From Botryllus schlosseri (lineage: Eukaryota): a stretch of DNA of 64,000 nucleotides. This document shows, one piece after another, positions 1-64,000 of the stretch. The stretch is taken from NCBI GenBank assembly GCA_051294905.1, contig CM119371.1, positions 10,418,001 to 10,482,000 of the forward strand, written 5' to 3'. How positions within the stretch are numbered: position 1 is the stretch's first letter; every line of letters begins with the position of its first letter. Under the pieces are notes generated by a model. The model made no database searches, was not told where the DNA came from, and saw nothing but the letters and a program-made list of their open reading frames with translations. The position numbers and the translations under genes were made by a program.

Positions 1-1048
1 ACGCACAGAAAATCGTCTGCCTCGCACAAGAAAGCAGAAGTGAAGACCTTTTATTCTACGTTACCCACTGTTGTCCCAGGGACCGCGCAGTGAGTTGGTG
101 AGTGTGCGCAGATTCGTGAAAAATTAGAGGGAACCTTGCTCGCGGGCCACTCAAAACCTTATCGTTGGCCGCATTTGACCCAAGGGCCATGAGTTAGCCA
201 CCCCTGCTTTAAACATTATGGAACAACCTTGGGTGTACGATACTTTCATGTGGTGAACAAAAAATTTTAATTTTTTTTAAAATTCTATACAATAAATAGA
301 AACTATCTTCTCTTGAAGCAATGCGGCTACGGGTAGGAATTGAACCAAATTTGGTGCGTCGGCTTAAATTAGATGAGTCAACAATTTTATCAAGTAGCCA
401 GTACAATTTGGGAAAAAAGGCATTCTTGAACACCCCTGGTAAACAATCACCCAGTTTCATAGCGAAATATTTACTGATAAGTGATAACTAATTCGATTTC
501 AATATGACCTCACAGATTTCGCAGAATCAATCTTAATTGCAAATATTCACGGGTAATGGGCAATATATGTATTCTACAGCTAGTTCTCGTGGTCTCAAAT
601 TTTTCATTGCGAACATGCATTCTACGCATGTCGGATGTGCGTTGCTTACTATCTTTCGCAGTAACACGCGAGAAAACTGAAACCATACTGAACATTGTCA
701 TGATTCTACGTTTGCTATTCAGGCAATGTTCAAAGCACATACTTGAAAACAGCTGAGTAGCATAGATCACTTGGAGAAAGCCATAACGGATCTTGGCTGG
801 ACCTGGATAGGAGGCGTAGTCGTAGTTTGGGCAGTACGGATCACCATATGTAATATGAAATGGCAGCAACAAAATGATAACTTATTTTAATTCGTGCTCG
901 TGCCTGACTAGCTTAGACAATATTGACTGCATGCCGTAGTAGGTACGGGCATTGATTTGAACCCATGTACCGCATATATAATATTGACAATAAAATTGGA
1001 TGAAACAATAAGTTCTAACTAGAAGCACAATCGCCCTACTATAAAATA

Positions 1049-2473
1049 TTACACTTGTTTTGCATCTTGTAAATATCTCCATAGAAACAGAACAGTCATA
1101 AGGAAGCACAACAAAAATGGCATTGGAAACATGACAGCGAACGCGGAGCTGAATTTATCCATCAAGGCACGCACGCAAGCTGTGCTAAATATCATGAACA
1201 GAACTCCACCCGCCGTCAGAATGCTATACGATTTTAAGCGAATGGGACTGGAGAAGTTGGCTGTTATCCCTGATCCGCGGTGTTTAAGACAAATCTTCAA
1301 TGCAGAACGGGTGGATGATAACGTCAGATACGACACATAAACACCAGCGATATTGTTATAATGGAAGCTCGCAGCTGAACCAGTGAAGGCTAGGATGAGC
1401 AGTGAAGCAACGCAAATTATTGTCAGTCTCGGTTTGGAAAATTTATCAAGAATTTGCCCAACTATAGGTCCCGCAGCAGTTGCGGTTACGATTCCGATGA
1501 TAAACAGCAACCCCACAAACTGATCATTCAAATAGGGAACCTCTTTCAAAATCAAAGAAGATATGAGGGTGGCGCCGTACACTTTGTCGGTCATCGTGAA
1601 AACGTACAGAATAAAAAATATCACATATGGGCGATAATTGAATAGAAATGCGACATCTTTCAGCTCTCCTTTCAGACTGTAAGTCGGTGATGTCTGCACT
1701 AAAGGCGTATTTTCGTTTCGTGCTGGATCATTGTTTATCTCGCTGTGCTCACAAACAGGTGGCTTGTCAGACACGAAACATATTACTAAAACGCAACATA
1801 ATAAGGACATTAGCGACAATGAACCGAATGTCGAAGCGAAAACTATCTTAAATCTGTTATTAATATTTTCAGAAGTAGTAGAGAATATCAATGTTTGCTC
1901 AAGCTCTTGATGGCTATAGGGAATCCCCATTGCTCTTGTAGCAACCAAGTTGGATATCAATAAGGCTAACCGCCCTGTGGCCGATGACATTGCTGTCGCT
2001 TTTCCTCTTTCATGCAAAGGAAACCAATTCACGGACACTAGCTGTGCTATCGGTATAATAATTCCGGCAGCGGTACCGGATAGAAACATCCCAGTAACTA
2101 AGAATCCAAATATTCCTAACAAAACTCCAATTGTTATCAGTAGAGTGGCGCATACGTTCAAAACGCAGGCTACCAAAGTGATTTGCCGAAGGCTGATCCA
2201 ACCACCGATCACGCAGATCACTACACCGCTAGTCAGTCTACCGACGAGATTGGCGATTGCTTGTAAGTCGGTCATGGCTGGATCGATTCCGAAATACCTC
2301 GAAGTGATGTCGTTGACAAATGAGAATGATCCGAAACCGAAGACATCCAATACAGTGATGAAACACACTATCGACGAGATGCCCCATCTTTTCCACACGA
2401 CGCGGTGGCTTCTCCCCTCCAACTGGAACGTCTTGTTGGTTTCTGAATCACAACCACTGTCGGTCGACTTCAT
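1049..2473 (-). CDS. Intronless MFS transporter, SLC49/FLVCR/DIRC2-like (paralog 1), ~474 aa
   Basis: Long ORF with many hydrophobic segments. Motifs HRVVWKRW, SVNWFPLHERGKATA and GQILDKF are typical of MFS/SLC49-type proteins. First in-frame ATG is at 2473 (MKSTDSG); an in-frame TGA lies just upstream of the ORF-track TTG start at 2518. Confidence 0.85.
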   Translation of the reverse strand: MKSTDSGCDSETNKTFQLEGRSHRVVWKRWGISSIVCFITVLDVFGFGSFSFVNDITSRYFGIDPAMTDLQAIANLVGRLTSGVVICVIGGWISLRQITLVACVLNVCATLLITIGVLLGIFGFLVTGMFLSGTAAGIIIPIAQLVSVNWFPLHERGKATAMSSATGRLALLISNLVATRAMGIPYSHQELEQTLIFSTTSENINNRFKIVFASTFGSLSLMSLLCCVLVICFVSDKPPVCEHSEINNDPARNENTPLVQTSPTYSLKGELKDVAFLFNYRPYVIFFILYVFTMTDKVYGATLISSLILKEVPYLNDQFVGLLFIIGIVTATAAGPIVGQILDKFSKPRLTIICVASLLILAFTGSAASFHYNNIAGVYVSYLTLSSTRSALKICLKHRGSGITANFSSPIRLKSYSILTAGGVLFMIFSTACVRALMDKFSSAFAVMFPMPFLLCFLMTVLFLWRYLQDAKQV

Positions 2474-2759
2474 AGCGCAAACAGTCGAGTCAATGTCAGT
2501 CACTCGTTTACATTTCAAGTAATCTTCCGCAATGGCAAATCAATGCAGGAAACGAAATGTTCTATACCAATCTACGCCCACGATTACTTCAGTAATGAGC
2601 ACTAGTATACGTGCCGAAACGAAAGGAAACAGAGAAAGATGATGCTATGAATATTGATTGCTGTGAAATTGGCCTAACGCAGTCGAACCGGATGCTAAGT
2701 TAAGAAGTTACGAATTGGTCGTTTCGGAATGCTTCTATCCGCTCACTGTATCGCATTAT

Positions 2760-4067
2760 CAGAGGTGGTCAGTAACGAAGTACTTCTACTTTTTCGAAGT
2801 ACTCAAGTAGATTTCCTCTACTTCTGGTACTTACTCAAGTAGATCTGATTTTCGCTACTTCTACTTCTACTTCGTAATATTTTGTGATCTACTTACTTAC
2901 TTTTCGCTATTTTCAGTTTGTCAAGTAGAAGTAGTTTAATCCCCCAATCAGGAAGATAGCCTGATGAATGTCGGGGCTGTTTTCACGAAGTATTAACATT
3001 TAATTTTCATAAAAGTTGAGTAAAGCCCACAATTTTCGTCGCGCTTCGCGCGCAGTGGATACGGAGTGACCACTATGATTTCACGAAAGTATCGATCAAT
3101 ATAATTTAGGTAGCGGGTTGGCGTGGTTCCGTTCACACCACATTGTCGCCCTTCGCCATATGAAATATTTCATAACAGTATATATGGATCATCGCAACGT
3201 TTGAAACTTATGTTTCGCAATCTAGTATTTACTTATCATATCGTAATCTAGCATGCCCATTGTCCATGACGTGTCCTAATCTGGAAAAGTGGACTCTGAC
3301 TTTTTTTTAGTTTTAGAGCAGTTTTAGCATGCCCCCTTTGAAACTTTCTGGACTAAAGACATGGAAATCATGTTCCGCTTTTAGAAGTAGTGTTTATATT
3401 TCACTTTCAATTCCCGGTATAATAAACTTTGAGTTCTAATTATATCAGCTCTTTTATCTGGATAACATACATGTTGAAGTGTAAAAGCAAGTGTAGTAAT
3501 GCCTTTAATTTCCGGAAATAAAAGCTACACAATATGGCATTTTTACGGTCCACCATATTTTTCATTACCATTTACTAATTGCGCAAAGTGTTTACACCCC
3601 TCGTATCGTATACAACTTCTCCGTATTGCTCTTCGACTAAACTACGGGCCTTATGATATGGGGGAGGGCGCCATATCATGATATTTTCTAAAACGTGCTG
3701 TTCGAGAAAACAAATCATTAGTATCGCATTTACATATCAATACTATCATTTTCATCCCATGATGCGGACGAATGCTTATGCTGTCGAAAATTGGATACCT
3801 GCTGGTAATGGTCTATATGAATCGAGCTCGGCATTTTTCGCATGGTTCGATTTGCACCTTTTGACAATCCATGTGAACGAATTAAGATCGTTTTCACAAC
3901 TACTTACTTACTTGTGAGTAGATTTCAAGTCGGTCAATTCTACTTCTACTTCAAGAAGTTTTAGGTTGCTTATGGAAGAAGTACTTCTACTCGTACTTTA
4001 GTAGATTTTTTCTTCGCTACTTCCACTTCTACTTGAGTAGCTTTCTTGACTACTTTGACCACCTCTG
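2760..4067. mobile_element. Non-autonomous hAT-type element with TACTTCTACT-rich subtermini
   Basis: TIR CAGAGGTGGTCA / TGACCACCTCTG; 8-bp TSD cgcattat/cgcgttat. Confidence 0.75.
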
Positions 4068-6338
4068 CGCGTTATGTCTGGTATACCGCATTGGGCATTG
4101 TAAGTATGTGTCTTGGGCAGATGGAAATATATTCCAGCGATTATCGATTAATATTTTTGATAATGCAATGAGATGCATAAGGCTCACTGCTATCCGCTAT
4201 GATTCATTGATTTACCTGAAATCAATAAGGCCATGAATCATCAATTGTGGTGAATATTTTTAAACGGCCTTCGAAGTATACAATTCACTAGTACATTCAT
4301 ATTGAAATCAACCGAATATTTTTGGCAAGGGTAATCGTCAGCAACTAGTAAGGAATTGGAAAGAGCATTGTTTATCAACAATCGTATCACAAAATATTAC
4401 GTCACCAGCATCAAATGAAATCTCAAATAGGAGAGCGTTCAATGTACGATTTTAAGATGGTACACGAACTCCTTCGTACACAAAGCTTGAGCAAAAGGAG
4501 TTCGTCTACCATCTTGGCTTAGATCAGAGGCGACCAACCAGTGGTCCGCGAGAATATTTTGAGTGACCCGCGAGGTAATTATCGAAATTAGTTATATTAT
4601 CAAAAATGAATTTCACTGATTTTGAACTTACACGGCCAATCAAATATTTGATTAGCCTGTTCGCGGCACTTGAGATGTTGATTATTAAAATATCAGTTCC
4701 GACGAATCGGCAGATCCAGGGGCCTGTCACAATTTTGACAAAACTTCATATGTAACAATTCAGTAACGTAGTTTGCGGTAGATTCATCTAAAGCAGGGGT
4801 GGGCAAACTTTTCAGCTCGCGGGCCGCATTCAACATCTGAATCCATTCGCGGGCCGCACTATATAAAATTGGGATTATAAACCAAAACGCAATATTGGTA
4901 TTTGATTATGTAGTGAGGACATGGAGATAATACATATGCTTATAACAAACCAAACAATGTTTTGATGATATCGTACACGCGTCAGAAACAGTGGCGAGAT
5001 TTCATAGGCTGGTCTATCTCAATAACCAATTTGTTAAAACTATAGAGATGACAGTCGGTAGTCCCGATTCTTAGAACAGCATTGAAATTTAAATCTGGGA
5101 GCAGCGATCTGTTCATAGATTTACTAATTCCAGTTTTGGTTCAGTTCAAGGACATACAATGCTGACAGCATCGTAACCAAGTTAGCTTCAAATACGCTTC
5201 TACTGCGTGTAGATAACATATAATTATACCCTAATTCTACGCATACGGAGAACGAATCTACCTAAGACACGCGAGAATCGTTTTTTATAAGCACATCACT
5301 GATATAATTAAAACTGGAGTGGCCAATCTAAAATCACACTCGTGGTCCGAATGGACGATTCTCACCGCTTTAGCGCCCCTTGTGGATGGTTGGCCAGAGT
5401 GATTTCGCCTCCATGAGGTTAGCATTGTCAGCAAGGGCAATCTCATTGTTTTGCCCTTCTGGCGACGCTTTACTGCGAGCGTATGGGTTCTTAGTTATTG
5501 CTACAGCCCTTATGACCGATTTCATGTCATTGCTAGCAAAATCAGGACCCTATTTCTTCACTAGTTGTTTGAGAATCCTTATCCGTTGAACTGCATTTTG
5601 CCAAAATGCACTGATACCAATGTTTATCTCAAATGTCACAAATGGCAGGAACATTTTAGACAGTAATCGAACCGAGAGTATGGAACTAGTATATTCTGAG
5701 TTGTTGACGGGTTTACCCACGTTCAGTTTTGCTGACGTAGACAGGATTGCCAGTGAAATTTTTGCCTGTCGCTGCCGTCAATGCGTGATATTGGTAAAGC
5801 AATAACTTGTAAAGCTAAGTATCAGCAGTTAAATTGTTCCCAAATAATAACGAATGATACGAAGCTTTAAATACGAGTACAAAATGCTGCCGCATATTCT
5901 TATTTTAAAGGTGCAGATGTGCCATATTGACCAACCACAACGCCGTGGACCTATGGACATTATTTCAAGATCTGATGACGAACTGCCTAGAAATGTCAGT
6001 GACACCCAACCCATTTGCTGGATAGGAAAGGGTCATGGCGACCCGGAGATCTTTCATTTTAACCGGGTTTATACTTTGGTCTCCATGGTGTTCTCATGCA
6101 CCAAACCCCTCACTTCCAGTTGTGCCCCGGATAGCTCTGCATAACTGGCTAGTTTCTAGCAAATGGCCAATACATTGTCAATAACTCGCCCATTGTCTAC
6201 GTGCCTAATTTGTCAATATAAATAACGCACAGAACTGTCGAAAGTTGATTATTTATTGAACATTTGGGAAATGAAAGGATTGCATGCTATGATAGAATAG
6301 CAGTCAACCATGCCTCAAGACTTGTGTGTATCCTCCCT

Positions 6339-7053
6339 TCAGTGTGGTAGAGGATTTGTTGATATACGTATCGTCATTGAACCTTCACTCAAATCCTGTA
6401 TTCGTTCCTTTGCTTTACATAACTCTTCGGAAAGGGGTAAATCTTCTTTACAATAGCTGTGATCCAACAATGGCTCTTGCAGGTGTGTGATCTGATCAGT
6501 GCTGCTTGAACCCGGCATTTCTTTTGGAGTGTCATGTCCACTGCAAATACAGTTATGCAAAAATTAATGACACGTAACCAATGGGGGAACATGCCATGTG
6601 ACAGAAATTAAAGTAGGCTATGCACAACTACGCCATGGAATTTAGCAAATGTGGCAGTTTATGAAGTAGGTCTACATTTACTTACTTGAAGTAATCGAGC
6701 TTTAACTCAATAATTAGTCCCAGTGATGTAACCCAAAAATATCAAACAATTATAAAATTACTCAGATCACAAATGAGTCGGATTACATAACATGTCAGTC
6801 AGCTTGCCACAGATTGATGGGAATGATTTTCGCTACTCATATATATGTTGTAATTGTAATATGTTGTAAATTGATAATTTATTTATTCTTCTCACCTCTG
6901 ATGCCTGAGTAACACCCTTCTTAGGGCTCTTGACTTCGTCCACTCAAAAATGCCAGGAACTGCTCCCATTTTCAAAAAGTGACGTCTGCTAGAAATTAGT
7001 CCATAGTCCTTTTCATGAAAATGCTCGCCACAAACCCGCGTATTTACAGTTAT
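6339..7053 (-). pseudogene. Spliced THAP-domain gene relic (transposon-associated)
   Basis: Exon 7053-6896, bounded by AG and GT, encodes ITVNTRVCGEHFHEKDYGLISSRRHFLKMGAVPGIFEW (THAP C-x4-H, AVP motif). A downstream exon from 6540 encodes LLDHSYC followed by the coiled-coil-like EELCKAKERIQDL. Confidence 0.65.
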
Positions 7054-7696
7054 CTATACAAATGTCAAGAGTTATCCGATTTCCTATAAGCTATATAAAA
7101 TAGGCAATATAGATGTGTTGTTAACGGTACTTTGCAAATCAACCTGTACACATAAAACTTGTTGATTATTAGTCGAATAAATTCACTACTTTATATGCGT
7201 TATGATCAACTATTTCACAGATAGGGTTATGCTATGGCCTCAAAGTCTATCTGGTATTACTTGTTGGTCTTGTGGATATACGGCTGTCGAGTCATCAGAA
7301 AATCATGACTAGTGTCATTGCCGCCCTGGCTGTGATACAGCTGATACTTGAGTGATGCAGCTAATACCTGAGTGTTCCAGCTGTGATACAGCTGCATATC
7401 CACAGGTTCCCCGACTTTTGTGAGTGAAAAGTTGTCACACACCGGCACAAGAAAGCTTTGTAAAACGACTGTAAACCAGCTCGGTTTTTCGCTCAAAAAC
7501 ATTGTAGTATTGTTATCAATACTTATTTTGCACCAAAACGCGGAACCACCATTAAGCGAAAACGCAAGGCGTTAAATAACGTAACCAACTCCAAAACAGC
7601 CACCTGCGCCTATGAAGCTCGATTCGGCTCTGGCCAACCATAGGCCAAGATGGCGGCGCCCGAGAGCAAAAATGAAAATCGTCCATTATGTCAATC

Positions 7697-8282
7697 CATA
7701 GATTACTAACTTGCGGATAGATACGCAACTCCTGGTGGTTACGCTTGGGCAAGCAGTGTCTCGTATTGCTGAGCAATCTGAAAGTAGCGTAATTGGTAGT
7801 GCTGTAGCTGGCGACCAGAGCGCTGAAATTCAATATAATTGGTCTTAAGCGAAAGCTAGTGTCGCACTGATTCCGAAAATATAGATTAAAATCTTGTCAG
7901 GGGAATGGAACCACCCCTAAACAGCTCGCAAAGTCTGAAAATCGGCATTGTTCCAACAATGGCAGCGTCGCGACACAATGAACATAACAATGGTCAATTT
8001 CGTCCAGCGATTGTTCGGAACAATGCCGAGTTTCAGACTTTGAGGGCTGTTTTGAGGTGGTTCCATTGCTCTGAAAATTTTTTAATTTGTATTGTCGGAA
8101 CCAGTGCGACGCTAGCTTTCGATTAAGACCAGTTTTATTCATTTTCATCGCTCTGGTCGCCAGTTAGAGCACTACCAATTATGCTGCTTTTAGATTGCTC
8201 AGCAATAAGTGTAACTGCTTGCGCGAGCGTAACGACGGGTTTTGCGAGAGTTGCGTATCTATCCGTAGGTTAGTAATCTATA
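7697..8282. mobile_element. Foldback MITE with CATAG terminus (P-element-like)
   Basis: ~260-bp imperfect inverted arms; ends CATAGATTAC / GTAATCTATA; 7-bp TSD gtcaatc. Confidence 0.7.
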
Positions 8283-8410
8283 GTCAATCGCGTTTAGGAT
8301 TTCTGTGATGTTTAGCAGTGGAAACATTTTAAACTGCGTGGGCCTTGAAATCAAGCTGTCGCGCCAGAAATTAAACATAAAAAATATTATAGGAAGTATT
8401 TACCTTAAAA

Positions 8411-8720
8411 CAGTGGTTCTCAAACTTTTTAAGACACGCCTTCCCCCCCCCCACCCTTTATGTCGGTGAAAGATTTCGCGCCCTCTCACCGTAATATCAC
8501 AAAACGCAACCAGGACGCTAGCAAACCTAATAGACAGTTTGATGGCGTGAGAAGGTTACGACTGTGGATGAGAGATTTTTAAATAAGTAATTCAAACTAA
8601 ATATAGTGATCAATAAATCCGAATTTAATGTAAATCACGCGTAGCGTGAAAATTTTTTCAGTTGAGCTCAGCTGGGCACCCCGTTCAGATGCTTTCACGC
8701 CCCCAGTTTGAGAACCACTG
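8411..8720. mobile_element. MITE, CAGTGGTTCTCAAA family
   Basis: TIR CAGTGGTTCTCAAA / TTTGAGAACCACTG; related copy at 14182-14471. Confidence 0.7.
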
Positions 8721-9558
8721 TCATCGAATTATCATGATGAAATATACTAAGAAAAGTTTACTCAAGTCCCTGCATTAGTAAGATTTTTAGTGCGCTTATC
8801 AATATTTTTGATAAGTTTCTTCAGACTCTCGCGGGCCGCACAGAACGGTGTTGCGGGCCGCATGCGGCCCGCGGGCCGTAGTTTGCCCACCCCTGATCTA
8901 ATGGCTCTCTATAATTGCTCAAATGCAACAAGACGAACTTTTTTAGTACTACATTTAAGTCGCTTTTTCTTTACATATAACCATCGTGGTGCCAAGTTAT
9001 TTCAACTTACTTCAAGTAGTTTTGATGGATTTCCATCGTTTCCAAGACTGTAATCGTCATAACAATCAGGCAGTCCATAACCCTACGACTACGGTAACGA
9101 AATATAGTTTTAGTACCTCACCTATTTATTCATAATTGATCACTCTTGTCCGAATTTTTAAAGTTGTCAACTGCGATTTCCCGGTAAATGTACGACCCCT
9201 TAGCGCAAGGGACCGTCTGAAGCTATATTTAACTGTATTGATTTCAAAAGTATCGTTTCTATGCTATATGGTGAAGTAATTGTGTCATTCTCTGGAAGTA
9301 GCTATTTGTAAGTTATTTCTCTTGAAATAATATCAAAGAGCAGCGTGAATGACTACGTTATAAACCTTTTAAAACACTATCAAATTTACTGTTGTTCAAT
9401 TATTATCGTACAGTTTGCACTAATTTCCATGCGTCGGGAAGGATACAAAAACGTATCAAATGACACCAGATCTCGTAGTATTGTTGCTGACGACATTTCG
9501 TTGATATGCAGAATTTCATTTGCTTCATCAACTTATTAAGCATTTTAAACCTATATAG

Positions 9559-11699
9559 TCAGCGAAATTGTGTTGTTGTAGAATGGATGGACCCAGATCC
9601 ATTCATAGTGCCAGTAATATTCGATAAGGGAAATGAAGAAACCGTGTTGGAACATACGCCTGTCAAAATGAAACCGTTTGTCAAACCTAGGAGCTTGCAA
9701 TTTGGAGCATTAAACATTGATGGATATCCCAACGCAATGTGCCCAGGGGCAACGTAAGTGAATGTTGCTTTTAAAAACAAATGTTTTTCCGTCTTTTATC
9801 ATGAAGAAGCTCATCGTCTCACTGTATCGGCATAGTGTACGTCAACTCATAGTATCAAATTGATCGTTGAAGTCAACCATTTTTCTAACGTATGAGATCC
9901 GAGGGAATTTACATGTGACTTCACATGATATTTGAGCATATTTCTGTTCCATTCTGCTTAAAACAAAGTAAATATTGGAAAGAGAGTAATGTATAGGAAA
10001 GAGAAGATATGTAACATACCCATGTAACTACTAAATATATATACATGTAAATGAATTCTGAATCACGAGTTTGAAGAATTCAATCGTAGTTCAGAGAGTA
10101 CATTTATCATTTATGCAGTTTGTATCAGATAATTGCTGCGACCAATACCAGAGTACCAGAATACTAGAGTAATGCTTTTGTGGCATTTGTAGATATGCTG
10201 AAAGCACTATTGCAATAGCTCACACCAATAAGTCATTTCAAGTCAATTACAGCTTATTCGAATAAAAAGTACTAAATTTCATTTAAATTCTTTAAAACTT
10301 TTACCGCGACATTAGTGAAGATGAGTAATTTCATATGTTGAAAAACGGATCAATTCAAATTCCGAGTAGCTAAAATAATATAACTTGGTACAGTACAACC
10401 CTTCATAGCTGAAAGTTCAAGTTCAAGCCCAAGTTCTGACGGTCCTGCAAAGCGAGGGAATGGAGTCGCTCTTTCTAACGTATTTTGAAACCGCAACAAA
10501 GTAAAATATTCTGATAATAGTTCGTATTTCGGTAATTTATCGCTTCAAAACACAGGGTTGTAGCCGAGTCGCAAGGCTCCGAGTCACAAGTCAATCTCCC
10601 TTTTATAGTTTTGACTCGAGTCAAGTCGAGTCATTTTCGATTCACCAGCGAGTCAAGTCCGTCATTGCGGACAAGCTGTGTTGTTTTTCAATTTCGTTAG
10701 CGCACCTGTCTCGATCTTCATCACGCGATAGCTTCCATTTTGTCGGCGCGAAAAACCTTTCAATGGGTCTGATGCCAATACCGACATCGCAATTTAGAAT
10801 TATATATAGAAAATATCTACTAGAAACGTAATGTTGATTTTTATTCGTCCGTCCATCAATTCATCTATCCATCCACCCATGCAAATTCATGTCTATTAAA
10901 TGAAAACGAACAGAAGACAATATAAAAAGGTCAAGTGAGAAAGATGCATGACTGTCACGGGCTCACAGCCGAAGCTGATACCACAGATCATGGTCGGGTA
11001 ATCTTGAACGGTCACTAGTATTCATTGAGAATAAGCTTCCTGTGGATTAACTTCAATGAGTACATGCTCGAAGATTATCTGATTGCGCACATCATACTGA
11101 TCCATAGTCGTGGTCGGTCATACGCAATACATATACTTGATAATAGATCGATGTGTCATCTTGTAATTCGGGCAAATTATGTGGAAATTATAAAGCGAGG
11201 ACGCGCGTTTATTGCACCTATGCAATATTGATTCCGAAGTGACGATGATATTGAATTTGGCGGGGTAGTTACTGCAATGGAGATGATACGTAAACGTGAA
11301 CCTTCTAGCACTCTCATACTCTGTATGTTCAAAGCACCACATAACTGTCGTACGCCTCTCGATGTTTCAGCGTGAACACTACTTCTCCCGAATATTTGTG
11401 CGTCGGTGGGATTTCGAATGACATTACCGAGTTGAGAACGTGTGGAGATTTCGCAGGTTGGTGTATTATGATCCAACGTACATGCTGCGTAAGAAAAATT
11501 TCATCATGCTCTCAAATTGATTTGGTAGGGTGGCAAGGAGTTTCAAAGTCGACCGCCTATGGAGGTTTGCTGACATTATGGGCATCTGCGAAATGTCCGA
11601 ATTAAAATGTAAATATTAAACCCAGGTGATGAATACATGGACGGATGGGAGCACTCGACTTCGGATTTATCGTCTACTCTTCTGATATTCTACCGATAA
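9559..11699 (+). CDS. Intelectin-like lectin, 3' exons (~9559-9753, 11371-11456, 11529-11564, 11626-11699)
   Basis: GT-AG introns with compatible phases give ...IVPVIFDKGNEETVLEHTPVKMKPFVKPRSLQFGALNIDGYPNAMCPGATVNTTSPEYLCVGGISNDITELRTCGDFAGWQGVSKSTAYGGDEYMDGWEHSTSDLSSTLLIFYR*. This matches the intelectin C-terminal pattern (PVVYDFG...QFR.FN..R.ANALC.G...EHHCIGG...CGDF...LLFYR). Upstream exons were not identified. Confidence 0.8.
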
Positions 11700-11769
11700 T
11701 TGTTTGTATTCATATATGCCATTTGAAACCTATACCCCACCAGTTCATTTTCTGCTACAGCCCAAGCCC

Positions 11770-12085
11770 TAGGGTTACCATACGTCCTCTTTTAAAAGGA
11801 TATCTCCTCTTTTTTGACTTTCTTGAAAGTGGCATCGGAGGACGCCCAAATGTCCTCTTCTCATGAAATTTTGTCCTCTTTTTTTGAGAATTTTGTTTAA
11901 ATATAGGGTGAAGGTCAAGTGAGATACAGTAAATCAGCACTGAAGTAACGCTCCGGCGACTATTGCGGTAACTGAGCCTGAAAGATGACCTTTTACCATC
12001 TTTTCAGAATTTTCCTCCGGCATTACAAGTCTGAAAATTTTGAAAAAGTGTCTTCTTTTCAGATTTCCAAAATATGTTAACCCTA
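11770..12085. mobile_element. MITE, TAGGGTTACCAT family with AAAAGAGGAC motifs
   Basis: TIR TAGGGTTACCATA / ATGTTAACCCTA; homologous to ~50120-50483, ~51585-51945 and 54602-54973. Confidence 0.7.
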
Positions 12086-12212
12086 CTATACCCGTTTCTA
12101 CATCTGACATTGAGCAGGGATGGCAAGTTCTGAAATGAATAGTAATTCTTGCAATTTTGGGCGACCGTGCAAAATACATGACATATCATTCTAACGTTAA
12201 TTATTGGGGATT

Positions 12213-15200
12213 AGAGAGAGACAGAGAGATTTATTTCGTCAACCGATGACGCCACAATAAATAGAAGTCATATAACTATGCAATATTTAACAAACACAAA
12301 CAGTGGTTTCTCGGTATTGTCTGGTAACGACGATATGATCATGACGATCTTCGTGTCAACCGGAACCAGCGATAATGGTTATTTAAATGAGATAACTTCA
12401 TAACGTAATAACAAACCAGGGTATGCTAATATGGAATGTATTGTACAAAAAGCAATTGCAGCAATAACAAAGAATATATGAAACACATACCAGTTACAGA
12501 CAGTTACAATCAATGTGGAAAAGAAAAAATAGGTTTAGGATTTATAACAGAATGGACAGTGCACAAGCATTGAACTAGTATTTACTCAGAAGAAAGTCAA
12601 GTATCCCTGTCGTAAAAATCAATGATAATTGGAGCTTTTTAGGCGTGGCGGAATCTGCTTGTTCTATACATTTAATGCCTGATCGTTTAAATGAAGGGAA
12701 ACCTCAATAAAAGTGAAACATAACTAAGTTGGAATTTGGGGCAGACCACGTGTAATGACTATGAACATCTCTGCAGTATTGTAATTAGTTCTGTGGAGAT
12801 ACAGGGACTTGCAGCAGATTAATTATATACATTACTTTGGCTAGTTCAAAGATATACATATATAACTAATTTTAAGAATACGCAACTTTTTGTAATACGG
12901 AGCAAATCGACTATAGAGTGGTATTCGATTATTAGCTCTATATCTTTGTTTTGAACGACCTACAGCTGGTTTAAAAGGGTTTTGGTAGCAGATCCCCAAA
13001 TTATTATACCATACTGTAGGTGAGAATGCATGATAGATAAATAAAGAGTACGACGAAATGGTTGTGGAACTATTCGGTTAAGCTTCCATAATAAACCAAT
13101 GTTACGTGAAACTTTTGCGCATACATTGGTGATATGATCATGCCATGTAAGACCAGCATCTATATGAATGCTTAAAAGACTTGAACAGGTCTAGTTGTTG
13201 TCTTGAAATTGCCAGCACTCCTGCATATTTGGAATTGGATAACTCTGATATGCAAGCTCCCTTGCCTATTGGAAGTGCTTGGCACTTTTTAACATTGACA
13301 GAGAATTTGTTGCATCCTAACCAAGTGATTGTACAGTCAAGTCAAGCATTGCATTTCGACACAAGGGTCTCGGCAATTCCTGATTGAAGTGAGAGTTAGG
13401 TGTCGTCTGCGAAAAGGGCTGTAGTAAAATCAGAGCATATTGAAATATCGTTAATATATAGTAAGAATAAGGATGGTCCAAGTACGGATCTCTGTGGAAT
13501 TCCACAGGAAACAGATGGAGAGTTCGATGCTCGATCATTGACTAATGTGTACTGTTTAAGATGTGTAAAGTAATTTTTGAAAATATCCATCACAATTCCT
13601 CGAATACCATAGCACTCAAGTTTATTAATCAATATGCAATGATTGACAGTATCAAATGCTTTCCGCCAGTCAAGGGAAGTACCTATTCCGTGAGTATTTG
13701 TTGCTTTGACATAGTGATAACTAGTGAGAATATCGAGGAGGGCAAGGATGGTTGAATGAAGACATTGGAAGCCATGTTGACGAACACTGATTACTGCGTG
13801 TTTGGACAAAAATTCCATTAACCGAGAGTGCATCAGTTTCTCAAACAGTATCGCGAAGCTAAACAGTACGGATATTGGTCTCTAATTGTCAGTAGAGTAT
13901 CTAGACCAGGAGTGGGCAATTATTTTACTCCGCGTGCAAAATGAGAAATAGAAAATACGTTGGTGGGCCGAGTGAAAAATTCTCCAGCATATTTTAATTT
14001 TATTCCTAAATTACATTGTTAATAAATGCTGCTCTGGGAATGTGTTGATCTTAGGTAATGAGAAAGTGAAGGTTAATTGAAAAAAATATTTATCTGCCGT
14101 CATGATTCGAAACAATGTTAAACATGATATATTTTACCTCTCTCTAAACCCCTATCCACGTTCTTCTATTAAGACTCTAAAACAGTGGTTCTCAAAAACT
14201 TTTTTAGGGATGCCTCCTTGTATGACAGTGAAAAATTCATGATATCACAAAATATTAAAAAGTGCAACCAGAATGCTAGCAATCCCAGCGGATAGTTTGA
14301 TGGCAGGGAAGGTAATGACTGTTGATGAAAGAATTCTGAAATATCAAAGTCGGACAATACACAGAGCAATAAGTATACGCTGGGGGTAAAGTAAACTTTG
14401 GCTTCGCCCCCCCCCCCCCCCCCTCCCCAAACCTTCTGATGCTTTCACGCCTCCTAGTTCGAGAACCACTGCACCCAAATGTATATGCAGTAGTGCAAAG
14501 CTTATTTTCTTGGTCGCTGCCTTCCGAGCAGTGTGCACCGTGCAGCTTAGATAGCCTTTATGTTGAGCGAAGCTTGTAGTTTTTTGAACTTCGCCATCCC
14601 TTGACCGAGTGTTTCGTGTGTTTGTCATAATCCCTAATCTCGGCGACATGCTAGGCAAAAACTAAAACTAGAAACTAAAACTAGAAGGACGGGTTTACCG
14701 ATGACTCCAGTATTCAAATATTTAGCGCCCTGAAGTCTAAACCTTCTTTTAATTTCAGTTTTCGGCATTCTTTTTTTGGCATGCCCGTTGGCGTTAATCC
14801 TTTATGGGTGATCGATATGATGAGTCATATTACTCATATAGTAACTGTCAGCACTGATTGACTTGTTTTACGAATTTGGGAGTTGGAAACGCATCACGTG
14901 ACAATTTGAAACACATACCGTATAATGCGTAATGTGACAATGGCAACAAAAAGGGTTCGAACTATATAGGCTATGTGGAAAGAGTGATTTCTTGTGACTT
15001 TAATTGCTACTAATACTTTGCCACATTGCCTTTGTTTTGAATCTGTATTACGCATGCGCGGTGCGTAGGCAGCGTAATCGTGGCATATTAATGAACGGGC
15101 TTCAAAGCATACGAATTTCCTGTTCAATTCATAGAGCCTGGGGTTTTAGTCATTCAACAAGCAAGTTTTGTGTTTTGAATTCCAAGCAACCTTTCGCGGG

Positions 15201-15350
15201 CCTCACAGAATAGCCGCACTTTGCCCAGGGCTGATCTAGACCCTGCTTCATGCACTGAGGTAGGCAGACGGTGTTTTCCGATATCACATATTTCATAAGA
15301 AGATTGAAGTAGCTTGAACTCGAAACAAATAATACAGATTCTTGCTAAAA
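12213..15350 (-). mobile_element. Decayed 5'-truncated LINE (CR1/L2-like RT), interrupted by a hAT element
   Basis: RT motifs RPISVL, KAFDTVNH, GIPQRSVLGPSLFLLYINDI and FADDT (13396-13880). AATAAA plus a (CT)n-like tail lies near 12213-12240. The reading frame resumes beyond 15241. Confidence 0.8.
13907..15233. mobile_element. Non-autonomous hAT element inserted in the LINE (contains MITE 14182-14471)
   Basis: Imperfect TIR CAGGAGTGGGCAA / TTGCCCAGGGCTG; perfect 8-bp TSD atctagac. Confidence 0.75.
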
Positions 15351-15413
15351 TTAACAAGCGGGTTCATTAATGTAATTTATATCAATATAACTAAATACTC
15401 ACATAGTTCTGTC

Positions 15414-15857
15414 TAGGGTTGCATTGAAAACAAAAATCAATTTAAAACTAACATGTTAAAAACAAGGCCCATGTTTAAAACATGTTTTTTTTTAATGTTT
15501 TTCAATGTTTTTTCAAAGCCCCGACGTCACGAATATTCAATTGTGACGTCATAGTGGATTGAGATTGACAATTGAAAATGTGGGGTAAATATAGGTCCTT
15601 TGACGAAATATATGTATACTATTTCTGTTGAACCGACTATTTTGAGAGTTCCAACAATCCCATATCGATACGTCCGCTATATCGGATGGTGATTGTGCGT
15701 AGGCTCAGGCAACATGTCCTTTGGAAAGTATTTACACAATTATGGCATAATTTTACAACCAAAAACAAATTTTTAAAAGGCTTTTGTTTAAAACACTGTT
15801 TAAAACATGTTTTAATCAACGTGTTTTGAAACATCGTTTGTTTTAAATGCAACCCTG
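15414..15857. mobile_element. hAT-type MITE with AAAACA/TGTTTT motifs
   Basis: TIR TAGGGTTGCATT / AATGCAACCCTG; TSD gttctgtc/gctctgtc. Confidence 0.7.
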
Positions 15858-17809
15858 GCTCTGTCCGTTCTTACATTTGTAGGCCTACATATGTCGTAAG
15901 GGGGAGTTGACAAGCTTAAGGCTGACTACCCAGATTTCGGATGAAGTCATTGAGGCATCATCTTTTGGAACGGCACAATGAGAATCTGATGTTGTTTGAC
16001 TTACCTGGAAAATTATTCCGACCCTCAAACATTGTACGTAGACATACATATTTATAACATTGCGGAAAAGTTGTGCTGTTATTGGCCGGGTCACTTCAGA
16101 GATTCGTGTTAAAACTTGACTTATATCGAACCTTCAACTACAGGTCGTGTTCACCAGAACTATATAGCCTTTCAGTGGTTCGCGCCATGCTCATTAGTCA
16201 GTGCTCCGTTCAGAATATCTCAAGGATATCTAGAACTGGGACATCTATCACCATATCGAGAAATCATTCACCGCTAATAGGATCAGTCATGTATCGCTAT
16301 TAAAAACATACTGGACTGCAATTTTACGATTTCGATTCATGTAAATGGCTCGTCTATGCACATCAGCTATAAACGGTGGTTACTAGCAGGTAATGTGCGT
16401 CTAGACTGGGGTGATTACTTTATGACTGTAATCGATTGCGATTACGGTTCCTTCTGAATGACGCGATTACGATTACGATTACAACAAAACCAGGAGGTAG
16501 TCGATTACGATTACATTAGAAAAGTAATCACGATTACTCACGATTACATTTATTTTGCTTCTTAGAACTAATTTTACAAGAAATATTGGAAGGCAATATA
16601 AATATTGCTATGAAAGGGCCTAATGAGATAACAACTTACCGTATAAATGATGCGTCGTTTGCTTGTTACGTCATAATGTACCCATTGCCCAACTTTAATG
16701 TAGGGGCGAATTATCGCACCCAATGATTTGCATTCTTTCCAGGTCCGTACCTGCCGCAGCCTAAACTCCCCAATAGGGTGGGGAACAAACTCGGTGGAGA
16801 CTCAAAAGTATTTCGAAAACCAACATATATTATAGACTATTTGCGAGAGATTTACTTGCCTTGAAAATTTTCTTCGAGCTCTGCGATTTAAATGTCGCTA
16901 GATAGTTTGATTTTGAAATGCATAGGCCTCCCCCTCAAGAAAAAAAGTATCCATGATTTATAGGAATAGGGATTTAGGTGCCGGTCATTACCGTGCCACG
17001 ACACACCAAAAGACATATGCAGTTTCGGTCAACATGCGACTCCACGAAGTGGACTACTAAAGAAAGACCTTGGCCGAAACTTTGGGTATGTGTCCATTGT
17101 CAATAGCAGCGTTGGGTAGGCGTGACTAATAGTCCTGTCCTTCCGATCGAAGCGCACAATACAAATGCCACCCGAGGCACCAACAGAGCAATAAAGACAT
17201 GAAAATTTGAGTGTGCGTCTTATAAAAGTTTCTCTTTTAGTCTGCTACGTTTGGGCGACTACAACTACAATATATTATGATTATATAACAGACCGATGGT
17301 CACGAGTTAACAACATACCATACAGTATAACAACATACTGTAAAGTAATTATAACAACATAACCAGGTGTTATAACTATGAATTAGGCCTACTTGCCCCC
17401 AGCTCTACTTGTAAATGGGACCATTGGGGGCGGGGAGAGGATTAAAATGAATAGCAATATAATGCATTATCAGTATTATTACCGAAATTCAGTCTTCAAG
17501 TTGGAAATTGACCGCCCTGGGGGCCCAAGATCAACTTTTGGAATGGGAGACGTATTGCTGTTTTGGTGCTGATTCTAGCTACAACCCTCGATTAGCGAGG
17601 CTCGCTAACGTGGTTTATAAGCGGATGGCTATGGCAGAAGGTCCAAATGTTGAGTAGAGAATTGCGAAACATACAATTGGCGCCCGTTTCAAGTGGAGTC
17701 TTATCAGAATAAGATAAAGTTAACATAAAATTCTGCCTTCCACTTAATACAGATACTGCACGCTGCTGTTACGAGAAGAGTCAAAGAAAGGTTCGGTTAT
17801 GATATAGAT

Positions 17810-18773
17810 AGGGGAGATGTGGTACCGATGGATCAAAAATTGCAAAATGATCTCTAGCCTTCAAATCTTCAGCAGAGAATAGCAGATCTTTTGCTGTCTC
17901 AACACTTTGATACAAGCTCTAACTATCGCGAACATTTACATGAATATCCGATTATTCAAAAAATATTCATGAACGTTTAAAATTTGTTGCTCGAACGTGT
18001 CATCGGTCCCCACCCGGTGGGTCCAAAGGCACACGACCACGGGACCTATGAGACATACGCTCAAAAACTCAAATTTGTTAACTTGTTTTGTTGTGTACTG
18101 TTAGCTAAGCTACAGCAAGCCAATGAAGAATGTTTCGTCGCGACCTTCAAGAATAAAATAGATTATATCAACCCAAATGTTGGCATAAAATCATGTTTTG
18201 ATTTACGCCTAAACGTACAAAATCAATGCCACATACATATTACCCGCAAATCGACATTTTGACTTTCAAATACCTCGTAATAGCGATAAAACACCACGTG
18301 TAACTATGATTTAACGCCAATATATATGCAGGCGAGTTTCTGTTGTTAAGTGATTAGTTGGCCCATCTGTTTGGCTTGATTTGGCTATGGTACCATGGGT
18401 CCCCCACCCCATAAATATCGCAATTGACTTGAAAATAGTCCACTCGAGGATGGTATTGATTCAAAAAATATGTGGCATTATATACCCTGATACAAGCCCT
18501 ATACTTCACATCAAAAATTATGGCGGGTTTGTTAGTCTGTAAGGTGATATAGAAAAATGCAAATGTCGATCTAAATTTACTTTACACCCCCTAAAACGTA
18601 AATCATTCGTCACAGACCCTATAACTCACACAGGTCGAACTTTTTTGCATGTGAGGAAAGATTCTGTCAGTATGTAATTGTAGAAAAATTCACGGAGTGC
18701 AATCATGGAATTATCATGGAAAATTTTTCAAGTATTTTCGGTCCCAGTGATCCATCGGTACCACATCTCCCCC
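17810..18773. mobile_element. Non-autonomous TIR element (probably Tc1/mariner-pogo type) nested in copy A
   Basis: ~24-bp TIR GGGGAGATGTGGTACCGATGGATC at a TA-rich site; absent at the equivalent site of copy B (~42310). Confidence 0.65.
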
Positions 18774-19272
18774 ACATATCAGCAGCTGTTGATTTTAATG
18801 CCTCGTTGTGGAAATCGTAGTGTTTCATTTGACGAGTACAAAATTTCAAATCTTTGTCCAGTGTAGGCCTACGTACGTACGTTCTACTTAGGCCTACTGC
18901 TCGCCCAAGCAGCAACGGTCAAACTGCGTTTAACTCAGCACGATCAAACATCAATACATAAGTTACTATTTGAAACTGTAGGCAGAGTGGTGATTATTAT
19001 TATCCTGCTGCGAGGTAGCGGCGTCTGGAGTGTATTGATAACCTGATATACAGCACTTCGGGTATTCATACATTCATACATTCACACTACAATGTACATC
19101 GAATGCCTGTTTACTATGTGTGGGTACTTCTTACACAATGACGAGCAAATCTAATACTTCTGACGTAATAATGAACCGATAGGCGCTTGAAATTCAGACG
19201 TTTGTGCTATCACTAACCTGGTTTAATATCTCTTTCTTGATCAGCTCACGAATGTTCAGTATATGTCATAGT

Positions 19273-19466
19273 CAATGTTCCTTCTAAGCTGCGCACGTGC
19301 GCAAATGCGCAGTGCTGACACAGTCTTTGCGCACAGAAAATCTAAGTTGCGCACAAAAAATACGAAGTGATGACCTTTATTTTAGTCGTTACGCACTGTT
19401 GTCCAAGTTCCTGCGCAGTAAGTTGGTGAGTGTGCGCAGACTCTTCAAAAATTAGAGGGAACATTG
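19273..19466. mobile_element. MITE, CAATGTTCCCTCTAA family
   Basis: TIR CAATGTTCC.TCTAA / TTAGAGGGAACATTG; other copies at 1-138, ~51255-51330 and 54071-54250. Confidence 0.7.
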
Positions 19467-19664
19467 GTATTAGTCCTTGTACAAATAAAAAGTAATCGTT
19501 CTTTCACAAAGAAATCGATTAAATATGTGAAATAGTCGATTACGATTACGGTTACTTCGTAGTTTTTTAGAATGTAATCGATTGCGATTACGATTAGTTC
19601 AAAATGCTGTAATCGTCGTAATCGATTACGATTACCCCATGTATGTGTGCGTCCCCCTCTAAGC

Positions 19665-20911
19665 CAGAGGCGGGCAACTTCTCCAGCCGGCGGGCCAGAT
19701 ACAGAAAAATTAGGTAGGACTACTTGGCGGGCCGGATTGCTGAATCGATTTCTTCACCCATTTATCCACATATACACGGAATAAATCGTATTAATGAATG
19801 CATTTTAACGACAGCAATGTCATTTCAAAGCCATTTCTCGCCGATAATGATGAGGACAATGTGGATTTGAAAACATCAGTATTGTCATACAGGCGCCGCC
19901 ATGTCTGCTTCTCTCTGATCAATTAACACAAGGTGCAATCATAGTGTCCTATAGTGACCGGCTTGGCGAGCGCGAAATTTAATAAAACTGGTATCAATCG
20001 ACAGCTACCTTGGCACTGATTGCAAAAATATAAATTTTATTCTGCTCGTGGCCCTGGAACCCCCCAAAACAGCCTGGAATATGCATTGTAACCGAGTTTG
20101 GTATTGTGACGCAACCATGACTTCTGGGAGCAAGTGAGAATCAGCGCAAACCAAAAACGTTTTGCCATTGTTGCGCAACCGATTGAGCATTCACACTGTC
20201 ACTCTCGTGCGCACTTGCTTCTGATCTGCTCAGACGGTATGGTTGCGTCACAATACCAAATTCCGTTACAATGCAACATTCCAGGTCGATTTTGTTTCGG
20301 GGGGGGGGGGGGGTTCCAGGGCCACGAGCAGAATAAAATTTTGACTTTCGCAATCAGTACCGCGGTAGCTTTCAATTGATACCAGTTTCATCAAATTTAA
20401 TGCTCGGCAATCCGGTCAAAAATTACCGTCAAACTGCCTTTAGCTAAAGGAAGGTGTGACGTAACCCTCTTTCACTGAGCCGCGAGAGTTGCTTGTGTCC
20501 ACACCATATAGGACACTATGATGCAATCCTTAATTAGGATTTCACGGCGTTCGATAAGGCCAGTCCACAAATTTACCAAGATATCTATTTATTAGGGTTG
20601 GGTACATGGTAAATGCCGATGATGCAAGTCTTCTCGCTTCGACAGACTTACTCGTAAGCTCTACTCTCGCACGCTGCGTACACACACACGTATATAATGA
20701 CATACAATCAGGGATATCTAAAACTTTTTTATAGATTTTTAGATATCCCTGCATACAATCACTAAAATTTAACGTTTAAGCAAGTAGTGGGGAATCTCAG
20801 CAGACTGCGGCCGCAGGTCAAATTACCATGTAACGAGAAACTGTCCGCGGGTCGGACAAAATCCCGTCGTGGGCCGGATCCGGCCCGCGGGCCGTATGTT
20901 GCCCGCCCCTG
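19665..20911. mobile_element. Non-autonomous hAT element
   Basis: TIR CAGAGGCGGGCAAC / GTTGCCCGCCCCTG; perfect TSD ctctaagc. Confidence 0.8.
19940..20520. mobile_element. Foldback MITE with CATAG termini (P-element-like), nested
   Basis: TIR CATAGTGTCCTATA / TATAGGACACTATG; long internal inverted arms; 7-bp TSD gtgcaat/atgcaat; partial homolog at ~38030-38270. Confidence 0.7.
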
Positions 20912-21199
20912 CTCTAAGCCTATTGAATCGCATACAGTCCATCGACATTCCTCCGATGACTAAAAGCTTTGTAGATAATAATAAATGCATTGTGTTAAAA
21001 ATGCCGTCCTCTAAGTAGACCGCAGCAAATTTTAAATAGTTTCATGTTCAACCAACGTGTCGAAAAAAATAAATACAAATGTTGTGCCGCGTCTCTTAAG
21101 TTCTATAGTGCCTGAGAAAGAAAGTGTAAGTGCAAAAAAGACAAAAATGCAGAACAAATGTATTAGGTAAATAAAAGATCGATTGCCGTCTCGAATTTG

Positions 21200-21400
21200 A
21201 ACTTTTCGAACTTTCGGCGGAGTAAAATCAGCGATTTTATCCTCAAAATCAATTTTTAGAACGTAGTCTCTTTTTATAGAAAGAATCGGTGTAGCTGATA
21301 GCCGATCATCATTCATGATAAAAGGTAAATACGACTTTATCATTTTTAGCTTTAAGAAACTCCTCCTACAGTTCGCAATTGAAACACCACCCGTAAGATG
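21200..21400 (-). pseudogene. hAT transposase C-terminal dimerisation fragment
   Basis: VSIANCRRSFLKLKMIKSYLPFIMNDDRLSATPILSI...IDFEDKIADF resembles the ERSFSKLKLIK.YLRSTM...RL..L..LSIE motif. Confidence 0.65.
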
Positions 21401-22154
21401 AAGTTTCATGCACATTGCACAAGCATAAATACGGTGTCTAATCGAGTATGGCTGTGATTTAACAAACCAATGTAAAACATCAAACACGGTTGCATTGCCA
21501 TCAAATGTAGTTTCACGTCTTCGCACCAGCTTCTCAAATCTGCCAACCTTTCTAACGCGTGCATCATGTTGTCGAAAACAACCACCGATTCGAGTCTGGA
21601 CCGTAACAAATAAGCTCCTGATTACCCGTCTCTCCGTGCTGTGTGTACTGTGCAGCCTTATTTGCCGCCCCTTGCAGCCTGCCACCTCTGGCGCAGAGCC
21701 AGAATCGCCAAGTGGTTGCTACGCCACTGCTGATTTCTCGTTTCGACGTATGGTACATTTGCTGTTGATGCCATAAATGTCTACGTATGTAAATTCTTGA
21801 TTGTCTTGCCTCTTCCATGAAATGATGAGATTGTCTAATAACAAACCATTATTCAACGTACGTATACAGACGGCTATGCTGGTGGATTTTATGATGGCTT
21901 AACCGTGCTTTTCAACCTTTTTGAGCTCTATTCGCACCTTTTTTTAATGAACTCATTCGCACAAATCCACTGAAAATTGCTACAAAAAAGAAGATGGAGA
22001 TACTTAACAATATTTTGTTCAGATGTGCAACAGTGTCTCATTGAAAAGGAAACTCTCTTCCCTCGTTTTGATTTCAACTCTTTCAATAAAACCCTTCTAG
22101 GTCAAACAAGTTGTTGAGAACGTCTATTAGTATTTGTGTTTGGATGGCCATGTC

Positions 22155-23917
22155 CTAAATACTCTTCTGCAATCCTATCTGAAATAGGCCTACAACGTAT
22201 TTTCCGCGAGTGATATCCCAAAGTAAGCAGCTGTCCTGCTCGTCTGTCAGTTCCTTCCTGCGAAAATAGAGCGGTCGATATTCTGGAGATAAGCCGCTAG
22301 CGGGCCAATCATTAATCGCATAGTAATTTACACGACATGACAGCGGGTCTCGGCGCGTCTCAAAACCAATCCTTTTCGATGTTATTGGCATATTGTTTAC
22401 TTGTATTGCATTTCTCTTGTTGGCTTCATGCGTTGATGGATCCACATCGGCTGATGCATTCGAGGGACTTCCGGAAAGCCAATCCGCAGTAACATTCCGC
22501 TTACCCGGTTTGTAACGTATTTCGTAATTATAACCCGCGAGTTTGATTGCCAAACATTGCAACCTGGATGCGGCTAGCACGGGTATACCAATCTTTGGAC
22601 CTGGAATCAATGCCAAGGGTTGGTGGTCCGTACATAGGGTAAACCTCCTCACGCACAAGTAATGATGAAATCTCTGTAACCCGAATATTATGGCCAGAGC
22701 TTTTTTCTCGATGTGGGAATAGTTTTTCTCGGCTGCTGACAATGTATGAGACGCGTACGAGAATGGGCGCTCAGTCGCTCACGTTCTCCATCGCGTTGCA
22801 TGATTACTGCTCCTAAACCAGAGGCGCGTCTACTGACATCGTAATCGGTTTATCAGGGCCATAGTGAGCCAATACCAAATCGGAGGTAAGGCAATGTTTC
22901 GAGACTCCGAAGGCCTTTTCACAAGCATCATTCCACTTCCACTTCACATTCTTTCTTATCAAGTTCGTTAACGGTTGCAACAGACTGGATGGGATCGGTA
23001 TAAATTTTTTATGGACATTTACCAGCCCGAGAAAAGACCGCAGCACACTTACGTTGTTTGCGCGGCAAGCGGAAGTCACTGATCGCAAATTTGAGTTGCT
23101 CGGTCGTATGCCATTCCGGGGACTCTTCCAGGAAACAACACTTGGACTTTTCAGCTTTCAAACCATATTTATCCAAACGATTACACACAGTTATTAACAG
23201 CTCAAGATTTCCCTTCTCCGAAGACCCTGTGATTAAGATGTCGTCCAGTAAACACGTGAATTCAGTCCTCGCAGCACCTGATCCATCAATTGCTGAAAAA
23301 TCGTCGGCGCTGATGCCACTCCAAACGGAAGTCAGGTGTTTGTTTGTTTTGAGGTACTCGTGACATTTGTCGACTACTATGGTCGTTTACACCAGGCCCA
23401 TATTCTTCACAGCCTATGTAAACCTCTAACACTTAGGTATAGGACTCGAACCCGAAAACCCATTGGTGTTGCAGCCGCGGATTATGCCACTGCGCTATCT
23501 CGCCGGGTCGGAAGTCGGGTGTATCTGAACAATCCGAGATGGGTGTTGATCACCACGTAATTATGCGCGTCGTCATCAAGCTCCGCTTGCGTGTACGCTT
23601 GTGATGAATCGATCTTGCTGAAATACGAACTTTTCCTTCCGTTGCGAAGCACCAGTAAGTCGTCTGGGGTCGGTAATGATATTCGGGTGTATCCAATTGC
23701 GGATTGATCGTAAACTTAAAGTCGCCGCAAATACGAACTTCATCGGACGCCGGTATAGAACAGGCACAATTGGACTTGCCCAGTCGGAGTGCTCAACCAA
23801 TTCCAACACACCAGTATCCACTAACATACGCTCAAACAGTTAATCTTGTATCCGGTCCTACCCTTGCGCCTTGTACATTTTCCGGGGCACATCTTCCTTA
23901 TGTGTCTAACCTGTCTG
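22155..23917 (-). pseudogene. Decayed Gypsy (Ty3/Gypsy, Mag-like) pol: RT and RNase H
   Basis: Motifs HSDWASPIVPV, LRSFLGLVN, WKWNDACEKAF, LAHY, AEKNYSHIEKKALAIIFG and FTLCTDHQPL, with multiple frameshifts. Confidence 0.85.
23340..23509 (-). mobile_element. tRNA-derived SINE inserted in Gypsy RT
   Basis: Head GGCGAGATAGCGCAGTGG...GGTTCGAGTCC (A and B boxes); (AAAC)n tail; TSD ggaagtc(a/g)ggtgt. Confidence 0.75.
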
Positions 23918-23944
23918 CACGCAAGTAGTTAGTATGATCGGTCG

Positions 23945-24460
23945 TGGTGTGCCATTGTCTCTTATGGGCGGGGTGGTGAGGTGCCTGAAAACCGGGGGTG
24001 GTGAGGTGACCCTTATCTCTTATGGCGGGGGTGGTGAGGTGCCATTGTGTCTTATGGCGGGGGTGGTGAGGTGACCCTTATCTCTTATGGCGGGGGTGGT
24101 GAGGTGCCTGAAAACCGGGGGTGGTGAGGTGACCCTTATCTCTTATGGCGGGGGTGGTGAGGTGCCATGTGTTTTTATGGATGCGGTGATGATGGTACCC
24201 GTTCAGACCCCCTATCGCTCGTGATGTGCCAATGGTTCTTATGGGATCTCTGGTGATGTGTCATTGTTTCTTACGCGGTCTCTGGTGATGTGCGATTGGT
24301 TCTTATGGGATCTCTGGTGATGTGCCATTGTTTCTTATGGTATCTCTGGTGACGGCACCCTTTCGGGTATAGGCTACGTCGGTGATGTGTCTGTCATGTA
24401 TTCTTACGGGATCTGTGGTGATTCACCATGTGTTCTTATGGGTGCGGTCGTGATTCGCAC
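23945..24460 (+). repeat. Subterminal G-rich tandem array (mirrored at ~37093-37608)
   Basis: 7 copies of GGGGTGGTGAGGTG in ~25/33-bp units, then ~32-bp TCTTATGGGATCTCTGGTGATGTG-type units. Confidence 0.9.
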
Positions 24461-27400
24461 TTTCAACCATCTCTCGCGCGGTGTTGAATAGTCACCAACA
24501 ATAACCGCACAAACGGAAACGTGGCTTGTTGTGAGGATTAAGCAGTGCGACCTATATTCCGAATGACCTGCGCGGGGAAACTCGTGTTGGCATGCGGCTC
24601 TTATGTCTTATGGGTGCGTTGGCATGCGGCTAGCGTTATTCTTATGGACGCGGCGGTGATTCGTACTTTCGGGTATAGACTGCGGGTGGCATGTCGTACT
24701 TTTAGCAAAAAACGGTGTGGAATAGTTTACAAAATCTTAGAATCACTCGCAGAATTATATTTTGGTAATTATTTTGTCACAGAGCCGGCGTAGACGGCGA
24801 TTCCAATACCAACAATAACCGTGCACACAAACTAACACTTCAAAAAGGGTGTGAAATATTTGTAAAATGCTACGATCACTCACAAGATAATGTCCCAGAC
24901 ATAACCATCATTCGTGACTTGATGTTACATACATACCAATCGCTCACAAGGTAATATTTTGATAGTTTGGTACGGAACTTGATTTCACTCGTAAGATTTA
25001 TTAAGTAACGAATAACAGACCACCAGTGTCGGTAACTTGAATAGCGACAAATTGTCACTTATTTCCGCTCTAACCCTAATCCTTTGTGAAGTGAACGCTT
25101 ATTCAAAAGGGTGTGATATAATTTTAAAATCCAACGACTACTCACCGGATAATGCTTCAGACATATAGCAATCCCTCATACCCGCTCACAAGGTAATATT
25201 TCGGTAATAAGTTTGTCACAGAACCGTCGCAGGCGGTGATTCGAAAACCAACAATTTGTCACTCGCCCGCGATCGCTATATGTTTCACGCCTCCAGAATA
25301 GTGGCTGACTTTAGTTGCGTGATAAGATCCATGAAAATATTCAATCAATGTGTTAGTTTATCAACTTGAAATGAAACTCACTACACAAATCAAGTCGATT
25401 CGTATCTGAATGTTTTAAATCGGTACAACTCTAATCCTTTGACAAATCCCTTAACGCGTTTTTGTTGAATCGAACGTAACCCGAATATATTATTCGCACA
25501 TTCCGCGCCACTGTTTTCACACTTATAGAATCAATACCAACTATAACTCTACAAGAATCAAGAATCACAAGTATGTGCATTACACAGTTATTGTCTTTAT
25601 TAACTTGAAATCAAACACTTAACAAAAACACGCAACTAATCATTTGGCAACTCTAGCATTACCAAAAAATTCCAGTATTGTTGATTGAAAATCCTTGAGT
25701 CATTATCATCAAAAATGTTATAGTACCGCATCGGAATCCATTCGCGGGATGTACTAAAAGTAAATCCAGATAATCCAAAATGAAATATTTGGACTTTGAC
25801 AAACATGACTACTAACTTTGATCCAGTCACATTTCAAGATTATACTTTGAAACAATCCTTGAAACTTACAACTCTATTCACGACTGAGTTTTCCGTTTAT
25901 CAAATAGAGTTTCAGTAAATACTATCGCGATATTTTAATGTGTTACTACACACAATAGAATCATTCAATGAAATAGCACCTGTTGTAAATATTTCTAACT
26001 TGACAACCACTTGTGCATACCGCGATCGACTTGTGACGCGATGAGTTAAATCGGAATATTTCAATCTATTTGTCGAAACCTTGAACAAGCTATCGGGTTA
26101 TTTTTTGTTGCAATCGAGTGAACGGAAATAGTATTACGTCTCAACATTTTAACATCTTCCCATACACAAAAGAGTAAAATACAAAAAAAACCTTGTCAAG
26201 TCAATCGGTTTGTAACTTACCCAACCAAAGCAAAAAGTATCCTTATGAAAAGTAGACAAGACTACGCGAGTAATCACCACAATCCAAAATCCATAGCAAG
26301 TTCGGTTGTATTCATAGTCCACCAACTCGTATTTTTATTCAACTGTAAAAGTCGTTACTATTCCGCAAGACAAAGAAATTACTATGTGGTATATTTTGTA
26401 AGACAAAAGTAATTACTTCTCGGTGTCGGCGACTTGAGATTAACATATGTTTTGAGTATATGATATTTGAATGTCTGACCAACGTAGTTAAGAATTCATT
26501 TTATACTATCGAACACCGGTATTACATTGAAAGTTATCATGATGTAAACATAAGGATTGACACATGGATTTGACATATGTAATAGTTGATCATGACTTGA
26601 TTATTAAATTATTCGCGTTAATTAGACCCGGTGTTGCGGTAAGGGTTATTATGACAGCAACAAACTTTTCACCACCGTGGTTATTAACATATTGATTTGT
26701 AAAACTATACTTGTCTGAAATGTTCTTGGTTTGAAAGATATTCCGTGTTGGTACAAATCACTCTGTGTATTACGGATATCAGAAAATATTTTTACAAATG
26801 TAGTTGTTTCCAGTAACCAAGACTAAAGATGACACAACAATTTCGTTTGGAATATCTTTACTGGACGCATCCTATTCTACTAGACTTGAGTAATACACAA
26901 AACTCATAGCATTAACAAAATCACAATAGGCGCTACACTGAAATCTACAAAATGTGTTTGTATTGTTAATCAAAGTAGTGATCATAAATTATCATTTAAA
27001 TAAGTAATTGTAATCATAAAACCAAACTTGTGAAAGTCATTACCATAACAAAAGAATATTGTAGGTTGCTTGCTAAATGTATGCCGGAAATATTTGTAGA
27101 ACGCTCACGACCAAAGAAATCGGAAATTTCTCCCCATTGTCATTCGTCAAAGTATATGTTGTCACAATACTCAACCCGTAAAAGATCTTACTTGTATGTG
27201 ATTGAATCGCCGGTAATTAACTCACTAAATCAAACCATAAGGAAATTTCACTCAGTCATCGGATTATGATATTAAACAGCGTCGCTTAATCGGTGTAGAG
27301 CGTTTTTCTAAATGCAAATCATACCTGACCGACAGAAAACAATTTTCACTCACCTTGTAATGAAACCAAGTGGTGGGCCTTCGTTCAATATTTTGTTTGT

Positions 27401-28904
27401 GTCAAATACTTTGCAATAAACACACACACTGGAGTGGTTGAGCTTTACATCATCAAGCTGTCATCTGTAAATCGAGATCACATCCGACTTGTAACTGCAT
27501 CGTTTACCTAACCGAGTTGTATGCACATTGCACAGTTTCATATTTTTATCATTTAGTGATTGCTGAACATACCAAACGATACACATTCACTTCCGAAATA
27601 CTGCGTTGATCTCAATTCCCTTTATCGTGATAACCGAAGTACATTTGTTTCGAATTCGTAACAGCCGACTTTTCTATGACACGATAAATTTTGACAAGTT
27701 ATGCTTAGAAGATTGGTTGCATATCACGAAAAATAACATACTGCTCATATTGATACTGTTAATCGGTATTTTCACGCGAGTCGATTTTCAAATGAGTAAA
27801 ATTTATTACATGAGTTTCTCCGCTTAATGTAAATGAAAACTCAGTCGTCTTTTAACATCACAAAGACATTGATAAAAAGTAAGCAATCAAACACAACACT
27901 TTGTACGACACTAATTATTGTTCCACACATCTCATTTCATACTAAGTGTATACGAAAGATATTCATGTTACACGAAAGTATCCGCTCATGCTACAAACCT
28001 GTACAATGATTGGTGGTGTAAGTCCAGCACAATTGTGGTATCCATACGAGTTTAGTTAACACAATTTACGACACCGAGGTCGCCTCATCCTTCGTAAGAC
28101 AACAAACCAAGGCTTCAGGATATGTCCATGGCATAACAATAAATCAGCTACTCCAACAACAGAGTACATATGTTTTCTAGCACGGTGCTTACATCTTACA
28201 CACAAATCAACCTACTTTGCTAACGAAAAGTGCTGAGTCATCACATGGTTGTCCTCACAACAATACAACACATGGTTGTCCTCACAACAATACAACTAAA
28301 ACATACTATCATACAAAATGGCCGTTATAGTTTGCACACCAACGATACATCGTACAAGTAGCAAGTCTCGAGAATCCAGTTATTCAAAAAAACGTGAAAG
28401 TGTTTCTACGCCAAGTCGGTATGTTGACGAAAGCATATATTGTAATATCATGATCGATTTACATTCGTTGGTCACAAAATGTCACTACTCTAAAAAATTA
28501 TTTTTCACTCAAAGTCTACTTGTCACCATTCGTTTCATCAAGCACGAGTTCAAGAAACCTGCTACGGCATGAATTGTTATTTTTATGTTGTGTAAATAGG
28601 TAATAATTAATTTTAGTAACACTATATCAACATCATCGAGTTGCGCGAATAGATTTACATGTGGTCTTGTGGTTTTAATCGAAGTATACAGCACGGTCTA
28701 ATGTAGAGTCATCTCTACTGTACAGCAACTCGGTAATCGAAATGTATTAAAATTTAAACAACGATCTTGTTTCGTCGCACCAAAAATATGTTTACTATCG
28801 CGATACTCTGCACAGGCCGTGTAAATCCTTTTCACACTCGTAATAGTATGCCAACAGCTACCGGCGACAACGTTTAACAATACCAACGACACTAAACATA
28901 CGAT

Positions 28905-29480
28905 ACCTACCCAAGTAAAATTACCATTTTCACCAGGAGGTCGGTCGTTACCCGAGTAGAAATACCATCGTCCTTTGAAGATTTATCGTTTACCCAGTGT
29001 AACAAACCCCTTTTCCTTTGGAAATCTATTTTTTCTCTGGGTAACAAACCTTTTTCACTTGGAAATATATTTTTTCTCTGGTTAACAAACCTTTTTCACT
29101 TGGAAATATATTTTTTCTCTGGGTAACAAACCTTTTTCACTTGGAAATATATTTTTTCTCTGGGTAACAAACCTTTTTCACTTGGAAAGATATTTTTTCC
29201 CCGGGTAACAAACCTTTTTCCCTGAGCAACAAACCATTTTCACTTGGTGGTCCGTCGTTTACCCGAGTAAAAATATCCTTTTCTTTTGGAGATCCGGCGT
29301 TTACCCAGTGTAACAATACATTTTCACTTGGAAAAATACTTTTACCTAGAGTAACTAATCATTTTCTCCTGGGTAACAAACCCTTTTCGTCTGGAAACTA
29401 TCATTTACCTGAGTACCAATACAGTTTTCACTTGGAAATCTACCTTCTCCCTGGGTAACAATATCATTTTCGTTTTGAAA
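28905..29480 (+). repeat. 41/42-bp minisatellite (mirrored at ~31890-32420)
   Basis: Unit CTCTGGGTAACAAACCTTTTTCACTTGGAAATATATTTTTT; left arm has one more unit than the right. Confidence 0.9.
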
Positions 29481-31173
29481 ACTGACAACCACACCGGCCA
29501 ATTTGATAGTTTTGTATATTGTTACAACGGGCAGTGACAAAATATACACCAACAACGACTCCGATACATTTGTCTAATCAAATATTCACTTGCTCTGATG
29601 CATCCCATCAAAATCATTGGTTACTCACATACAATAACAATGAGCTGTTGTACATCGACATGTATGTTTTCGAATTGGCGAATAAAGGGGTTTCCGATAT
29701 GTTCGTGATGTCCGGTTTCGTGCTTTGGATTTTCCAGAGTCAAAATGTCTGAATAAAACACCTCCTCGACTTTGGTAGCTGGTTGATACACGGATAATGA
29801 ATTTATGTTCCCAATCGCGCTAACAACTCCGGATTACTTGTGAGTTTCCTCAGGTCTGTTTACTATTTTGTGTCTTTACTGATCAATACATGTCGCTCCA
29901 GTCAGCTGAAACCGGATCACTAATATGAGAAAGTGTGTGGGGGCCTGATCCGGATATTCACTCATGAACCAACGACCAATATTCAAGTAAACATGCTACA
30001 GACCGTGTTTTGTCTCCATGAAAAATACCAATGCATACACCATCACATACAAGTAACGTCACGATTGTTCACAAGTATTCGCGTAAACGAGGTATACATA
30101 CAATGTGTCGGTGTACAAACATCATGGTAAACAAATTCAAGTTCTCAAGTCTCATCATGCGACGACTCTGTACATTCAATGTGGGCATAGATGACTTGGA
30201 GACAGGCAAGCAGCCATATTTGGACGTAACACGGTCTTAGTTTGAACCGACCTCCACCCAACTTGTGAAAAATCAATCTCACACGAGTACAACGCTTTCA
30301 CGGATTCACACCTTGATTTTGTAAGATTGTTCGGATTCTCAGGTAGACTTGTATCGTGATACAGACTTCGACATAATCGGGTTGCGTAACTCGCTCAATC
30401 CCACCACGTATTGTTCGTCCTAACCTGCGAACTTTTTTGCTGAGACCACAGTGTTTCACCCGGCGTAATGTATTTGGCGATCACCATCGTTATCAATCTT
30501 TCACGCGATGAATATGTCAGATGTCGCTACTCCCACATAACGACTACAGATAAAAATCGTGAGCAGTGACTCCGGATTGAAATCGTAAACAGGGACTCTG
30601 TGCGTGTGTGTGAATCTCGAGTTCGATTACGATTAGATAATGTAATCCAAGGTGTGTCTCTGCGAGTTGAAGGCTTATTTCATGTTAATCACACCGCAAG
30701 AGGGTGCTATCTCGTAATTCTACAGGTCGTTATAAAACACGATTGGAAACTTTTGGTCTAGTCGATCCAGCTACGTATTGAAACGGTGCACCCACACAGA
30801 CCATTGAGAAAACATCGTCGTAACCTAACCATATCCACGAGTAAATATGGGACTACGCGTAACTGTCCATAGATTCCTCTGGCCCCACGCCGTGGTTTTA
30901 CGTCACAGACAAAATGCGGCAGTGGAAATATTAAAAATGAAAAACGATACCTTGGTGACATTTGATTTGGATTTTACACCTGATGAACCATACACTCGAT
31001 TGGTACATTGGGAGGAAAACTCTATCGTCAAGGTTGAGGGAAAAGAAATGTACAGATTTGTTGTTGTTGTGGATATTCAGCGAAAATCAGGGTATATGAT
31101 TGTGTATGGTTCGCATATTTGACTGAGAATATATCAACATGCATGTTGCGCTGTCAATTGTATCATGCCGTGT

Positions 31174-34100
31174 GTCATCTATGCCCACATTGAATGTACA
31201 GAGTCGTCGCATGATGAGACTTGAGAACTTGAATTTGTTTACCATGATGTTTGTACACCGACACATTGTATGTATACCTCGTTTACGCGAATACTTGTGA
31301 ACAATCGTGACGTTACTTGTATGTGATGGTGTATGCATTGGTATTTTTCATGGAGACAAAACACGGTCTGTAGCATGTTTACTTGAATATTGGTCGTTGG
31401 TTCATGAGTGAATATCCGGATCAGGCCCCCACACACTTTCTCATATTAGTGATCCGGTTTCAGCTGACTGGAGCGACATGTATTGATCAGTAAAGACACA
31501 AAATAGTAAACAGACCTGAGGAAACTCACAAGTAACCCGGAGTTGTTAGCGCGATTGGGAACATAAATTCATTATCCGTGTATCAACCAGCTACCAAAGT
31601 CGAGGAGGTGTTTTATTCAGACATTTTGACTCTGGAAAATCCAAAGCACGAAACCGGACATCACGAACATATCGGAAACCCCTTTATTCGCCAATTCGAA
31701 AACATACATGTCGATGTACAACAGCTCATTGTTATTGTATGTGAGTAACCAATGATTTTGATGGGATGCATCAGAGCAAGTGAATATTTGATTAGACAAA
31801 TGTATCGGAGTCGTTGTTGGTGTATATTTTGTCACTGCCCGTTGTAACAATATACAAAACTATCAAATTGGCCGGTGTGGTTGTCAGTTTTCAAAACGAA
31901 AATGATATTGTTACCCAGGGAGAAGGTAGATTTCCAAGTGAAAACTGTATTGGTACTCAGGTAAATGATAGTTTCCAGACGAAAAGGGTTTGTTACCCAG
32001 GAGAAAATGATTAGTTACTCTAGGTAAAAGTATTTTTCCAAGTGAAAATGTATTGTTACACTGGGTAAACGCCGGATCTCCAAAAGAAAAGGATATTTTT
32101 ACTCGGGTAAACGACGGACCACCAAGTGAAAATGGTTTGTTGCTCAGGGAAAAAGGTTTGTTACCCGGGGAAAAAATATCTTTCCAAGTGAAAAAGGTTT
32201 GTTACCCAGAGAAAAAATATATTTCCAAGTGAAAAAGGTTTGTTACCCAGAGAAAAAATATATTTCCAAGTGAAAAAGGTTTGTTACCCAGAGAAAAAAT
32301 AGATTTCCAAAGGAAAAGGGGTTTGTTACACTGGGTAAACGATAAATCTTCAAAGGACGATGGTATTTCTACTCGGGTAACGACCGACCTCCAGGTGAAA
32401 ATGGTAATTTTACTTGGGTAGGTATCGTATGTTTAGTGTCGTTGGTATTGTTAAACGTTGTCGCCGGTAGCTGTTGGCATACTATTACGAGTGTGAAAAG
32501 GATTTACACGGCCTGTGCAGAGTATCGCGATAGTAAACATATTTTTGGTGCGACGAAACAAGATCGTTGTTTAAATTTTAATACATTTCGATTACCGAGT
32601 TGCTGTACAGTAGAGATGACTCTACATTAGACCGTGCTGTATACTTCGATTAAAACCACAAGACCACATGTAAATCTATTCGCGCAACTCGATGATGTTG
32701 ATATAGTGTTACTAAAATTAATTATTACCTATTTACACAACATAAAAATAACAATTCATGCCGTAGCAGGTTTCTTGAACTCGTGCTTGATGAAACGAAT
32801 GGTGACAAGTAGACTTTGAGTGAAAAATAATTTTTTAGAGTAGTGACATTTTGTGACCAACGAATGTAAATCGATCATGATATTACAATATATGCTTTCG
32901 TCAACATACCGACTTGGCGTAGAAACACTTTCACGTTTTTTTGAATAACTGGATTCTCGAGACTTGCTACTTGTACGATGTATCGTTGGTGTGCAAACTA
33001 TAACGGCCATTTTGTATGATAGTATGTTTTAGTTGTATTGTTGTGAGGACAACCATGTGTTGTATTGTTGTGAGGACAACCATGTGATGACTCAGCACTT
33101 TTCGTTAGCAAAGTAGGTTGATTTGTGTGTAAGATGTAAGCACCGTGCTAGAAAACATATGTACTCTGTTGTTGGAGTAGCTGATTTATTGTTATGCCAT
33201 GGACATATCCTGAAGCCTTGGTTTGTTGTCTTACGAAGGATGAGGCGACCTCGGTGTCGTAAATTGTGTTAACTAAACTCGTATGGATACCACAATTGTG
33301 CTGGACTTACACCACCAATCATTGTACAGGTTTGTAGCATGAGCGGATACTTTCGTGTAACATGAATATCTTTCGTATACACTTAGTATGAAATGAGATG
33401 TGTGGAACAATAATTAGTGTCGTACAAAGTGTTGTGTTTGATTGCTTACTTTTTATCAATGTCTTTGTGATGTTAAAAGACGACTGAGTTTTCATTTACA
33501 TTAAGCGGAGAAACTCATGTAATAAATTTTACTCATTTGAAAATCGACTCGCGTGAAAATACCGATTAACAGTATCAATATGAGCAGTATGTTATTTTTC
33601 GTGATATGCAACCAATCTTCTAAGCATAACTTGTCAAAATTTATCGTGTCATAGAAAAGTCGGCTGTTACGAATTCGAAACAAATGTACTTCGGTTATCA
33701 CGATAAAGGGAATTGAGATCAACGCAGTATTTCGGAAGTGAATGTGTATCGTTTGGTATGTTCAGCAATCACTAAATGATAAAAATATGAAACTGTGCAA
33801 TGTGCATACAACTCGGTTAGGTAAACGATGCAGTTACAAGTCGGATGTGATCTCGATTTACAGATGACAGCTTGATGATGTAAAGCTCAACCACTCCAGT
33901 GTGTGTGTTTATTGCAAAGTATTTGACACAAACAAAATATTGAACGAAGGCCCACCACTTGGTTTCATTACAAGGTGAGTGAAAATTGTTTTCTGTCGGT
34001 CAGGTATGATTTGCATTTAGAAAAACGCTCTACACCGATTAAGCGACGCTGTTTAATATCATAATCCGATGACTGAGTGAAATTTCCTTATGGTTTGATT

Positions 34101-37100
34101 TAGTGAGTTAATTACCGGCGATTCAATCACATACAAGTAAGATCTTTTACGGGTTGAGTATTGTGACAACATATACTTTGACGAATGACAATGGGGAGAA
34201 ATTTCCGATTTCTTTGGTCGTGAGCGTTCTACAAATATTTCCGGCATACATTTAGCAAGCAACCTACAATATTATTTTGTTATGGTAATGACTTTCACAA
34301 GTTTGGTTTTATGATTACAATTACTTATTTAAATGATAATTTATGATCACTACTTTGATTAACAATACAAACACATTTTGTAGATTTCAGTGTAGCGCCT
34401 ATTGTGATTTTGTTAATGCTATGAGTTTTGTGTATTACTCAAGTCTAGTAGAATAGGATGCGTCCAGTAAAGATATTCCAAACGAAATTGTTGTGTCATC
34501 TTTAGTCTTGGTTACTGGAAACAACTACATTTGTAAAAATATTTTCTGATATCCGTAATACACAGAGTGATTTGTACCAACACGGAATATCTTTCAAACC
34601 AAGAACATTTCAGACAAGTATAGTTTTACAAATCAATATGTTAATAACCACGGTGGTGAAAAGTTTGTTGCTGTCATAATAACCCTTACCGCAACACCGG
34701 GTCTAATTAACGCGAATAATTTAATAATCAAGTCATGATCAACTATTACATATGTCAAATCCATGTGTCAATCCTTATGTTTACAGCATGATAACTTTCA
34801 ATGTAATACCGGTGTTCGATAGTATAAAATGAATTCTTAACTACGTTGGTCAGACATTCAAATATCATATACTCAATACATATGTTAATCTCAAGTCGCC
34901 GACACCGAGAAGTAATTACTTTTGTCTTACAAAATATCCCACATAGTAATTTCTTTGTCTTGCGGAATAGTAACGACTTTTACAGTTGAATAAAAATACG
35001 AGTTGGTGGACTATGAATACAACCGAACTTGCTATGGATTTTGGATTGTGGTGATTACTCGCGTAGTCTTGTCTACTTTTCATAAGGATACTTTTTGCTT
35101 TGGTTGGGTAAGTTACAAACCGATTGACTTGACAAGGTTTTTTTTGTATTTTACTCTTTTGTGTATGGGAAGATGTTAAAATGTTGAGACGTAATACTAT
35201 TTCCGTTCACTCGATTGCAACAAAAAATAACCCGATAGCTTGTTCAAGGTTTCGACAAATAGATTGAAATATTCCGATTTAACTCATCGCGTCACAAGTC
35301 GATCGCGGTATGCACAAGTGGTTGTCAAGTTAGAAATATTTGCAACAGTTGCTATTTCATTGAATGATTCTATTGTGTGTAGTAACACATTAAAATATCG
35401 CGATAGTATTTACTGAAACTCTATTTGATAAACGGAAAACTCAGTCGTGAATAGAGTTGTAAGTTTCAAGGATTGTTTCAAAGTATAATCTTGAAATGTG
35501 ACTGGATCAAAGTTAGTAGTCATGTTTGTCAAAGTCCAAATATTTCATTTTGGATTATCTGGATTTACTTTTAGTACATCCCGCGAATGGATTCCGATGC
35601 GGTACTATAACATTTTTGATGATAATGACTCAAGGATTTTCAATCAACAATACTGGAATTTTTTGGTAATGCTAGAGTTGCCAAATGATTAGTTGCGTGT
35701 TTTTGTTAAGTGTTTGATTTCAAGTTAATAAAGACAATAACTGTGTAATGCACATACTTGTGATTCTTGATTCTTGTAGAGTTATAGTTGGTATTGATTC
35801 TATAAGTGTGAAAACAGTGGCGCGGAATGTGCGAATAATATATTCGGGTTACGTTCGATTCAACAAAAACGCGTTAAGGGATTTGTCAAAGGATTAGAGT
35901 TGTACCGATTTAAAACATTCAGATACGAATCGACTTGATTTGTGTAGTGAGTTTCATTTCAAGTTGATAAACTAACACATTGATTGAATATTTTCATGGA
36001 TCTTATCACGCAACTAAAGTCAGCCACTATTCTGGAGGCGTGAAACATATAGCGATCGCGGGCGAGTGACAAATTGTTGGTTTTCGAATCACCGCCTGCG
36101 ACGGTTCTGTGACAAACTTATTACCGAAATATTACCTTGTGAGCGGGTATGAGGGATTGCTATATGTCTGAAGCATTATCCGGTGAGTGGTCGTTGGATT
36201 TTAAAATTATATCACACCCTTTTGAATAAGCGTTCACTTCACAAAGGATTAGGGTTAGAGCGGAAATAAGTGACAATTTGTCGCTATTCAAGTTACCGAC
36301 ACTGGTGGTCTGTTATTCGTTACTTAATAAATCTTACGAGTGAAATCAAGTTCCGTACCAAACTATCAAAATATTACCTTGTGAGCGATTGGTATGTATG
36401 TAACATCAAGTCACGAATGATGGTTATGTCTGGGACATTATCTTGTGAGTGATCGTAGCATTTTACAAATATTTCACACCCTTTTTGAAGTGTTAGTTTG
36501 TGTGCACGGTTATTGTTGGTATTGGAATCGCCGTCTACGCCGGTTCTGTGACAAAATAATTACCAAAATATAATTATGCGAGTGATGCTTACGAATATTT
36601 CACCGCGTGAGCGATTGATATGTCTGTAACACCAAGTCGCGAAAGATGGTTATGTCCGAGACATTATCTTGTTAGCGATCGTGGGATTTTACAATTATTT
36701 CACACCTATTTGAAGTGTTAGTTTGTGTACACGGTTATTGTTGGTATTGGAATCGCCGTCTACGCCGGCTCTGTGACAAAATAATTACCAAAATATAATT
36801 CTGCGAGTGATTCTAAGATTTTGTAAACTATTCCACACCGTTTTTTGCTAAAAGTACGACATGCCACCCGCAGTCTATACCCGAAAGTACGAATCACCGC
36901 CGCGTCCATAAGAATAACGCTAGCCGCATGCCAACGCACCCATAAGACATAAGAGCCGCATGCCAACACGAGTTTCCCCGCGCAGGTCATTCGGAATATA
37001 GGTCGCACTGCTTAATCCTCACAACAAGCCACGTTTCCGTTTGTGCGGTTATTGTTGGTGACTATTCAACACCGCGCGAGAGATGGTTGAAAGTGCGAAT

Positions 37101-37629
37101 CACGACCGCACCCATAAGAACACATGGTGAATCACCACAGATCCCGTAAGAATACATGACAGACACATCACCGACGTAGCCTATACCCGAAAGGGTGCCG
37201 TCACCAGAGATACCATAAGAAACAATGGCACATCACCAGAGATCCCATAAGAACCAATCGCACATCACCAGAGACCGCGTAAGACACAATGACACATCAC
37301 CAGAGATCCCATAAGAACCATTGGCACATCACGAGCGATAGGGGGTCTGAACGGGTACCATCATCACCGCATCCATAAAAACACATGGCACCTCACCACC
37401 CCCGCCATAAGAGATAAGGGTCACCTCACCACCCCCGGTTTTCAGGCACCTCACCACCCCCGCCATAAGAGATAAGGGTCACCTCACCACCCCCGCCATA
37501 AGACACAATGGCACCTCACCACCCCCGCCATAAGAGATAAGGGTCACCTCACCACCCCCGGTTTTCAGGCACCTCACCACCCCGCCCATAAGAGACAATG
37601 GCACACCACGACCGATCATACTAACTACT
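31174..37629 (-). repeat. Right inverted arm (6456 bp)
   Basis: Mirror-coordinate sums 61369, 61328 and 61553 shift by exactly 41 and 225 bp; 6272-41+225=6456. Confidence 0.97.
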
Positions 37630-38557
37630 CACGCATGACACAGCGCTATTTGAAAAATACAATTGTGTTCTCCGTGGTTAGATATACCGCAGCGCAGTCA
37701 CCCGCTGTTCCCTTCGTACCATCACGGTGCTGTAACTACCACTATCGAAAAGTTGTCTTCCCGCTGCTTCTATTGCGACAGCCTTTTAAACGGCGTCTTA
37801 TAAGCTCAAATCTTTCTCCAACAGTAAGTACTCTTGGATAGGTCTCGAGCGCAAACCTCAGATGAGTGGATCCCGAATTACTTGAGTTAAGAATTGCCCC
37901 GCTCGCGATGTTCCGACAATTTCTTTAGAAGGCAATAATTCGATTTAACAATCCTGTCTAGCAAAACGAGGGTGTAGCCAAGAAGAAAGAATCAGACAGA
38001 AGTGTCTCGATCTCAATGCAAAATTCGGGGCTGATTTTTTTTGGGGGAGGGGGAGGGGGTTTCCAGGACCATGAGCAGAAGAAAATTTATATTTTCGTAA
38101 TCAGTACAGCAGCAGCTTTCTATTGATACCCGTTTTAGCGAATTTAGCGTTCGGCAAGCCAGTCAAACATTGGCCGTACAGCTGCCATTGGCCAAATGGA
38201 AAGTATGACGTAACCCAAATGCAGAGAGCCGTTCAATCTCGCTGTGTCCACATCATATAGTACACTATGTTTCAACATCTCCGCAGCCATGGGAACAGTT
38301 CTAGCATCCTCTGGATGCGAGCACACCTGGTTAAGAAACACTGGCCCAGAGAATCACCATATACATTAAAAAATAAGAGCAATAAAATCACAACATATTT
38401 TTATCCTGACTCGTGCCTGACCTGCTGAGATAATATCGACTACTCGCCGAAGTATAGGCACAGGCATCAATTTCCACTCATGCACCGCCTATATAGTAAT
38501 ATAGTCAAGTTGGATAAAACAATAATTGCCAAATCGAGGCCCATATACTGTAAAATA

Positions 38558-39979
38558 TTACACTTGTTTAGGATCTTGTAAATATGACCAAAGAAACAGA
38601 ATAGCCATAAGGAAGCAGAGCAAAAAGGGCATCGGAAACAAGACACCGAATGCGGAGCTAAAATTGTCCATCAATGCACGTACGCAAGCTGTGCTAAATG
38701 TCAAGAACACAACTCCACCTCCCGTCAAAATGCTATACGATTTCAATCGAATGGAACTAGGCATGTTGGCAGTAATTCCCGATCCGCGGTGTTTCAGACA
38801 GATCATCAACGCAGAACGAGTGGATGTTAACGTCAGATACGACACATAAACACCAGCGATGTTGTTATAATGGAAGCTAGCTACTGAAGCAGTGAAGGCG
38901 ATGATCAACAGTGAAGAAACGCAAATTATTATCAGTCTCGGTTTGGAAAATTTATCAAGAATTTGACCTACTATAGGTCCCACAGCAGTCGCCGTTACGA
39001 TACCAATGATAATCAGCAACCCAACAAATTGATCATTTAAATAGGGAAATTGTTTCAAAATCAAAGAAGATATAAGGGTGGCGCCGTACGCTCTGTCGGT
39101 CATCGCGAAAGAGTACAGGATAAAAAATATCGCGTATGGGCGATAAGTGAATAAACATGCGACGTCTTTCAGCTCCCTTATCAGGCTGTAGGTCTTTGTC
39201 TGCAGTAAAGGCGGTTTTTCGTTTGGTTCTGGATCATTAAGTAGTTCGCCATTTTCACAAACAGGCGGCTTGTCAGACACAAAGCATATTACTAAAACAC
39301 AACAAAATAAGGACATTACCGACAATGAGCCGAATGTCGCAGCGAAAACAATCCTAAATCTGCTATCAATATTATCGGAAGTCGTTGAGAATGTCGATAT
39401 TTGCTGAAGCTCTTGATGGCTATACGAAATCCCCATTGCTCTTGTAGCAACCAAATTAGACATCAAAGATGCTAGCCGCCTTGTAACAGATGACATTGCT
39501 GACGCCTTTCCTCTTTCATGCAAAGGAAACCAATTCACTGACACTAGCTGTGCTATCGGTATTATAATTCCGGCAGCGGAACCGGATAGAAACATCCCAG
39601 CACATACCAGTGGGAATATTCTTAACAAAACTCCCATTGTAACCAGTACTGTGGCGAATCCGTTCAAGACGCAGGCTAGCAGAGTGATTTGCCGAAGGGT
39701 GATCCAACCACCGATCACGCAAATCACTACAACGCTAGCCAGTCTACCGACGAGATTGGCGATTGCCTGTAAGTCCGTTATGGCTGGATTGATTCCGAAA
39801 TATCCCGATGTAATATCGTTGACATATGAGAATGATCCGAAGCCGAAGACATCCAATACGGTGATGAAACACACTATGACTGAAATGCCCCATCTTTTCC
39901 ACACGACGCGGTGCCTTCTCCCCTCCAACGGGAACGTTTTGTTGGTTTCTGAATCACAACCACTGTCATCTGACTTCAT
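38558..39979 (-). CDS. Intronless MFS transporter, SLC49/FLVCR/DIRC2-like (paralog 2), ~473 aa
   Basis: Collinear with and highly similar to the 1049-2473 protein; first ATG (MKSDDSG) at 39979; flanks are also homologous. Confidence 0.85.
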   Translation of the reverse strand: MKSDDSGCDSETNKTFPLEGRRHRVVWKRWGISVIVCFITVLDVFGFGSFSYVNDITSGYFGINPAITDLQAIANLVGRLASVVVICVIGGWITLRQITLLACVLNGFATVLVTMGVLLRIFPLVCAGMFLSGSAAGIIIPIAQLVSVNWFPLHERGKASAMSSVTRRLASLMSNLVATRAMGISYSHQELQQISTFSTTSDNIDSRFRIVFAATFGSLSVMSLFCCVLVICFVSDKPPVCENGELLNDPEPNEKPPLLQTKTYSLIRELKDVACLFTYRPYAIFFILYSFAMTDRAYGATLISSLILKQFPYLNDQFVGLLIIIGIVTATAVGPIVGQILDKFSKPRLIIICVSSLLIIAFTASVASFHYNNIAGVYVSYLTLTSTRSALMICLKHRGSGITANMPSSIRLKSYSILTGGGVVFLTFSTACVRALMDNFSSAFGVLFPMPFLLCFLMAILFLWSYLQDPKQV

Positions 39980-41330
39980 GGCACAGACAGTCGACGCGAT
40001 GTCAGTCACTCGATTCAGGTTCAGAGAATCTTCCGCAACGGCAAATCAATGCACGTACCTGTACCAAGCTACGCAACGATGACTTGAGCAATGAGCACGA
40101 GTACGATCATTCGTGCCGAAACGGAAGGAAATATAGAGAGCATACGCTATGAATGGGCTATTGATTGCTGTGAAATTGGCCTATGATAGCGTAGCGATGA
40201 GCGTCAGTGCCATCTGATGAAATTCAGAATCTACAGTTCTACACCGTTCTACCTGCGGCTTGAGATTTTTATTCCTTACACTGGACAAACACCAGTCCAA
40301 CACACACAGCAGAGTATATAACAGCGGACCTGTTCATAGCAGTGATGAGCATCGGAGCGGAGTCGGAGTGTATCCGGAGCGAAGTTTTGCCAATTTTGTG
40401 ATACTCGGAGTGGAGTCGGAGTTTACTACAGATATTTTTCCGGAGTTTTCCGGAGTGTTGTAGGTTTTGCCCCTGATATCTTTCGATAGCTCTGACCAGA
40501 AGACACTATTGATTACAGACCAAAACACAGACAGTTGACACCTTGTAAAATTGTAATATGACGGGTAACATGCAAAATTGATTGCCAAGTGCATAAAAAT
40601 CAGCCACCTGCACTGCAATTGGGGACTGGAGAGTAACCTAGTGATCTAGCAAGGCATTTTCGGCGAGCAGTGTCTGTAGTTCACAAAATTGAAGGCACCC
40701 AATATCATTCGCAGCAGACATGGGGTGATTACTTCATGAATGTAATCGATTGCGATTACGATTACTTCTGAATGACGCGATTACGATTACGATTACAGCA
40801 AAATCAGGAAGTAGTCGATCACGATTACGATTTCATTGGAAAAGTAATCACGATTACTCACGATTACATTTATTTTGCATCTTAGAAGTTCTATTGGAAG
40901 ACAATATATGGATTGCGCTGAAAAGGCCTAATGAGAACAACTTTCTTTAAAAAAGAAGCGACATTTGCTTGTTACGTCATAAAGTACCCATTGCTCATTT
41001 TATATTGGACGATTTATCGCACCCAACGATTTGCATTCTTGCCAGGTCCACAACTGCCGAACCCCAAATTTCCTAATAGGGTGGGATCGAGCTCGAAGTG
41101 GACTCGGTAGTATTTCGTAAACCAACACAAATTATAGACTATTTTCGAGAGATTTCATGAACTTGAAAATTGTCTACGAGCATCGCGATTTAAATGTCTC
41201 TAGATAGCTTGATTTTGAAATACATAGCCTACGTCTGTCGATCTCCTCCTCAAGAAAAAAAGCATGCATAATTTATAATAACAGGCATTTAGGCGCCAGT
41301 CACTACCGCGCCACGACACACCAAGAGACA

Positions 41331-41559
41331 GTCCGCGGCTGCAACACCAATGGGTGCGGGTTCGAGTCCGACCGAGGTCGACTTCACAATTCCGATATCT
41401 AGGCCCTCCTCACCACCTCATCCGCAAGCGGTGTCTGACAAAAAGCCTAGAGGTGGGCCGTGCTATAAGTCGGCAGTTACGGAAAATAATGAAGAATATC
41501 GGCCTGGTGTAAATGACCGTAGTAGTCGACGAACACCATAAATAGCACAAAACAAACAA
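41331..41559 (+). mobile_element. 5'-truncated tRNA-derived SINE nested in copy B
   Basis: B box GGTTCGAGTCC; AAAC tail; TSD acacaccaa(g/a)agaca; empty site in copy A near 17000. Confidence 0.75.
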
Positions 41560-42617
41560 ACACACCAAAAGACATATGCAGTATCAGCCAACATGCGAAT
41601 CCACGAAGCGTGATACTAATGAAAGACATTGGACGAAACTTGTGGTATGTGTGCATGGTCAATAGCCGCGCTGAGTGGGCGTAACTAATAACCGGTCCTT
41701 CCAATCTGAGCCCACAATGCAAATGCCACCCGGGCACCCAATGAGCATTAAAGACAAGGCAATTTGTGTGTGCGTCTCGCGCAAGTATTTCTTTTAGTCT
41801 GCTACGTTTTGCGCACAACAATATCTTTTGATTATATAACAGACCGGAGGTCACGAATTACCAACATACCTTAAAGTAATTATTACAAGATACCAGATGT
41901 TATAATTATGAATTACGTGCTCCCAGCACTTCAGGTAAATCTGACCATCGGGGGCTGAGAGAGGATTAAAAATGAATAGTAATATAATGCAAATACCAAT
42001 TTTGTTGACGAAATTAAATCTTCAACTTGAAAATTAACTACCCTATGGAGGCCCAAGACCAACGTTTGGAGTGGGGGACGATTTGCTGTTTTTGTCCTGA
42101 TTCTAGCTACAAGCCACGCTGACATTGTATATAAGCCGATGGCTATGGCGGCATGTCCAAATGTTGAGTAAAGAATTGTGAAATAAAGATTGGCGCCCGT
42201 TTCAATCAGAATCATATGAGAATAAGAGAAAGTGAACATAACATTCTGTCTTCAACTTAATACAAATAATGTAATGCAAGCGGCCATTACTAGAGACGGC
42301 TCGGTTATGATATATATCAGCAGCTGTTGATTTTTAATGCTTCGTCATGGAAACCGTAATGTTTTATTTGACGAGTAGGCTACAAAATTCCAAACCTTTG
42401 TCCGGCGTACGTTCGTACTACATACACATAGGTCTACTGCTCGCCAAGCAGCAACGGTCAAACTTCGTTTAACTAAGCAAAACCAAACATCAATACAAAA
42501 GTGACTATTTTAAACTAGGTAGAGTGGTGATTAATTATCCTGCTGCGAGGTAGTACACACTAATCTACATCGAATATCTATTCAGTATGTGTGAATAGCT
42601 GGCTGGATACTTCTTAC

Positions 42618-43806
42618 TAGAGATGTACGGATCATGGTTTTTTGGGATCCTGATCCAATCCTGTTTCATGATATCATAATCCTGATCCAATCCTGGTCCT
42701 GTTGCAATCGCATATTTCAGTATCCGAGTCCAAAAATAATCCTGTTTTCAAAAATTGCTTCATTATCCATGTTACTATGAGCAGCGGGAAATATTATACT
42801 GCCATATGTGATTTCTGGTCAAAACAAACATCAACAGAAGCTGAACGAAGGCAGGAGGAACTTACAACATCAGAGTAGGCCTAGTTTACATACTGCAAAC
42901 AGACAGATGATAACTGAAATTGTCTTCAAGAATTGCAACACGGTCATCGTTAAGATATATACTGACAAAAAAAAGAAATGATGACAAAATCAGCCTGACC
43001 TCACTTGAAAATCGTCACCAGAACTAAGGCATCGAAGAACTAAGGCATCTAAGCTGTCAGCTGAGGGTAAGGATCTTTTTTGTCAATAGTATTCCCACAC
43101 AAACTGAACACCTTTTCACTGGATGCATTTGATGCAGCAATACTGATTTTGATTACCCCAACAGCAAGTCTACTGAGATTTGGATACCTGGCAATTGCAA
43201 TGCGATTCGTCCAATACTTCAGTAAGCCGATGCCATCTCCATTCTCTGAGTCACTCAAAGGACTCTTAATCTAATATAGTCTTTGAGCTCATCAGTTGAA
43301 CTTTGATATGATATTGACCGCACAAAACATACCCAGCATAATTCCCATCTTGCTTGTCTACCAAATGTCGGAGCTATCACCAAACATAACTTATCGTCTT
43401 TTTGACGGTATTTTCGTCAGCCATGACAACGTCATTCCGACCTATCAATTATAAAATTGCATCATTCTGAATAACAAATGCAACCCAAATGATATCAACC
43501 AATATCAAGATCTCAAGAACTCAAGACGTTTCTGTCGCTGAAATTTCCTAAGCGCAAAATATATATTATCAGACTTTTACCTGTAAAAAATATTGTTTAT
43601 GAACTCCGAGAAGATAAGTTTTACCTTTTCTGAATCTAAACATGTTGGGCATGATTCTGATCAGGTTTTCATCAAAATAAAAATCCTGTCCTGATACGGA
43701 TCCGGCAAGACAGTAAAATTTGGAATCCGGATCCAATCCTGTTGCCAAAAAATCACCCGGATTCCTGACCTGTTAGAATCCAAAATCCTGATCCTGTACA
43801 TCTCTA
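42618..43806. mobile_element. Internally deleted hAT element with ATCCTG motifs and a transposase C-terminal relic
   Basis: TIR TAGAGATGTAC / GTACATCTCTA; TSD cttcttac; 43049-43258 (-) encodes LLKYW...YPNLSRLA...AASNASSEKVFS. Confidence 0.85.
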
Positions 43807-44837
43807 CTTCTTACGCAATGCCGAGCAAAGCTAATAGGCCACTTCTGACGTAATAATGAGAAGTGGCTTTGAAAATCTGACATTTTGTGCTATCACTAAC
43901 TGGTATAATACCTCTTCCTTGTTCACGGAAGCTCAGTTTATGTCATAGTCTTGTGCAAATATAAAATAATCGCTCTTTCACAAAAAAAATCGATTAAATA
44001 TGGGAAGTAGTCGATTACGATTACTTTGGAATTTTCTCGAATGTAATCGATTGCGATTACGATTACTTGAAAATGCTGTAATCGTCGTAATCGATTACGA
44101 TTACTAATCGCGATTACCCCATGTCTGATTCGCAGTGCATCATCTGCTCCCTGACTTGAGATGCAGTCTTCGAATCCACAGCTGAATGTCACCATATTAT
44201 GAGATAAGATCTCCAGAATCTTCCACGTTGCTGTCATTGCAGTCTTCTATAGTCACATTCCTATTTGCGTATTTGTTTCGTGACTGATTTTCATGCTACC
44301 CCAGTAATTGTGCGAAACATTTACAATCAGCGACATACAGCGGGGCTTCGCTATGGTACAACCTTTAGCTACCCTGATTCTTCCAGCCAGTTCATGATCA
44401 TAACGGAATATATCCCATTATCCTGATGACATTCAACGTAGTAATAGGTCCAGTTGTGAAAATGTATTCCCAACGTTGGTATCAGTTGAAACAAGATAAT
44501 ATCCAATACCACTTTTGTGATAACTTTTCGCAACTTTTATCGTACTTGCACTTTGCAGTGAGAGATATCGATAATAGGTGTTACATCAATATTCCTTTGA
44601 TATCTGTGAGAAATATACATACAACAAGCAAGTTTCTGGATTGAAACAATAATAACCTATGCAATGCGTTATAATGATTTGATTTAATGACCTTGCGACG
44701 AATTTTCGCTGGTAAGATCTGCTCACAAAGGCATACCAGCATCTAAGCCCGCTTCAAAGATTTCAACAATACATAAATCACTAAGGTATGCTGATCTTAC
44801 CCTGTAAAAACAAAACGTTCCGAATTTCTGAACAGCC

Positions 44838-45100
44838 ACCGAGCGAGATAGTGTAATGGTTATGCGTCCGGCTTCTCGAGCGTTAGGTCGTGGGTTCGAT
44901 CCCCGGCCGGGTCATACCAAAGACTCGAAAAATGGTATCCGCAGCTATCCTGCTAGGCGCTCAGCAATCACGGATAGCATGGAGGAGAAAAAAACGGGGG
45001 CGCAGACTAGATGACCTCATGGGGCCGTATCGCAACTCCATCGCTAAAGCATCTCGATGGTACAGGCGAAGAAGAATATCATCTCTCTCTCACACTAAAT
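44838..45100 (+). mobile_element. tRNA-derived SINE, second family (related copy ~58447-58790)
   Basis: TAGTGTAATGG / GGTTCGATCCC boxes followed by a GGTCATACCAAAGAC...GGCGCTCAGCA core. Confidence 0.65.
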
Positions 45101-45530
45101 AACTACAACCCTCTGCTTTGCTCTGCTCGCAGCTCGCATCAACTACGCTTCCTTCAATATTGATTGACGTAATCAGTCATCCAGAACTCTTCTGAATTTT
45201 CGTCATGTAATGTTTGGTTTGATTGAGAAATGACTTTGACGTGATAAGAAAAATCAGCACCGCAATCAAGTTTCTGCTGCTGGTCTGTCTCAAACTCCAA
45301 ATATCATGTAGCAGCTTTAAAAAATTGGAAGTCATTAGTCATTTAGTCAACTCCAAGGAGCGTCGATCGGTGCGTCAGTGATACACCATGTCTGTTTAGT
45401 GCAGCTCCATCAACCGTTTCATGGCGATGCGGAACTTAATTTACTGAAACCTGTGATGTGATCGTCGATTTTAGTGGTGTTAATGGTAGTTAGTTCGAAC
45501 TGACTTGTTTTTCTTCGTCGTTTTAATATA

Positions 45531-46260
45531 ATGGCTGAAGCACCGTTGATGTCAAGTGGGTTACCCACAAAGACGAAGAAAAAGAGTGACGTGTGGAAGG
45601 ATTTCACTCTGATGCCGCATGATAATAATGGCCAGTATACTGGGTTTGCGAGAAGTCAAAAGTGCAATATTCAGCTAAAGCATCACAAGTTGACAAGTGG
45701 TACGTCGCATCTTTGAAGACATATCAAAGCGTGTAAGAAGAATGGTTCGCAGTTGAAGAAAGTCCTTTCTTTCTTCCAACAAAAGGTAAGCGAGAAATCA
45801 AAGGAGAAGGTTTGCCCTGGTGTTGTCTCCTTGGTATGTAGCCCATGATATGAGAACACTGAGCTCTGTTGAGGTTAAGCACCTTAAGCAGGTCGCTGAT
45901 GCCTTGATCGAAATTGGGGCAATGCTTGGCAAAGCGAGAGCAGAAGACGTTTCGCCATCCAGATTTACGGTGAAACGTAAGTTGGATGAGGAGGCTTCAT
46001 CTTTGAAGCAGAAGCTGTCACAGGAGATAAGAGTTGCTATTAAATCTTATGGGCTGGCTGGTTGGCATCACCACAGATATGTGGACCGATATAAAGCGTC
46101 GCAGTTGTATTAGCTTGACTGTCCATTTTTACGGAGAGAACTTGACTCTCCAAAGTAATGTTGCGACTGTTCGGCAATTCACGGATACTAAAAATACTGG
46201 TCTGAATATAAAACAGGCTATCGAAAACATCGATTGGGATTCTTCGACAATGTTTTTGAA
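45531..46260 (+). pseudogene. hAT transposase N-terminal relic (BED finger to first catalytic D)
   Basis: KSDVWKDF...C..SGTSHL*RH..C, DMRTLSSVE and ITTDMWTD...ISLTVHF, with stops and frameshifts. Confidence 0.8.
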
Positions 46261-46527
46261 TAACTACCTCTACCGATATGGATGTTTGGGAGACTGGACA
46301 AGATTCTTCGGGTTATCTCGGAGTCTGGGACCGAGATCCTCGGAGTCGGGGTGACTTTGCCTCAGAGACCAAAGTTGTCGGAGGGACTCGGAGCCTCGAA
46401 AAGCAGACTCCGCTCATCACTGGTGCTCGCATCCAAGGGACCGAAACTCTTTTTATGGTTGCGGACATGTTGAATCATCAAGATTGGTTAAGTCTTGTCC
46501 AGTTGTGGTTGTTGTTGTCGTTGCTAA

Positions 46528-46785
46528 TTTTGTTTGTGGTATTCATGGTTTTATCGAGTAGTATGCTCATTTATACCTGGCCTATTACCCTAATTTGTTT
46601 ATTCCGTAGCTGCCGACTTGTTGCGCGGCTTTTTATAAGACACCGCTTACACGGTTGAGAGAGCGAGGAGTAGCCTAGATAAACCTCCACCACTTAGGTA
46701 GGAGTTCTAAAGTCGACCTCGGTTGGACTCGAACCCGCAACGCATTGGTGTTGCCGCTGTGGATCATACCATCACGCAATCTCGC
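46528..46785 (-). mobile_element. tRNA-derived SINE (same family as 23340-23509)
   Basis: Shared GGCGAGAT head, GGTTCGAGTCC box and GGAGGTTTATCTAGG body. Confidence 0.65.
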
Positions 46786-47753
46786 CACGGCCAGTCCGCT
46801 GGTGGGCAACTTTTTTTAGAGGAGCCCCAATTTGAAGGAAAACGGTTTTGAGAAAAATATTTCACGTAGTGTTAAAGCTGATACACAAAACTTTTTCGAA
46901 AAGATTTTTTTAGTAAGTTTCGATTAACACATGAACCCGATTGCACGAATACAAAATTGTCAATTTGTTTCAAGGTTATTTACGCTCTTAATGCGATGAT
47001 ATCACCTGCCTAGTGCATACTGACCGCCAGTTTTTAATGTCTCGGCTTGACTTTGGATATACTTGACAGCATGCTAGGCTCTGCTTCCATTCGATACGTT
47101 TTTAATATACTCATTGGGCTGGATCTGACTTCACACCGAAAACTTGAAAACAGTTATATAAATATCCAATATATAGGCCTACTCTACAATTTTTAATAAT
47201 TCATGAAAGATTTTTAAGCCCCTTCTAACTCACCCTTGGAGTGTTTGGGGTGTGGCAGATGCGGCCCTGCCTCAAGGTTTCAGTGGCAATTATCCACATA
47301 AACACTATTGTAACACTGAATTTTCATTGTGACACTAGGCAGCAAGCTGTGCTCCAAAACACAGGCAAAGTTTGGGAACTAGAACAAAAAAGTGTTAGTC
47401 TTTTATCACTATTAAAATGAAACGGTGATAAAATAAATGTGGTTAATTTTGGCTACCCTGGGAAAAAGTAACGGCTTGGGATCGCGACCCACAGGTTGCC
47501 GGCCACAAAAATCCAATTCATATATTGCTTGGGTAATTGCAAGAGCACCAAGTACCTTGGAACTACAACTAAATATTGGTATGAGAATTTCATAATTGTC
47601 GAAACGTAGCCTAACTCCGGCCACTCCTCCGGGTATACCACACAAACTACGACTCTGACTCTGATCCAGGTCCAGTCAAGAATAGTCCTTTGGGTTAAGT
47701 GTTCCAACTCCCCCCCACTACAAAGTGATTATTGAATACGTGGTTTGGGCCAG

Positions 47754-50700
47754 CAGGGCTTTGGAGCCGGAGCAAGGAGCCGGAACCCCGGAGCCGTGTA
47801 TTTTCAGCGGAGCCGGAGCTGGAGCCGGAGCTCTAAATAAAATTGTGATGGAACTGGAGACGGATCTGGAGCCGGTTGTTTGAAAAGTAGCTCCAGCTTC
47901 GATGTATTTTATAAGATGCTATGCTAATACTTTTGGCCGAATTCACAAAAATTTACGGTATTTGTTTAAAAAATTTGGAGTTTGTGCCTCGTTGGCGTCA
48001 CCTTTTTAAACTAAGCATGTTCAAATTGTTCCTACATAACGCGCTAAACCAGGTATGCGATTACCGTATTCTGAAAAGTGGTTATTGGTCATACCCGAAA
48101 TGTCATCATCGTCACAACACTGATGGCTAATGGAGCGGTTAGAAAAATATTGATCACTGTGTATTATACAAATGGGACTGGTGCTTATTATGTGAGTTGA
48201 GAAAATTAGGTAATGAGTAATTAGCCAGTGGTTCTCACAGTGTGGTACGCAGGTACACGTACCACAGTGGTACACGAGATCTTTTTAGGTGGTACGCGAA
48301 AAGTGCTGTGAGTAATGTCGTACCTCAGATTAGCTAGCTTCTGCATAAGAAACAGTTGCAATTATATCAATAAATAGTGCTTTCTTGCACACTTGCACGT
48401 GTCGATTTGGAGGTGCGCACGCTGAGATGTACCACGCCGTCTACTCTTTCTACGCTTTCTAATCATACGGCGAAATTTAATAGTGTGCTATTGTGTGTGC
48501 ATGCGAATTGAAATTCAATCCTGCGCATGATTGAGTATTGCTGCAAGGATCTGCGAACGTAAATAGAGAAATGCATCCCAGAACGCCGTCACAGTCCGCG
48601 AACAATTTTCCTGATGCGAGCTAGTCAATTCGATGCCCGAAACCCATGAGGTGGGATATAATGGATAGGAATTAGAGATTGAATGCGCGCTTTCCCGTGT
48701 GTAATGATCTATTTTGTGCATTTAATATTGTCAGCTTGAAACAGTCGTATCCCTGAATTGCCACACATTGAGCGTGTATAGTTTAATTCGTTACTGACAA
48801 GGTGCACTGCGCACCAGATTCTCAGTGGCACCATATTTCTACATTTTTTCGGTTCTTTTGAAGGAAAACTTTCTATATTCCAGTAAACTTGATCGACACC
48901 GGACGGACTGGTAACGAGCGCATCAATATCGAATTTCAACCCATTGGGTATTTGTTAGAAGGCGAATTTCTACTGATATGCTCGCGACATGCGCTCATGT
49001 TGAGTTTGCTGCCGTTACACTCGAACAACCCCACAATTTCAAGTTCACATGAACTGTATGGCTTGATATGAGTAGAACCGTAACAGCACTCCGTCAGGCC
49101 TTCCAAAACGTTGGTCTTGGGCCTCCATATGCTGATAAACCGCACTTATGGGGGGCTTCGATCCCCATACCCCCCTCAGGCTATACGCTTGTTGCCGCTA
49201 CTTACCAGTTACATTGGGTGTACTGTTAAGTAAGTTAGTAAGTTAGTTGATATCACCTTAAGGCGCTACGCGCGAAAAAATCTCTATGATTCATGATTAA
49301 ATCGGTCAATATGATCGGGAATTGCAGATATATTGCTATCAATTTTTCATCCTCTCTCTGTTCACTTAAATAGATTTACCGATGATAGAGCTGAGTGAGG
49401 TGTGTTGGAAAAGGTTAGATCCCTAAATAATAATTAAACATCTTAGTGCGGACCGATTGGTATAATGACTTCGTTTCATGATGCTATTTTGTGACCTCAT
49501 ATCTGCTGTTGAACGATAATGAAATCGCACAAACTTACCAAACTAAAAGACGCACACGATTTTAAATTTGTATTTCTTTACTTTCTAATAAGTTTTTCCT
49601 ACCGGATTTAATTTGTTTTGTGGGGTTCAGATCGCCAGGACAGGAACATTCGACGCAAGCCATTTAGGCGCCTACGGACAATTAAACATTATGTATTTAT
49701 CGAAGTTTTCGGTCAGCACAAGGGCAGACCTTTTCGGCAGCTATATCTTCTCGTTGCTGATGGTTGTGGCACACTTCTTGGAGTCGTAGGTTACATGGCC
49801 TATAACTTCGTTCGTCTTGGTGCGGCGTGGCGCGGTATTGGCCTACGCCTACGGGCCAATTTCTATAAATCATGTGCATTTTTTGTCGGGGGAAGAGAAT
49901 CGCAAATGTTAATTCAGGAAATAATTATGGGCCCCTTCGGGCTCCCCCCCCCCAATTGGCGGGTTTGGGGTGCGGCAGTTATGGTCTTAAATATGAACAA
50001 GCGCAACGCCGGTATTAAAACGCCGCATTATTGTTTTGATGCGGTACACCACAAGTGCCGTGGAGTGAGTTCTTATGCGACTATGATGTTTTCGACATTC
50101 GACATAGAGTAATTATGAAAGTGTCCTCGGAGGACGGCCTTTTGTCCTCTTTTTTGAAAATTTAGGTCAGATTTAGAGCGAATTGCGAGTGATATGCCGT
50201 AAATTAGCACAGAAGTGACGCTCCGGCGAGTATTTCGGAGCGTAAAACGGTGATTTTAGCTTTGAGCGAAAAGATGACCTTTTTTATTTTTAGTCTTCCA
50301 CCTAGCAATGCGGAGAGAAAAACGGTATTTTGAGCTCTAAGCGGAAAGATGACCTTTTTTATAGTCAACCGAACACAAAGTGGGAAAAATTCACCGGTTT
50401 TTGAGAAATCTTCTCCGGTTTTGCAAGTCTCAAATTTCTGAAAAAGTGTCCTCTTTTTAGGTTTACAAAATATGGCAAGCCTAAATTATGACGTCACAGG
50501 ACTGTGCATACCCAAACACAATAACGGTTCGAAGAGACTCTTTGGAGTACAGAACTTTAATATACATTTAAATAATATATTCATGGCAGAAATATATTAA
50601 AACCCGAAGCTTATCGAGCTGACACTCTTCAAGGGCAATCATCAGCAAATGGAGAATTTCAAAAACATGCATCTAGCTACATTGCATACAACCAATTATG

Positions 50701-51186
50701 ACGTCATCGAAACAAACAAAATGAGATACAGGCAAACCACGAGCGCAGCTAGTGGCCAATTTTTAGATTGACCAAAAATTCCTTCTGTAGACACAAGCGC
50801 GGTCGGTGGATTTTAATATAAGTCGACATCGCGATATTTTTTTGCGCAAGCTGCATTCTCAGCCAAATGCTTGCCGATGGCAGAGTCCACAGCCATGACC
50901 TGATTAAGTTCTAGTAATCGCAGATCAGTTACGGATGCATCTTCGCGAGTGTTCAATGTGCGCGATCTAATGACGCTCGGAACATGTTGTTTGATGCGTT
51001 CCTGCGTGACCGGCCCGGCGCGACTGTAGTTATTGACCACATGACTGAAACATTCGATAGTTTACGGAGCCGGAGCAGCAGTATCAATGAGCTCCGGAGC
51101 TTGGAGCCGGAGCTATTTCATCATAGAAGGGAGAACCGGAGCTAGAGCTGGAGCGGTTTAAAATTTATGACAGCTCCAAAGCCCTG
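47754..51186. mobile_element. Element with (GGAGCC)n subtermini, heavily nested
   Basis: TIR CAGGGCTTTGGAGC / GCTCCAAAGCCCTG; no matching TSD seen, so the two ends may come from separate copies. Confidence 0.45.
50600..51040 (-). mobile_element. Penelope-like element 3' fragment (GIY-YIG C-terminus)
   Basis: RIKQHVPS...SAIGKHLAENAACAKKY and PRLCLQKEF-like peptides. Confidence 0.6.
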
Positions 51187-52165
51187 GTATGAACCATTCC
51201 GCAATAGCGAACATAGAATTGTGAACTTGTTCGGCATGATTTCACGCTTGTCACCAACGTTCCCTCTAATTTTTCACGAGTCTGCGCAAACACGCCAACT
51301 CACTGTGCAGGCCCTTGGACAACAGTGCGCAACCAGCCCCCCCCCCCTGTAGGGTGATATATCACCCTTTGGGCCGTGCGCTTTTTGCCACTGCTTATCA
51401 TCTAGATTGGAAGTCCGTTTGGTGGGTGTGCCGTCTGAACGAGCGAAGCGCGAACAATTTGTGTAATTCATGATTGCGTCGGTATATTGCTAGCAATTTT
51501 TATGCTATCTCTGCTCACGTAATCAGATTTACCGGTTGAGCTGATCGAGTCAGGTGTGTTGGAAAAGGTATAGGACCCCTAAATTAGGCTTACCATCTTT
51601 TAGAAATCTAAAAAGAGGACACTTTTTCAGAAATAGACTGGCAGACTAATTTTTCTCACTTTGTGATCGGTTGACCAAAAAAAAGGTCAACCTTCCGCTG
51701 AGAGCTCAAAATACCGTTTTTCTCTCCACATTGCTAGGTGGTTGACTAAAAAAAAGGTCAACTTCTCGCTGAGAGCTCAAATCACCGTTTTTCACTCCGA
51801 AATACCCGCCGGAGCGTCACTTCTGTGCTAATTTACGGCATATCACTCGCATTTTGCTCTAAATGTGGCCTAAATTTTCAAAAAAGAGGACAAAATCTCA
51901 AAAAAGAGGACAAATCCTCTTAAAAGAGGACGTATGGTAACCCTACCTAAATAGTAATTAAAGGTCTTCGGACGTACCTACTTATGTCTTCGCACTTCCT
52001 TGGTAATTTGGCTTGGTGAAGGGATGAGCATGAGAAACTATCCATTCGTTTTACCATCATTAAAAGCGATCAGTATAAACAGTGACAATCAGAATTAGCG
52101 AGTATTCTAAGCAACGTTGGCCATGGCCACACAGTCAAGCAGCTAGCCAAAACACTTGTTGCGAC

Positions 52166-52813
52166 CAGGGCTTTAGAGCCGGAGCCGGAGCCCCGGAGCC
52201 GTGCATTTTCACTGGAGCTGGAGTCGGAGTGCCTACATTTCACCGTCGACGATTTTTATGCGAGCGCAAACGCGAAAAGACTTTCTCCCGTAATTGCGAA
52301 TACAGTTAGACTCAATCGGCTAAATTAGGCGTTTTTGGCTACCAACCAAGAAATCGTGTGACAATTAAACACGCGAAGCGTGAAAAAAAATTTCGCTACT
52401 ATTTTAGTTTATTGTAACATACGACGATTTACTAAAAATGTGACTGGACCCTGGATCTGCCAATGCGCCGGAACAGATATTTTAGTCATCAACATCCAAA
52501 GTGTCGCAGCCAGAATTGTAATTTTTGGTTGTCATTGCAAGTTCACAATCTGAGCAATTCATTTTCGATAATATAATAGAAAATTACCTCACGGGCCACG
52601 CAAAACCCCCTCGCGGGCCACATTTGGCCCGCGGGTTGGCCACCCCTGATATAGACAGGACCATTCGATAATTTCAGAGCCGGAGCCGGAGCTGGAGCCG
52701 GAGCAGTGGTAATAATGCGGCTCCGGAGCTGGAGCCGGAGCTAATGTATGATAGAAGAGAGCTCCGGGGCCGGAGCTGGAGCAGTTTGTATTTACGGCTG
52801 CTCCAAAGCCCTG
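52166..52813. mobile_element. hAT-type MITE with (GGAGCC)n subtermini
   Basis: TIR CAGGGCTTT.GAGC / GCTCCAAAGCCCTG; perfect TSD gttgcgac. Confidence 0.85.
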
Positions 52814-53464
52814 GTTGCGACAAAAATGGACGCTTGAAACCGCAAGTACTATAGACGGCGAATCGTAATTTTGTGCGATCCTATGTGACGTCACAATATA
52901 TCCGTGTACATACATGGTGACATATGGATTCCCAGTAGACATACACACACGACTGACACGAGAACGCACTTCAAATCAACACATGCGATCGATATAGGAG
53001 GCCTACCGCGTTAAAACACTGATGTGACGTCTTATTAATACCGGCAATACACTATTTACTATCAAAACCTACAGTAATTTATATTGATACGAATAAGTCT
53101 GACCGAAGCAAGAACAATATTAGCGTATGACCTTATCGACAGAACCTTCCCGTTCAAACGAATCGAATAAAATCAAAATTTGTGCTGCTGAAAAGCTGAT
53201 TTAATTCAACGCCCCACAGTGCGCGGTTGAAGCATATATGCCGATAAACGTTTGCAAGGGGATGGATTTTTTCCTAAATATTGGTACTTTTACTTGCATA
53301 TTTTGCATATCATCCTATCTCATCACACGTGATCAGATTTGCCTGATGGAAGTGATGACTTCGAAAATTCACGGCATGTAATTGTACAGTAAATCTTATG
53401 TAATGTTCATGCCACGCGAAGAATACTATTCGTTGGTTTCTCGCAGATTAACTTCGAGTTGGAC

Positions 53465-53842
53465 CAGTGGTTCCCAACGTGGGCGATATCGCCCCCCAGG
53501 GGGCGATTTGGCGGTCCAGGGGGCGAAAATGACGAAGGGGGCGATATGGGATCGAAAATGCACAAAGGGGGGGACAGGGGGCGAAATTAGCCAAGGGGGC
53601 GATAGGGGGGGGGCGATGACGCAACAAAACGGCTGACCTTTTTTTTTAGTCATCCACCTAGCAATGCAGAGAGAAAAACGTTATTTTGAGCTCTGAGCGG
53701 TGAAAGATGACCTTTTTTTTTAGTAAACCCGCCGGTGATTACAGTTTGTATGCCCATTTTTCGGTACACAAAATCTGGGAGGCGATGAACGGTGTTAAGC
53801 TTGAAAAGGGGGCGATGGTTCGAAAAAGGTTGGGAACCACTG
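53465..53842. mobile_element. hAT-type MITE with GGGGCGA motifs
   Basis: TIR CAGTGGTTCCCAAC / GTTGGGAACCACTG; TSD agttggac/agttagac. Confidence 0.8.
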
Positions 53843-54601
53843 AGTTAGACCATTGTTATTATTATTTATAACTTTGTTAAACCATGTTATTTCACCATTC
53901 CCAGAAAAAGACTGCGCTATTGAAAAGATATCAGTATCGCTGACGCGTACGAGACCATACTAAAAGAAAAATCTCTTTCGTGAGGCCCACGTCATTGCAA
54001 ATTATCATTTCTTCGCAGTGCGCAATGTACCTCGGTTTCAGACTTCAGCGAGAACACTATCTGCCATTGACAATGTCCCCTCTAATTTTTCACGGTTCTG
54101 CCCGTTTGCGCGGTACCTTGGAGAACAGTGCGCAACGATTATAAAAAAGTCATCACTTCAGATTTTTTGTGCGCAGCTTAGATTTTCTGTGCGCAGAGAC
54201 CGTTTCAGCACTGCGCATTTGCGCACGTGCGCAGCTTGGAGGGAACATTGCTTGTCACTGAGAAACATATAGTAAGCAACGCACCCGACATACATCGAAT
54301 GCATGGTCTCAAAGGCGAATTTGGGGCCATGGACCCTGATTGAAAATATCTACTATCCAGTGGCCTACTTACTGAAAGAGCAGTTATGATTTGCGACCAA
54401 GCTCTATTCTGGGTAATCGGATCTGTGAGTTGGTACTGAATTCAAATTAACTATCAGTGACGATTTCTTCATGGAAGTTGGTGATTGTTCAAAAGTTTAG
54501 TTCCTAATGCCGTCATCAATGTTTCAATCGAATCGAAAAATCTCAACCGATAGCATTTCCCGTACATCAGCTTTACATGTGTTTGATTCTGGCGTAGTAT
54601 G

Positions 54602-54973
54602 TAGGCTTACCATATTTTGGAAATCTAAAAAGAGGACACTTTTTCAGAAATTTGCAACTTGCAAAACCGGAGTACAATTCTCAAAAAATGGTCATCTGTT
54701 CTGCTCAGAACTGCCAGGTGGATGACTAAAAAAAAGGTCATCTTTATGCTCGGAGCTAAAATCACCGTTTTTCACTCCGCAATACCCGCCGGAGCGTCAC
54801 TTCTGTGCTAATTTGCGGCGTATCACTCGCAATTTGCTCTAAATCTGACCTGAATTTTGAAAAAAGAGGACAAAATTTCAAAAAAGAGGACAAAAGGGCG
54901 TCCTCCGAGGACACTTTCAAAAAAGTCAAAAAAGAGGACAAATCCTCTTGAAAGAGGACGTATGGTAAGCCTA
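54602..54973. mobile_element. hAT-type MITE, TAGG(C/G)TTACCAT family
   Basis: TIR TAGGCTTACCATA / TATGGTAAGCCTA; perfect TSD gtagtatg. Confidence 0.85.
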
Positions 54974-55954
54974 GTAGTATGATTAGCGTCGATTTATTTC
55001 GGATCTGTTAGAACTGACAACACGCTAGATGGCGCTCGTGTCTTGAAATAATTGTGAGATTAGTTGTTACCGCAGTAATGTCGTTGGGTGTTATGAGCAT
55101 GAACAGAACAGGAACAATTGAAAATGCCATCTGTTGCAATTGGATAACAGCAATCCTTTCGTCTGTCGTGCAGTCATAGTAGTTATTGTGACGAATAATA
55201 GCCTGCTAGCATAGTTAGCTTTTAGTCTATGAACAACAATCTAGTTTTTAACACTTCACTTTAGTACAACGGCGTTATGACTAACATGAGCGATGCACAT
55301 GGCTACCACAAAAGAAGTAATATTTTACTAAAGTAGTGCAAATAAAACAAACAAAAATATCATGATCATAAACGTCATTTTATTCTGTACTATATGAGCT
55401 GCGCACGATACCCGACAACGCTTTCCAACGACTACTGAATCAATATTGGGACTAGCCTGACATGTTACCAAATGAAAAACTATCTCAACCTAAAATTTGA
55501 ACTTGTGGGGACATCCTACGCCGTTTTCTAAGCGTCTCTGTCTTGGCAGTGTCTGGGCCATTGCACGTCAAGGCAATATGCTTATTGATATGAACTGACT
55601 CTTCATCGATGAAATGCTGTTGCCATCGCCGACGCTGTTTCAGCTAGTGTGGAATAGTGTTGTTGGGCACTGGGCACAAGCGAATATCTCATTTTGAAAT
55701 AACAACAAATTTGAAACTGAAATCAATTTTAGCATTTCAAAATGCCTTGTTTCACGTAGTTCCAAAATTTCAAATCAGATCGGCGGTCACGATTGCGGTG
55801 ACCCCTGGTATAGCAAAAAACGAACCAAGCTTGGTGTACAGACGCTAACCATTCTCATGGTTGTTGGAATGCACTGTGATTTTATATGAACTGATTTTTG
55901 CTGTATGCATTACCCATTCACAATTTCATCCAATTTCCAAGTTTTTGCGAATTC

Positions 55955-56145
55955 AGTAAGTCAAATTCTAATCTATTTTGAAAAAAACTGTAGATCTAAT
56001 TCTCATCCAATTTGGAAAAAGCTGTGTGGCTCTATAATTCTAATTCCAATCTAATTCGGTAAAATATGTGTAGCTCTAATTCTAATTCTAATTCAATTTG
56101 GAAAAAACTGTGTAGCTGTAATTCATATTCTAATTCAATTCAGAA
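55955..56145. repeat. TCTAAT/TCCAAT low-complexity repeat, probably a transposon subterminus
   Basis: Repeated ttctaa units and aaaactgtgtagctctaattc units. Confidence 0.5.
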
Positions 56146-56399
56146 AAGTGGAAAATTTTACAATTGCCAAAGTCTCTTCAGAAAGACGGGATTTCAATTT
56201 CGAACCCCAAACCCCTGACCACCGCCCACAGCGTACCACCACAACAGCCACAATGCCACTTCTGATCGCGCGTAATTGCCCGTAATAGCCAATGGTGGCC
56301 AGGATGGGCTTGTCATCACGAATCATATATATGAGTAAAGTTTGTTCGTTTGTTTTATTTGCACAACTGATGACGCTTATCATCATTTCGGTCATTTGC

Positions 56400-56650
56400 G
56401 CCCGCTCAGTAATTTCATAAGTTCGTGTCTTTTTTAGGTCGTTTTCCACTTTCTTGCGTACGTTTTCTGGTCTCTACTTCCATTTTTCCTGAGTTCGTCT
56501 CACTCTTCCTGCTGGGATTTTGAAGGCGAGATCGGCGATGAGGAGCCCAGATAAACCTCCGACACATAGAAACATGGCAGAGCCGACACTCGAACCAACA
56601 ACCATTGATGTCGCGACGGTGACGCTTAGAACACTGCGCCACTCGCTACC
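56400..56650 (-). mobile_element. Diverged tRNA-derived SINE
   Basis: TGGCGCAGTG / GGTTCGAGTG boxes and a GGAGGTTTATCTGGG body. Confidence 0.5.
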
Positions 56651-59151
56651 CCTATATGAGGTAAGTGTACGCCTTGGCAACCAGTGAAACTTCTGAAAAC
56701 CACTGTTGAGAACCACCAGGTAGAGACATCTACTGAACAATATGCGGTGGTGAAACCTACGGTAATATTACATATAAATCAAAGTCTAAGCTATATGGTA
56801 GAGCTAGTAGAATAGACAAACGCAAAACGGGCTCAGGTAATATGATATACTACGATTATATAAAAACACCGTCGATTACGGCTTCGTACTTCGTTAACCG
56901 CCGAACCTAACAATGGTGAATGAAAGGAAATCGGCATTGTAACTCACAAGGAACAAAATACCATTGTGATGATTTGCACGACTCTATGTTATAGGAACCG
57001 GATTTGGCAACAACACTGCCCAGCCGAAGAAGATTATTCCGATTCGCACATTTGTATGATAGGCCTACTTGAAATTCCGCGAAAGCATATACGAATTGAT
57101 AAAATAGCGTATAATTTGCGGTGACATGGCATAATGAGCCTACCGAAGACTTCGGAATTCAGCTGCATACATGAACTTGGTTTCGCATACATGAAGATAA
57201 TTTTGTGACATTCAATGCGGGAATCAATTAGAGCCGTCAGTTACACTGAGGTGACACTTTGATATTTCATACCTCCGGGGCATAACAACGTGAGCTCAAT
57301 ATGTCATTACAGTCCACTCGGATAACGTCTGGATGAGAGATAGCGCACACGACGTTTTCACGACTGGTTACGTTATGGAATGCATACAGGAGTTAGATGG
57401 CAGACGTAAATATTCGGTAATTCATAAAAGCTATCTTTATGCCTGTTGGAAAGTTAAAATGCGTATAAGCAATAAGCATGCAATGAATCGCTGCAGGAGT
57501 GTGCTCGCCGACTCGGTATCGCAGTATATAGTTTTTCTAGCTATGATAAAGGTACATTAATGGAGGTAAATGTTTCACTAGATAGGGCCTGTATAATGGG
57601 TAATTTTGAGAATGCATTCCAAAACAAATATCTTCTATATCTCAGGAACAGCTTTTCTCCTCGTCTGGGCATACATTTTCGAAAACCTTATGTGATACAA
57701 TGCGATATGAGAATGTGCGATACATGCCAATTTGCCGTTTGATTAGCCAGCGTTACTGGGACATGGAAACCGTGCGGCCGCGGCGTTGTGTAATAAAAAT
57801 GTTGATGTTATCAGGATACATTATTTTGATCGTATTCAACCCTTTGAAACTACATATATTTTAAGCATTTACTGATTATCACGTTTTGCATTCCACAAGA
57901 TGAAATAGGGGCGCTTATCTTAACTATAATTGTGAGCCCCTTGTTTGACGTTAAAAGGACCTGAAGATGTACATGAAATATCTATATATAACATGCATGC
58001 ACACTGAATGAAAAGTAACGGAAGGAAACATAAAATGACAAGTATTGAATAGAAGTGGAAGGTGTTAGCAAGCGAAATCGATATGACATACCGTGATCTT
58101 GTAATCTAAAGCGCAGGCTAATATTGATTCAGTAGAATCTGTTAGTATCTTGTCATGAATGTGAACATGCTTGGCCTCAGTTTTAGTCAATCATGTCGTG
58201 CTAGTCGATTCGACTTTATTTTCGTCTTATACAGCAGTAGAAAAAATACCATCACCCCGTGCGTGAAAATAACGACAAGAATCAAAATTATATTGAATAG
58301 AATGTAGGCTGAATAGTATAGAATGCAGGCTGCTCAATTATTATACCTTGAAACGTCTATTTTGCGCCTTCGTCATGGAGTAAGGAATCGGTGCAATGTC
58401 GATACTGTTCTTTATGATCCATCATACCAAATGTCTGCTTCCGGCACCGGCAAAATAGCCTAATGGTGAAGCGTCCAGTTTCTTGATCGGTTTCTTGATC
58501 CGGTTTCTTGATAGGTCGTGGGTTCAATCCCCGGGCGGATCAAAGATCCTATTAGTAACGCTAGTATCCATGGCTTCCCCACTTGGCGCTCAGCATTACT
58601 GGGATAACATGGTGGGGTGGTTTAAAACTAAGAAAGCCTTGCAAGGATATATCTGCGCATTCCTTGCTCTGCAGCGTTTGTCATCATGCATACTCATGGT
58701 ATGCATATTTACAAATTGTGTGTATGGAGATCCTGAGTGGGTGTTATACGCCGCAAAAACATCAAGGAATAACAATATACATCCTATTCCTCGGGAAAAT
58801 GTGAAGTGAATTCGTAAACTTGATCCTGACCAATAGTTATTCAGTCGCGAAGTATCCTAACTCGCATATAATCAGACCATATATATCTTCAATATTGCAT
58901 TCTACTTTGAAGAAGTCGCGTCCGTAACTACAAAGCAGGTTGTTTGTTTGTTTTGGGGTATTCTTGGTGTCTGTCGACTGCTATGGTCATTCACACCAGG
59001 CCGATATTCTTCATATTTTCCGTTATTACCGACTTATAGCTCTCTAGGCTTTTGTAAGATACCGCTGACGCGGATGAGGATGTGCCTAGGTAAACCTCCA
59101 ACACTTAGGTATCCGAATCCGGAAGTCGACCTCGTTCGGACTCGAATCCGC

Positions 59152-60518
59152 CAGTGTTGGGATCAAGTCACTACCTTCGAGTCACGAGTCATCTCGAGTC
59201 ATTGCACATTTTGACTCGAGTCAAGTCAAGTCAATCGATTTTCAAAGGTGACTCGAGTCAAGTCAAGTCACTCGTTTTTTGGAGGTGACTCGAGTCAAGT
59301 CAAGTCAAGTCAAGTCAAGTCACGAGTCAAGTCACAATTCAAGTCAAATTGAATTTTCGAAGTATGAGTGATCATTCAAATTCATTATATTTTACTAGCT
59401 GTGTTAAAGAAATCAATTGGTCATTGATTTCGAATCAAATAACGAATATAAAGTAAAATATACATGCAAAAATGCGTTGTATCGCTCACACACACGTAGA
59501 ACTGCTAATAAAATACGTAAGTAACTGTATAGCTACATCAGGGGTGTCAAACATACGACCCGCCAAATGATTTCATTTGGCCCGCGAAGAAATTCTGGGT
59601 ATATGTTGAAAATTGCATGATTTTATCCAACACATTTCTCGAATTTGTAGTAAGAAATACTACTAATAAATATTCCTTCAAGATAGCAAATTTCGAGTAT
59701 GTTCATAGGCCACATTATAACAACCCGACAGCGGAGTTGTGATTGTAGTTATCGTCAGGAGAAAATCGCTGACATTAACACCCAATTCCGAGAATGCGAA
59801 AAAGTGCATATATTAAGTTAAGAGTTAGTAATATTTTGGAATCATTTGACTGGTGCGGCCCGCGAGTGATCTGTATATTTGAATTCGACCCGCGACGTCA
59901 GTTGAGTTTGACAACTCTGAGCTACATGCTACATTCTCTTATTATCAGCCAAAATAGAGGATCGAATACGAAGCCTCGAGAAGATGAAAGAAATTGATAT
60001 CGTACAATACACTAGCCATCTATACACATCCGTGAGGATATAAATGCATAAAATATATTTGTTAGATTTAAATCATACAAGAGGGTTGGTAAAGGTGAGC
60101 GCCGTGCAATGTAAGGACATTGCCGTCCAATAAACAGCGATACGTTGCTATTAAATTAATTTGCTACTTCGACAACGCAAGCTGTGATCATTTCGTATGC
60201 GGTCAGTGTATTTGTGATGTAACAATGTAGGATCAGTGAAACGTACAATCAGTGAATGACTGGTTGCTCTCAATAGTGAATAATCCGAACATCCACAAAA
60301 CACATTGATTTAAGATTTAGTCGAAACCGTTTACTTGATGACTTGAAATTGACTCGTAAATTTTGCTCCGAGTCACGAGTCAATCCACATTTTTTAAGCG
60401 CCGAGTCAAGTCAAGTCAAGTCATTTTTGCAAAGTGACTCGAGTCAAGTCAAGTCATTCGAAAAAGTTGACTCGAGTCTGACTCGAGTCAAGTCATGACT
60501 CGAGTCATCCCAACACTG
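59152..60518. mobile_element. Non-autonomous hAT element with (GAGTCAAGTC)n subtermini
   Basis: TIR CAGTGTTGGGAT / ATCCCAACACTG; perfect TSD gaatccgc; related motif fragment at ~10554-10665. Confidence 0.85.
59539..59919. mobile_element. hAT-type MITE nested in 59152-60518
   Basis: TIR CAGGGGTGTCAAAC / GTTTGACAACTCTG; perfect TSD agctacat. Confidence 0.85.
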
Positions 60519-62057
60519 GAATCCGCACCTATTGGTGTTGCAGCCGCGATTTATACCACTGCGCTATCTCGCCACACTACGAAGCAGTTGATATGGGCAT
60601 AATTGTCTTTACTTCGCCTATGTGTCTCAGTGTCATTTGCAACTGAATTGGAACTGAGTTGTTTCGCGTTCTTGGTACTTCATTTATGCACGATGATTTT
60701 TCTGTTGATGATCGACCCGCATTAGTATCTAGGAAAAGCAGTTCATTAACTACCACTGCTTTGAAAAGCAAGTGCTGTAACGAGGAGTTGGGTGTAGGGC
60801 AGATGTTTGTTTTATCCTTTACTGCATTAACAATGGGAAACCATCAAACTCCTCACTATTTACGGAATTCCGTATGTCGGCATTATAGTCGTGTTATAAG
60901 TCGGCGACAACAAGGTGATCCATGAAAGGAACCTATTTCCTGCATGGTTGCAGTCGTAAAAGAACGATGTATAGAGCAGGGATATTTTAATACATTAAAA
61001 CCAATAAATGCTGTGGTATGCTTACTAACATGAGTTCATTTCATTATCACGATGTTGTTGGACTGGACAGCAGTAGGCATCTCTATATATCTGCCATGAT
61101 TCTCCTCCTCCTTTTGATTTGAGAACTGATTAGTGTATTTGGGTCAAATTAATGATACCTAAGATAATTTCAAGCTATCCCGTCTCATCATTATCTCGCT
61201 TTTTACAGACAGACAGACGCTCCCCCACACAAACAACACACACGCTCAACGAAGTTGGATTAAATCGACTTTGGCAAAGAACATGCTATGAAATAGAGAT
61301 AAATGCAATACATAATTAATATATCAGCATCTGCGAGACGAAAGTAAAGCGTCGTCACTTGTATATACGTCATTATATCGACTGATTCTTTGGTAATCTA
61401 TCTTCGTGCTGCTATCTTATTCCACCCTATATAAATGTGCGTTGAAATGTGCGTTTACGTAAAATAGATATATATGAAGTATGGCAGACAATTAAAGCAG
61501 TTATTTATTAATAGTATCCGTATTATACGATGGTAACGACAAAGAGGTAACCGCTAATTCAGCTATAATCTCGACCTTGAAAGTGTGCCATGCGAAGTGT
61601 TCGGAGATTATCTTGGTTACTGTCGTCGATTAAATAGAATAATACAATTGCTAGATAAAGAGAAATCTGGCAGCTGCTATAATGTGAAGAGTGTGGTGTT
61701 CATAGTCCTATTTTACATAAATGGCATCTTCTCATACATTTGAATTCGTAGCACGCGATGTCTACTGTATGTAACAATTATTGTGTTGTGCAATTTTTTG
61801 AACTTTGAATTGCAATCAATCACCTGAAGCAGACGTATGACATTTGACATGCATGGCTAACATTACAGTGGTCGTAGCCAGAAATCCTTGGCTGTCATCC
61901 GCATTACACACGGCGCCATACGCACTGCATACAAATCTTCAACCCGACAAAGCGTCTAGCGTGCTCTAAATTTAATGAATCGATGATTTCAAACAATAGG
62001 CTATGCCACGGATTAACCCACAGAGATGGGAGGATTTGAAATTTATATGTCCTAATC

Positions 62058-62783
62058 CAGTGGTTCCCAGCCGGGGGGAATGTTGAAATTTTTAGGGGGG
62101 AATCTGGCCGAATTTTGTTAGGGAAAATCTGACTTTAGCATTGTATCAGAATATACATCTTGGGTCACAAGGTTTTCCGATTTTTATGGTATAGAACTGT
62201 AAGTAGAGATTAGTTCATTACAATTGTATGTTTCTTTGTCGGATTTCAAGCTAGGCATATGTTTAAATGCCTTCCGTAGCTATTAGGCTACACCCCCTAA
62301 TAAAGCGAGGCTCACGAGACCATTTCGTTGGGTCCGCGACAGCCTCTCGACCAAATTGTTACTAAGCAGGATAGCGTGAAGCCGAACTAAGCACAAGGCT
62401 GCTAGTGAAATTGTTTAACTTTTTAAGCCAACATATGATTTACCGTAAAAAACATGCCGTACCGAATTCATCGATTCAACTCAAGTCCATAGCAAGCGGA
62501 CCTGGTGATTTGTTTTTCGTTTGATTTGATTTGATTTGATTCGTTTACCCGATCGGTCAAAAACTGGTCAAATTAGACTGTACTTTGCCAAATTTTAGTG
62601 CGGTCCGCATTCGCCATAGTTCGGACATATCTGAATATGTTTGGCCAATAATTGCTCAGTCAACACATGGTTGCGGGTTAAAAAGCAAAAATTTTTAGTC
62701 ACAGGCAACTTTTTCATAGGGAGGAATTTTAGCTCAAATATCGGACAAGGGGGGTACAAGACGAAAAAGGTTGGGACCCACTG
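62058..62783. mobile_element. hAT-type MITE nested in an AATCC-motif element (~62022-63170)
   Basis: TIR CAGTGGTTCCCA / TGGGACCCACTG; perfect TSD tcctaatc. Confidence 0.75.
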
Positions 62784-64000
62784 TCCTAATCCAATCCAAA
62801 TCCGACACTTCAAAGCCTAATCCATAACTTTTGTATATTAAAATCCTAATCCTGATTCTAATCCGACTCAATCTTGGAATTCAACATAGAAACTGAAGGC
62901 TACATCGTAATTGCTTATTTAATTCCGCAAAAAGAAATAAAATGCTGAATGGGTGCCAAAGTACCTGAAGTATTAACTTTGCAAACTATGTAAAATGCGT
63001 TGTAGGACGAAAAGCTTTATCGTTGTTTGCTACCGTACATCATTATCTCCGCGAAAATCAGCCAATTCAAACTTGATCCTTTTTCAAAAAATTCTCAAAT
63101 CCTAATCCAATCCAAATCCGACAAAATTTCACCAATCCGGTTTTTCCAAGTCCTAATTTATGCTAATCTCTGTTTACCACATAGCTGTAAATGCTTATTA
63201 AACATTTTCCAGGCGAGCTTCATTGCACATTGCGTAAGCTTGCGCGTATATTACCATTATTCGAAATATTGATATACGTGCACCATGAAATTATACTAAG
63301 GATTTCACTACCATTTACTGGACAAAGAGAACTGTATAGCACATATCATGTACGGTATTCAGCAATGATTTTTCTGAAATATTTCGTGATGCAAATGCAC
63401 ACCGCGGTTCGGAGGTCATAGTAGGTGACCAGCAGGTCATGTTGCGCGGTAAGCAACACGTTTTGGCACTGATTCTAATTATTTGGCATTGTGTTCGACA
63501 CTGGGAAAGACTATTCCTTAAAGATATGACATAAACATTTCCGATGAAAACCAGCATTTGCAATTGTCGCACAGTACAGTAACTGAATCCCATTCGCATA
63601 TATTGTATAGAACCAGTTACCAAAGAGGCTAGGATACATTGTGCTGGTATATGTTGTAGTTTATGGCCGGTAAAATCATGCATCTCCTGTCTTAAGATTG
63701 CATATATTTAAAGTGGGTATTGGAGATAATATTTGCTCGAGAACTGACTCTATACAGATAAGTTAATTAAGTATTATCACTTTCGCCAGAGGTCGTGCGA
63801 AATCGGTAACATTAACCAAGTGTTGTAGCCGAGGTATTGAAGGCCTATATCCCTGATCACTCAAGCGATCACACGCCGGTAACGCGACCATGCTGTTTTC
63901 CGATCTAGTTATAATCTTGCAAGGTTGATTGATGGTAGTACGCTGTATTCGACCGTTTCTAAATCAGCAGAAACATGGATCTACAAGCCGACAGCGTTTT

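Follow-up and report, generated by a model that had tools for sequence, protein, structure and literature searches.

A 13.7-kb palindromic insertion with Maverick/Polinton-type ends belongs to an abundant repeat family

The window, i.e. the whole stretch of 64,000 nucleotides analysed here, carries a real insertion, the anatomy, 6-bp target-site duplication (TSD) and end motif of which are all seen in the assembled sequence. The family of which this copy is a member is very abundant and also diverse. On balance, it is best explained as a non-autonomous foldback-type element that bears cis-acting ends of the Maverick/Polinton kind and would depend for its mobility on a Maverick-type integrase acting in trans. 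Mavericks/Polintons are regarded as viruses with transposon-like integration, but observations of how they replicate and move are scarce. A recently active, abundant family with Maverick ends alone would show the cis sequences sufficient for integration and, perhaps, for protein-primed replication. Such a family would also supply hundreds of insertions for the measurement of TSD and target choice, and would allow one to examine, in a natural setting, whether these elements are shaped by copy-back genomes and by capsid size limits. Furthermore, where a high-copy family contains long perfect palindromes, these may give rise to silencing RNA and destabilise the genome. A literature search by phrase for Polintons/Mavericks that are non-autonomous or derived indicated that gene-less Maverick-riding elements are almost absent from the open literature, and none is described in PMC5499653.

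Organization of the insertion

The insertion is composed of two long arms in inverted orientation and a short unique centre, the arms making up 92.9% of its length (Table 1). An inverted-repeat search combined with a global alignment of the arms corroborated the coordinates, the two arms and the 978-bp centre proposed in an earlier note on this DNA, as well as its estimate that TIRs account for about 93% of the element. Over 6.2 kb, the complementarity of the arms reaches 99.8%. In the global alignment they differ by 10 mismatches, which corresponds to a substitution divergence of ~0.16% over ~6231 aligned bases, and by two tandem-repeat indels, namely an additional tandem copy of the 225-bp unit in the right arm and an additional 41-bp repeat unit in the left arm. 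The two arms have diverged after their duplication. Concerning the surroundings of the element, a degraded Ty3/gypsy frame is present in the left flank and is too broken to be followed across the insertion site. An MFS gene neighbours the element; its product fell into generic MFS clusters in the Atlas, and a protein search returned 2 hits with 58-61% identity.

Table 1. Coordinates of the insertion and of its features (positions in the window)
Feature	Position	Strand	Remarks
Insertion	23924-37629		13,706 bp
Left TSD copy CACGCA	23918..23923	.	6 bp, exact
Right TSD copy CACGCA	37630..37635	.	6 bp, exact
Left end motif AGTAGT = (AGT)2	23924..23929	+	from the sequence; same as the Maverick motif in PMC8097293
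Right end motif ACTACT = (ACT)2	37624..37629	+	from the sequence
Left arm	23924..30195	+	6272 bp, non-coding, GC 0.38; global arm alignment
Right arm	31174..37629	-	6456 bp, reverse complement of the left arm; global arm alignment
Unique central region	30196..31173	.	978 bp, GC 0.43
91-aa orphan ORF (MGLRVTV...GSHI)	30847..31122	+	ATG context with A at -3 and G at +4
Inverted-repeat block 1	23924-24848/36705-37629		925 nt, 99-100% complementary (tool-rounded)
Inverted-repeat block 2	24739-29182/32146-36589		4444 nt, 99-100% complementary (tool-rounded)
Inverted-repeat block 3	29046-30195/31174-32323		1150 nt, 99-100% complementary (tool-rounded)
Left subterminal array, ~32-bp units (CTTAYGG ... 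GGTGGTGAGGTG / CTCTGGTGATGTG)	23938..24456	+	GC 0.53
Right subterminal array	37097..37615	-	mirror of 23938-24456
Internal 41/21/42-bp tandem repeats	28999..29471	+	left arm; 41-mer in 5.4 copies
Mirror of the internal 41-mer array	31889-32329		right arm; 4.4 copies
Additional 41-bp repeat unit	29076-29116		left arm; global alignment
225-bp unit, 1.9 copies	36381..36811	.	right arm only; larger arm-arm indel
Additional copy of the 225-bp unit	36544-36768		right arm; global alignment

Ends and target-site duplication

The element starts with AGTAGTTAGTATG at position 23924 and finishes with CATACTAACTACT at position 37629. Its 26-nt terminal sequence is found at these two ends only within the window (0/100 shuffles). 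Since the bases outside the two CACGCA copies differ (G/T on one side and A/T on the other), the duplication is exactly 6 bp long, a length that comes from one copy of the element only. By simple arithmetic, the chance of a given 6-mer recurring at a fixed place is 1/4096. The AGTAGT/ACTACT ends and the exact CACGCA duplication are thus present as the earlier note had described them. Its assignment of the termini to the Polinton/Maverick type is also supported: according to PMC8097293, the commonest end motif of vertebrate Mavericks is 5'-(AGT)2//(ACT)2-3' with a perfect 6-bp TSD, the conserved motif of these elements being 5'-(AGT)2 or (AG)3 ... (ACT)2 or (CT)3-3'.

Just inside each end lies a subterminal array of ~32-bp units, and at the left end looser units extend to ~24670. 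The motif GGGGGTGGTGAGGTG is present in 7 copies at each end, 14 in total, and nowhere else in the window. Of the 16 occurrences of the shorter motif CTTAYGG on the + strand of the whole window, 12 lie in 23924-24700.

Coding content of the arms and the centre

In the left arm and centre, none of the 67 stop-to-stop ORFs of at least 45 aa reaches the Pfam cut-off (best E = 0.018), and Pfam, from which some Maverick capsid models may be missing, revealed there no domain of a pPolB, an integrase, an ATPase, a protease or a capsid protein. In the rest of the window, an rve integrase is absent from the 116 ORFs of at least 75 aa. The longest ORF of the element, with 97 aa, was equalled in 149 of 200 shuffles. 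As for RNA genes, no Rfam family was detected in 21000-40500 (E up to 0.1) and no tRNA within the window.

One small ORF of the centre, encoding 91 aa, shows a different behaviour from a control ORF of the arm, for which 0 homologs were found. Its relatives are five database proteins, all intact, which share 73-90% identity with it and have the same end; four of them are 91 aa long and the fifth, with a 7-residue N-terminal extension, 98 aa. The substitutions among these sequences are more conservative than in a neutral simulation, the observed score being reached in 4 of 189 simulations. The ORF has no match in Pfam, PHROG or PDB, no usable Atlas match (recognition 1729) and no relative outside its own cluster among 1.84 billion representatives, and its AlphaFold model is poor (mean pLDDT 43.6). 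Judged from these sequence comparisons, the central ORF is conserved among copies of the family and is a small orphan of unassigned family. The term gene-less, used for the element in the earlier note, has to be qualified accordingly, since the centre holds this conserved ORF.

Abundance of the family in public reads

Read mapping covered positions 21900-31260, that is, the left flank, the left arm and the centre. The arm, the subterminal arrays and the centre are all high-copy in public reads of two organism labels, and the family size amounts to roughly 10^3-10^4 arm equivalents. In X1 (162,605 contigs), the summed depth is 114k-396k over 24404-30037 versus 240-472 in the flank bins 22213-23151; the locus-like flank contigs of X1 have a depth of about 11. 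The depth of the arm is 84k-762k versus 650-800 for the flank in X5, and 108-2787 versus 2-3 in X9. The subterminal bin 24091-24403 (31k, 55k and 100 in X1, X5 and X9, respectively) and the centre (about 31k, 30k and 125) are multi-copy as well. In view of these depths, the element is one of very many members of a family and not a singular copy-back product. At position 25139, the T of the left arm is private to this copy: a C, which is the base of the right arm, accounts for 166,218 of the 166,576 X1 depth.

With regard to the ends, the junction between flank and element is bridged by none of the 22 listed contigs, of about 110,000 pieces. In subterminal joints, such as that from 24062 to 24640 seen with X5 and X9, each side measures just 31-38 nt and lies within repeated units, so that they are not proof of a linkage between end and interior in other copies. 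Exact-match searches gave 0 loci for the terminal 21-mer and the internal 27-mer in metagenome contigs, and 0 loci for the terminal 18-mer in viral contigs. In the sequencing-run search, no run listed as containing the sampled words is recorded as RNA. A fraction of 0.23-0.30 of these words was contained in six runs of very small size (15-135 million letters).

Possible mode of mobilisation

According to the explanation that we favour, integration in trans would be performed by the retroviral-like integrase of an autonomous Maverick residing in the same genome. This enzyme would make staggered cuts 6 bp apart, which would leave the CACGCA duplication on both sides. The (AGT)2 end repeat could be a reiteration of the type that permits a protein-primed polymerase to "jump back" at initiation; in PMC8097293, the end repeats of Mavericks are linked to such jumping-back in protein-primed replication. 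The subterminal units of ~32 bp, about 15 per end, are most likely putative binding sites for the mobilising proteins. Since the element carries one and the same end on both sides and the entire palindrome lies between the TSD copies, the palindromic molecule would have existed before integration instead of being formed in place. It may have originated by strand switching (copy-back) in the course of strand-displacement replication, which is a plausible origin; alternatively, the palindrome could be the ordinary long-TIR architecture of the family.

Alternative explanations

It is possible, though less probable, that the element is a foldback-type cut-and-paste transposon of another, possibly undescribed DDE superfamily, moved by a transposase of its own family, the likeness to Mavericks being coincidental. 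Several properties of the element would suit such a transposon. Very long repetitive TIRs that take up most of a non-coding element are a hallmark of Foldback/Galileo-type elements, and cut-and-paste families typically have transposase-binding repeats arranged in subterminal arrays. Moreover, 10^3-10^4 copies are usual for non-autonomous cut-and-paste elements but unusual for Mavericks. Nevertheless, among the superfamilies compared, no cut-and-paste one combines a 6-bp TSD with AG...CT ends, and the left arm and centre contain no transposase remnant detectable with Pfam. The presence of the exact (AGT)2//(ACT)2 hexamer at the ends, with a prior of 1 in 4096 for a named hexamer, argues in the same direction.

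A more far-reaching form of the Maverick-type explanation, which we regard as rather unlikely, is that an endogenous Maverick virus has given rise to the family as its true satellite, or as a defective-interfering lineage. Its members would be gene-poor copy-back palindromes that have kept only the ends for replication and integration, have regained a packageable length of ~14 kb, carry the orphan 91-aa gene in the loop and, with thousands of copies, outnumber their helper by orders of magnitude. If true, no high-copy satellite of Mavericks would have been described before this one, and the family would provide direct genomic evidence for their protein-primed strand-displacement replication in animals.

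The present effect of the element could also be that of a hairpin-RNA locus, in which read-through transcription of the 6.2-kb inverted repeat would generate long dsRNA and, with it, small RNAs by which the family is silenced. Maize Mu killer is an analog of such a locus silencing a transposon family. We hold this to be unlikely, and it concerns a functional consequence that is compatible with the best explanation. The high complementarity of the arms and the great abundance of the family would both be in line with it, and low-level RNA reads were found on both arm orientations (X23, depth 0-4.2 per bin). However, 539 of the 548 RNA reads fit only partly and are unassignable to this copy of the element, and their depth is very low, in about 6% of one run.

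That the interior is an assembly artefact, in which the ends and the insertion would be real but the palindrome made or distorted by foldback-chimeric long reads or by a mis-join among the thousands of near-identical family copies, appears improbable. A foldback chimera would invert a flank too, whereas here the sequences on the two sides are unlike each other and the unit as a whole is bracketed by a perfect TSD. Furthermore, the arms differ by 10 substitutions and by the lengths of two tandem repeats, and the right arm carries the family majority base at one site. The suspicion arises from the 44,776 of 162,605 X1 contigs that are at least 99% alike, such regions being prone to mis-assembly, from the foldback artefacts documented in long reads (PMC12870357), and from the lack, among the reads and contigs listed, of one that spans the structure. 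Finally, the element could be a composite in which 978 bp of host DNA lie between two full inverted copies of a shorter element and the whole is moved via its outer ends. At low resolution, such an arrangement would have the appearance seen here, but it is very improbable and is rejected, since the inner arm ends (30195 and 31174) have neither ACTACT/AGTAGT nor a subterminal array, all 14 copies of GGGGGTGGTGAGGTG are at the outer ends, and the centre is itself multi-copy and bears the family-conserved ORF.

Comparison with known systems

The favoured, Maverick-type explanation rests on a set of features shared with Mavericks: (AGT)2//(ACT)2 ends, a perfect 6-bp TSD (in one copy) and TIRs. The length of 13.7 kb also falls within the 12.7-24.6 kb given for intact vertebrate Mavericks in PMC8097293. 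On the other hand, autonomous Mavericks differ from the element, in which no pPolB, integrase, ATPase, protease or capsid genes were found with Pfam. The TIRs of vertebrate Mavericks measure 46-1447 bp, with a mean of 402 (PMC8097293), whereas those of the element, with 6272 and 6456 bp, are 4-5 times as long as the longest reported there and make up 93% of it. The copy number of Mavericks is usually low (<10 in Anolis); the family described here comprises thousands of copies as against a handful to dozens. Finally, the end motif was published for vertebrate Mavericks, while the host is probably a non-vertebrate, since CpG is not depleted in the window (o/e 1.05).

Polintons of butterflies, according to the preprint bioRxiv 10.1101/2025.02.07.637071, have TIRs of ~2 kb that bear hexon and adenain genes, and polB-less mobile variants related to polintons are known that have kept other polinton genes. 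Unusually long TIRs and mobile derivatives without polB are thus common to both systems, but the butterfly TIRs are gene-bearing whereas the arms of the element are non-coding and three times longer. The other eukaryotic superfamilies with 6-bp TSDs were ruled out. IS3EU/GingerRoot has a 6-bp TSD with TA..TA, rarely TG..CA, ends (PMC10045372), in disagreement with the AG..CT ends of the element. Dada, with a 6-7-bp TSD and no TIRs, inserts only into small-RNA genes, tRNA or snRNA (PMC3706591), whereas the element has long TIRs and lies at a site without an Rfam family or tRNA.

Foldback-type transposons (Drosophila FB, Galileo, Tetris and similar) are described as having very long repetitive TIRs, with repeat arrays close to the ends, and as being mostly non-coding and high-copy. 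The element resembles them in being 93% TIR, in its subterminal and internal tandem arrays and in its high copy number. FB and Galileo, of the Mutator-like and P superfamilies, have TSDs of 9 and 7 bp, respectively. Their ends differ from those of the element, and so does the TSD, which is 6 bp here.

Tlr1 of Tetrahymena has long TIRs and short tandem repeats near its ends. It is a relative of Polintons, "sometimes" seen as a non-autonomous polinton (PMC5499653), and its many protein products comprise an integrase, an ATPase, capsid proteins and a helicase, among others (PMC4028283). Tlr1 is Polinton-related, as the element appears to be, but protein-rich, whereas the element has no such genes.

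Copy-back derivatives are known from protein-primed replicons. Incomplete adenovirus genomes can carry giant inverted repeats, undersized helper-dependent adenovirus vectors give rise to inverted dimers, and the yeast killer plasmid pGKL1 gives rise to hairpin or palindromic derivatives. In these derivatives, both ends carry the same origin owing to the inverted duplication of one genome end, and the size is restored toward a packageable length. They are, however, extrachromosomal laboratory or viral forms, whereas the element is integrated, has a TSD copy on either side and is one member of a large genomic family.

Structure of the palindromic element and of its surroundings

The inverted-repeat search yielded three collinear blocks that make up the arms of the element, the limits of which were set together with a global alignment of the arms. 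Over ~6231 aligned bases the two arms differ by 10 substitutions (~0.16% divergence) and by two tandem-repeat length changes, one additional 225-bp unit in the right arm and one additional 41-bp unit in the left. The element starts with AGTAGTTAGTATG and ends with CATACTAACTACT; its 26-nt end sequence occurs twice in the window, both times at the element termini. CACGCA lies immediately beyond each end and, since the next outward bases differ, the target-site duplication (TSD) is exactly 6 bp in this one copy. Thus, the long near-perfect arms around a 978-bp centre and the exact CACGCA duplication, both described in an earlier note, are confirmed, and its estimate of ~93% terminal inverted repeat (TIR) agrees with the computed share of 92.9%.

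Coordinates of the element and of neighbouring features in the window
Feature	Position	Strand	Size	Basis or remarks
Left arm	23924-30195		6272 bp	inverted-repeat blocks and global arm alignment
Unique centre	30196-31173		978 bp	inverted-repeat blocks and global arm alignment
Right arm	31174-37629		6456 bp	inverted-repeat blocks and global arm alignment
Orphan ORF, ATG start	30847-31122	+	91 aa	inside 97-aa frame; A at -3, G at +4
Degraded Ty3/gypsy-type fragment	22158-23386	-		RVT_1 and RT_RNaseH matches, many stops
Reverse-transcriptase fragment of another retroelement	13399-13881	-		RVT_1, E = 4.5e-16
Intronless MFS-transporter ORF	1052-2539	-	496 aa	~37.5 kb from the next
Intronless MFS-transporter ORF	38561-40045	-	495 aa
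CGATTACGATTAC-type short arrays	16502-16581, 19543-19635, 40822-40901, 44012-44104			recurring in each copy of the segmental duplication
MITE-like element	~7697-8281		~585 bp	~220-bp inverted arms, 85% complementary; ends (C/T)ATAGATTACTAAC; flanking GTCAATC repeat (7 bp or longer); unrelated to the foldback element
Small inverted-repeat element	19955-20418			111-nt arms, 86% complementary; 14-G run adjoins one arm

In each arm the outermost ~530 bp has a raised GC content (0.53) and consists of ~32-bp units, with the cores CTTAYGG and GGTGGTGAGGTG or CTCTGGTGATGTG; exact or near-exact GGGGGTGGTGAGGTG sites number seven at each element end and zero elsewhere within the 64 kb. The inner ~5.7 kb is AT-rich (GC 0.37), with 41/21-bp tandem arrays close to its inner end and no internal inverted repeats found. 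None of the 67 stop-to-stop ORFs of at least 45 aa in the left arm and centre reached the Pfam cut-off, so that no gene for pPolB (the Polinton DNA polymerase), integrase, ATPase, protease or capsid was detected there, as the sequence-only reading had maintained. The longest ORF (97 aa) does not exceed chance length, being equalled in 149 of 200 shuffles, and neither Rfam families nor tRNAs were found at the element.

The element is hosted by the degraded Ty3/gypsy-type fragment and situated between the copies of a diverged segmental duplication (DNA identity 84-86%), to which the MFS-transporter ORFs belong and of which further blocks at 16.4-19.6 kb match 40.7-44.1 kb. Elsewhere, the zones 50140-54975, 11769-12086 and 19273-19468 are linked by several inverted and direct matches of 80-146 nt (83-92%), which look like dispersed copies of another short repeat family.

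Abundance and variation of the family

Contigs of three public DNA sequencing runs (X1, X5 and X9, the last under a second organism label) and raw reads of one RNA run were placed at a likeness of at least 85% on 21900-31260, which spans the left flank, left arm and centre. X1 alone gave 162,605 placed contigs, 44,776 of them with a likeness of at least 99%.

Summed depth of the placed contigs
Region	X1	X5	X9
Flank bins 22213-23151	240-472	650-800	2-3
Subterminal bin 24091-24403	31k	55k	100
Arm interior 24404-30037	114k-396k	84k-762k	108-2787
Centre 30351-30976	~32k	~31k	~125

For single locus-like flank contigs the depth is ~11 in X1 and ~53 in X5. The family is of the order of 10^3-10^4 arm equivalents, summed depth itself not being a copy number, and each position shows hundreds of different variants. 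The depth ratio of arm to centre is ~6-10, as against the 2:1 expected if all copies were such palindromes; most arm-like copies therefore have a different centre or none. Given so abundant a family, mis-assembly might have produced the palindrome interior, but this is unlikely, as the arms are not identical, the two flanks are distinct sequences and a TSD is present. The T at 25139 of the left arm is private, almost all family depth showing C, the base of the right arm. Among the pieces listed (22 of about 110,000), no contig bridges the flank/end junction.

Over the arms, RNA depth ranges from 0 to 4 in either orientation; of the 548 placed reads, 539 fit in part only. Their chief landing place is 23152-23777, which is likewise high-copy and may be a SINE, since the loose ends at 23458 and 23504 have tRNA-like letters.

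Small ORF of the central region

The 91-aa ORF has five relatives in the protein collection, which fall into two clusters (90% and 73% identity). Of these relatives, four are 91 aa long and one has 98 aa, with a 7-residue N-terminal extension, and all end at the identical position; their intactness is, however, subject to ascertainment bias, since the collection contains called ORFs only. As a single control, an 84-aa ATG-started arm ORF has no relatives in this collection, family depth in the arm being ~10x that of the centre. Neutral evolution was simulated in 2000 runs, each carried on until it matched the observed number of 25 amino-acid differences; an intact ORF survived in 189 runs, and only four of these reached the observed conservativeness (mean BLOSUM62 0.20 versus -0.45 +/- 0.32 simulated). 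Further points speak against a real protein: no homologs outside its own cluster were found among 1.84 billion representatives, and no match in Pfam, PHROG or PDB; Atlas recognition is low and the fold model poor (pLDDT 43.6). The T at 31064 gives a private Val-73 where the family and database proteins have Gly. Taken together, the ORF could be a real gene, though we lean slightly against it. The term 'gene-less' from the earlier note thus holds for Maverick genes, absent among the 67 ORFs, but calls for a caveat as to the centre, which contains an ORF intact in five database proteins.

Possible mechanism of formation

The element is inserted DNA that bears the mark of a 6-bp staggered cut; its two ends are identical and its subterminal repeats densely packed. 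It encodes no enzymes and belongs to a family both large and diverse. A Maverick integrase, provided in trans, could recognise the ends and insert the element, the subterminal units being putative binding sites for this integrase or for replication proteins. If the pPolB of such a helper, a postulated autonomous Maverick, also replicates the element, the (AGT)2 ends would act as origins. The palindromic molecule probably formed prior to integration, since the TSD encloses the palindrome in its entirety and the two termini are copies of one end. A copy-back strand switch in strand-displacement synthesis would yield exactly such a molecule and would also raise a ~7-kb half-genome to Maverick-like length. 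Copy-back has precedents in adenovirus and yeast linear plasmids.

Comparison with Mavericks and other elements

The other eukaryotic superfamilies with 6-bp TSDs do not fit: IS3EU/GingerRoot has TA..TA ends (PMC10045372), which the element has not, and Dada is without TIRs and inserts only in small-RNA genes (PMC3706591). According to a vertebrate Maverick survey (PMC8097293, Barreat & Katzourakis 2021), the commonest end motif is 5'-(AGT)2//(ACT)2-3', TSDs are perfect 6-bp repeats, TIRs measure 46-1447 bp, intact elements 12.7-24.6 kb, and reiterated ends permit 'jumping back' during protein-primed replication. The element shares this end motif, published for a vertebrate set, and the 6-bp TSD exactly, and its total length falls within the intact range; in contrast, its arms are 4-5x longer than any TIR reported there, and the copy number of its family does not resemble that of Mavericks, of which Anolis has <10 copies (PMC3014272). 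CpG observed/expected over the whole window is ~1.05 at a GC of 0.405; this absence of CpG depletion suggests a non-vertebrate host rather than a heavily methylated vertebrate-type genome, which weighs against the Maverick reading in so far as the published motif is a vertebrate one. The proposed Polinton/Maverick termini stand as to end motif and TSD, but the element does not qualify as a Polinton sensu stricto; the most fitting name is a non-autonomous element that combines Maverick-type ends with foldback architecture.

Repbase contains some non-autonomous Polinton entries. PMC5499653, from a phrase search of mainly open literature, describes no gene-less Polinton/Maverick derivative family and states only that Tlr1 was 'sometimes' regarded as a non-autonomous Polinton. 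The nearest cases are butterfly polintons with ~2-kb TIRs bearing genes, together with polB-less variants (preprint, bioRxiv 10.1101/2025.02.07.637071).

Follow-up and report, generated by a model that had tools for sequence, protein, structure and literature searches.

Mavericks, or Polintons, are proposed to encode the protein-primed polymerase by which they are copied and to be packaged into virions; to our knowledge, neither the self-copying nor the virion formation has been shown directly. Foldback elements have long inverted arms, tandem repeats at their tips, little or no coding capacity and lengths that vary through internal deletion, and those of the FB and Galileo kind are flanked by 7–9-bp target site duplications (TSDs) and carry P- or MuDR-type transposases in full copies. 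Among DNA viruses, copy-back defective genomes are known from adenovirus and parvovirus cases. In a review passage the Polinton life cycle is described as still awaiting experimental characterisation, and Tlr1 elements and transpovirons are called reduced or 'non-autonomous' Polinton relatives (PMC5499653). The vertebrate Mavericks surveyed by Barreat & Katzourakis (2021) have (AGT)2//(ACT)2 ends and a perfect 6-bp TSD, measure 12.7–24.6 kb when intact, and are reported with terminal inverted repeats (TIRs) of 46–1,447 bp (mean 402) and, at the median, eight elements per genome (PMC8097293). Published work takes the (AGT)2 motif to be the repeat on which 'jumping back' depends during protein-primed replication. 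A literature search that left aside Repbase entries and subscription papers returned no description of a palindromic or gene-less Maverick derivative and no paper that connects copy-back forms to Polintons or Mavericks. The copy-back defective genomes found by the same search all belonged to RNA viruses.

In the window, a 64,000-nucleotide stretch of the Botryllus schlosseri genome, an inverted-repeat search delimits a 13,706-bp palindrome (23924–37629), which is the long-range structure of this copy as assembled. The left arm (6,272 bp; 23924–30195, + strand) opens with AGTAGT and the right arm (6,456 bp; 31174–37629, − strand), its mirror image by search and by arm alignment, closes with ACTACT; between them lies a unique central loop of 978 bp (30196–31173), and CACGCA adjoins the element on either side (23918–23923 and 37630–37635). 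The preliminary description had reported near-perfect inverted arms of ~6.3–6.5 kb around a 978-bp loop, AGTAGT...ACTACT ends flanked by an exact CACGCA duplication, and an element that is ~93% TIR. The arms and loop were recovered at the same coordinates, the ends and duplication were confirmed by reading both junctions, and the arm share comes to 92.9%. Direct comparison and MAFFT alignment reveal 10 substitutions and two tandem-unit indels between the arms, whose aligned identity is ~99.84%, the 100% given by the inverted-repeat tool being a rounded value. The larger length difference between the arms is an extra 225-bp unit on the right-arm side (1.9 copies at 36381–36811, − strand, versus one in the left arm), while the second indel is a single surplus 41-bp unit on the left-arm side, where a tandem array of this unit runs to 5.4 copies (28999–29220, + strand) and its right-arm counterpart, one unit short, to 4.4 (32149–32329, − strand). 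The 41-bp array has very high k-mer depth in 3 DNA runs.

The first 21 nt of the element (23924–23944, + strand) form a conserved terminus, (AGT)2 followed by TTAGTATGATCGGTCG, that is unlike the commonest family variant at 4 positions. Behind it lie subterminal arrays with units of 32–33 bp, 58 bp and 123 bp (23958–24456, + strand), mirrored at 37097–37595 (− strand), which contain the core motif CTTATGG ... GGTGA. The motif first occurs at element position 38, and in 7/7 ends compared, that of a polymerase-bearing element included, its first occurrence is at position 38 or 39. The loop together with the inner arm ends is 91–97% conserved at 35 or more other places, and the loop itself is partly homologous to those of two other subfamilies. 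Because the arms are symmetric, a loop orientation ('flip-flop') is undefinable for this element. Reads were compared with a stretch that comprised the left flank, the left arm, the loop and, from the right arm, 227 bp; the unitigs from three DNA runs that fall on it are all below 320 bp, and 38 RNA reads from one RNA run touch it, mostly by partial overlap.

The element interrupts an interspersed host repeat, whose left part (23509–23923) and right part (37630–37928) lie outside it and whose paralogous copies provide an empty-site control. In 5/5 paralogous copies fetched, the repeat runs uninterrupted with one CACGCA, which independently proves both the boundaries of the window element and its 6-bp duplication. 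Within these boundaries the longest stop-to-stop frame is 97 aa. No Pfam match above noise was found among the 33 frames of at least 60 aa in the left arm and loop, scans of the element for Rfam families and tRNAs found none, and genes for an rve integrase, capsid, protease or packaging ATPase are absent from it as judged by frames and Pfam. Used as tblastn queries, the polymerase C-terminus and the ATPase of one Maverick lineage had no match in the window or in any fetched copy. These nulls bear out the earlier claim that the element holds no pPolB, integrase, ATPase or capsid ORF, and since no polymerase is encoded, the window copy can only be a non-autonomous derivative. It would retain only cis-acting parts, namely (AGT)2, the ~21-nt terminus and up to ~1 kb of subterminal sequence that holds the ~32-bp motif arrays.

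The window element belongs to a large family. A degenerate 21-nt terminus pattern gave 237+245 matches in the genome against 0 for the control, and the 21-nt terminus at up to 3 mismatches gave 436+421 against 8+6; the pattern had no match in viral or metagenome contig collections. Among 171 termini listed, 71 pairs were formed, with spacings of 13.0–14.2 kb (n=33), 15.9–16.7 kb (n=8) and more than 20 kb (n=12). The genome searches scored the best 30–150 candidates, so that the counts are lower bounds and calls of 'no partner' rest on expected ranking. All fetched family copies are gene-less palindromes: (i) copy A, with arms of 6,562 bp at 99.92% identity; (ii) copy B, 6,231 bp at 99.90%; (iii) copy D, 4,812 bp at 99.875%; (iv) copy E, 870+3,164 bp at 100%; (v) copy F, 3,445 bp at 100%; (vi) C2, 14,426 bp at 99.917%; and (vii) C5, 4,170 bp at 98.68%, which carries a nested Gypsy-type retrotransposon. 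Some shorter derivatives have central deletions. A perfect 6-bp direct repeat flanks 12/12 elements in which both junctions were read, these being palindromic copies and one polymerase-bearing element; the preliminary description had suggested a search for further palindromic copies with different 6-bp TSDs, and such copies exist. Three diverged subfamilies have nearly equal total lengths of 13.4, 13.7 and 14.0 kb.

Several longer copies were considered as autonomous elements and rejected. C5 owes its 25.5 kb to a palindrome interrupted by the nested retrotransposon and other insertions, and three adjoining frames in its insertion (185, 261 and 261 aa) had no Pfam match, nor did either 261-aa frame match the PDB. 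C2 proved to be one mega-palindrome, C3 and C13 consist of duplicated palindromes interrupted by N gaps, and in the 16.4-kb copy D, likewise palindromic, one half contains a 4.2-kb unrelated stretch.

The recurrence of this architecture bears on the concern that the palindrome was created during assembly, by a mis-join or a chimeric read that folds back. The assembler did struggle with the family, as indicated by the 100-N gaps inside the duplicated palindromic structures of C3 and C13, and none of the read unitigs on the stretch reaches 320 bp. However, both flanks are host sequence of unique order, contiguous in all five empty sites with a clean 6-bp duplication, the window arms differ by their substitutions and indels, every other fetched locus has the same architecture with a different TSD, and the 13.0–14.2-kb spacing recurs in 33 of the 71 listed pairs. 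An artefact is hardly credible in view of these observations. The palindrome is a real mobile element and a member of a family.

Elements with the same terminus that carry a protein-primed polymerase, candidates for the autonomous Polintons that the preliminary description had hoped to find by comparing the terminal sequence with the host genome, are present. The genome contains at least 150 protein-primed polymerase loci (150 of 237 candidates scored), many with open frames of 1,290–1,380 aa, and a polymerase match lies inside 4 of the 71 listed terminus pairs, all four of them 16.1–16.6 kb long. One such element was sampled. Flanked by the 6-bp TSD ACCATG, it opens with exactly the same 21 nt as copies A and E, agrees with copy F at 94% over its first 302 bp, and has pieces at 85–92% in common with other copies, including positions 523–651 of the window element; a further region of ~720 bp matches between polymerase-bearing and palindromic elements at 93–95%. 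Termini and subterminal sequence are thus common to the window family and to polymerase-bearing elements of the same genome. The 16.1–16.6-kb elements are the likely source of polymerase and integrase for the palindromes, which a helper of this kind would mobilise in trans; the 6-bp duplication would be explained by use of its integrase. The main length class of the family amounts to ~80–88% of this helper length.

Another Maverick lineage is also present in the genome. At one fetched locus a polymerase C-terminus is followed by a 205-aa ATPase matching Pox_A32 (E 3e-9), and full-length relatives of the fetched polymerase piece are 1,235–1,500 aa and carry PF03175. This lineage was rejected as the terminus-sharing relative, as the A32 ATPase matches on contigs C1–C3 all fall outside the listed AGTAGT pairs and it has other termini. 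A whole-genome Pfam search with PF03175 gave no matches while its control was also silent, and because at least 150 polymerase loci were found by the later search, this null is a false negative. The equivalent search for the adenain protease (PF00770) gave no matches with an equally silent control and so provides no evidence of absence. For rve, the search was swamped by retrotransposons: the best 150 of 1,389 genome candidates were all retrotransposon-like, and none lay inside the four polymerase-bearing pairs.

The sequence held in common with polymerase-bearing elements also distinguishes the family from a foldback-type DNA transposon that moves by cut-and-paste, like FB, Galileo or the sea-urchin TU elements, is unrelated to Mavericks and has Maverick-like ends by mere resemblance. 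Very long inverted arms, tandem repeats near the tips, lack of coding capacity and shorter derivatives with central deletions would all suit such an origin. It is nonetheless very improbable, as chance resemblance would have to extend to a 21-nt start identical to that of polymerase-bearing 16-kb elements, to 302 bp at 94% and to ~720 bp at 93–95%; the TSD is 6 bp in 12/12 elements rather than 7–9 bp; and none of the copies showed a transposase from another superfamily, the coding relatives found being carriers of the protein-primed polymerase only.

The distribution of one end of the sampled polymerase-bearing element points to the way in which the palindrome was formed. Its 976-bp end was scored at 40 places in the genome: at 16 of them it makes up 8 inverted pairs spaced 11.9–14.3 kb; at 12 it stands alone, lacks an inverted partner and has a convergent polymerase match 7.5–12.9 kb away; and at 12 it stands alone without a scored polymerase. 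In these ranked matches, the 254–976 region occurs singly next to a polymerase and in both arms of palindromes. Because sequence specific to one end of the polymerase-bearing elements sits in both palindrome arms, a copy-back origin gains support, and the pattern fits, at the sequence level, a derivation of both palindrome ends from the same end of the parent. Together with the common ends and 6-bp TSDs, it upholds the earlier proposal of a non-autonomous Polinton/Maverick derivative of copy-back type. We consider it probable that the family is a non-autonomous, gene-less Maverick derivative that arose as a copy-back palindrome and was then multiplied to several hundred copies with re-templated arms. 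The palindrome would have arisen by inverted duplication of a single Maverick end together with ~5 kb of filler that codes for nothing, when synthesis begun at one end turned back on itself and left ~1 kb as the loop. It would then have been propagated as a palindrome to its several hundred copies, with the arms repeatedly re-templated from each other and so kept near-identical while lineages diverged. We infer that template switching during strand-displacement replication, and not chromosomal repair, made the palindrome.

The arms within a copy are 99.8–100% identical (98.68% in C5), while between subfamilies 28–69% of the half-element aligns, at 80–86%. Homology between the loops of the window element, copy A and copy B dates the palindrome to before these three split. 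In C2, a 31,584-bp palindrome with the TSD CTTGTG, the nested element lacks a direct TSD and its right flank repeats its left flank exactly in reverse complement (30/30 nt), which shows mirror-image re-synthesis in this one copy. The palindrome and the identity of its arms might instead have been made in the chromosome, by fold-back repair or break-induced replication at an integrated element, and maintained by continuing arm-to-arm gene conversion, a process known from other large palindromes in genomes. The same structures could be produced in this manner in the absence of extrachromosomal replication: synthesis-dependent repair on the other arm explains the 99.8–100% identities equally well, the mirrored junction of C2 fits it equally well, and the outer TSD of C2 is intact, so that formation in place is possible. 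The family and its helper would be unaffected by such an origin, as the integrase would move anything with two good ends. On the other side, C5 has three insertions in one arm only and its arms differ, which suggests that in-place conversion is not relentless and that arms drift after insertion, although this is a single old copy and the argument is weak. In addition, the palindrome is older than subfamilies that today can be aligned over only 41–53% at 80–83%, so conversion would need to be at work in all lineages and all copies. We regard a chromosomal origin as possible but on the unlikely side.

The palindromes are gene-less, are kept near helper length and appear to derive from one Maverick end, which is the type of by-product expected of linear, end-initiated, strand-displacing replication, and their shape looks like a fossil of Maverick self-copying. 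On a further reading the palindromes are not just passive non-autonomous transposons; they would be genomes of Maverick viruses that are encapsidated and act as satellites or defective-interfering forms. The near-constant length of the three subfamilies, with the main length class at ~80–88% of helper length, is what would be expected if filler were retained to suit a capsid packaging limit; still, we hold this reading as rather doubtful, and any 'defective-interfering' effect of the palindromes is put forward as a presumption. Were it true, each protein-primed strand-displacement round would include a folded-back, single-stranded stage at which mismatches between the arms are repaired, yielding concerted arms; the family would be a genomic fossil record of extrachromosomal protein-primed Maverick replication and virion formation, as well as a natural hyperparasite competing with Mavericks. 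The family in any case provides an abundant substrate for seeking free linear or packaged forms. It outnumbers its helpers and may make up ~1% of the genome (a rough estimate from ~420 termini per strand at ~14 kb each), and Maverick surveys that rely on integrase or polymerase matches miss this bulk of Maverick-mobilised DNA. Hundreds of near-perfect 6-kb inverted repeats are also a potential source of genome instability, of long hairpin RNA and of assembly gaps, the last of which were seen in two copies.

Compared with described Mavericks, the window element has the same 6-bp TSD, (AGT)2...(ACT)2 ends and terminal inverted repeats, and its length falls within the range of 12.7–24.6 kb given for intact vertebrate elements (PMC8097293). 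Its ends are those of co-resident polymerase-bearing elements, the A32-like ATPase locus belonging to the lineage with other termini. It differs in having no genes, in TIRs of 6.3 kb each (93% of the element), some 15 times the mean of 402 bp in the vertebrate survey, and in a family copy number in the hundreds against the survey's median of eight per genome (PMC8097293). Both of its ends, moreover, appear to come from one parental end. Tlr1 elements and transpovirons, as presented in the review, are likewise linear-DNA Polinton relatives that have TIRs and a reduced set of genes, but they encode a helicase and other proteins, whereas the window family encodes nothing and is palindromic (PMC5499653).

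Foldback elements (FB, Galileo of the P superfamily, and Tetris) resemble the window family in their long arms, tip repeats, lack of coding and arms that are closer within than between copies; the ends and TSD of the window family are of Maverick type, however, and its arms are several times longer. Non-autonomous DNA transposons, MITEs among them, similarly have ends in common with an autonomous partner, carry no genes and outnumber that partner, but MITEs measure tens to hundreds of bp, whereas the window family is 13–14 kb, near helper length, and has stayed so across diverged subfamilies. Copy-back or snap-back defective viral genomes resemble it in having termini from one genome end, in the loss of coding, in the retention of ends relevant to replication and packaging, and in a presumed dependence on a complete helper. 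The window family differs from them in being integrated in the germ line, multi-copy and diversified into subfamilies, and it is known here as integrated DNA.

The palindrome at window 23924-37629 (13,706 bp; the window element) is built from an inverted repeat of three collinear blocks, which form a left arm (23924-30195) and a right arm (31174-37629) around a central loop of 978 bp. The gaps between the blocks result from differences in tandem-repeat copy number: a 225-bp unit is present in 1.9 copies in the right arm versus one in the left, and a 41-bp unit in 5.4 copies in the left arm versus 4.4 in the right. Direct comparison and a MAFFT alignment revealed 10 substitutions in ~6,230 aligned positions (99.84% identity); the 100% given by repeat detection is a rounded value. 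These results confirm the two near-perfect inverted arms reported in the preliminary description. Its claim that the element lacks a coding ORF also held, as the longest stop-to-stop frame is 97 aa and Pfam provided no credible match for 33 frames of at least 60 aa in the left arm and loop. Neither Rfam families nor tRNAs were found in the element. The k-mer depth of the 41-bp tandem zone (window 28864-29431) in DNA run X1 is ~91,000-133,000, far above that of the remaining arm, indicating that this unit is also abundant elsewhere in the genome; unique flank pieces of the window have a depth of ~14-16.

The element begins with AGTAGT and ends with ACTACT, and CACGCA adjoins each end. Its flanks (window 23509-23923 and 37630-37928) are pieces of a different interspersed repeat, for which at least 14 additional copies were found at 79-90% identity (13 at 87-90%); the copy in the window is missing ~630 bp present in the others. 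In all five paralogous copies sampled, the left and right flanks are contiguous and overlap by exactly CACGCA. These empty sites fix both boundaries and the 6-bp duplication independently of the element, confirming the termini and target site duplication (TSD) first read from the sequence. The window element is a real insertion, and the possibility that it is an assembly artefact is poorly supported and close to negligible. Two uninterrupted MFS_1 (Major Facilitator Superfamily) frames at window 1049-2539 (−; 496 aa, E 3e-20) and 38558-40045 (−; 495 aa, E 4e-16) resemble a pair of paralogous transporter genes without introns. They are separated by 36 kb, and one lies 0.9 kb beyond the right end of the element. 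Retrotransposon remnants at 13396-13881 (−) and 22155-22778 (−) comprise one frame for reverse transcriptase and one for RNase H.

In the assembly containing the window (495.5 Mb, 219 contigs), a degenerate pattern of the 21-nt terminus yielded 237 forward and 245 reverse matches versus none for the reversed control, while the most frequent variant, allowing at most three mismatches, yielded 436 and 421 versus 8 and 6; the variant of the window element differs at four positions and falls outside those counts. Among 171 termini listed, 71 plus/minus pairs and 29 singles were recognized, with 33 of the listed pairs spaced at 13.0-14.2 kb, 8 at 15.9-16.7 kb and 12 at more than 20 kb. The centre of the window element (inner arm ends and loop, 1,801 bp) is near-complete at 35 other places (91-97%), and its arm interior recurs as inverted pairs (93-96%). 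All sampled family copies are palindromes without genes: copy A (14,041 bp; arms 6,562 bp, 99.92%; loop 917 bp; TSD GGCGAG), copy B (13,376 bp; arms 6,231 bp, 99.90%; loop 926 bp; TSD AACGTT), copy D (16.4 kb; arms 4,812 bp, 99.875%; TSD GGTGTG), in which the loop is not simple and one half holds an unrelated 4.2-kb stretch, copy E (C1:38594660-38605000, 10.3 kb; arms 870+3,164 bp, 100%; loop 1,682 bp; TSD ACCGAT) and copy F (C2:38556342-38565622, 9.3 kb; arms 3,445 bp, 100%; loop 2,413 bp; TSD AGCATT). Four further family elements are flanked by TACGTC, AACGTT, CACACA and ATTGGG. Palindromic copies with different TSDs therefore exist, and a perfect 6-bp direct repeat was present in 12/12 elements with both junctions read.

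Coding partners were reached through a weak A32-ATPase model search of the genome, which led to a locus with two adjacent frames. The first, a polymerase piece, does not itself match Pfam, but its 1,235-1,500-aa relatives carry PF03175 (protein-primed polymerase family); the second is a 205-aa ATPase with a Pox_A32 match (E 3e-9). A genome search with the polymerase piece, in which the best 150 of 237 candidates were scored, revealed many open frames of 1,290-1,380 aa. Maverick-type protein-primed polymerases occupy at least 150 loci genome-wide, including C1:40333401-40335200, all of which were missed by a Pfam-model genome search for the polymerase; they form at least three lineages (97-100%, ~72% and ~44% identity to the sampled piece). 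A polymerase match lies inside 4 of the 71 listed terminus pairs, all four 16.1-16.6 kb long. One polymerase-bearing element, sampled at its ends only, has a 21-nt terminus identical to those of copies A and E and a 6-bp TSD (ACCATG), so that partners sharing the family termini were indeed found. Over the first 302 bp, this element shows 94% identity to copy F, and other pieces are 85-92% identical to further copies, including 89.7% to element positions 523-651 of the window element. The first copy of a subterminal motif, CTTATGG...GGTGA, lies at position 38 or 39 in 7/7 ends compared. No rve integrase was located in the polymerase-bearing elements, and a genome-wide rve search was swamped by retrotransposons. 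Very probably, the family consists of non-autonomous Maverick derivatives dependent on polymerase-bearing elements: they would retain cis-acting ends only, the 16-kb elements would provide polymerase and integrase, and the integrase would generate the 6-bp TSD. An unrelated foldback transposon is a poorly supported and highly improbable reading of these elements.

The origin of the arms was addressed with a 976-bp sampled end of the polymerase-bearing element as query, for which the 40 top-ranked among 2,616 initial candidates were scored. Sixteen of these 40 places form eight inverted pairs 11.9-14.3 kb apart, corresponding to palindromic copies; 12 are single, lack an inverted partner and each have a polymerase match 7.5-12.9 kb further inward on the other strand, and another 12 are single without a scored polymerase. 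By this sorting, polymerase-bearing elements have the region ~254-976 at one end only, but palindromes have it in both arms. Judged from these ranked matches, both palindrome arms derive from one Maverick end, as predicted by inverted duplication of one end (copy-back) and not by internal deletion.

Copies A and B have loops that are homologous from end to end (88.6%) and partially so to that of the window element (75% over 248 bp); the palindrome is therefore older than these subfamilies. Between subfamilies 28-69% of the half-element aligns, at 80-86% identity, while the two arms of a copy share 99.8-100% identity; by this comparison, arms evolve in concert. In copies E and F, the “loop” is inner sequence from a single arm of the full-length form, reversed, which identifies both as central-deletion derivatives whose original centre was lost by asymmetric deletion. 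A mega-palindrome at C2:34453730-34485313 (31,584 bp; arms 14,426 bp, 99.917%; TSD CTTGTG) begins with a left arm, loop and right-arm stub of the window type, continues with a second palindromic element and closes with a mirror-image copy of the opening part. The two flanks of the inner element are perfect reverse complements of each other (30/30 nt), with no direct TSD; one half was therefore copied from the other after nesting, which shows re-templating of the arms. Seven of the 71 listed pairs span 26.8-32.1 kb and may resemble this structure. Related copies at C3:21976001-22002000 and C13:4143001-4167000 contain a 100-N gap in a duplicated palindromic structure, where the assembler failed to resolve them. 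A single case, the older copy at C5:23596004-23624000 (25.5 kb; arms 4,170 bp, 98.68%), suggests that arms drift once integrated: its arms diverge by 1.3% and carry different insertions. Nested in one arm is a retrotransposon of the Gypsy type, with protease, RT, RNase H and integrase. The insertion in the other arm is 3.4 kb long and includes three neighbouring frames (185, 261 and 261 aa), none of which matches Pfam; the two 261-aa frames also have no PDB match.

The copy-back derivation put forward in the preliminary description is supported by the one-end origin of both arms among the best 40 of 2,616 candidates, but chromosomal fold-back repair together with gene conversion would explain the same data, and we consider it a possible, if rather doubtful, source of the palindrome and of arm identity. 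In our estimation, there is an even chance that turn-back of end-initiated synthesis both created the palindrome and renews it. Kapitonov and Jurka reportedly envisage a single-stranded, racket-shaped intermediate paired via the TIRs; in it, a strand of the window type would fold into a near-complete hairpin, in which mismatches between the arms could undergo repair. Three diverged subfamilies are all 13.4-14.0 kb long, and the main length class is ~80-88% of helper length, which raises the possibility that filler without genes is retained to meet a putative packaging limit and that the elements are putative satellite or defective-interfering genomes enclosed in capsids. Helper-dependent adenovirus genomes below normal size are recovered in multimeric form, close to wild-type length. 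The family offers an abundant natural by-product for testing the proposed protein-primed, possibly virion-forming Maverick life cycle.

Our literature search, with Repbase and subscription journals outside its scope, found no description of Maverick derivatives that are palindromic or lack genes; “non-autonomous polintons” as a term occurred only for Tlr1 elements (PMC5499653). Vertebrate Mavericks, as described by Barreat & Katzourakis (2021; PMC8097293), have the end motif (AGT)2//(ACT)2, perfect 6-bp TSDs, intact lengths of 12.7-24.6 kb (mean 16.9) and TIRs of 46-1,447 bp (mean 402), and those authors interpret repetition of the end motif as permitting the jumping-back step of protein-primed replication. 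Compared with those elements, the window element differs in TIR length and gene content but is alike in end motif, TSD and size range. The Polinton/Maverick-type termini and 6-bp TSD initially proposed match the motif and TSD published there, and the ends of the window element are Maverick ends.

Follow-up and report, generated by a model that had tools for sequence, protein, structure and literature searches.

A 13,706-bp element in the Botryllus schlosseri window (23924..37629) is probably a recently inserted, helper-dependent, non-autonomous satellite of a Maverick/Polinton, whose arms were reset during copying. The window is the whole 64-kb stretch of DNA that was analyzed. When it is compared with itself, one inverted repeat dominates, and this self-comparison together with an alignment of the arms delimits the element, 93% of which is inverted repeat. 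The element is real and young, and concerted arms are shown for this copy. Two further ideas, that the arms are dead coding sequence and that they form a clean clock, are not established.

The element consists of three parts. The left arm (23924..30195, plus strand) is 6272 bp long and has no detectable gene. A unique loop, or spacer, of 978 bp follows (30196..31173); like the element as a whole, it is assigned no strand. The right arm (31174..37629, minus strand) is 6456 bp long and differs from the left by ten substitutions, an extra 225 bp and a missing 41 bp. The left end carries the motif (AGT)2 (23924..23929, plus strand), as defined in the description of Maverick ends in PMC8097293, and the right end carries (ACT)2 (37624..37629, plus strand). 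Directly outside lies a perfect 6-bp target-site duplication, CACGCA, with its left copy at 23918..23923 and its right copy at 37630..37635 (both plus strand), for which the chance expectation is about 1.7e-4. An earlier note on this DNA had recognized the palindrome correctly but placed it at 24268..37290; the true ends, 23924 and 37629, lie outside that interval.

Tandem repeats make up about one quarter of each arm. Subterminal GC-rich arrays with periods of 32–33, 58 and 123 bp occupy 23958..24456 (plus strand) and are mirrored at 37097–37595; they are possible candidates for an origin or for protein-binding sites. Deeper in the left arm, a 41-bp tandem array (28999..29220, plus strand) has 5.4 copies, and its right-arm counterpart (32149–32329) has 4.4.

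The target of the insertion was itself a mobile element. On the left lies the pol of a decayed Gypsy-type LTR retrotransposon (22155..23917, minus strand), identified by Pfam through its RNase H and containing what we take to be the start of the reverse transcriptase (RT). On the right lies a decayed stretch of the same relic (37636..37950, minus strand), presumably gag-like. We read the flank translations as two halves of one CCHC-type zinc knuckle, split by the insertion; Pfam returned no match for the four flank frames tested around it. If our labels for the knuckle and the RT are right, the Gypsy-type target (22155–23917 and 37636–37950) seemingly has no protease region, with the RT starting within about 100 bp of the knuckle.

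Repeats found within the window cover 28–29% of each flank. The best element-versus-flank BLASTN match has an E value of 0.007 in a window-level test, which agrees with the earlier observation that no SINE or MITE of the flanks occurs inside the element. The flanks include MITE-like palindromes of 460–580 bp (7698–8281 and 19955–20418). They also hold two intronless MFS_1 transporter open reading frames (ORFs) of about 495 aa on the minus strand (1049–2539 and 38558–40045). These are 84% alike in DNA, 37 kb apart and in the same orientation, and the element sits between the duplicates. A further repeat pair (16403–17758 and 40716–42271), 77–80% alike, may be part of the tandem duplication to which the transporter genes belong.

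The two arms are nearly identical. Global alignment of the left arm with the reverse-complemented right arm gave ten substitutions, exactly those that had been listed by eye in the earlier note. Their positions (left/right) are 24268/37285, 25139/36189, 25979/35349, 25986/35342, 26390/34938, 26451/34877, 26542/34786, 27054/34274, 28935/32393 and 29833/31536. Arm divergence is therefore 10 in 6231 aligned bases, or 0.16% (Poisson 95% range 0.08–0.30%). Five of the ten fall inside 563 bp (p = 0.04), a result on which we do not rely, as only this one of five window sizes tried fell below 0.05; such a cluster could be a tract copied from another family member.

The alignment also exposed two indels that had been missed by eye: the right arm is longer by one 225-bp unit, the left by one 41-bp tandem unit. 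The right arm has two tandem 225-bp units that are 91% alike (36365..36814, minus strand). The left arm has a single unit (24739..24963, plus strand), the start of which corresponds to the outer right-arm unit and the rest to the inner one. On the simplest reading, this single unit most likely arose by deletion between two units. An older repeat, 80–85% alike, lies within 24739–25255, about 260–440 bp further in than the young 225-bp duplication. The presence of both implies that the subterminal block was duplicated more than once.

Could the palindrome be an assembly artefact? A fold-back read or a falsely duplicated haplotype would make the ten differences errors or alleles. No read or contig in the data spans the whole structure, and nine of the arm differences are absent from the variant rows listed from public data. 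Against this, no single-base indel, the usual long-read error, separates the arms across 6.2 kb, compared with ten substitutions. The tenth difference, 25139, is the sole arm difference among the 40 of 392 variant rows listed; here the right arm carries the letter of the family and the left a private one. An artefact is also hard to square with exact ends, a perfect duplication and different flanks that come from one interrupted relic. Because of the clean ends, the duplication, the one split relic and the lack of single-base arm indels, we regard an artefact as very unlikely, to the point of being nearly negligible. The earlier note had named sequencing errors or allelic haplotypes as what would undo its reading; clean ends and a clean target duplication speak against both artefact and allelic mis-assembly.

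The element belongs to a family. Twenty of 24 listed public runs (9 studies) contain part of the stretch, with no RNA run listed as containing it, and four runs were aligned to 23500–31190. In run X1, 152,334 contig records fall on one arm plus the loop, with identities from below 90% to above 99%. This makes the family a large and varied one; copy number was not read from summed contig depth. By the crude measure of summed contig depth (24271–30181 versus 30182–30952), arm depth is about 4–10 times loop depth in three DNA runs, where twofold is expected. This excess may reflect subfamilies with common arms and different loops. Runs X8–X10 and X12, filed under a second organism label, also contain the family, and X8 has the same majority letters.

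Variation within the family bears on how the arms are kept alike. Of the 40 listed variant rows (392 in total), 26 lie in the arm, and three of these were set aside, the majority in X1 and X5 agreeing with the window. In the remaining 23 rows the X1 and X5 majority differs from the window, and at 22 of 23 the minority letter is common to both arms. At ten of these 22 sites, about 98% or more of the depth carries the other letter. Judged from these letters, the lineage of the element has diverged widely from the family without its arms drifting apart. The claim of the earlier note that the arms are homogenized is thereby supported, and concerted evolution of the arms is shown for this copy.

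The shared minority letters leave the timing of homogenization undated, since reset at copying and conversion in place fit them equally. In the latter case the host would have converted one arm by the other after insertion, as in sex-chromosome palindromes, and the divergence would date the last conversion. Such arm-to-arm gene conversion keeps Y palindromes more than 99.9% identical, according to PMC3723533, and a 1-kb spacer would ease pairing. The element resembles sex-chromosome palindromes in its arms (>99.8% identical), its short spacer and its concerted evolution. Those palindromes, however, are fixed host structures, whereas the element is mobile and multi-copy and has transposon ends. 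The 225-bp and 41-bp indels were left uncorrected, and a probable empty site in run X5, together with 0.16% arm divergence against a flank difference of about 2%, leaves little time for private mutations to be converted. Between the arms, three transitions stand against seven transversions, compared with 179 against 87 in family variation (Fisher p = 0.035, post hoc, ten sites), a contrast that is a hint for reset at copying. On balance we consider conversion in place unlikely, and we favor arms reset during copying.

The probable empty site comes from one contig. Record 10 of run X5 (345 letters, depth 46.9) fits 23769–23923, departs precisely where the target duplication stops and leaves 190 letters unmatched. 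We infer that X5, which is another sample, probably has an empty site, with the remaining 190 letters unseen and the flank being a multi-copy relic. Position 23829 is covered in X5 by a single contig only, and the contig therefore looks locus-specific. In the two flank contigs of X5, 7 of 354 letters (2%) are unlike the window, a difference some twelve times larger than that between the arms. The probable empty site and the low arm divergence relative to the flank support a young insertion, as had been proposed from the sequence of the window.

If the arms were identical at insertion, their divergence gives an age of 0.0016 / (2 x mutation rate), or about 80,000 generations (38,000–150,000 over the Poisson range), with an assumed rate of 1e-8 per site per generation. 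Ongoing conversion in place would make this estimate too low, and arms that already differed at insertion would make it too high. The earlier note had suggested dating the insertion in the way LTR pairs are dated. LTR identity is reset by the logic of reverse transcription. For the present arms a reset at each insertion may not be obligatory and later conversion could occur, which makes a strict clock unsafe; with in-place gene conversion by the host as the competing explanation, the dating survives as an approximation only.

The earlier note had further described the arms as stop-riddled former coding sequence, a description that our analysis does not bear out. Stop density is as predicted by base composition, period-3 signal is at background, and the longest stop-free frame in the element has 96 codons against a simulated mean of 102. 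Stops are indeed common to both arms, but this is trivial at 99.84% identity. Pfam and PHROGs returned no family for the six frames of 23924–31173, a phmmer search of 1.84 billion proteins with one frame of 25724–27523 found no match, and Rfam gave none either. No ORF of at least 150 aa lies inside the element, and Pfam, PHROGs and tblastn were blank for integrase, ATPase, protease and capsid genes. The profile search covered the polymerase only; the other Maverick genes were sought by tblastn with ORFs of at least 120 aa from nine viral loci, the best hit of which (E = 0.06) lies outside the element. Among the family indels in the arm, 11 of the 12 listed (of 40) are not multiples of three. 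The arms now behave as non-coding DNA.

RNA gave a similar picture. Run X24 is a single library made from another individual; of 12.9 million of its reads (about 6% of the run), 203 fall on the stretch, on both strands and 198 of them only partly. Among the 15 of 203 joints listed, one has RNA support, and it has GT..TT ends and is present in DNA too. The possibility raised in the earlier note, that the dead frames are intact spliced genes, thus finds no spliced gene behind it in this RNA library.

A version closer to the earlier note is that the arms derive from a Maverick's coding end, such as the polymerase side, which decayed and was copied back on itself after its genes had died. A profile built from 104 Maverick-type polymerases gives a weak hint in its favor, its best domain (1.7 bits) lying in frame +0 near 25690–26080 and matching the N-terminal part of the polymerase; however, 3 of 20 simulated controls score higher. 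A resemblance of 25780–26300 to a polymerase N-terminus, noticed by eye, likewise scores no better than controls. A frameshift-tolerant profile scored 17.9, within the 16.8–24.5 of 30 controls, in a test that detects a polymerase at 20% decay and mostly at 30%. A second weak hint is the excess of TTA, CTA and TCA (leucine/serine) triplets in frame +0 among the three plus frames of 25300–28920 (100, against 68 and 72; post hoc). Codon usage is unremarkable (p = 0.66) in a test of such low power that the decayed Gypsy relic escaped it too (p = 0.125). Old coding decay of the arms is compatible with these tests, the power of which is limited beyond about 30% decay. With the family searches and phmmer blank as well, we think a decayed coding end rather unlikely. 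The claim that homogenization post-dates gene decay falls with its premise, as there is no dated decay to which it could refer. The contrast between dead genes and identical arms also shrinks, as none of the results shows that the arms were genes.

The loop may be different. A candidate small gene of 91 aa (30847..31122, plus strand) lies in it and matches no family in Pfam, nor did the Atlas yield a usable match. Two cluster representatives, with five members in total, are 90% and 73% identical to it in gap-free alignments that span the full length. A caveat on these relatives is the preference of protein databases for intact frames, and 19% of simulated loops produce an ORF as long as this one. 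Substitutions are mildly conservative (p = 0.03–0.12 in four comparisons). No longer relative was found among 381 candidates, and the 266 candidate stretches taken from viral contigs include no relative. RNA depth on the ORF is below 1 in the one RNA library, and the predicted fold has a mean pLDDT of 37. The full-length relatives and the pattern of substitutions suggest a candidate gene under selection. The earlier note had called the element a pure cis-parasite; this holds in that no replication or integration genes were found, and is doubtful given the loop ORF with its full-length relatives. Two other short ATG frames, one per arm, enter the loop from both sides (30031–30240, plus strand, 69 aa; 31087–31338, minus strand, 83 aa) and are probably chance.

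How does the element compare with known systems? In the parts of a vertebrate survey that describe them (PMC8097293), Mavericks have (AGT)2//(ACT)2 or (AG)3//(CT)3 ends and a 6-bp duplication, and intact copies are 12.7–24.6 kb long with terminal inverted repeats (TIRs) of 46–1,447 bp, 402 bp on average. The element shares the (AGT)2//(ACT)2 ends and the perfect 6-bp duplication with autonomous Mavericks, and its length is within their range. It differs from them in its TIRs, which at 6.3–6.5 kb (6272/6456 bp, against tens to about 1,500 bp) make up 93% of the element, and in that no core gene was detected (protein-primed family B polymerase, integrase, ATPase, protease or capsid). Maverick ends and duplication without core genes, a multi-copy family and recent movement, the last from the inferred empty site, are what a non-autonomous Maverick would present. 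Butterfly polintons with TIRs of about 2 kb and intact core genes, as described in part of bioRxiv 10.1101/2025.02.07.637071, show that TIRs can grow inward to kilobases. Their TIRs are gene-bearing and one-third as long, whereas the arms of our element are gene-less and nearly the whole of it. Non-autonomous Polintons have been named, for example zebrafish Polinton-1N1_DR in PMC9341505. The element, compared with it by name only, is alike in its Polinton ends and in its presumed dependence on a helper. TIRs of several kilobases may also occur in a non-autonomous Polinton of zebrafish; if this is right, the novelty of the present element is lower.

Foldback transposons also combine a short loop with long arms in which tandem arrays lie. 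Their target-site duplications are 9–11 bp for FB and for Mutator-like elements and 7 bp for Galileo. The element might then be a cut-and-paste transposon of the FB, Galileo or Tetris kind with ends that merely look Maverick-like. Its long modular arms with tandem arrays and its short loop fit this, as does the finding of no helper in viral or metagenome contigs: a scan for the end motif gave none in viral contigs and two in metagenomes, neither of them similar to the window. The duplication, however, is 6 bp rather than 7 bp or 9–11 bp, and 6 bp combined with (AGT)2//(ACT)2 is the Maverick signature as set out in the survey (PMC8097293). A foldback origin is thus distinctly improbable, and assignment to the Mavericks is preferred.

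We found no title on a mostly palindromic Maverick derivative in a literature search whose coverage largely excludes subscription papers and the founding Polinton paper. The available portions of PMC3014272, PMC5499653, PMC6431247 and bioRxiv 10.1101/2024.01.15.575659 describe none either.

A Maverick satellite with reset arms would work as follows. A helper integrase would make the 6-bp duplication, and a helper protein-primed polymerase would copy the element from its AGT-repeat ends. The single strand would then fold, forming a stem of 6.3 kb and a loop of 1 kb, in which one small gene may lie. One arm would be rewritten from the other by snap-back or template-switch synthesis or by repair in the stem, often enough for new mutations to reach both. 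The ten substitutions and two repeat-unit indels would be mostly changes since the last reset, probably since insertion. In the Polinton-based model, in its outline in PMC4046053, an excised single strand likewise passes through a panhandle intermediate. Plain end-to-end copying of a panhandle would not equalize the arms, and the rewriting is an extra step that we assume. Adenovirus ITR ends are repaired via a panhandle, and by analogy the panhandle repair proposed in the earlier note is a plausible way of keeping the arms identical.

A stronger form of this proposal is a heritable snap-back Maverick satellite, which would replicate as a 6-kb hairpin, make both arms from one template in each round and carry its own small loop gene; we advance it tentatively and would not yet bet on it. 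Snap-back defective viral genomes are products of template switching and need a helper. The element is like these copy-back genomes and like the foldback transposons FB and Galileo in its long inverted arms with arrays and its short loop. It differs from them in its Maverick-type end motif and duplication length, and in being integrated and inherited. If the stronger form is true, the hairpin satellite would represent, among DNA viruses and in integrated form, what copy-back defective genomes are elsewhere.

Palindromes that are long and near-perfect tend to be unstable (PMC1803023, PMC3855049), and a genome that carries many of them is therefore of interest. Ideas about Maverick excision and replication, and about how the ends stay identical, depend on a model, at least in the account given in PMC4046053. 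A large family with 6-kb arms offers thousands of informative sites per copy, which makes this model testable from genomes alone. For orthologous copies, reset at copying and chromosomal conversion predict different patterns. If the hairpin satellite is real, its arm pairs would provide both an LTR-like clock and a genomic record of Maverick copying, a process never seen directly.
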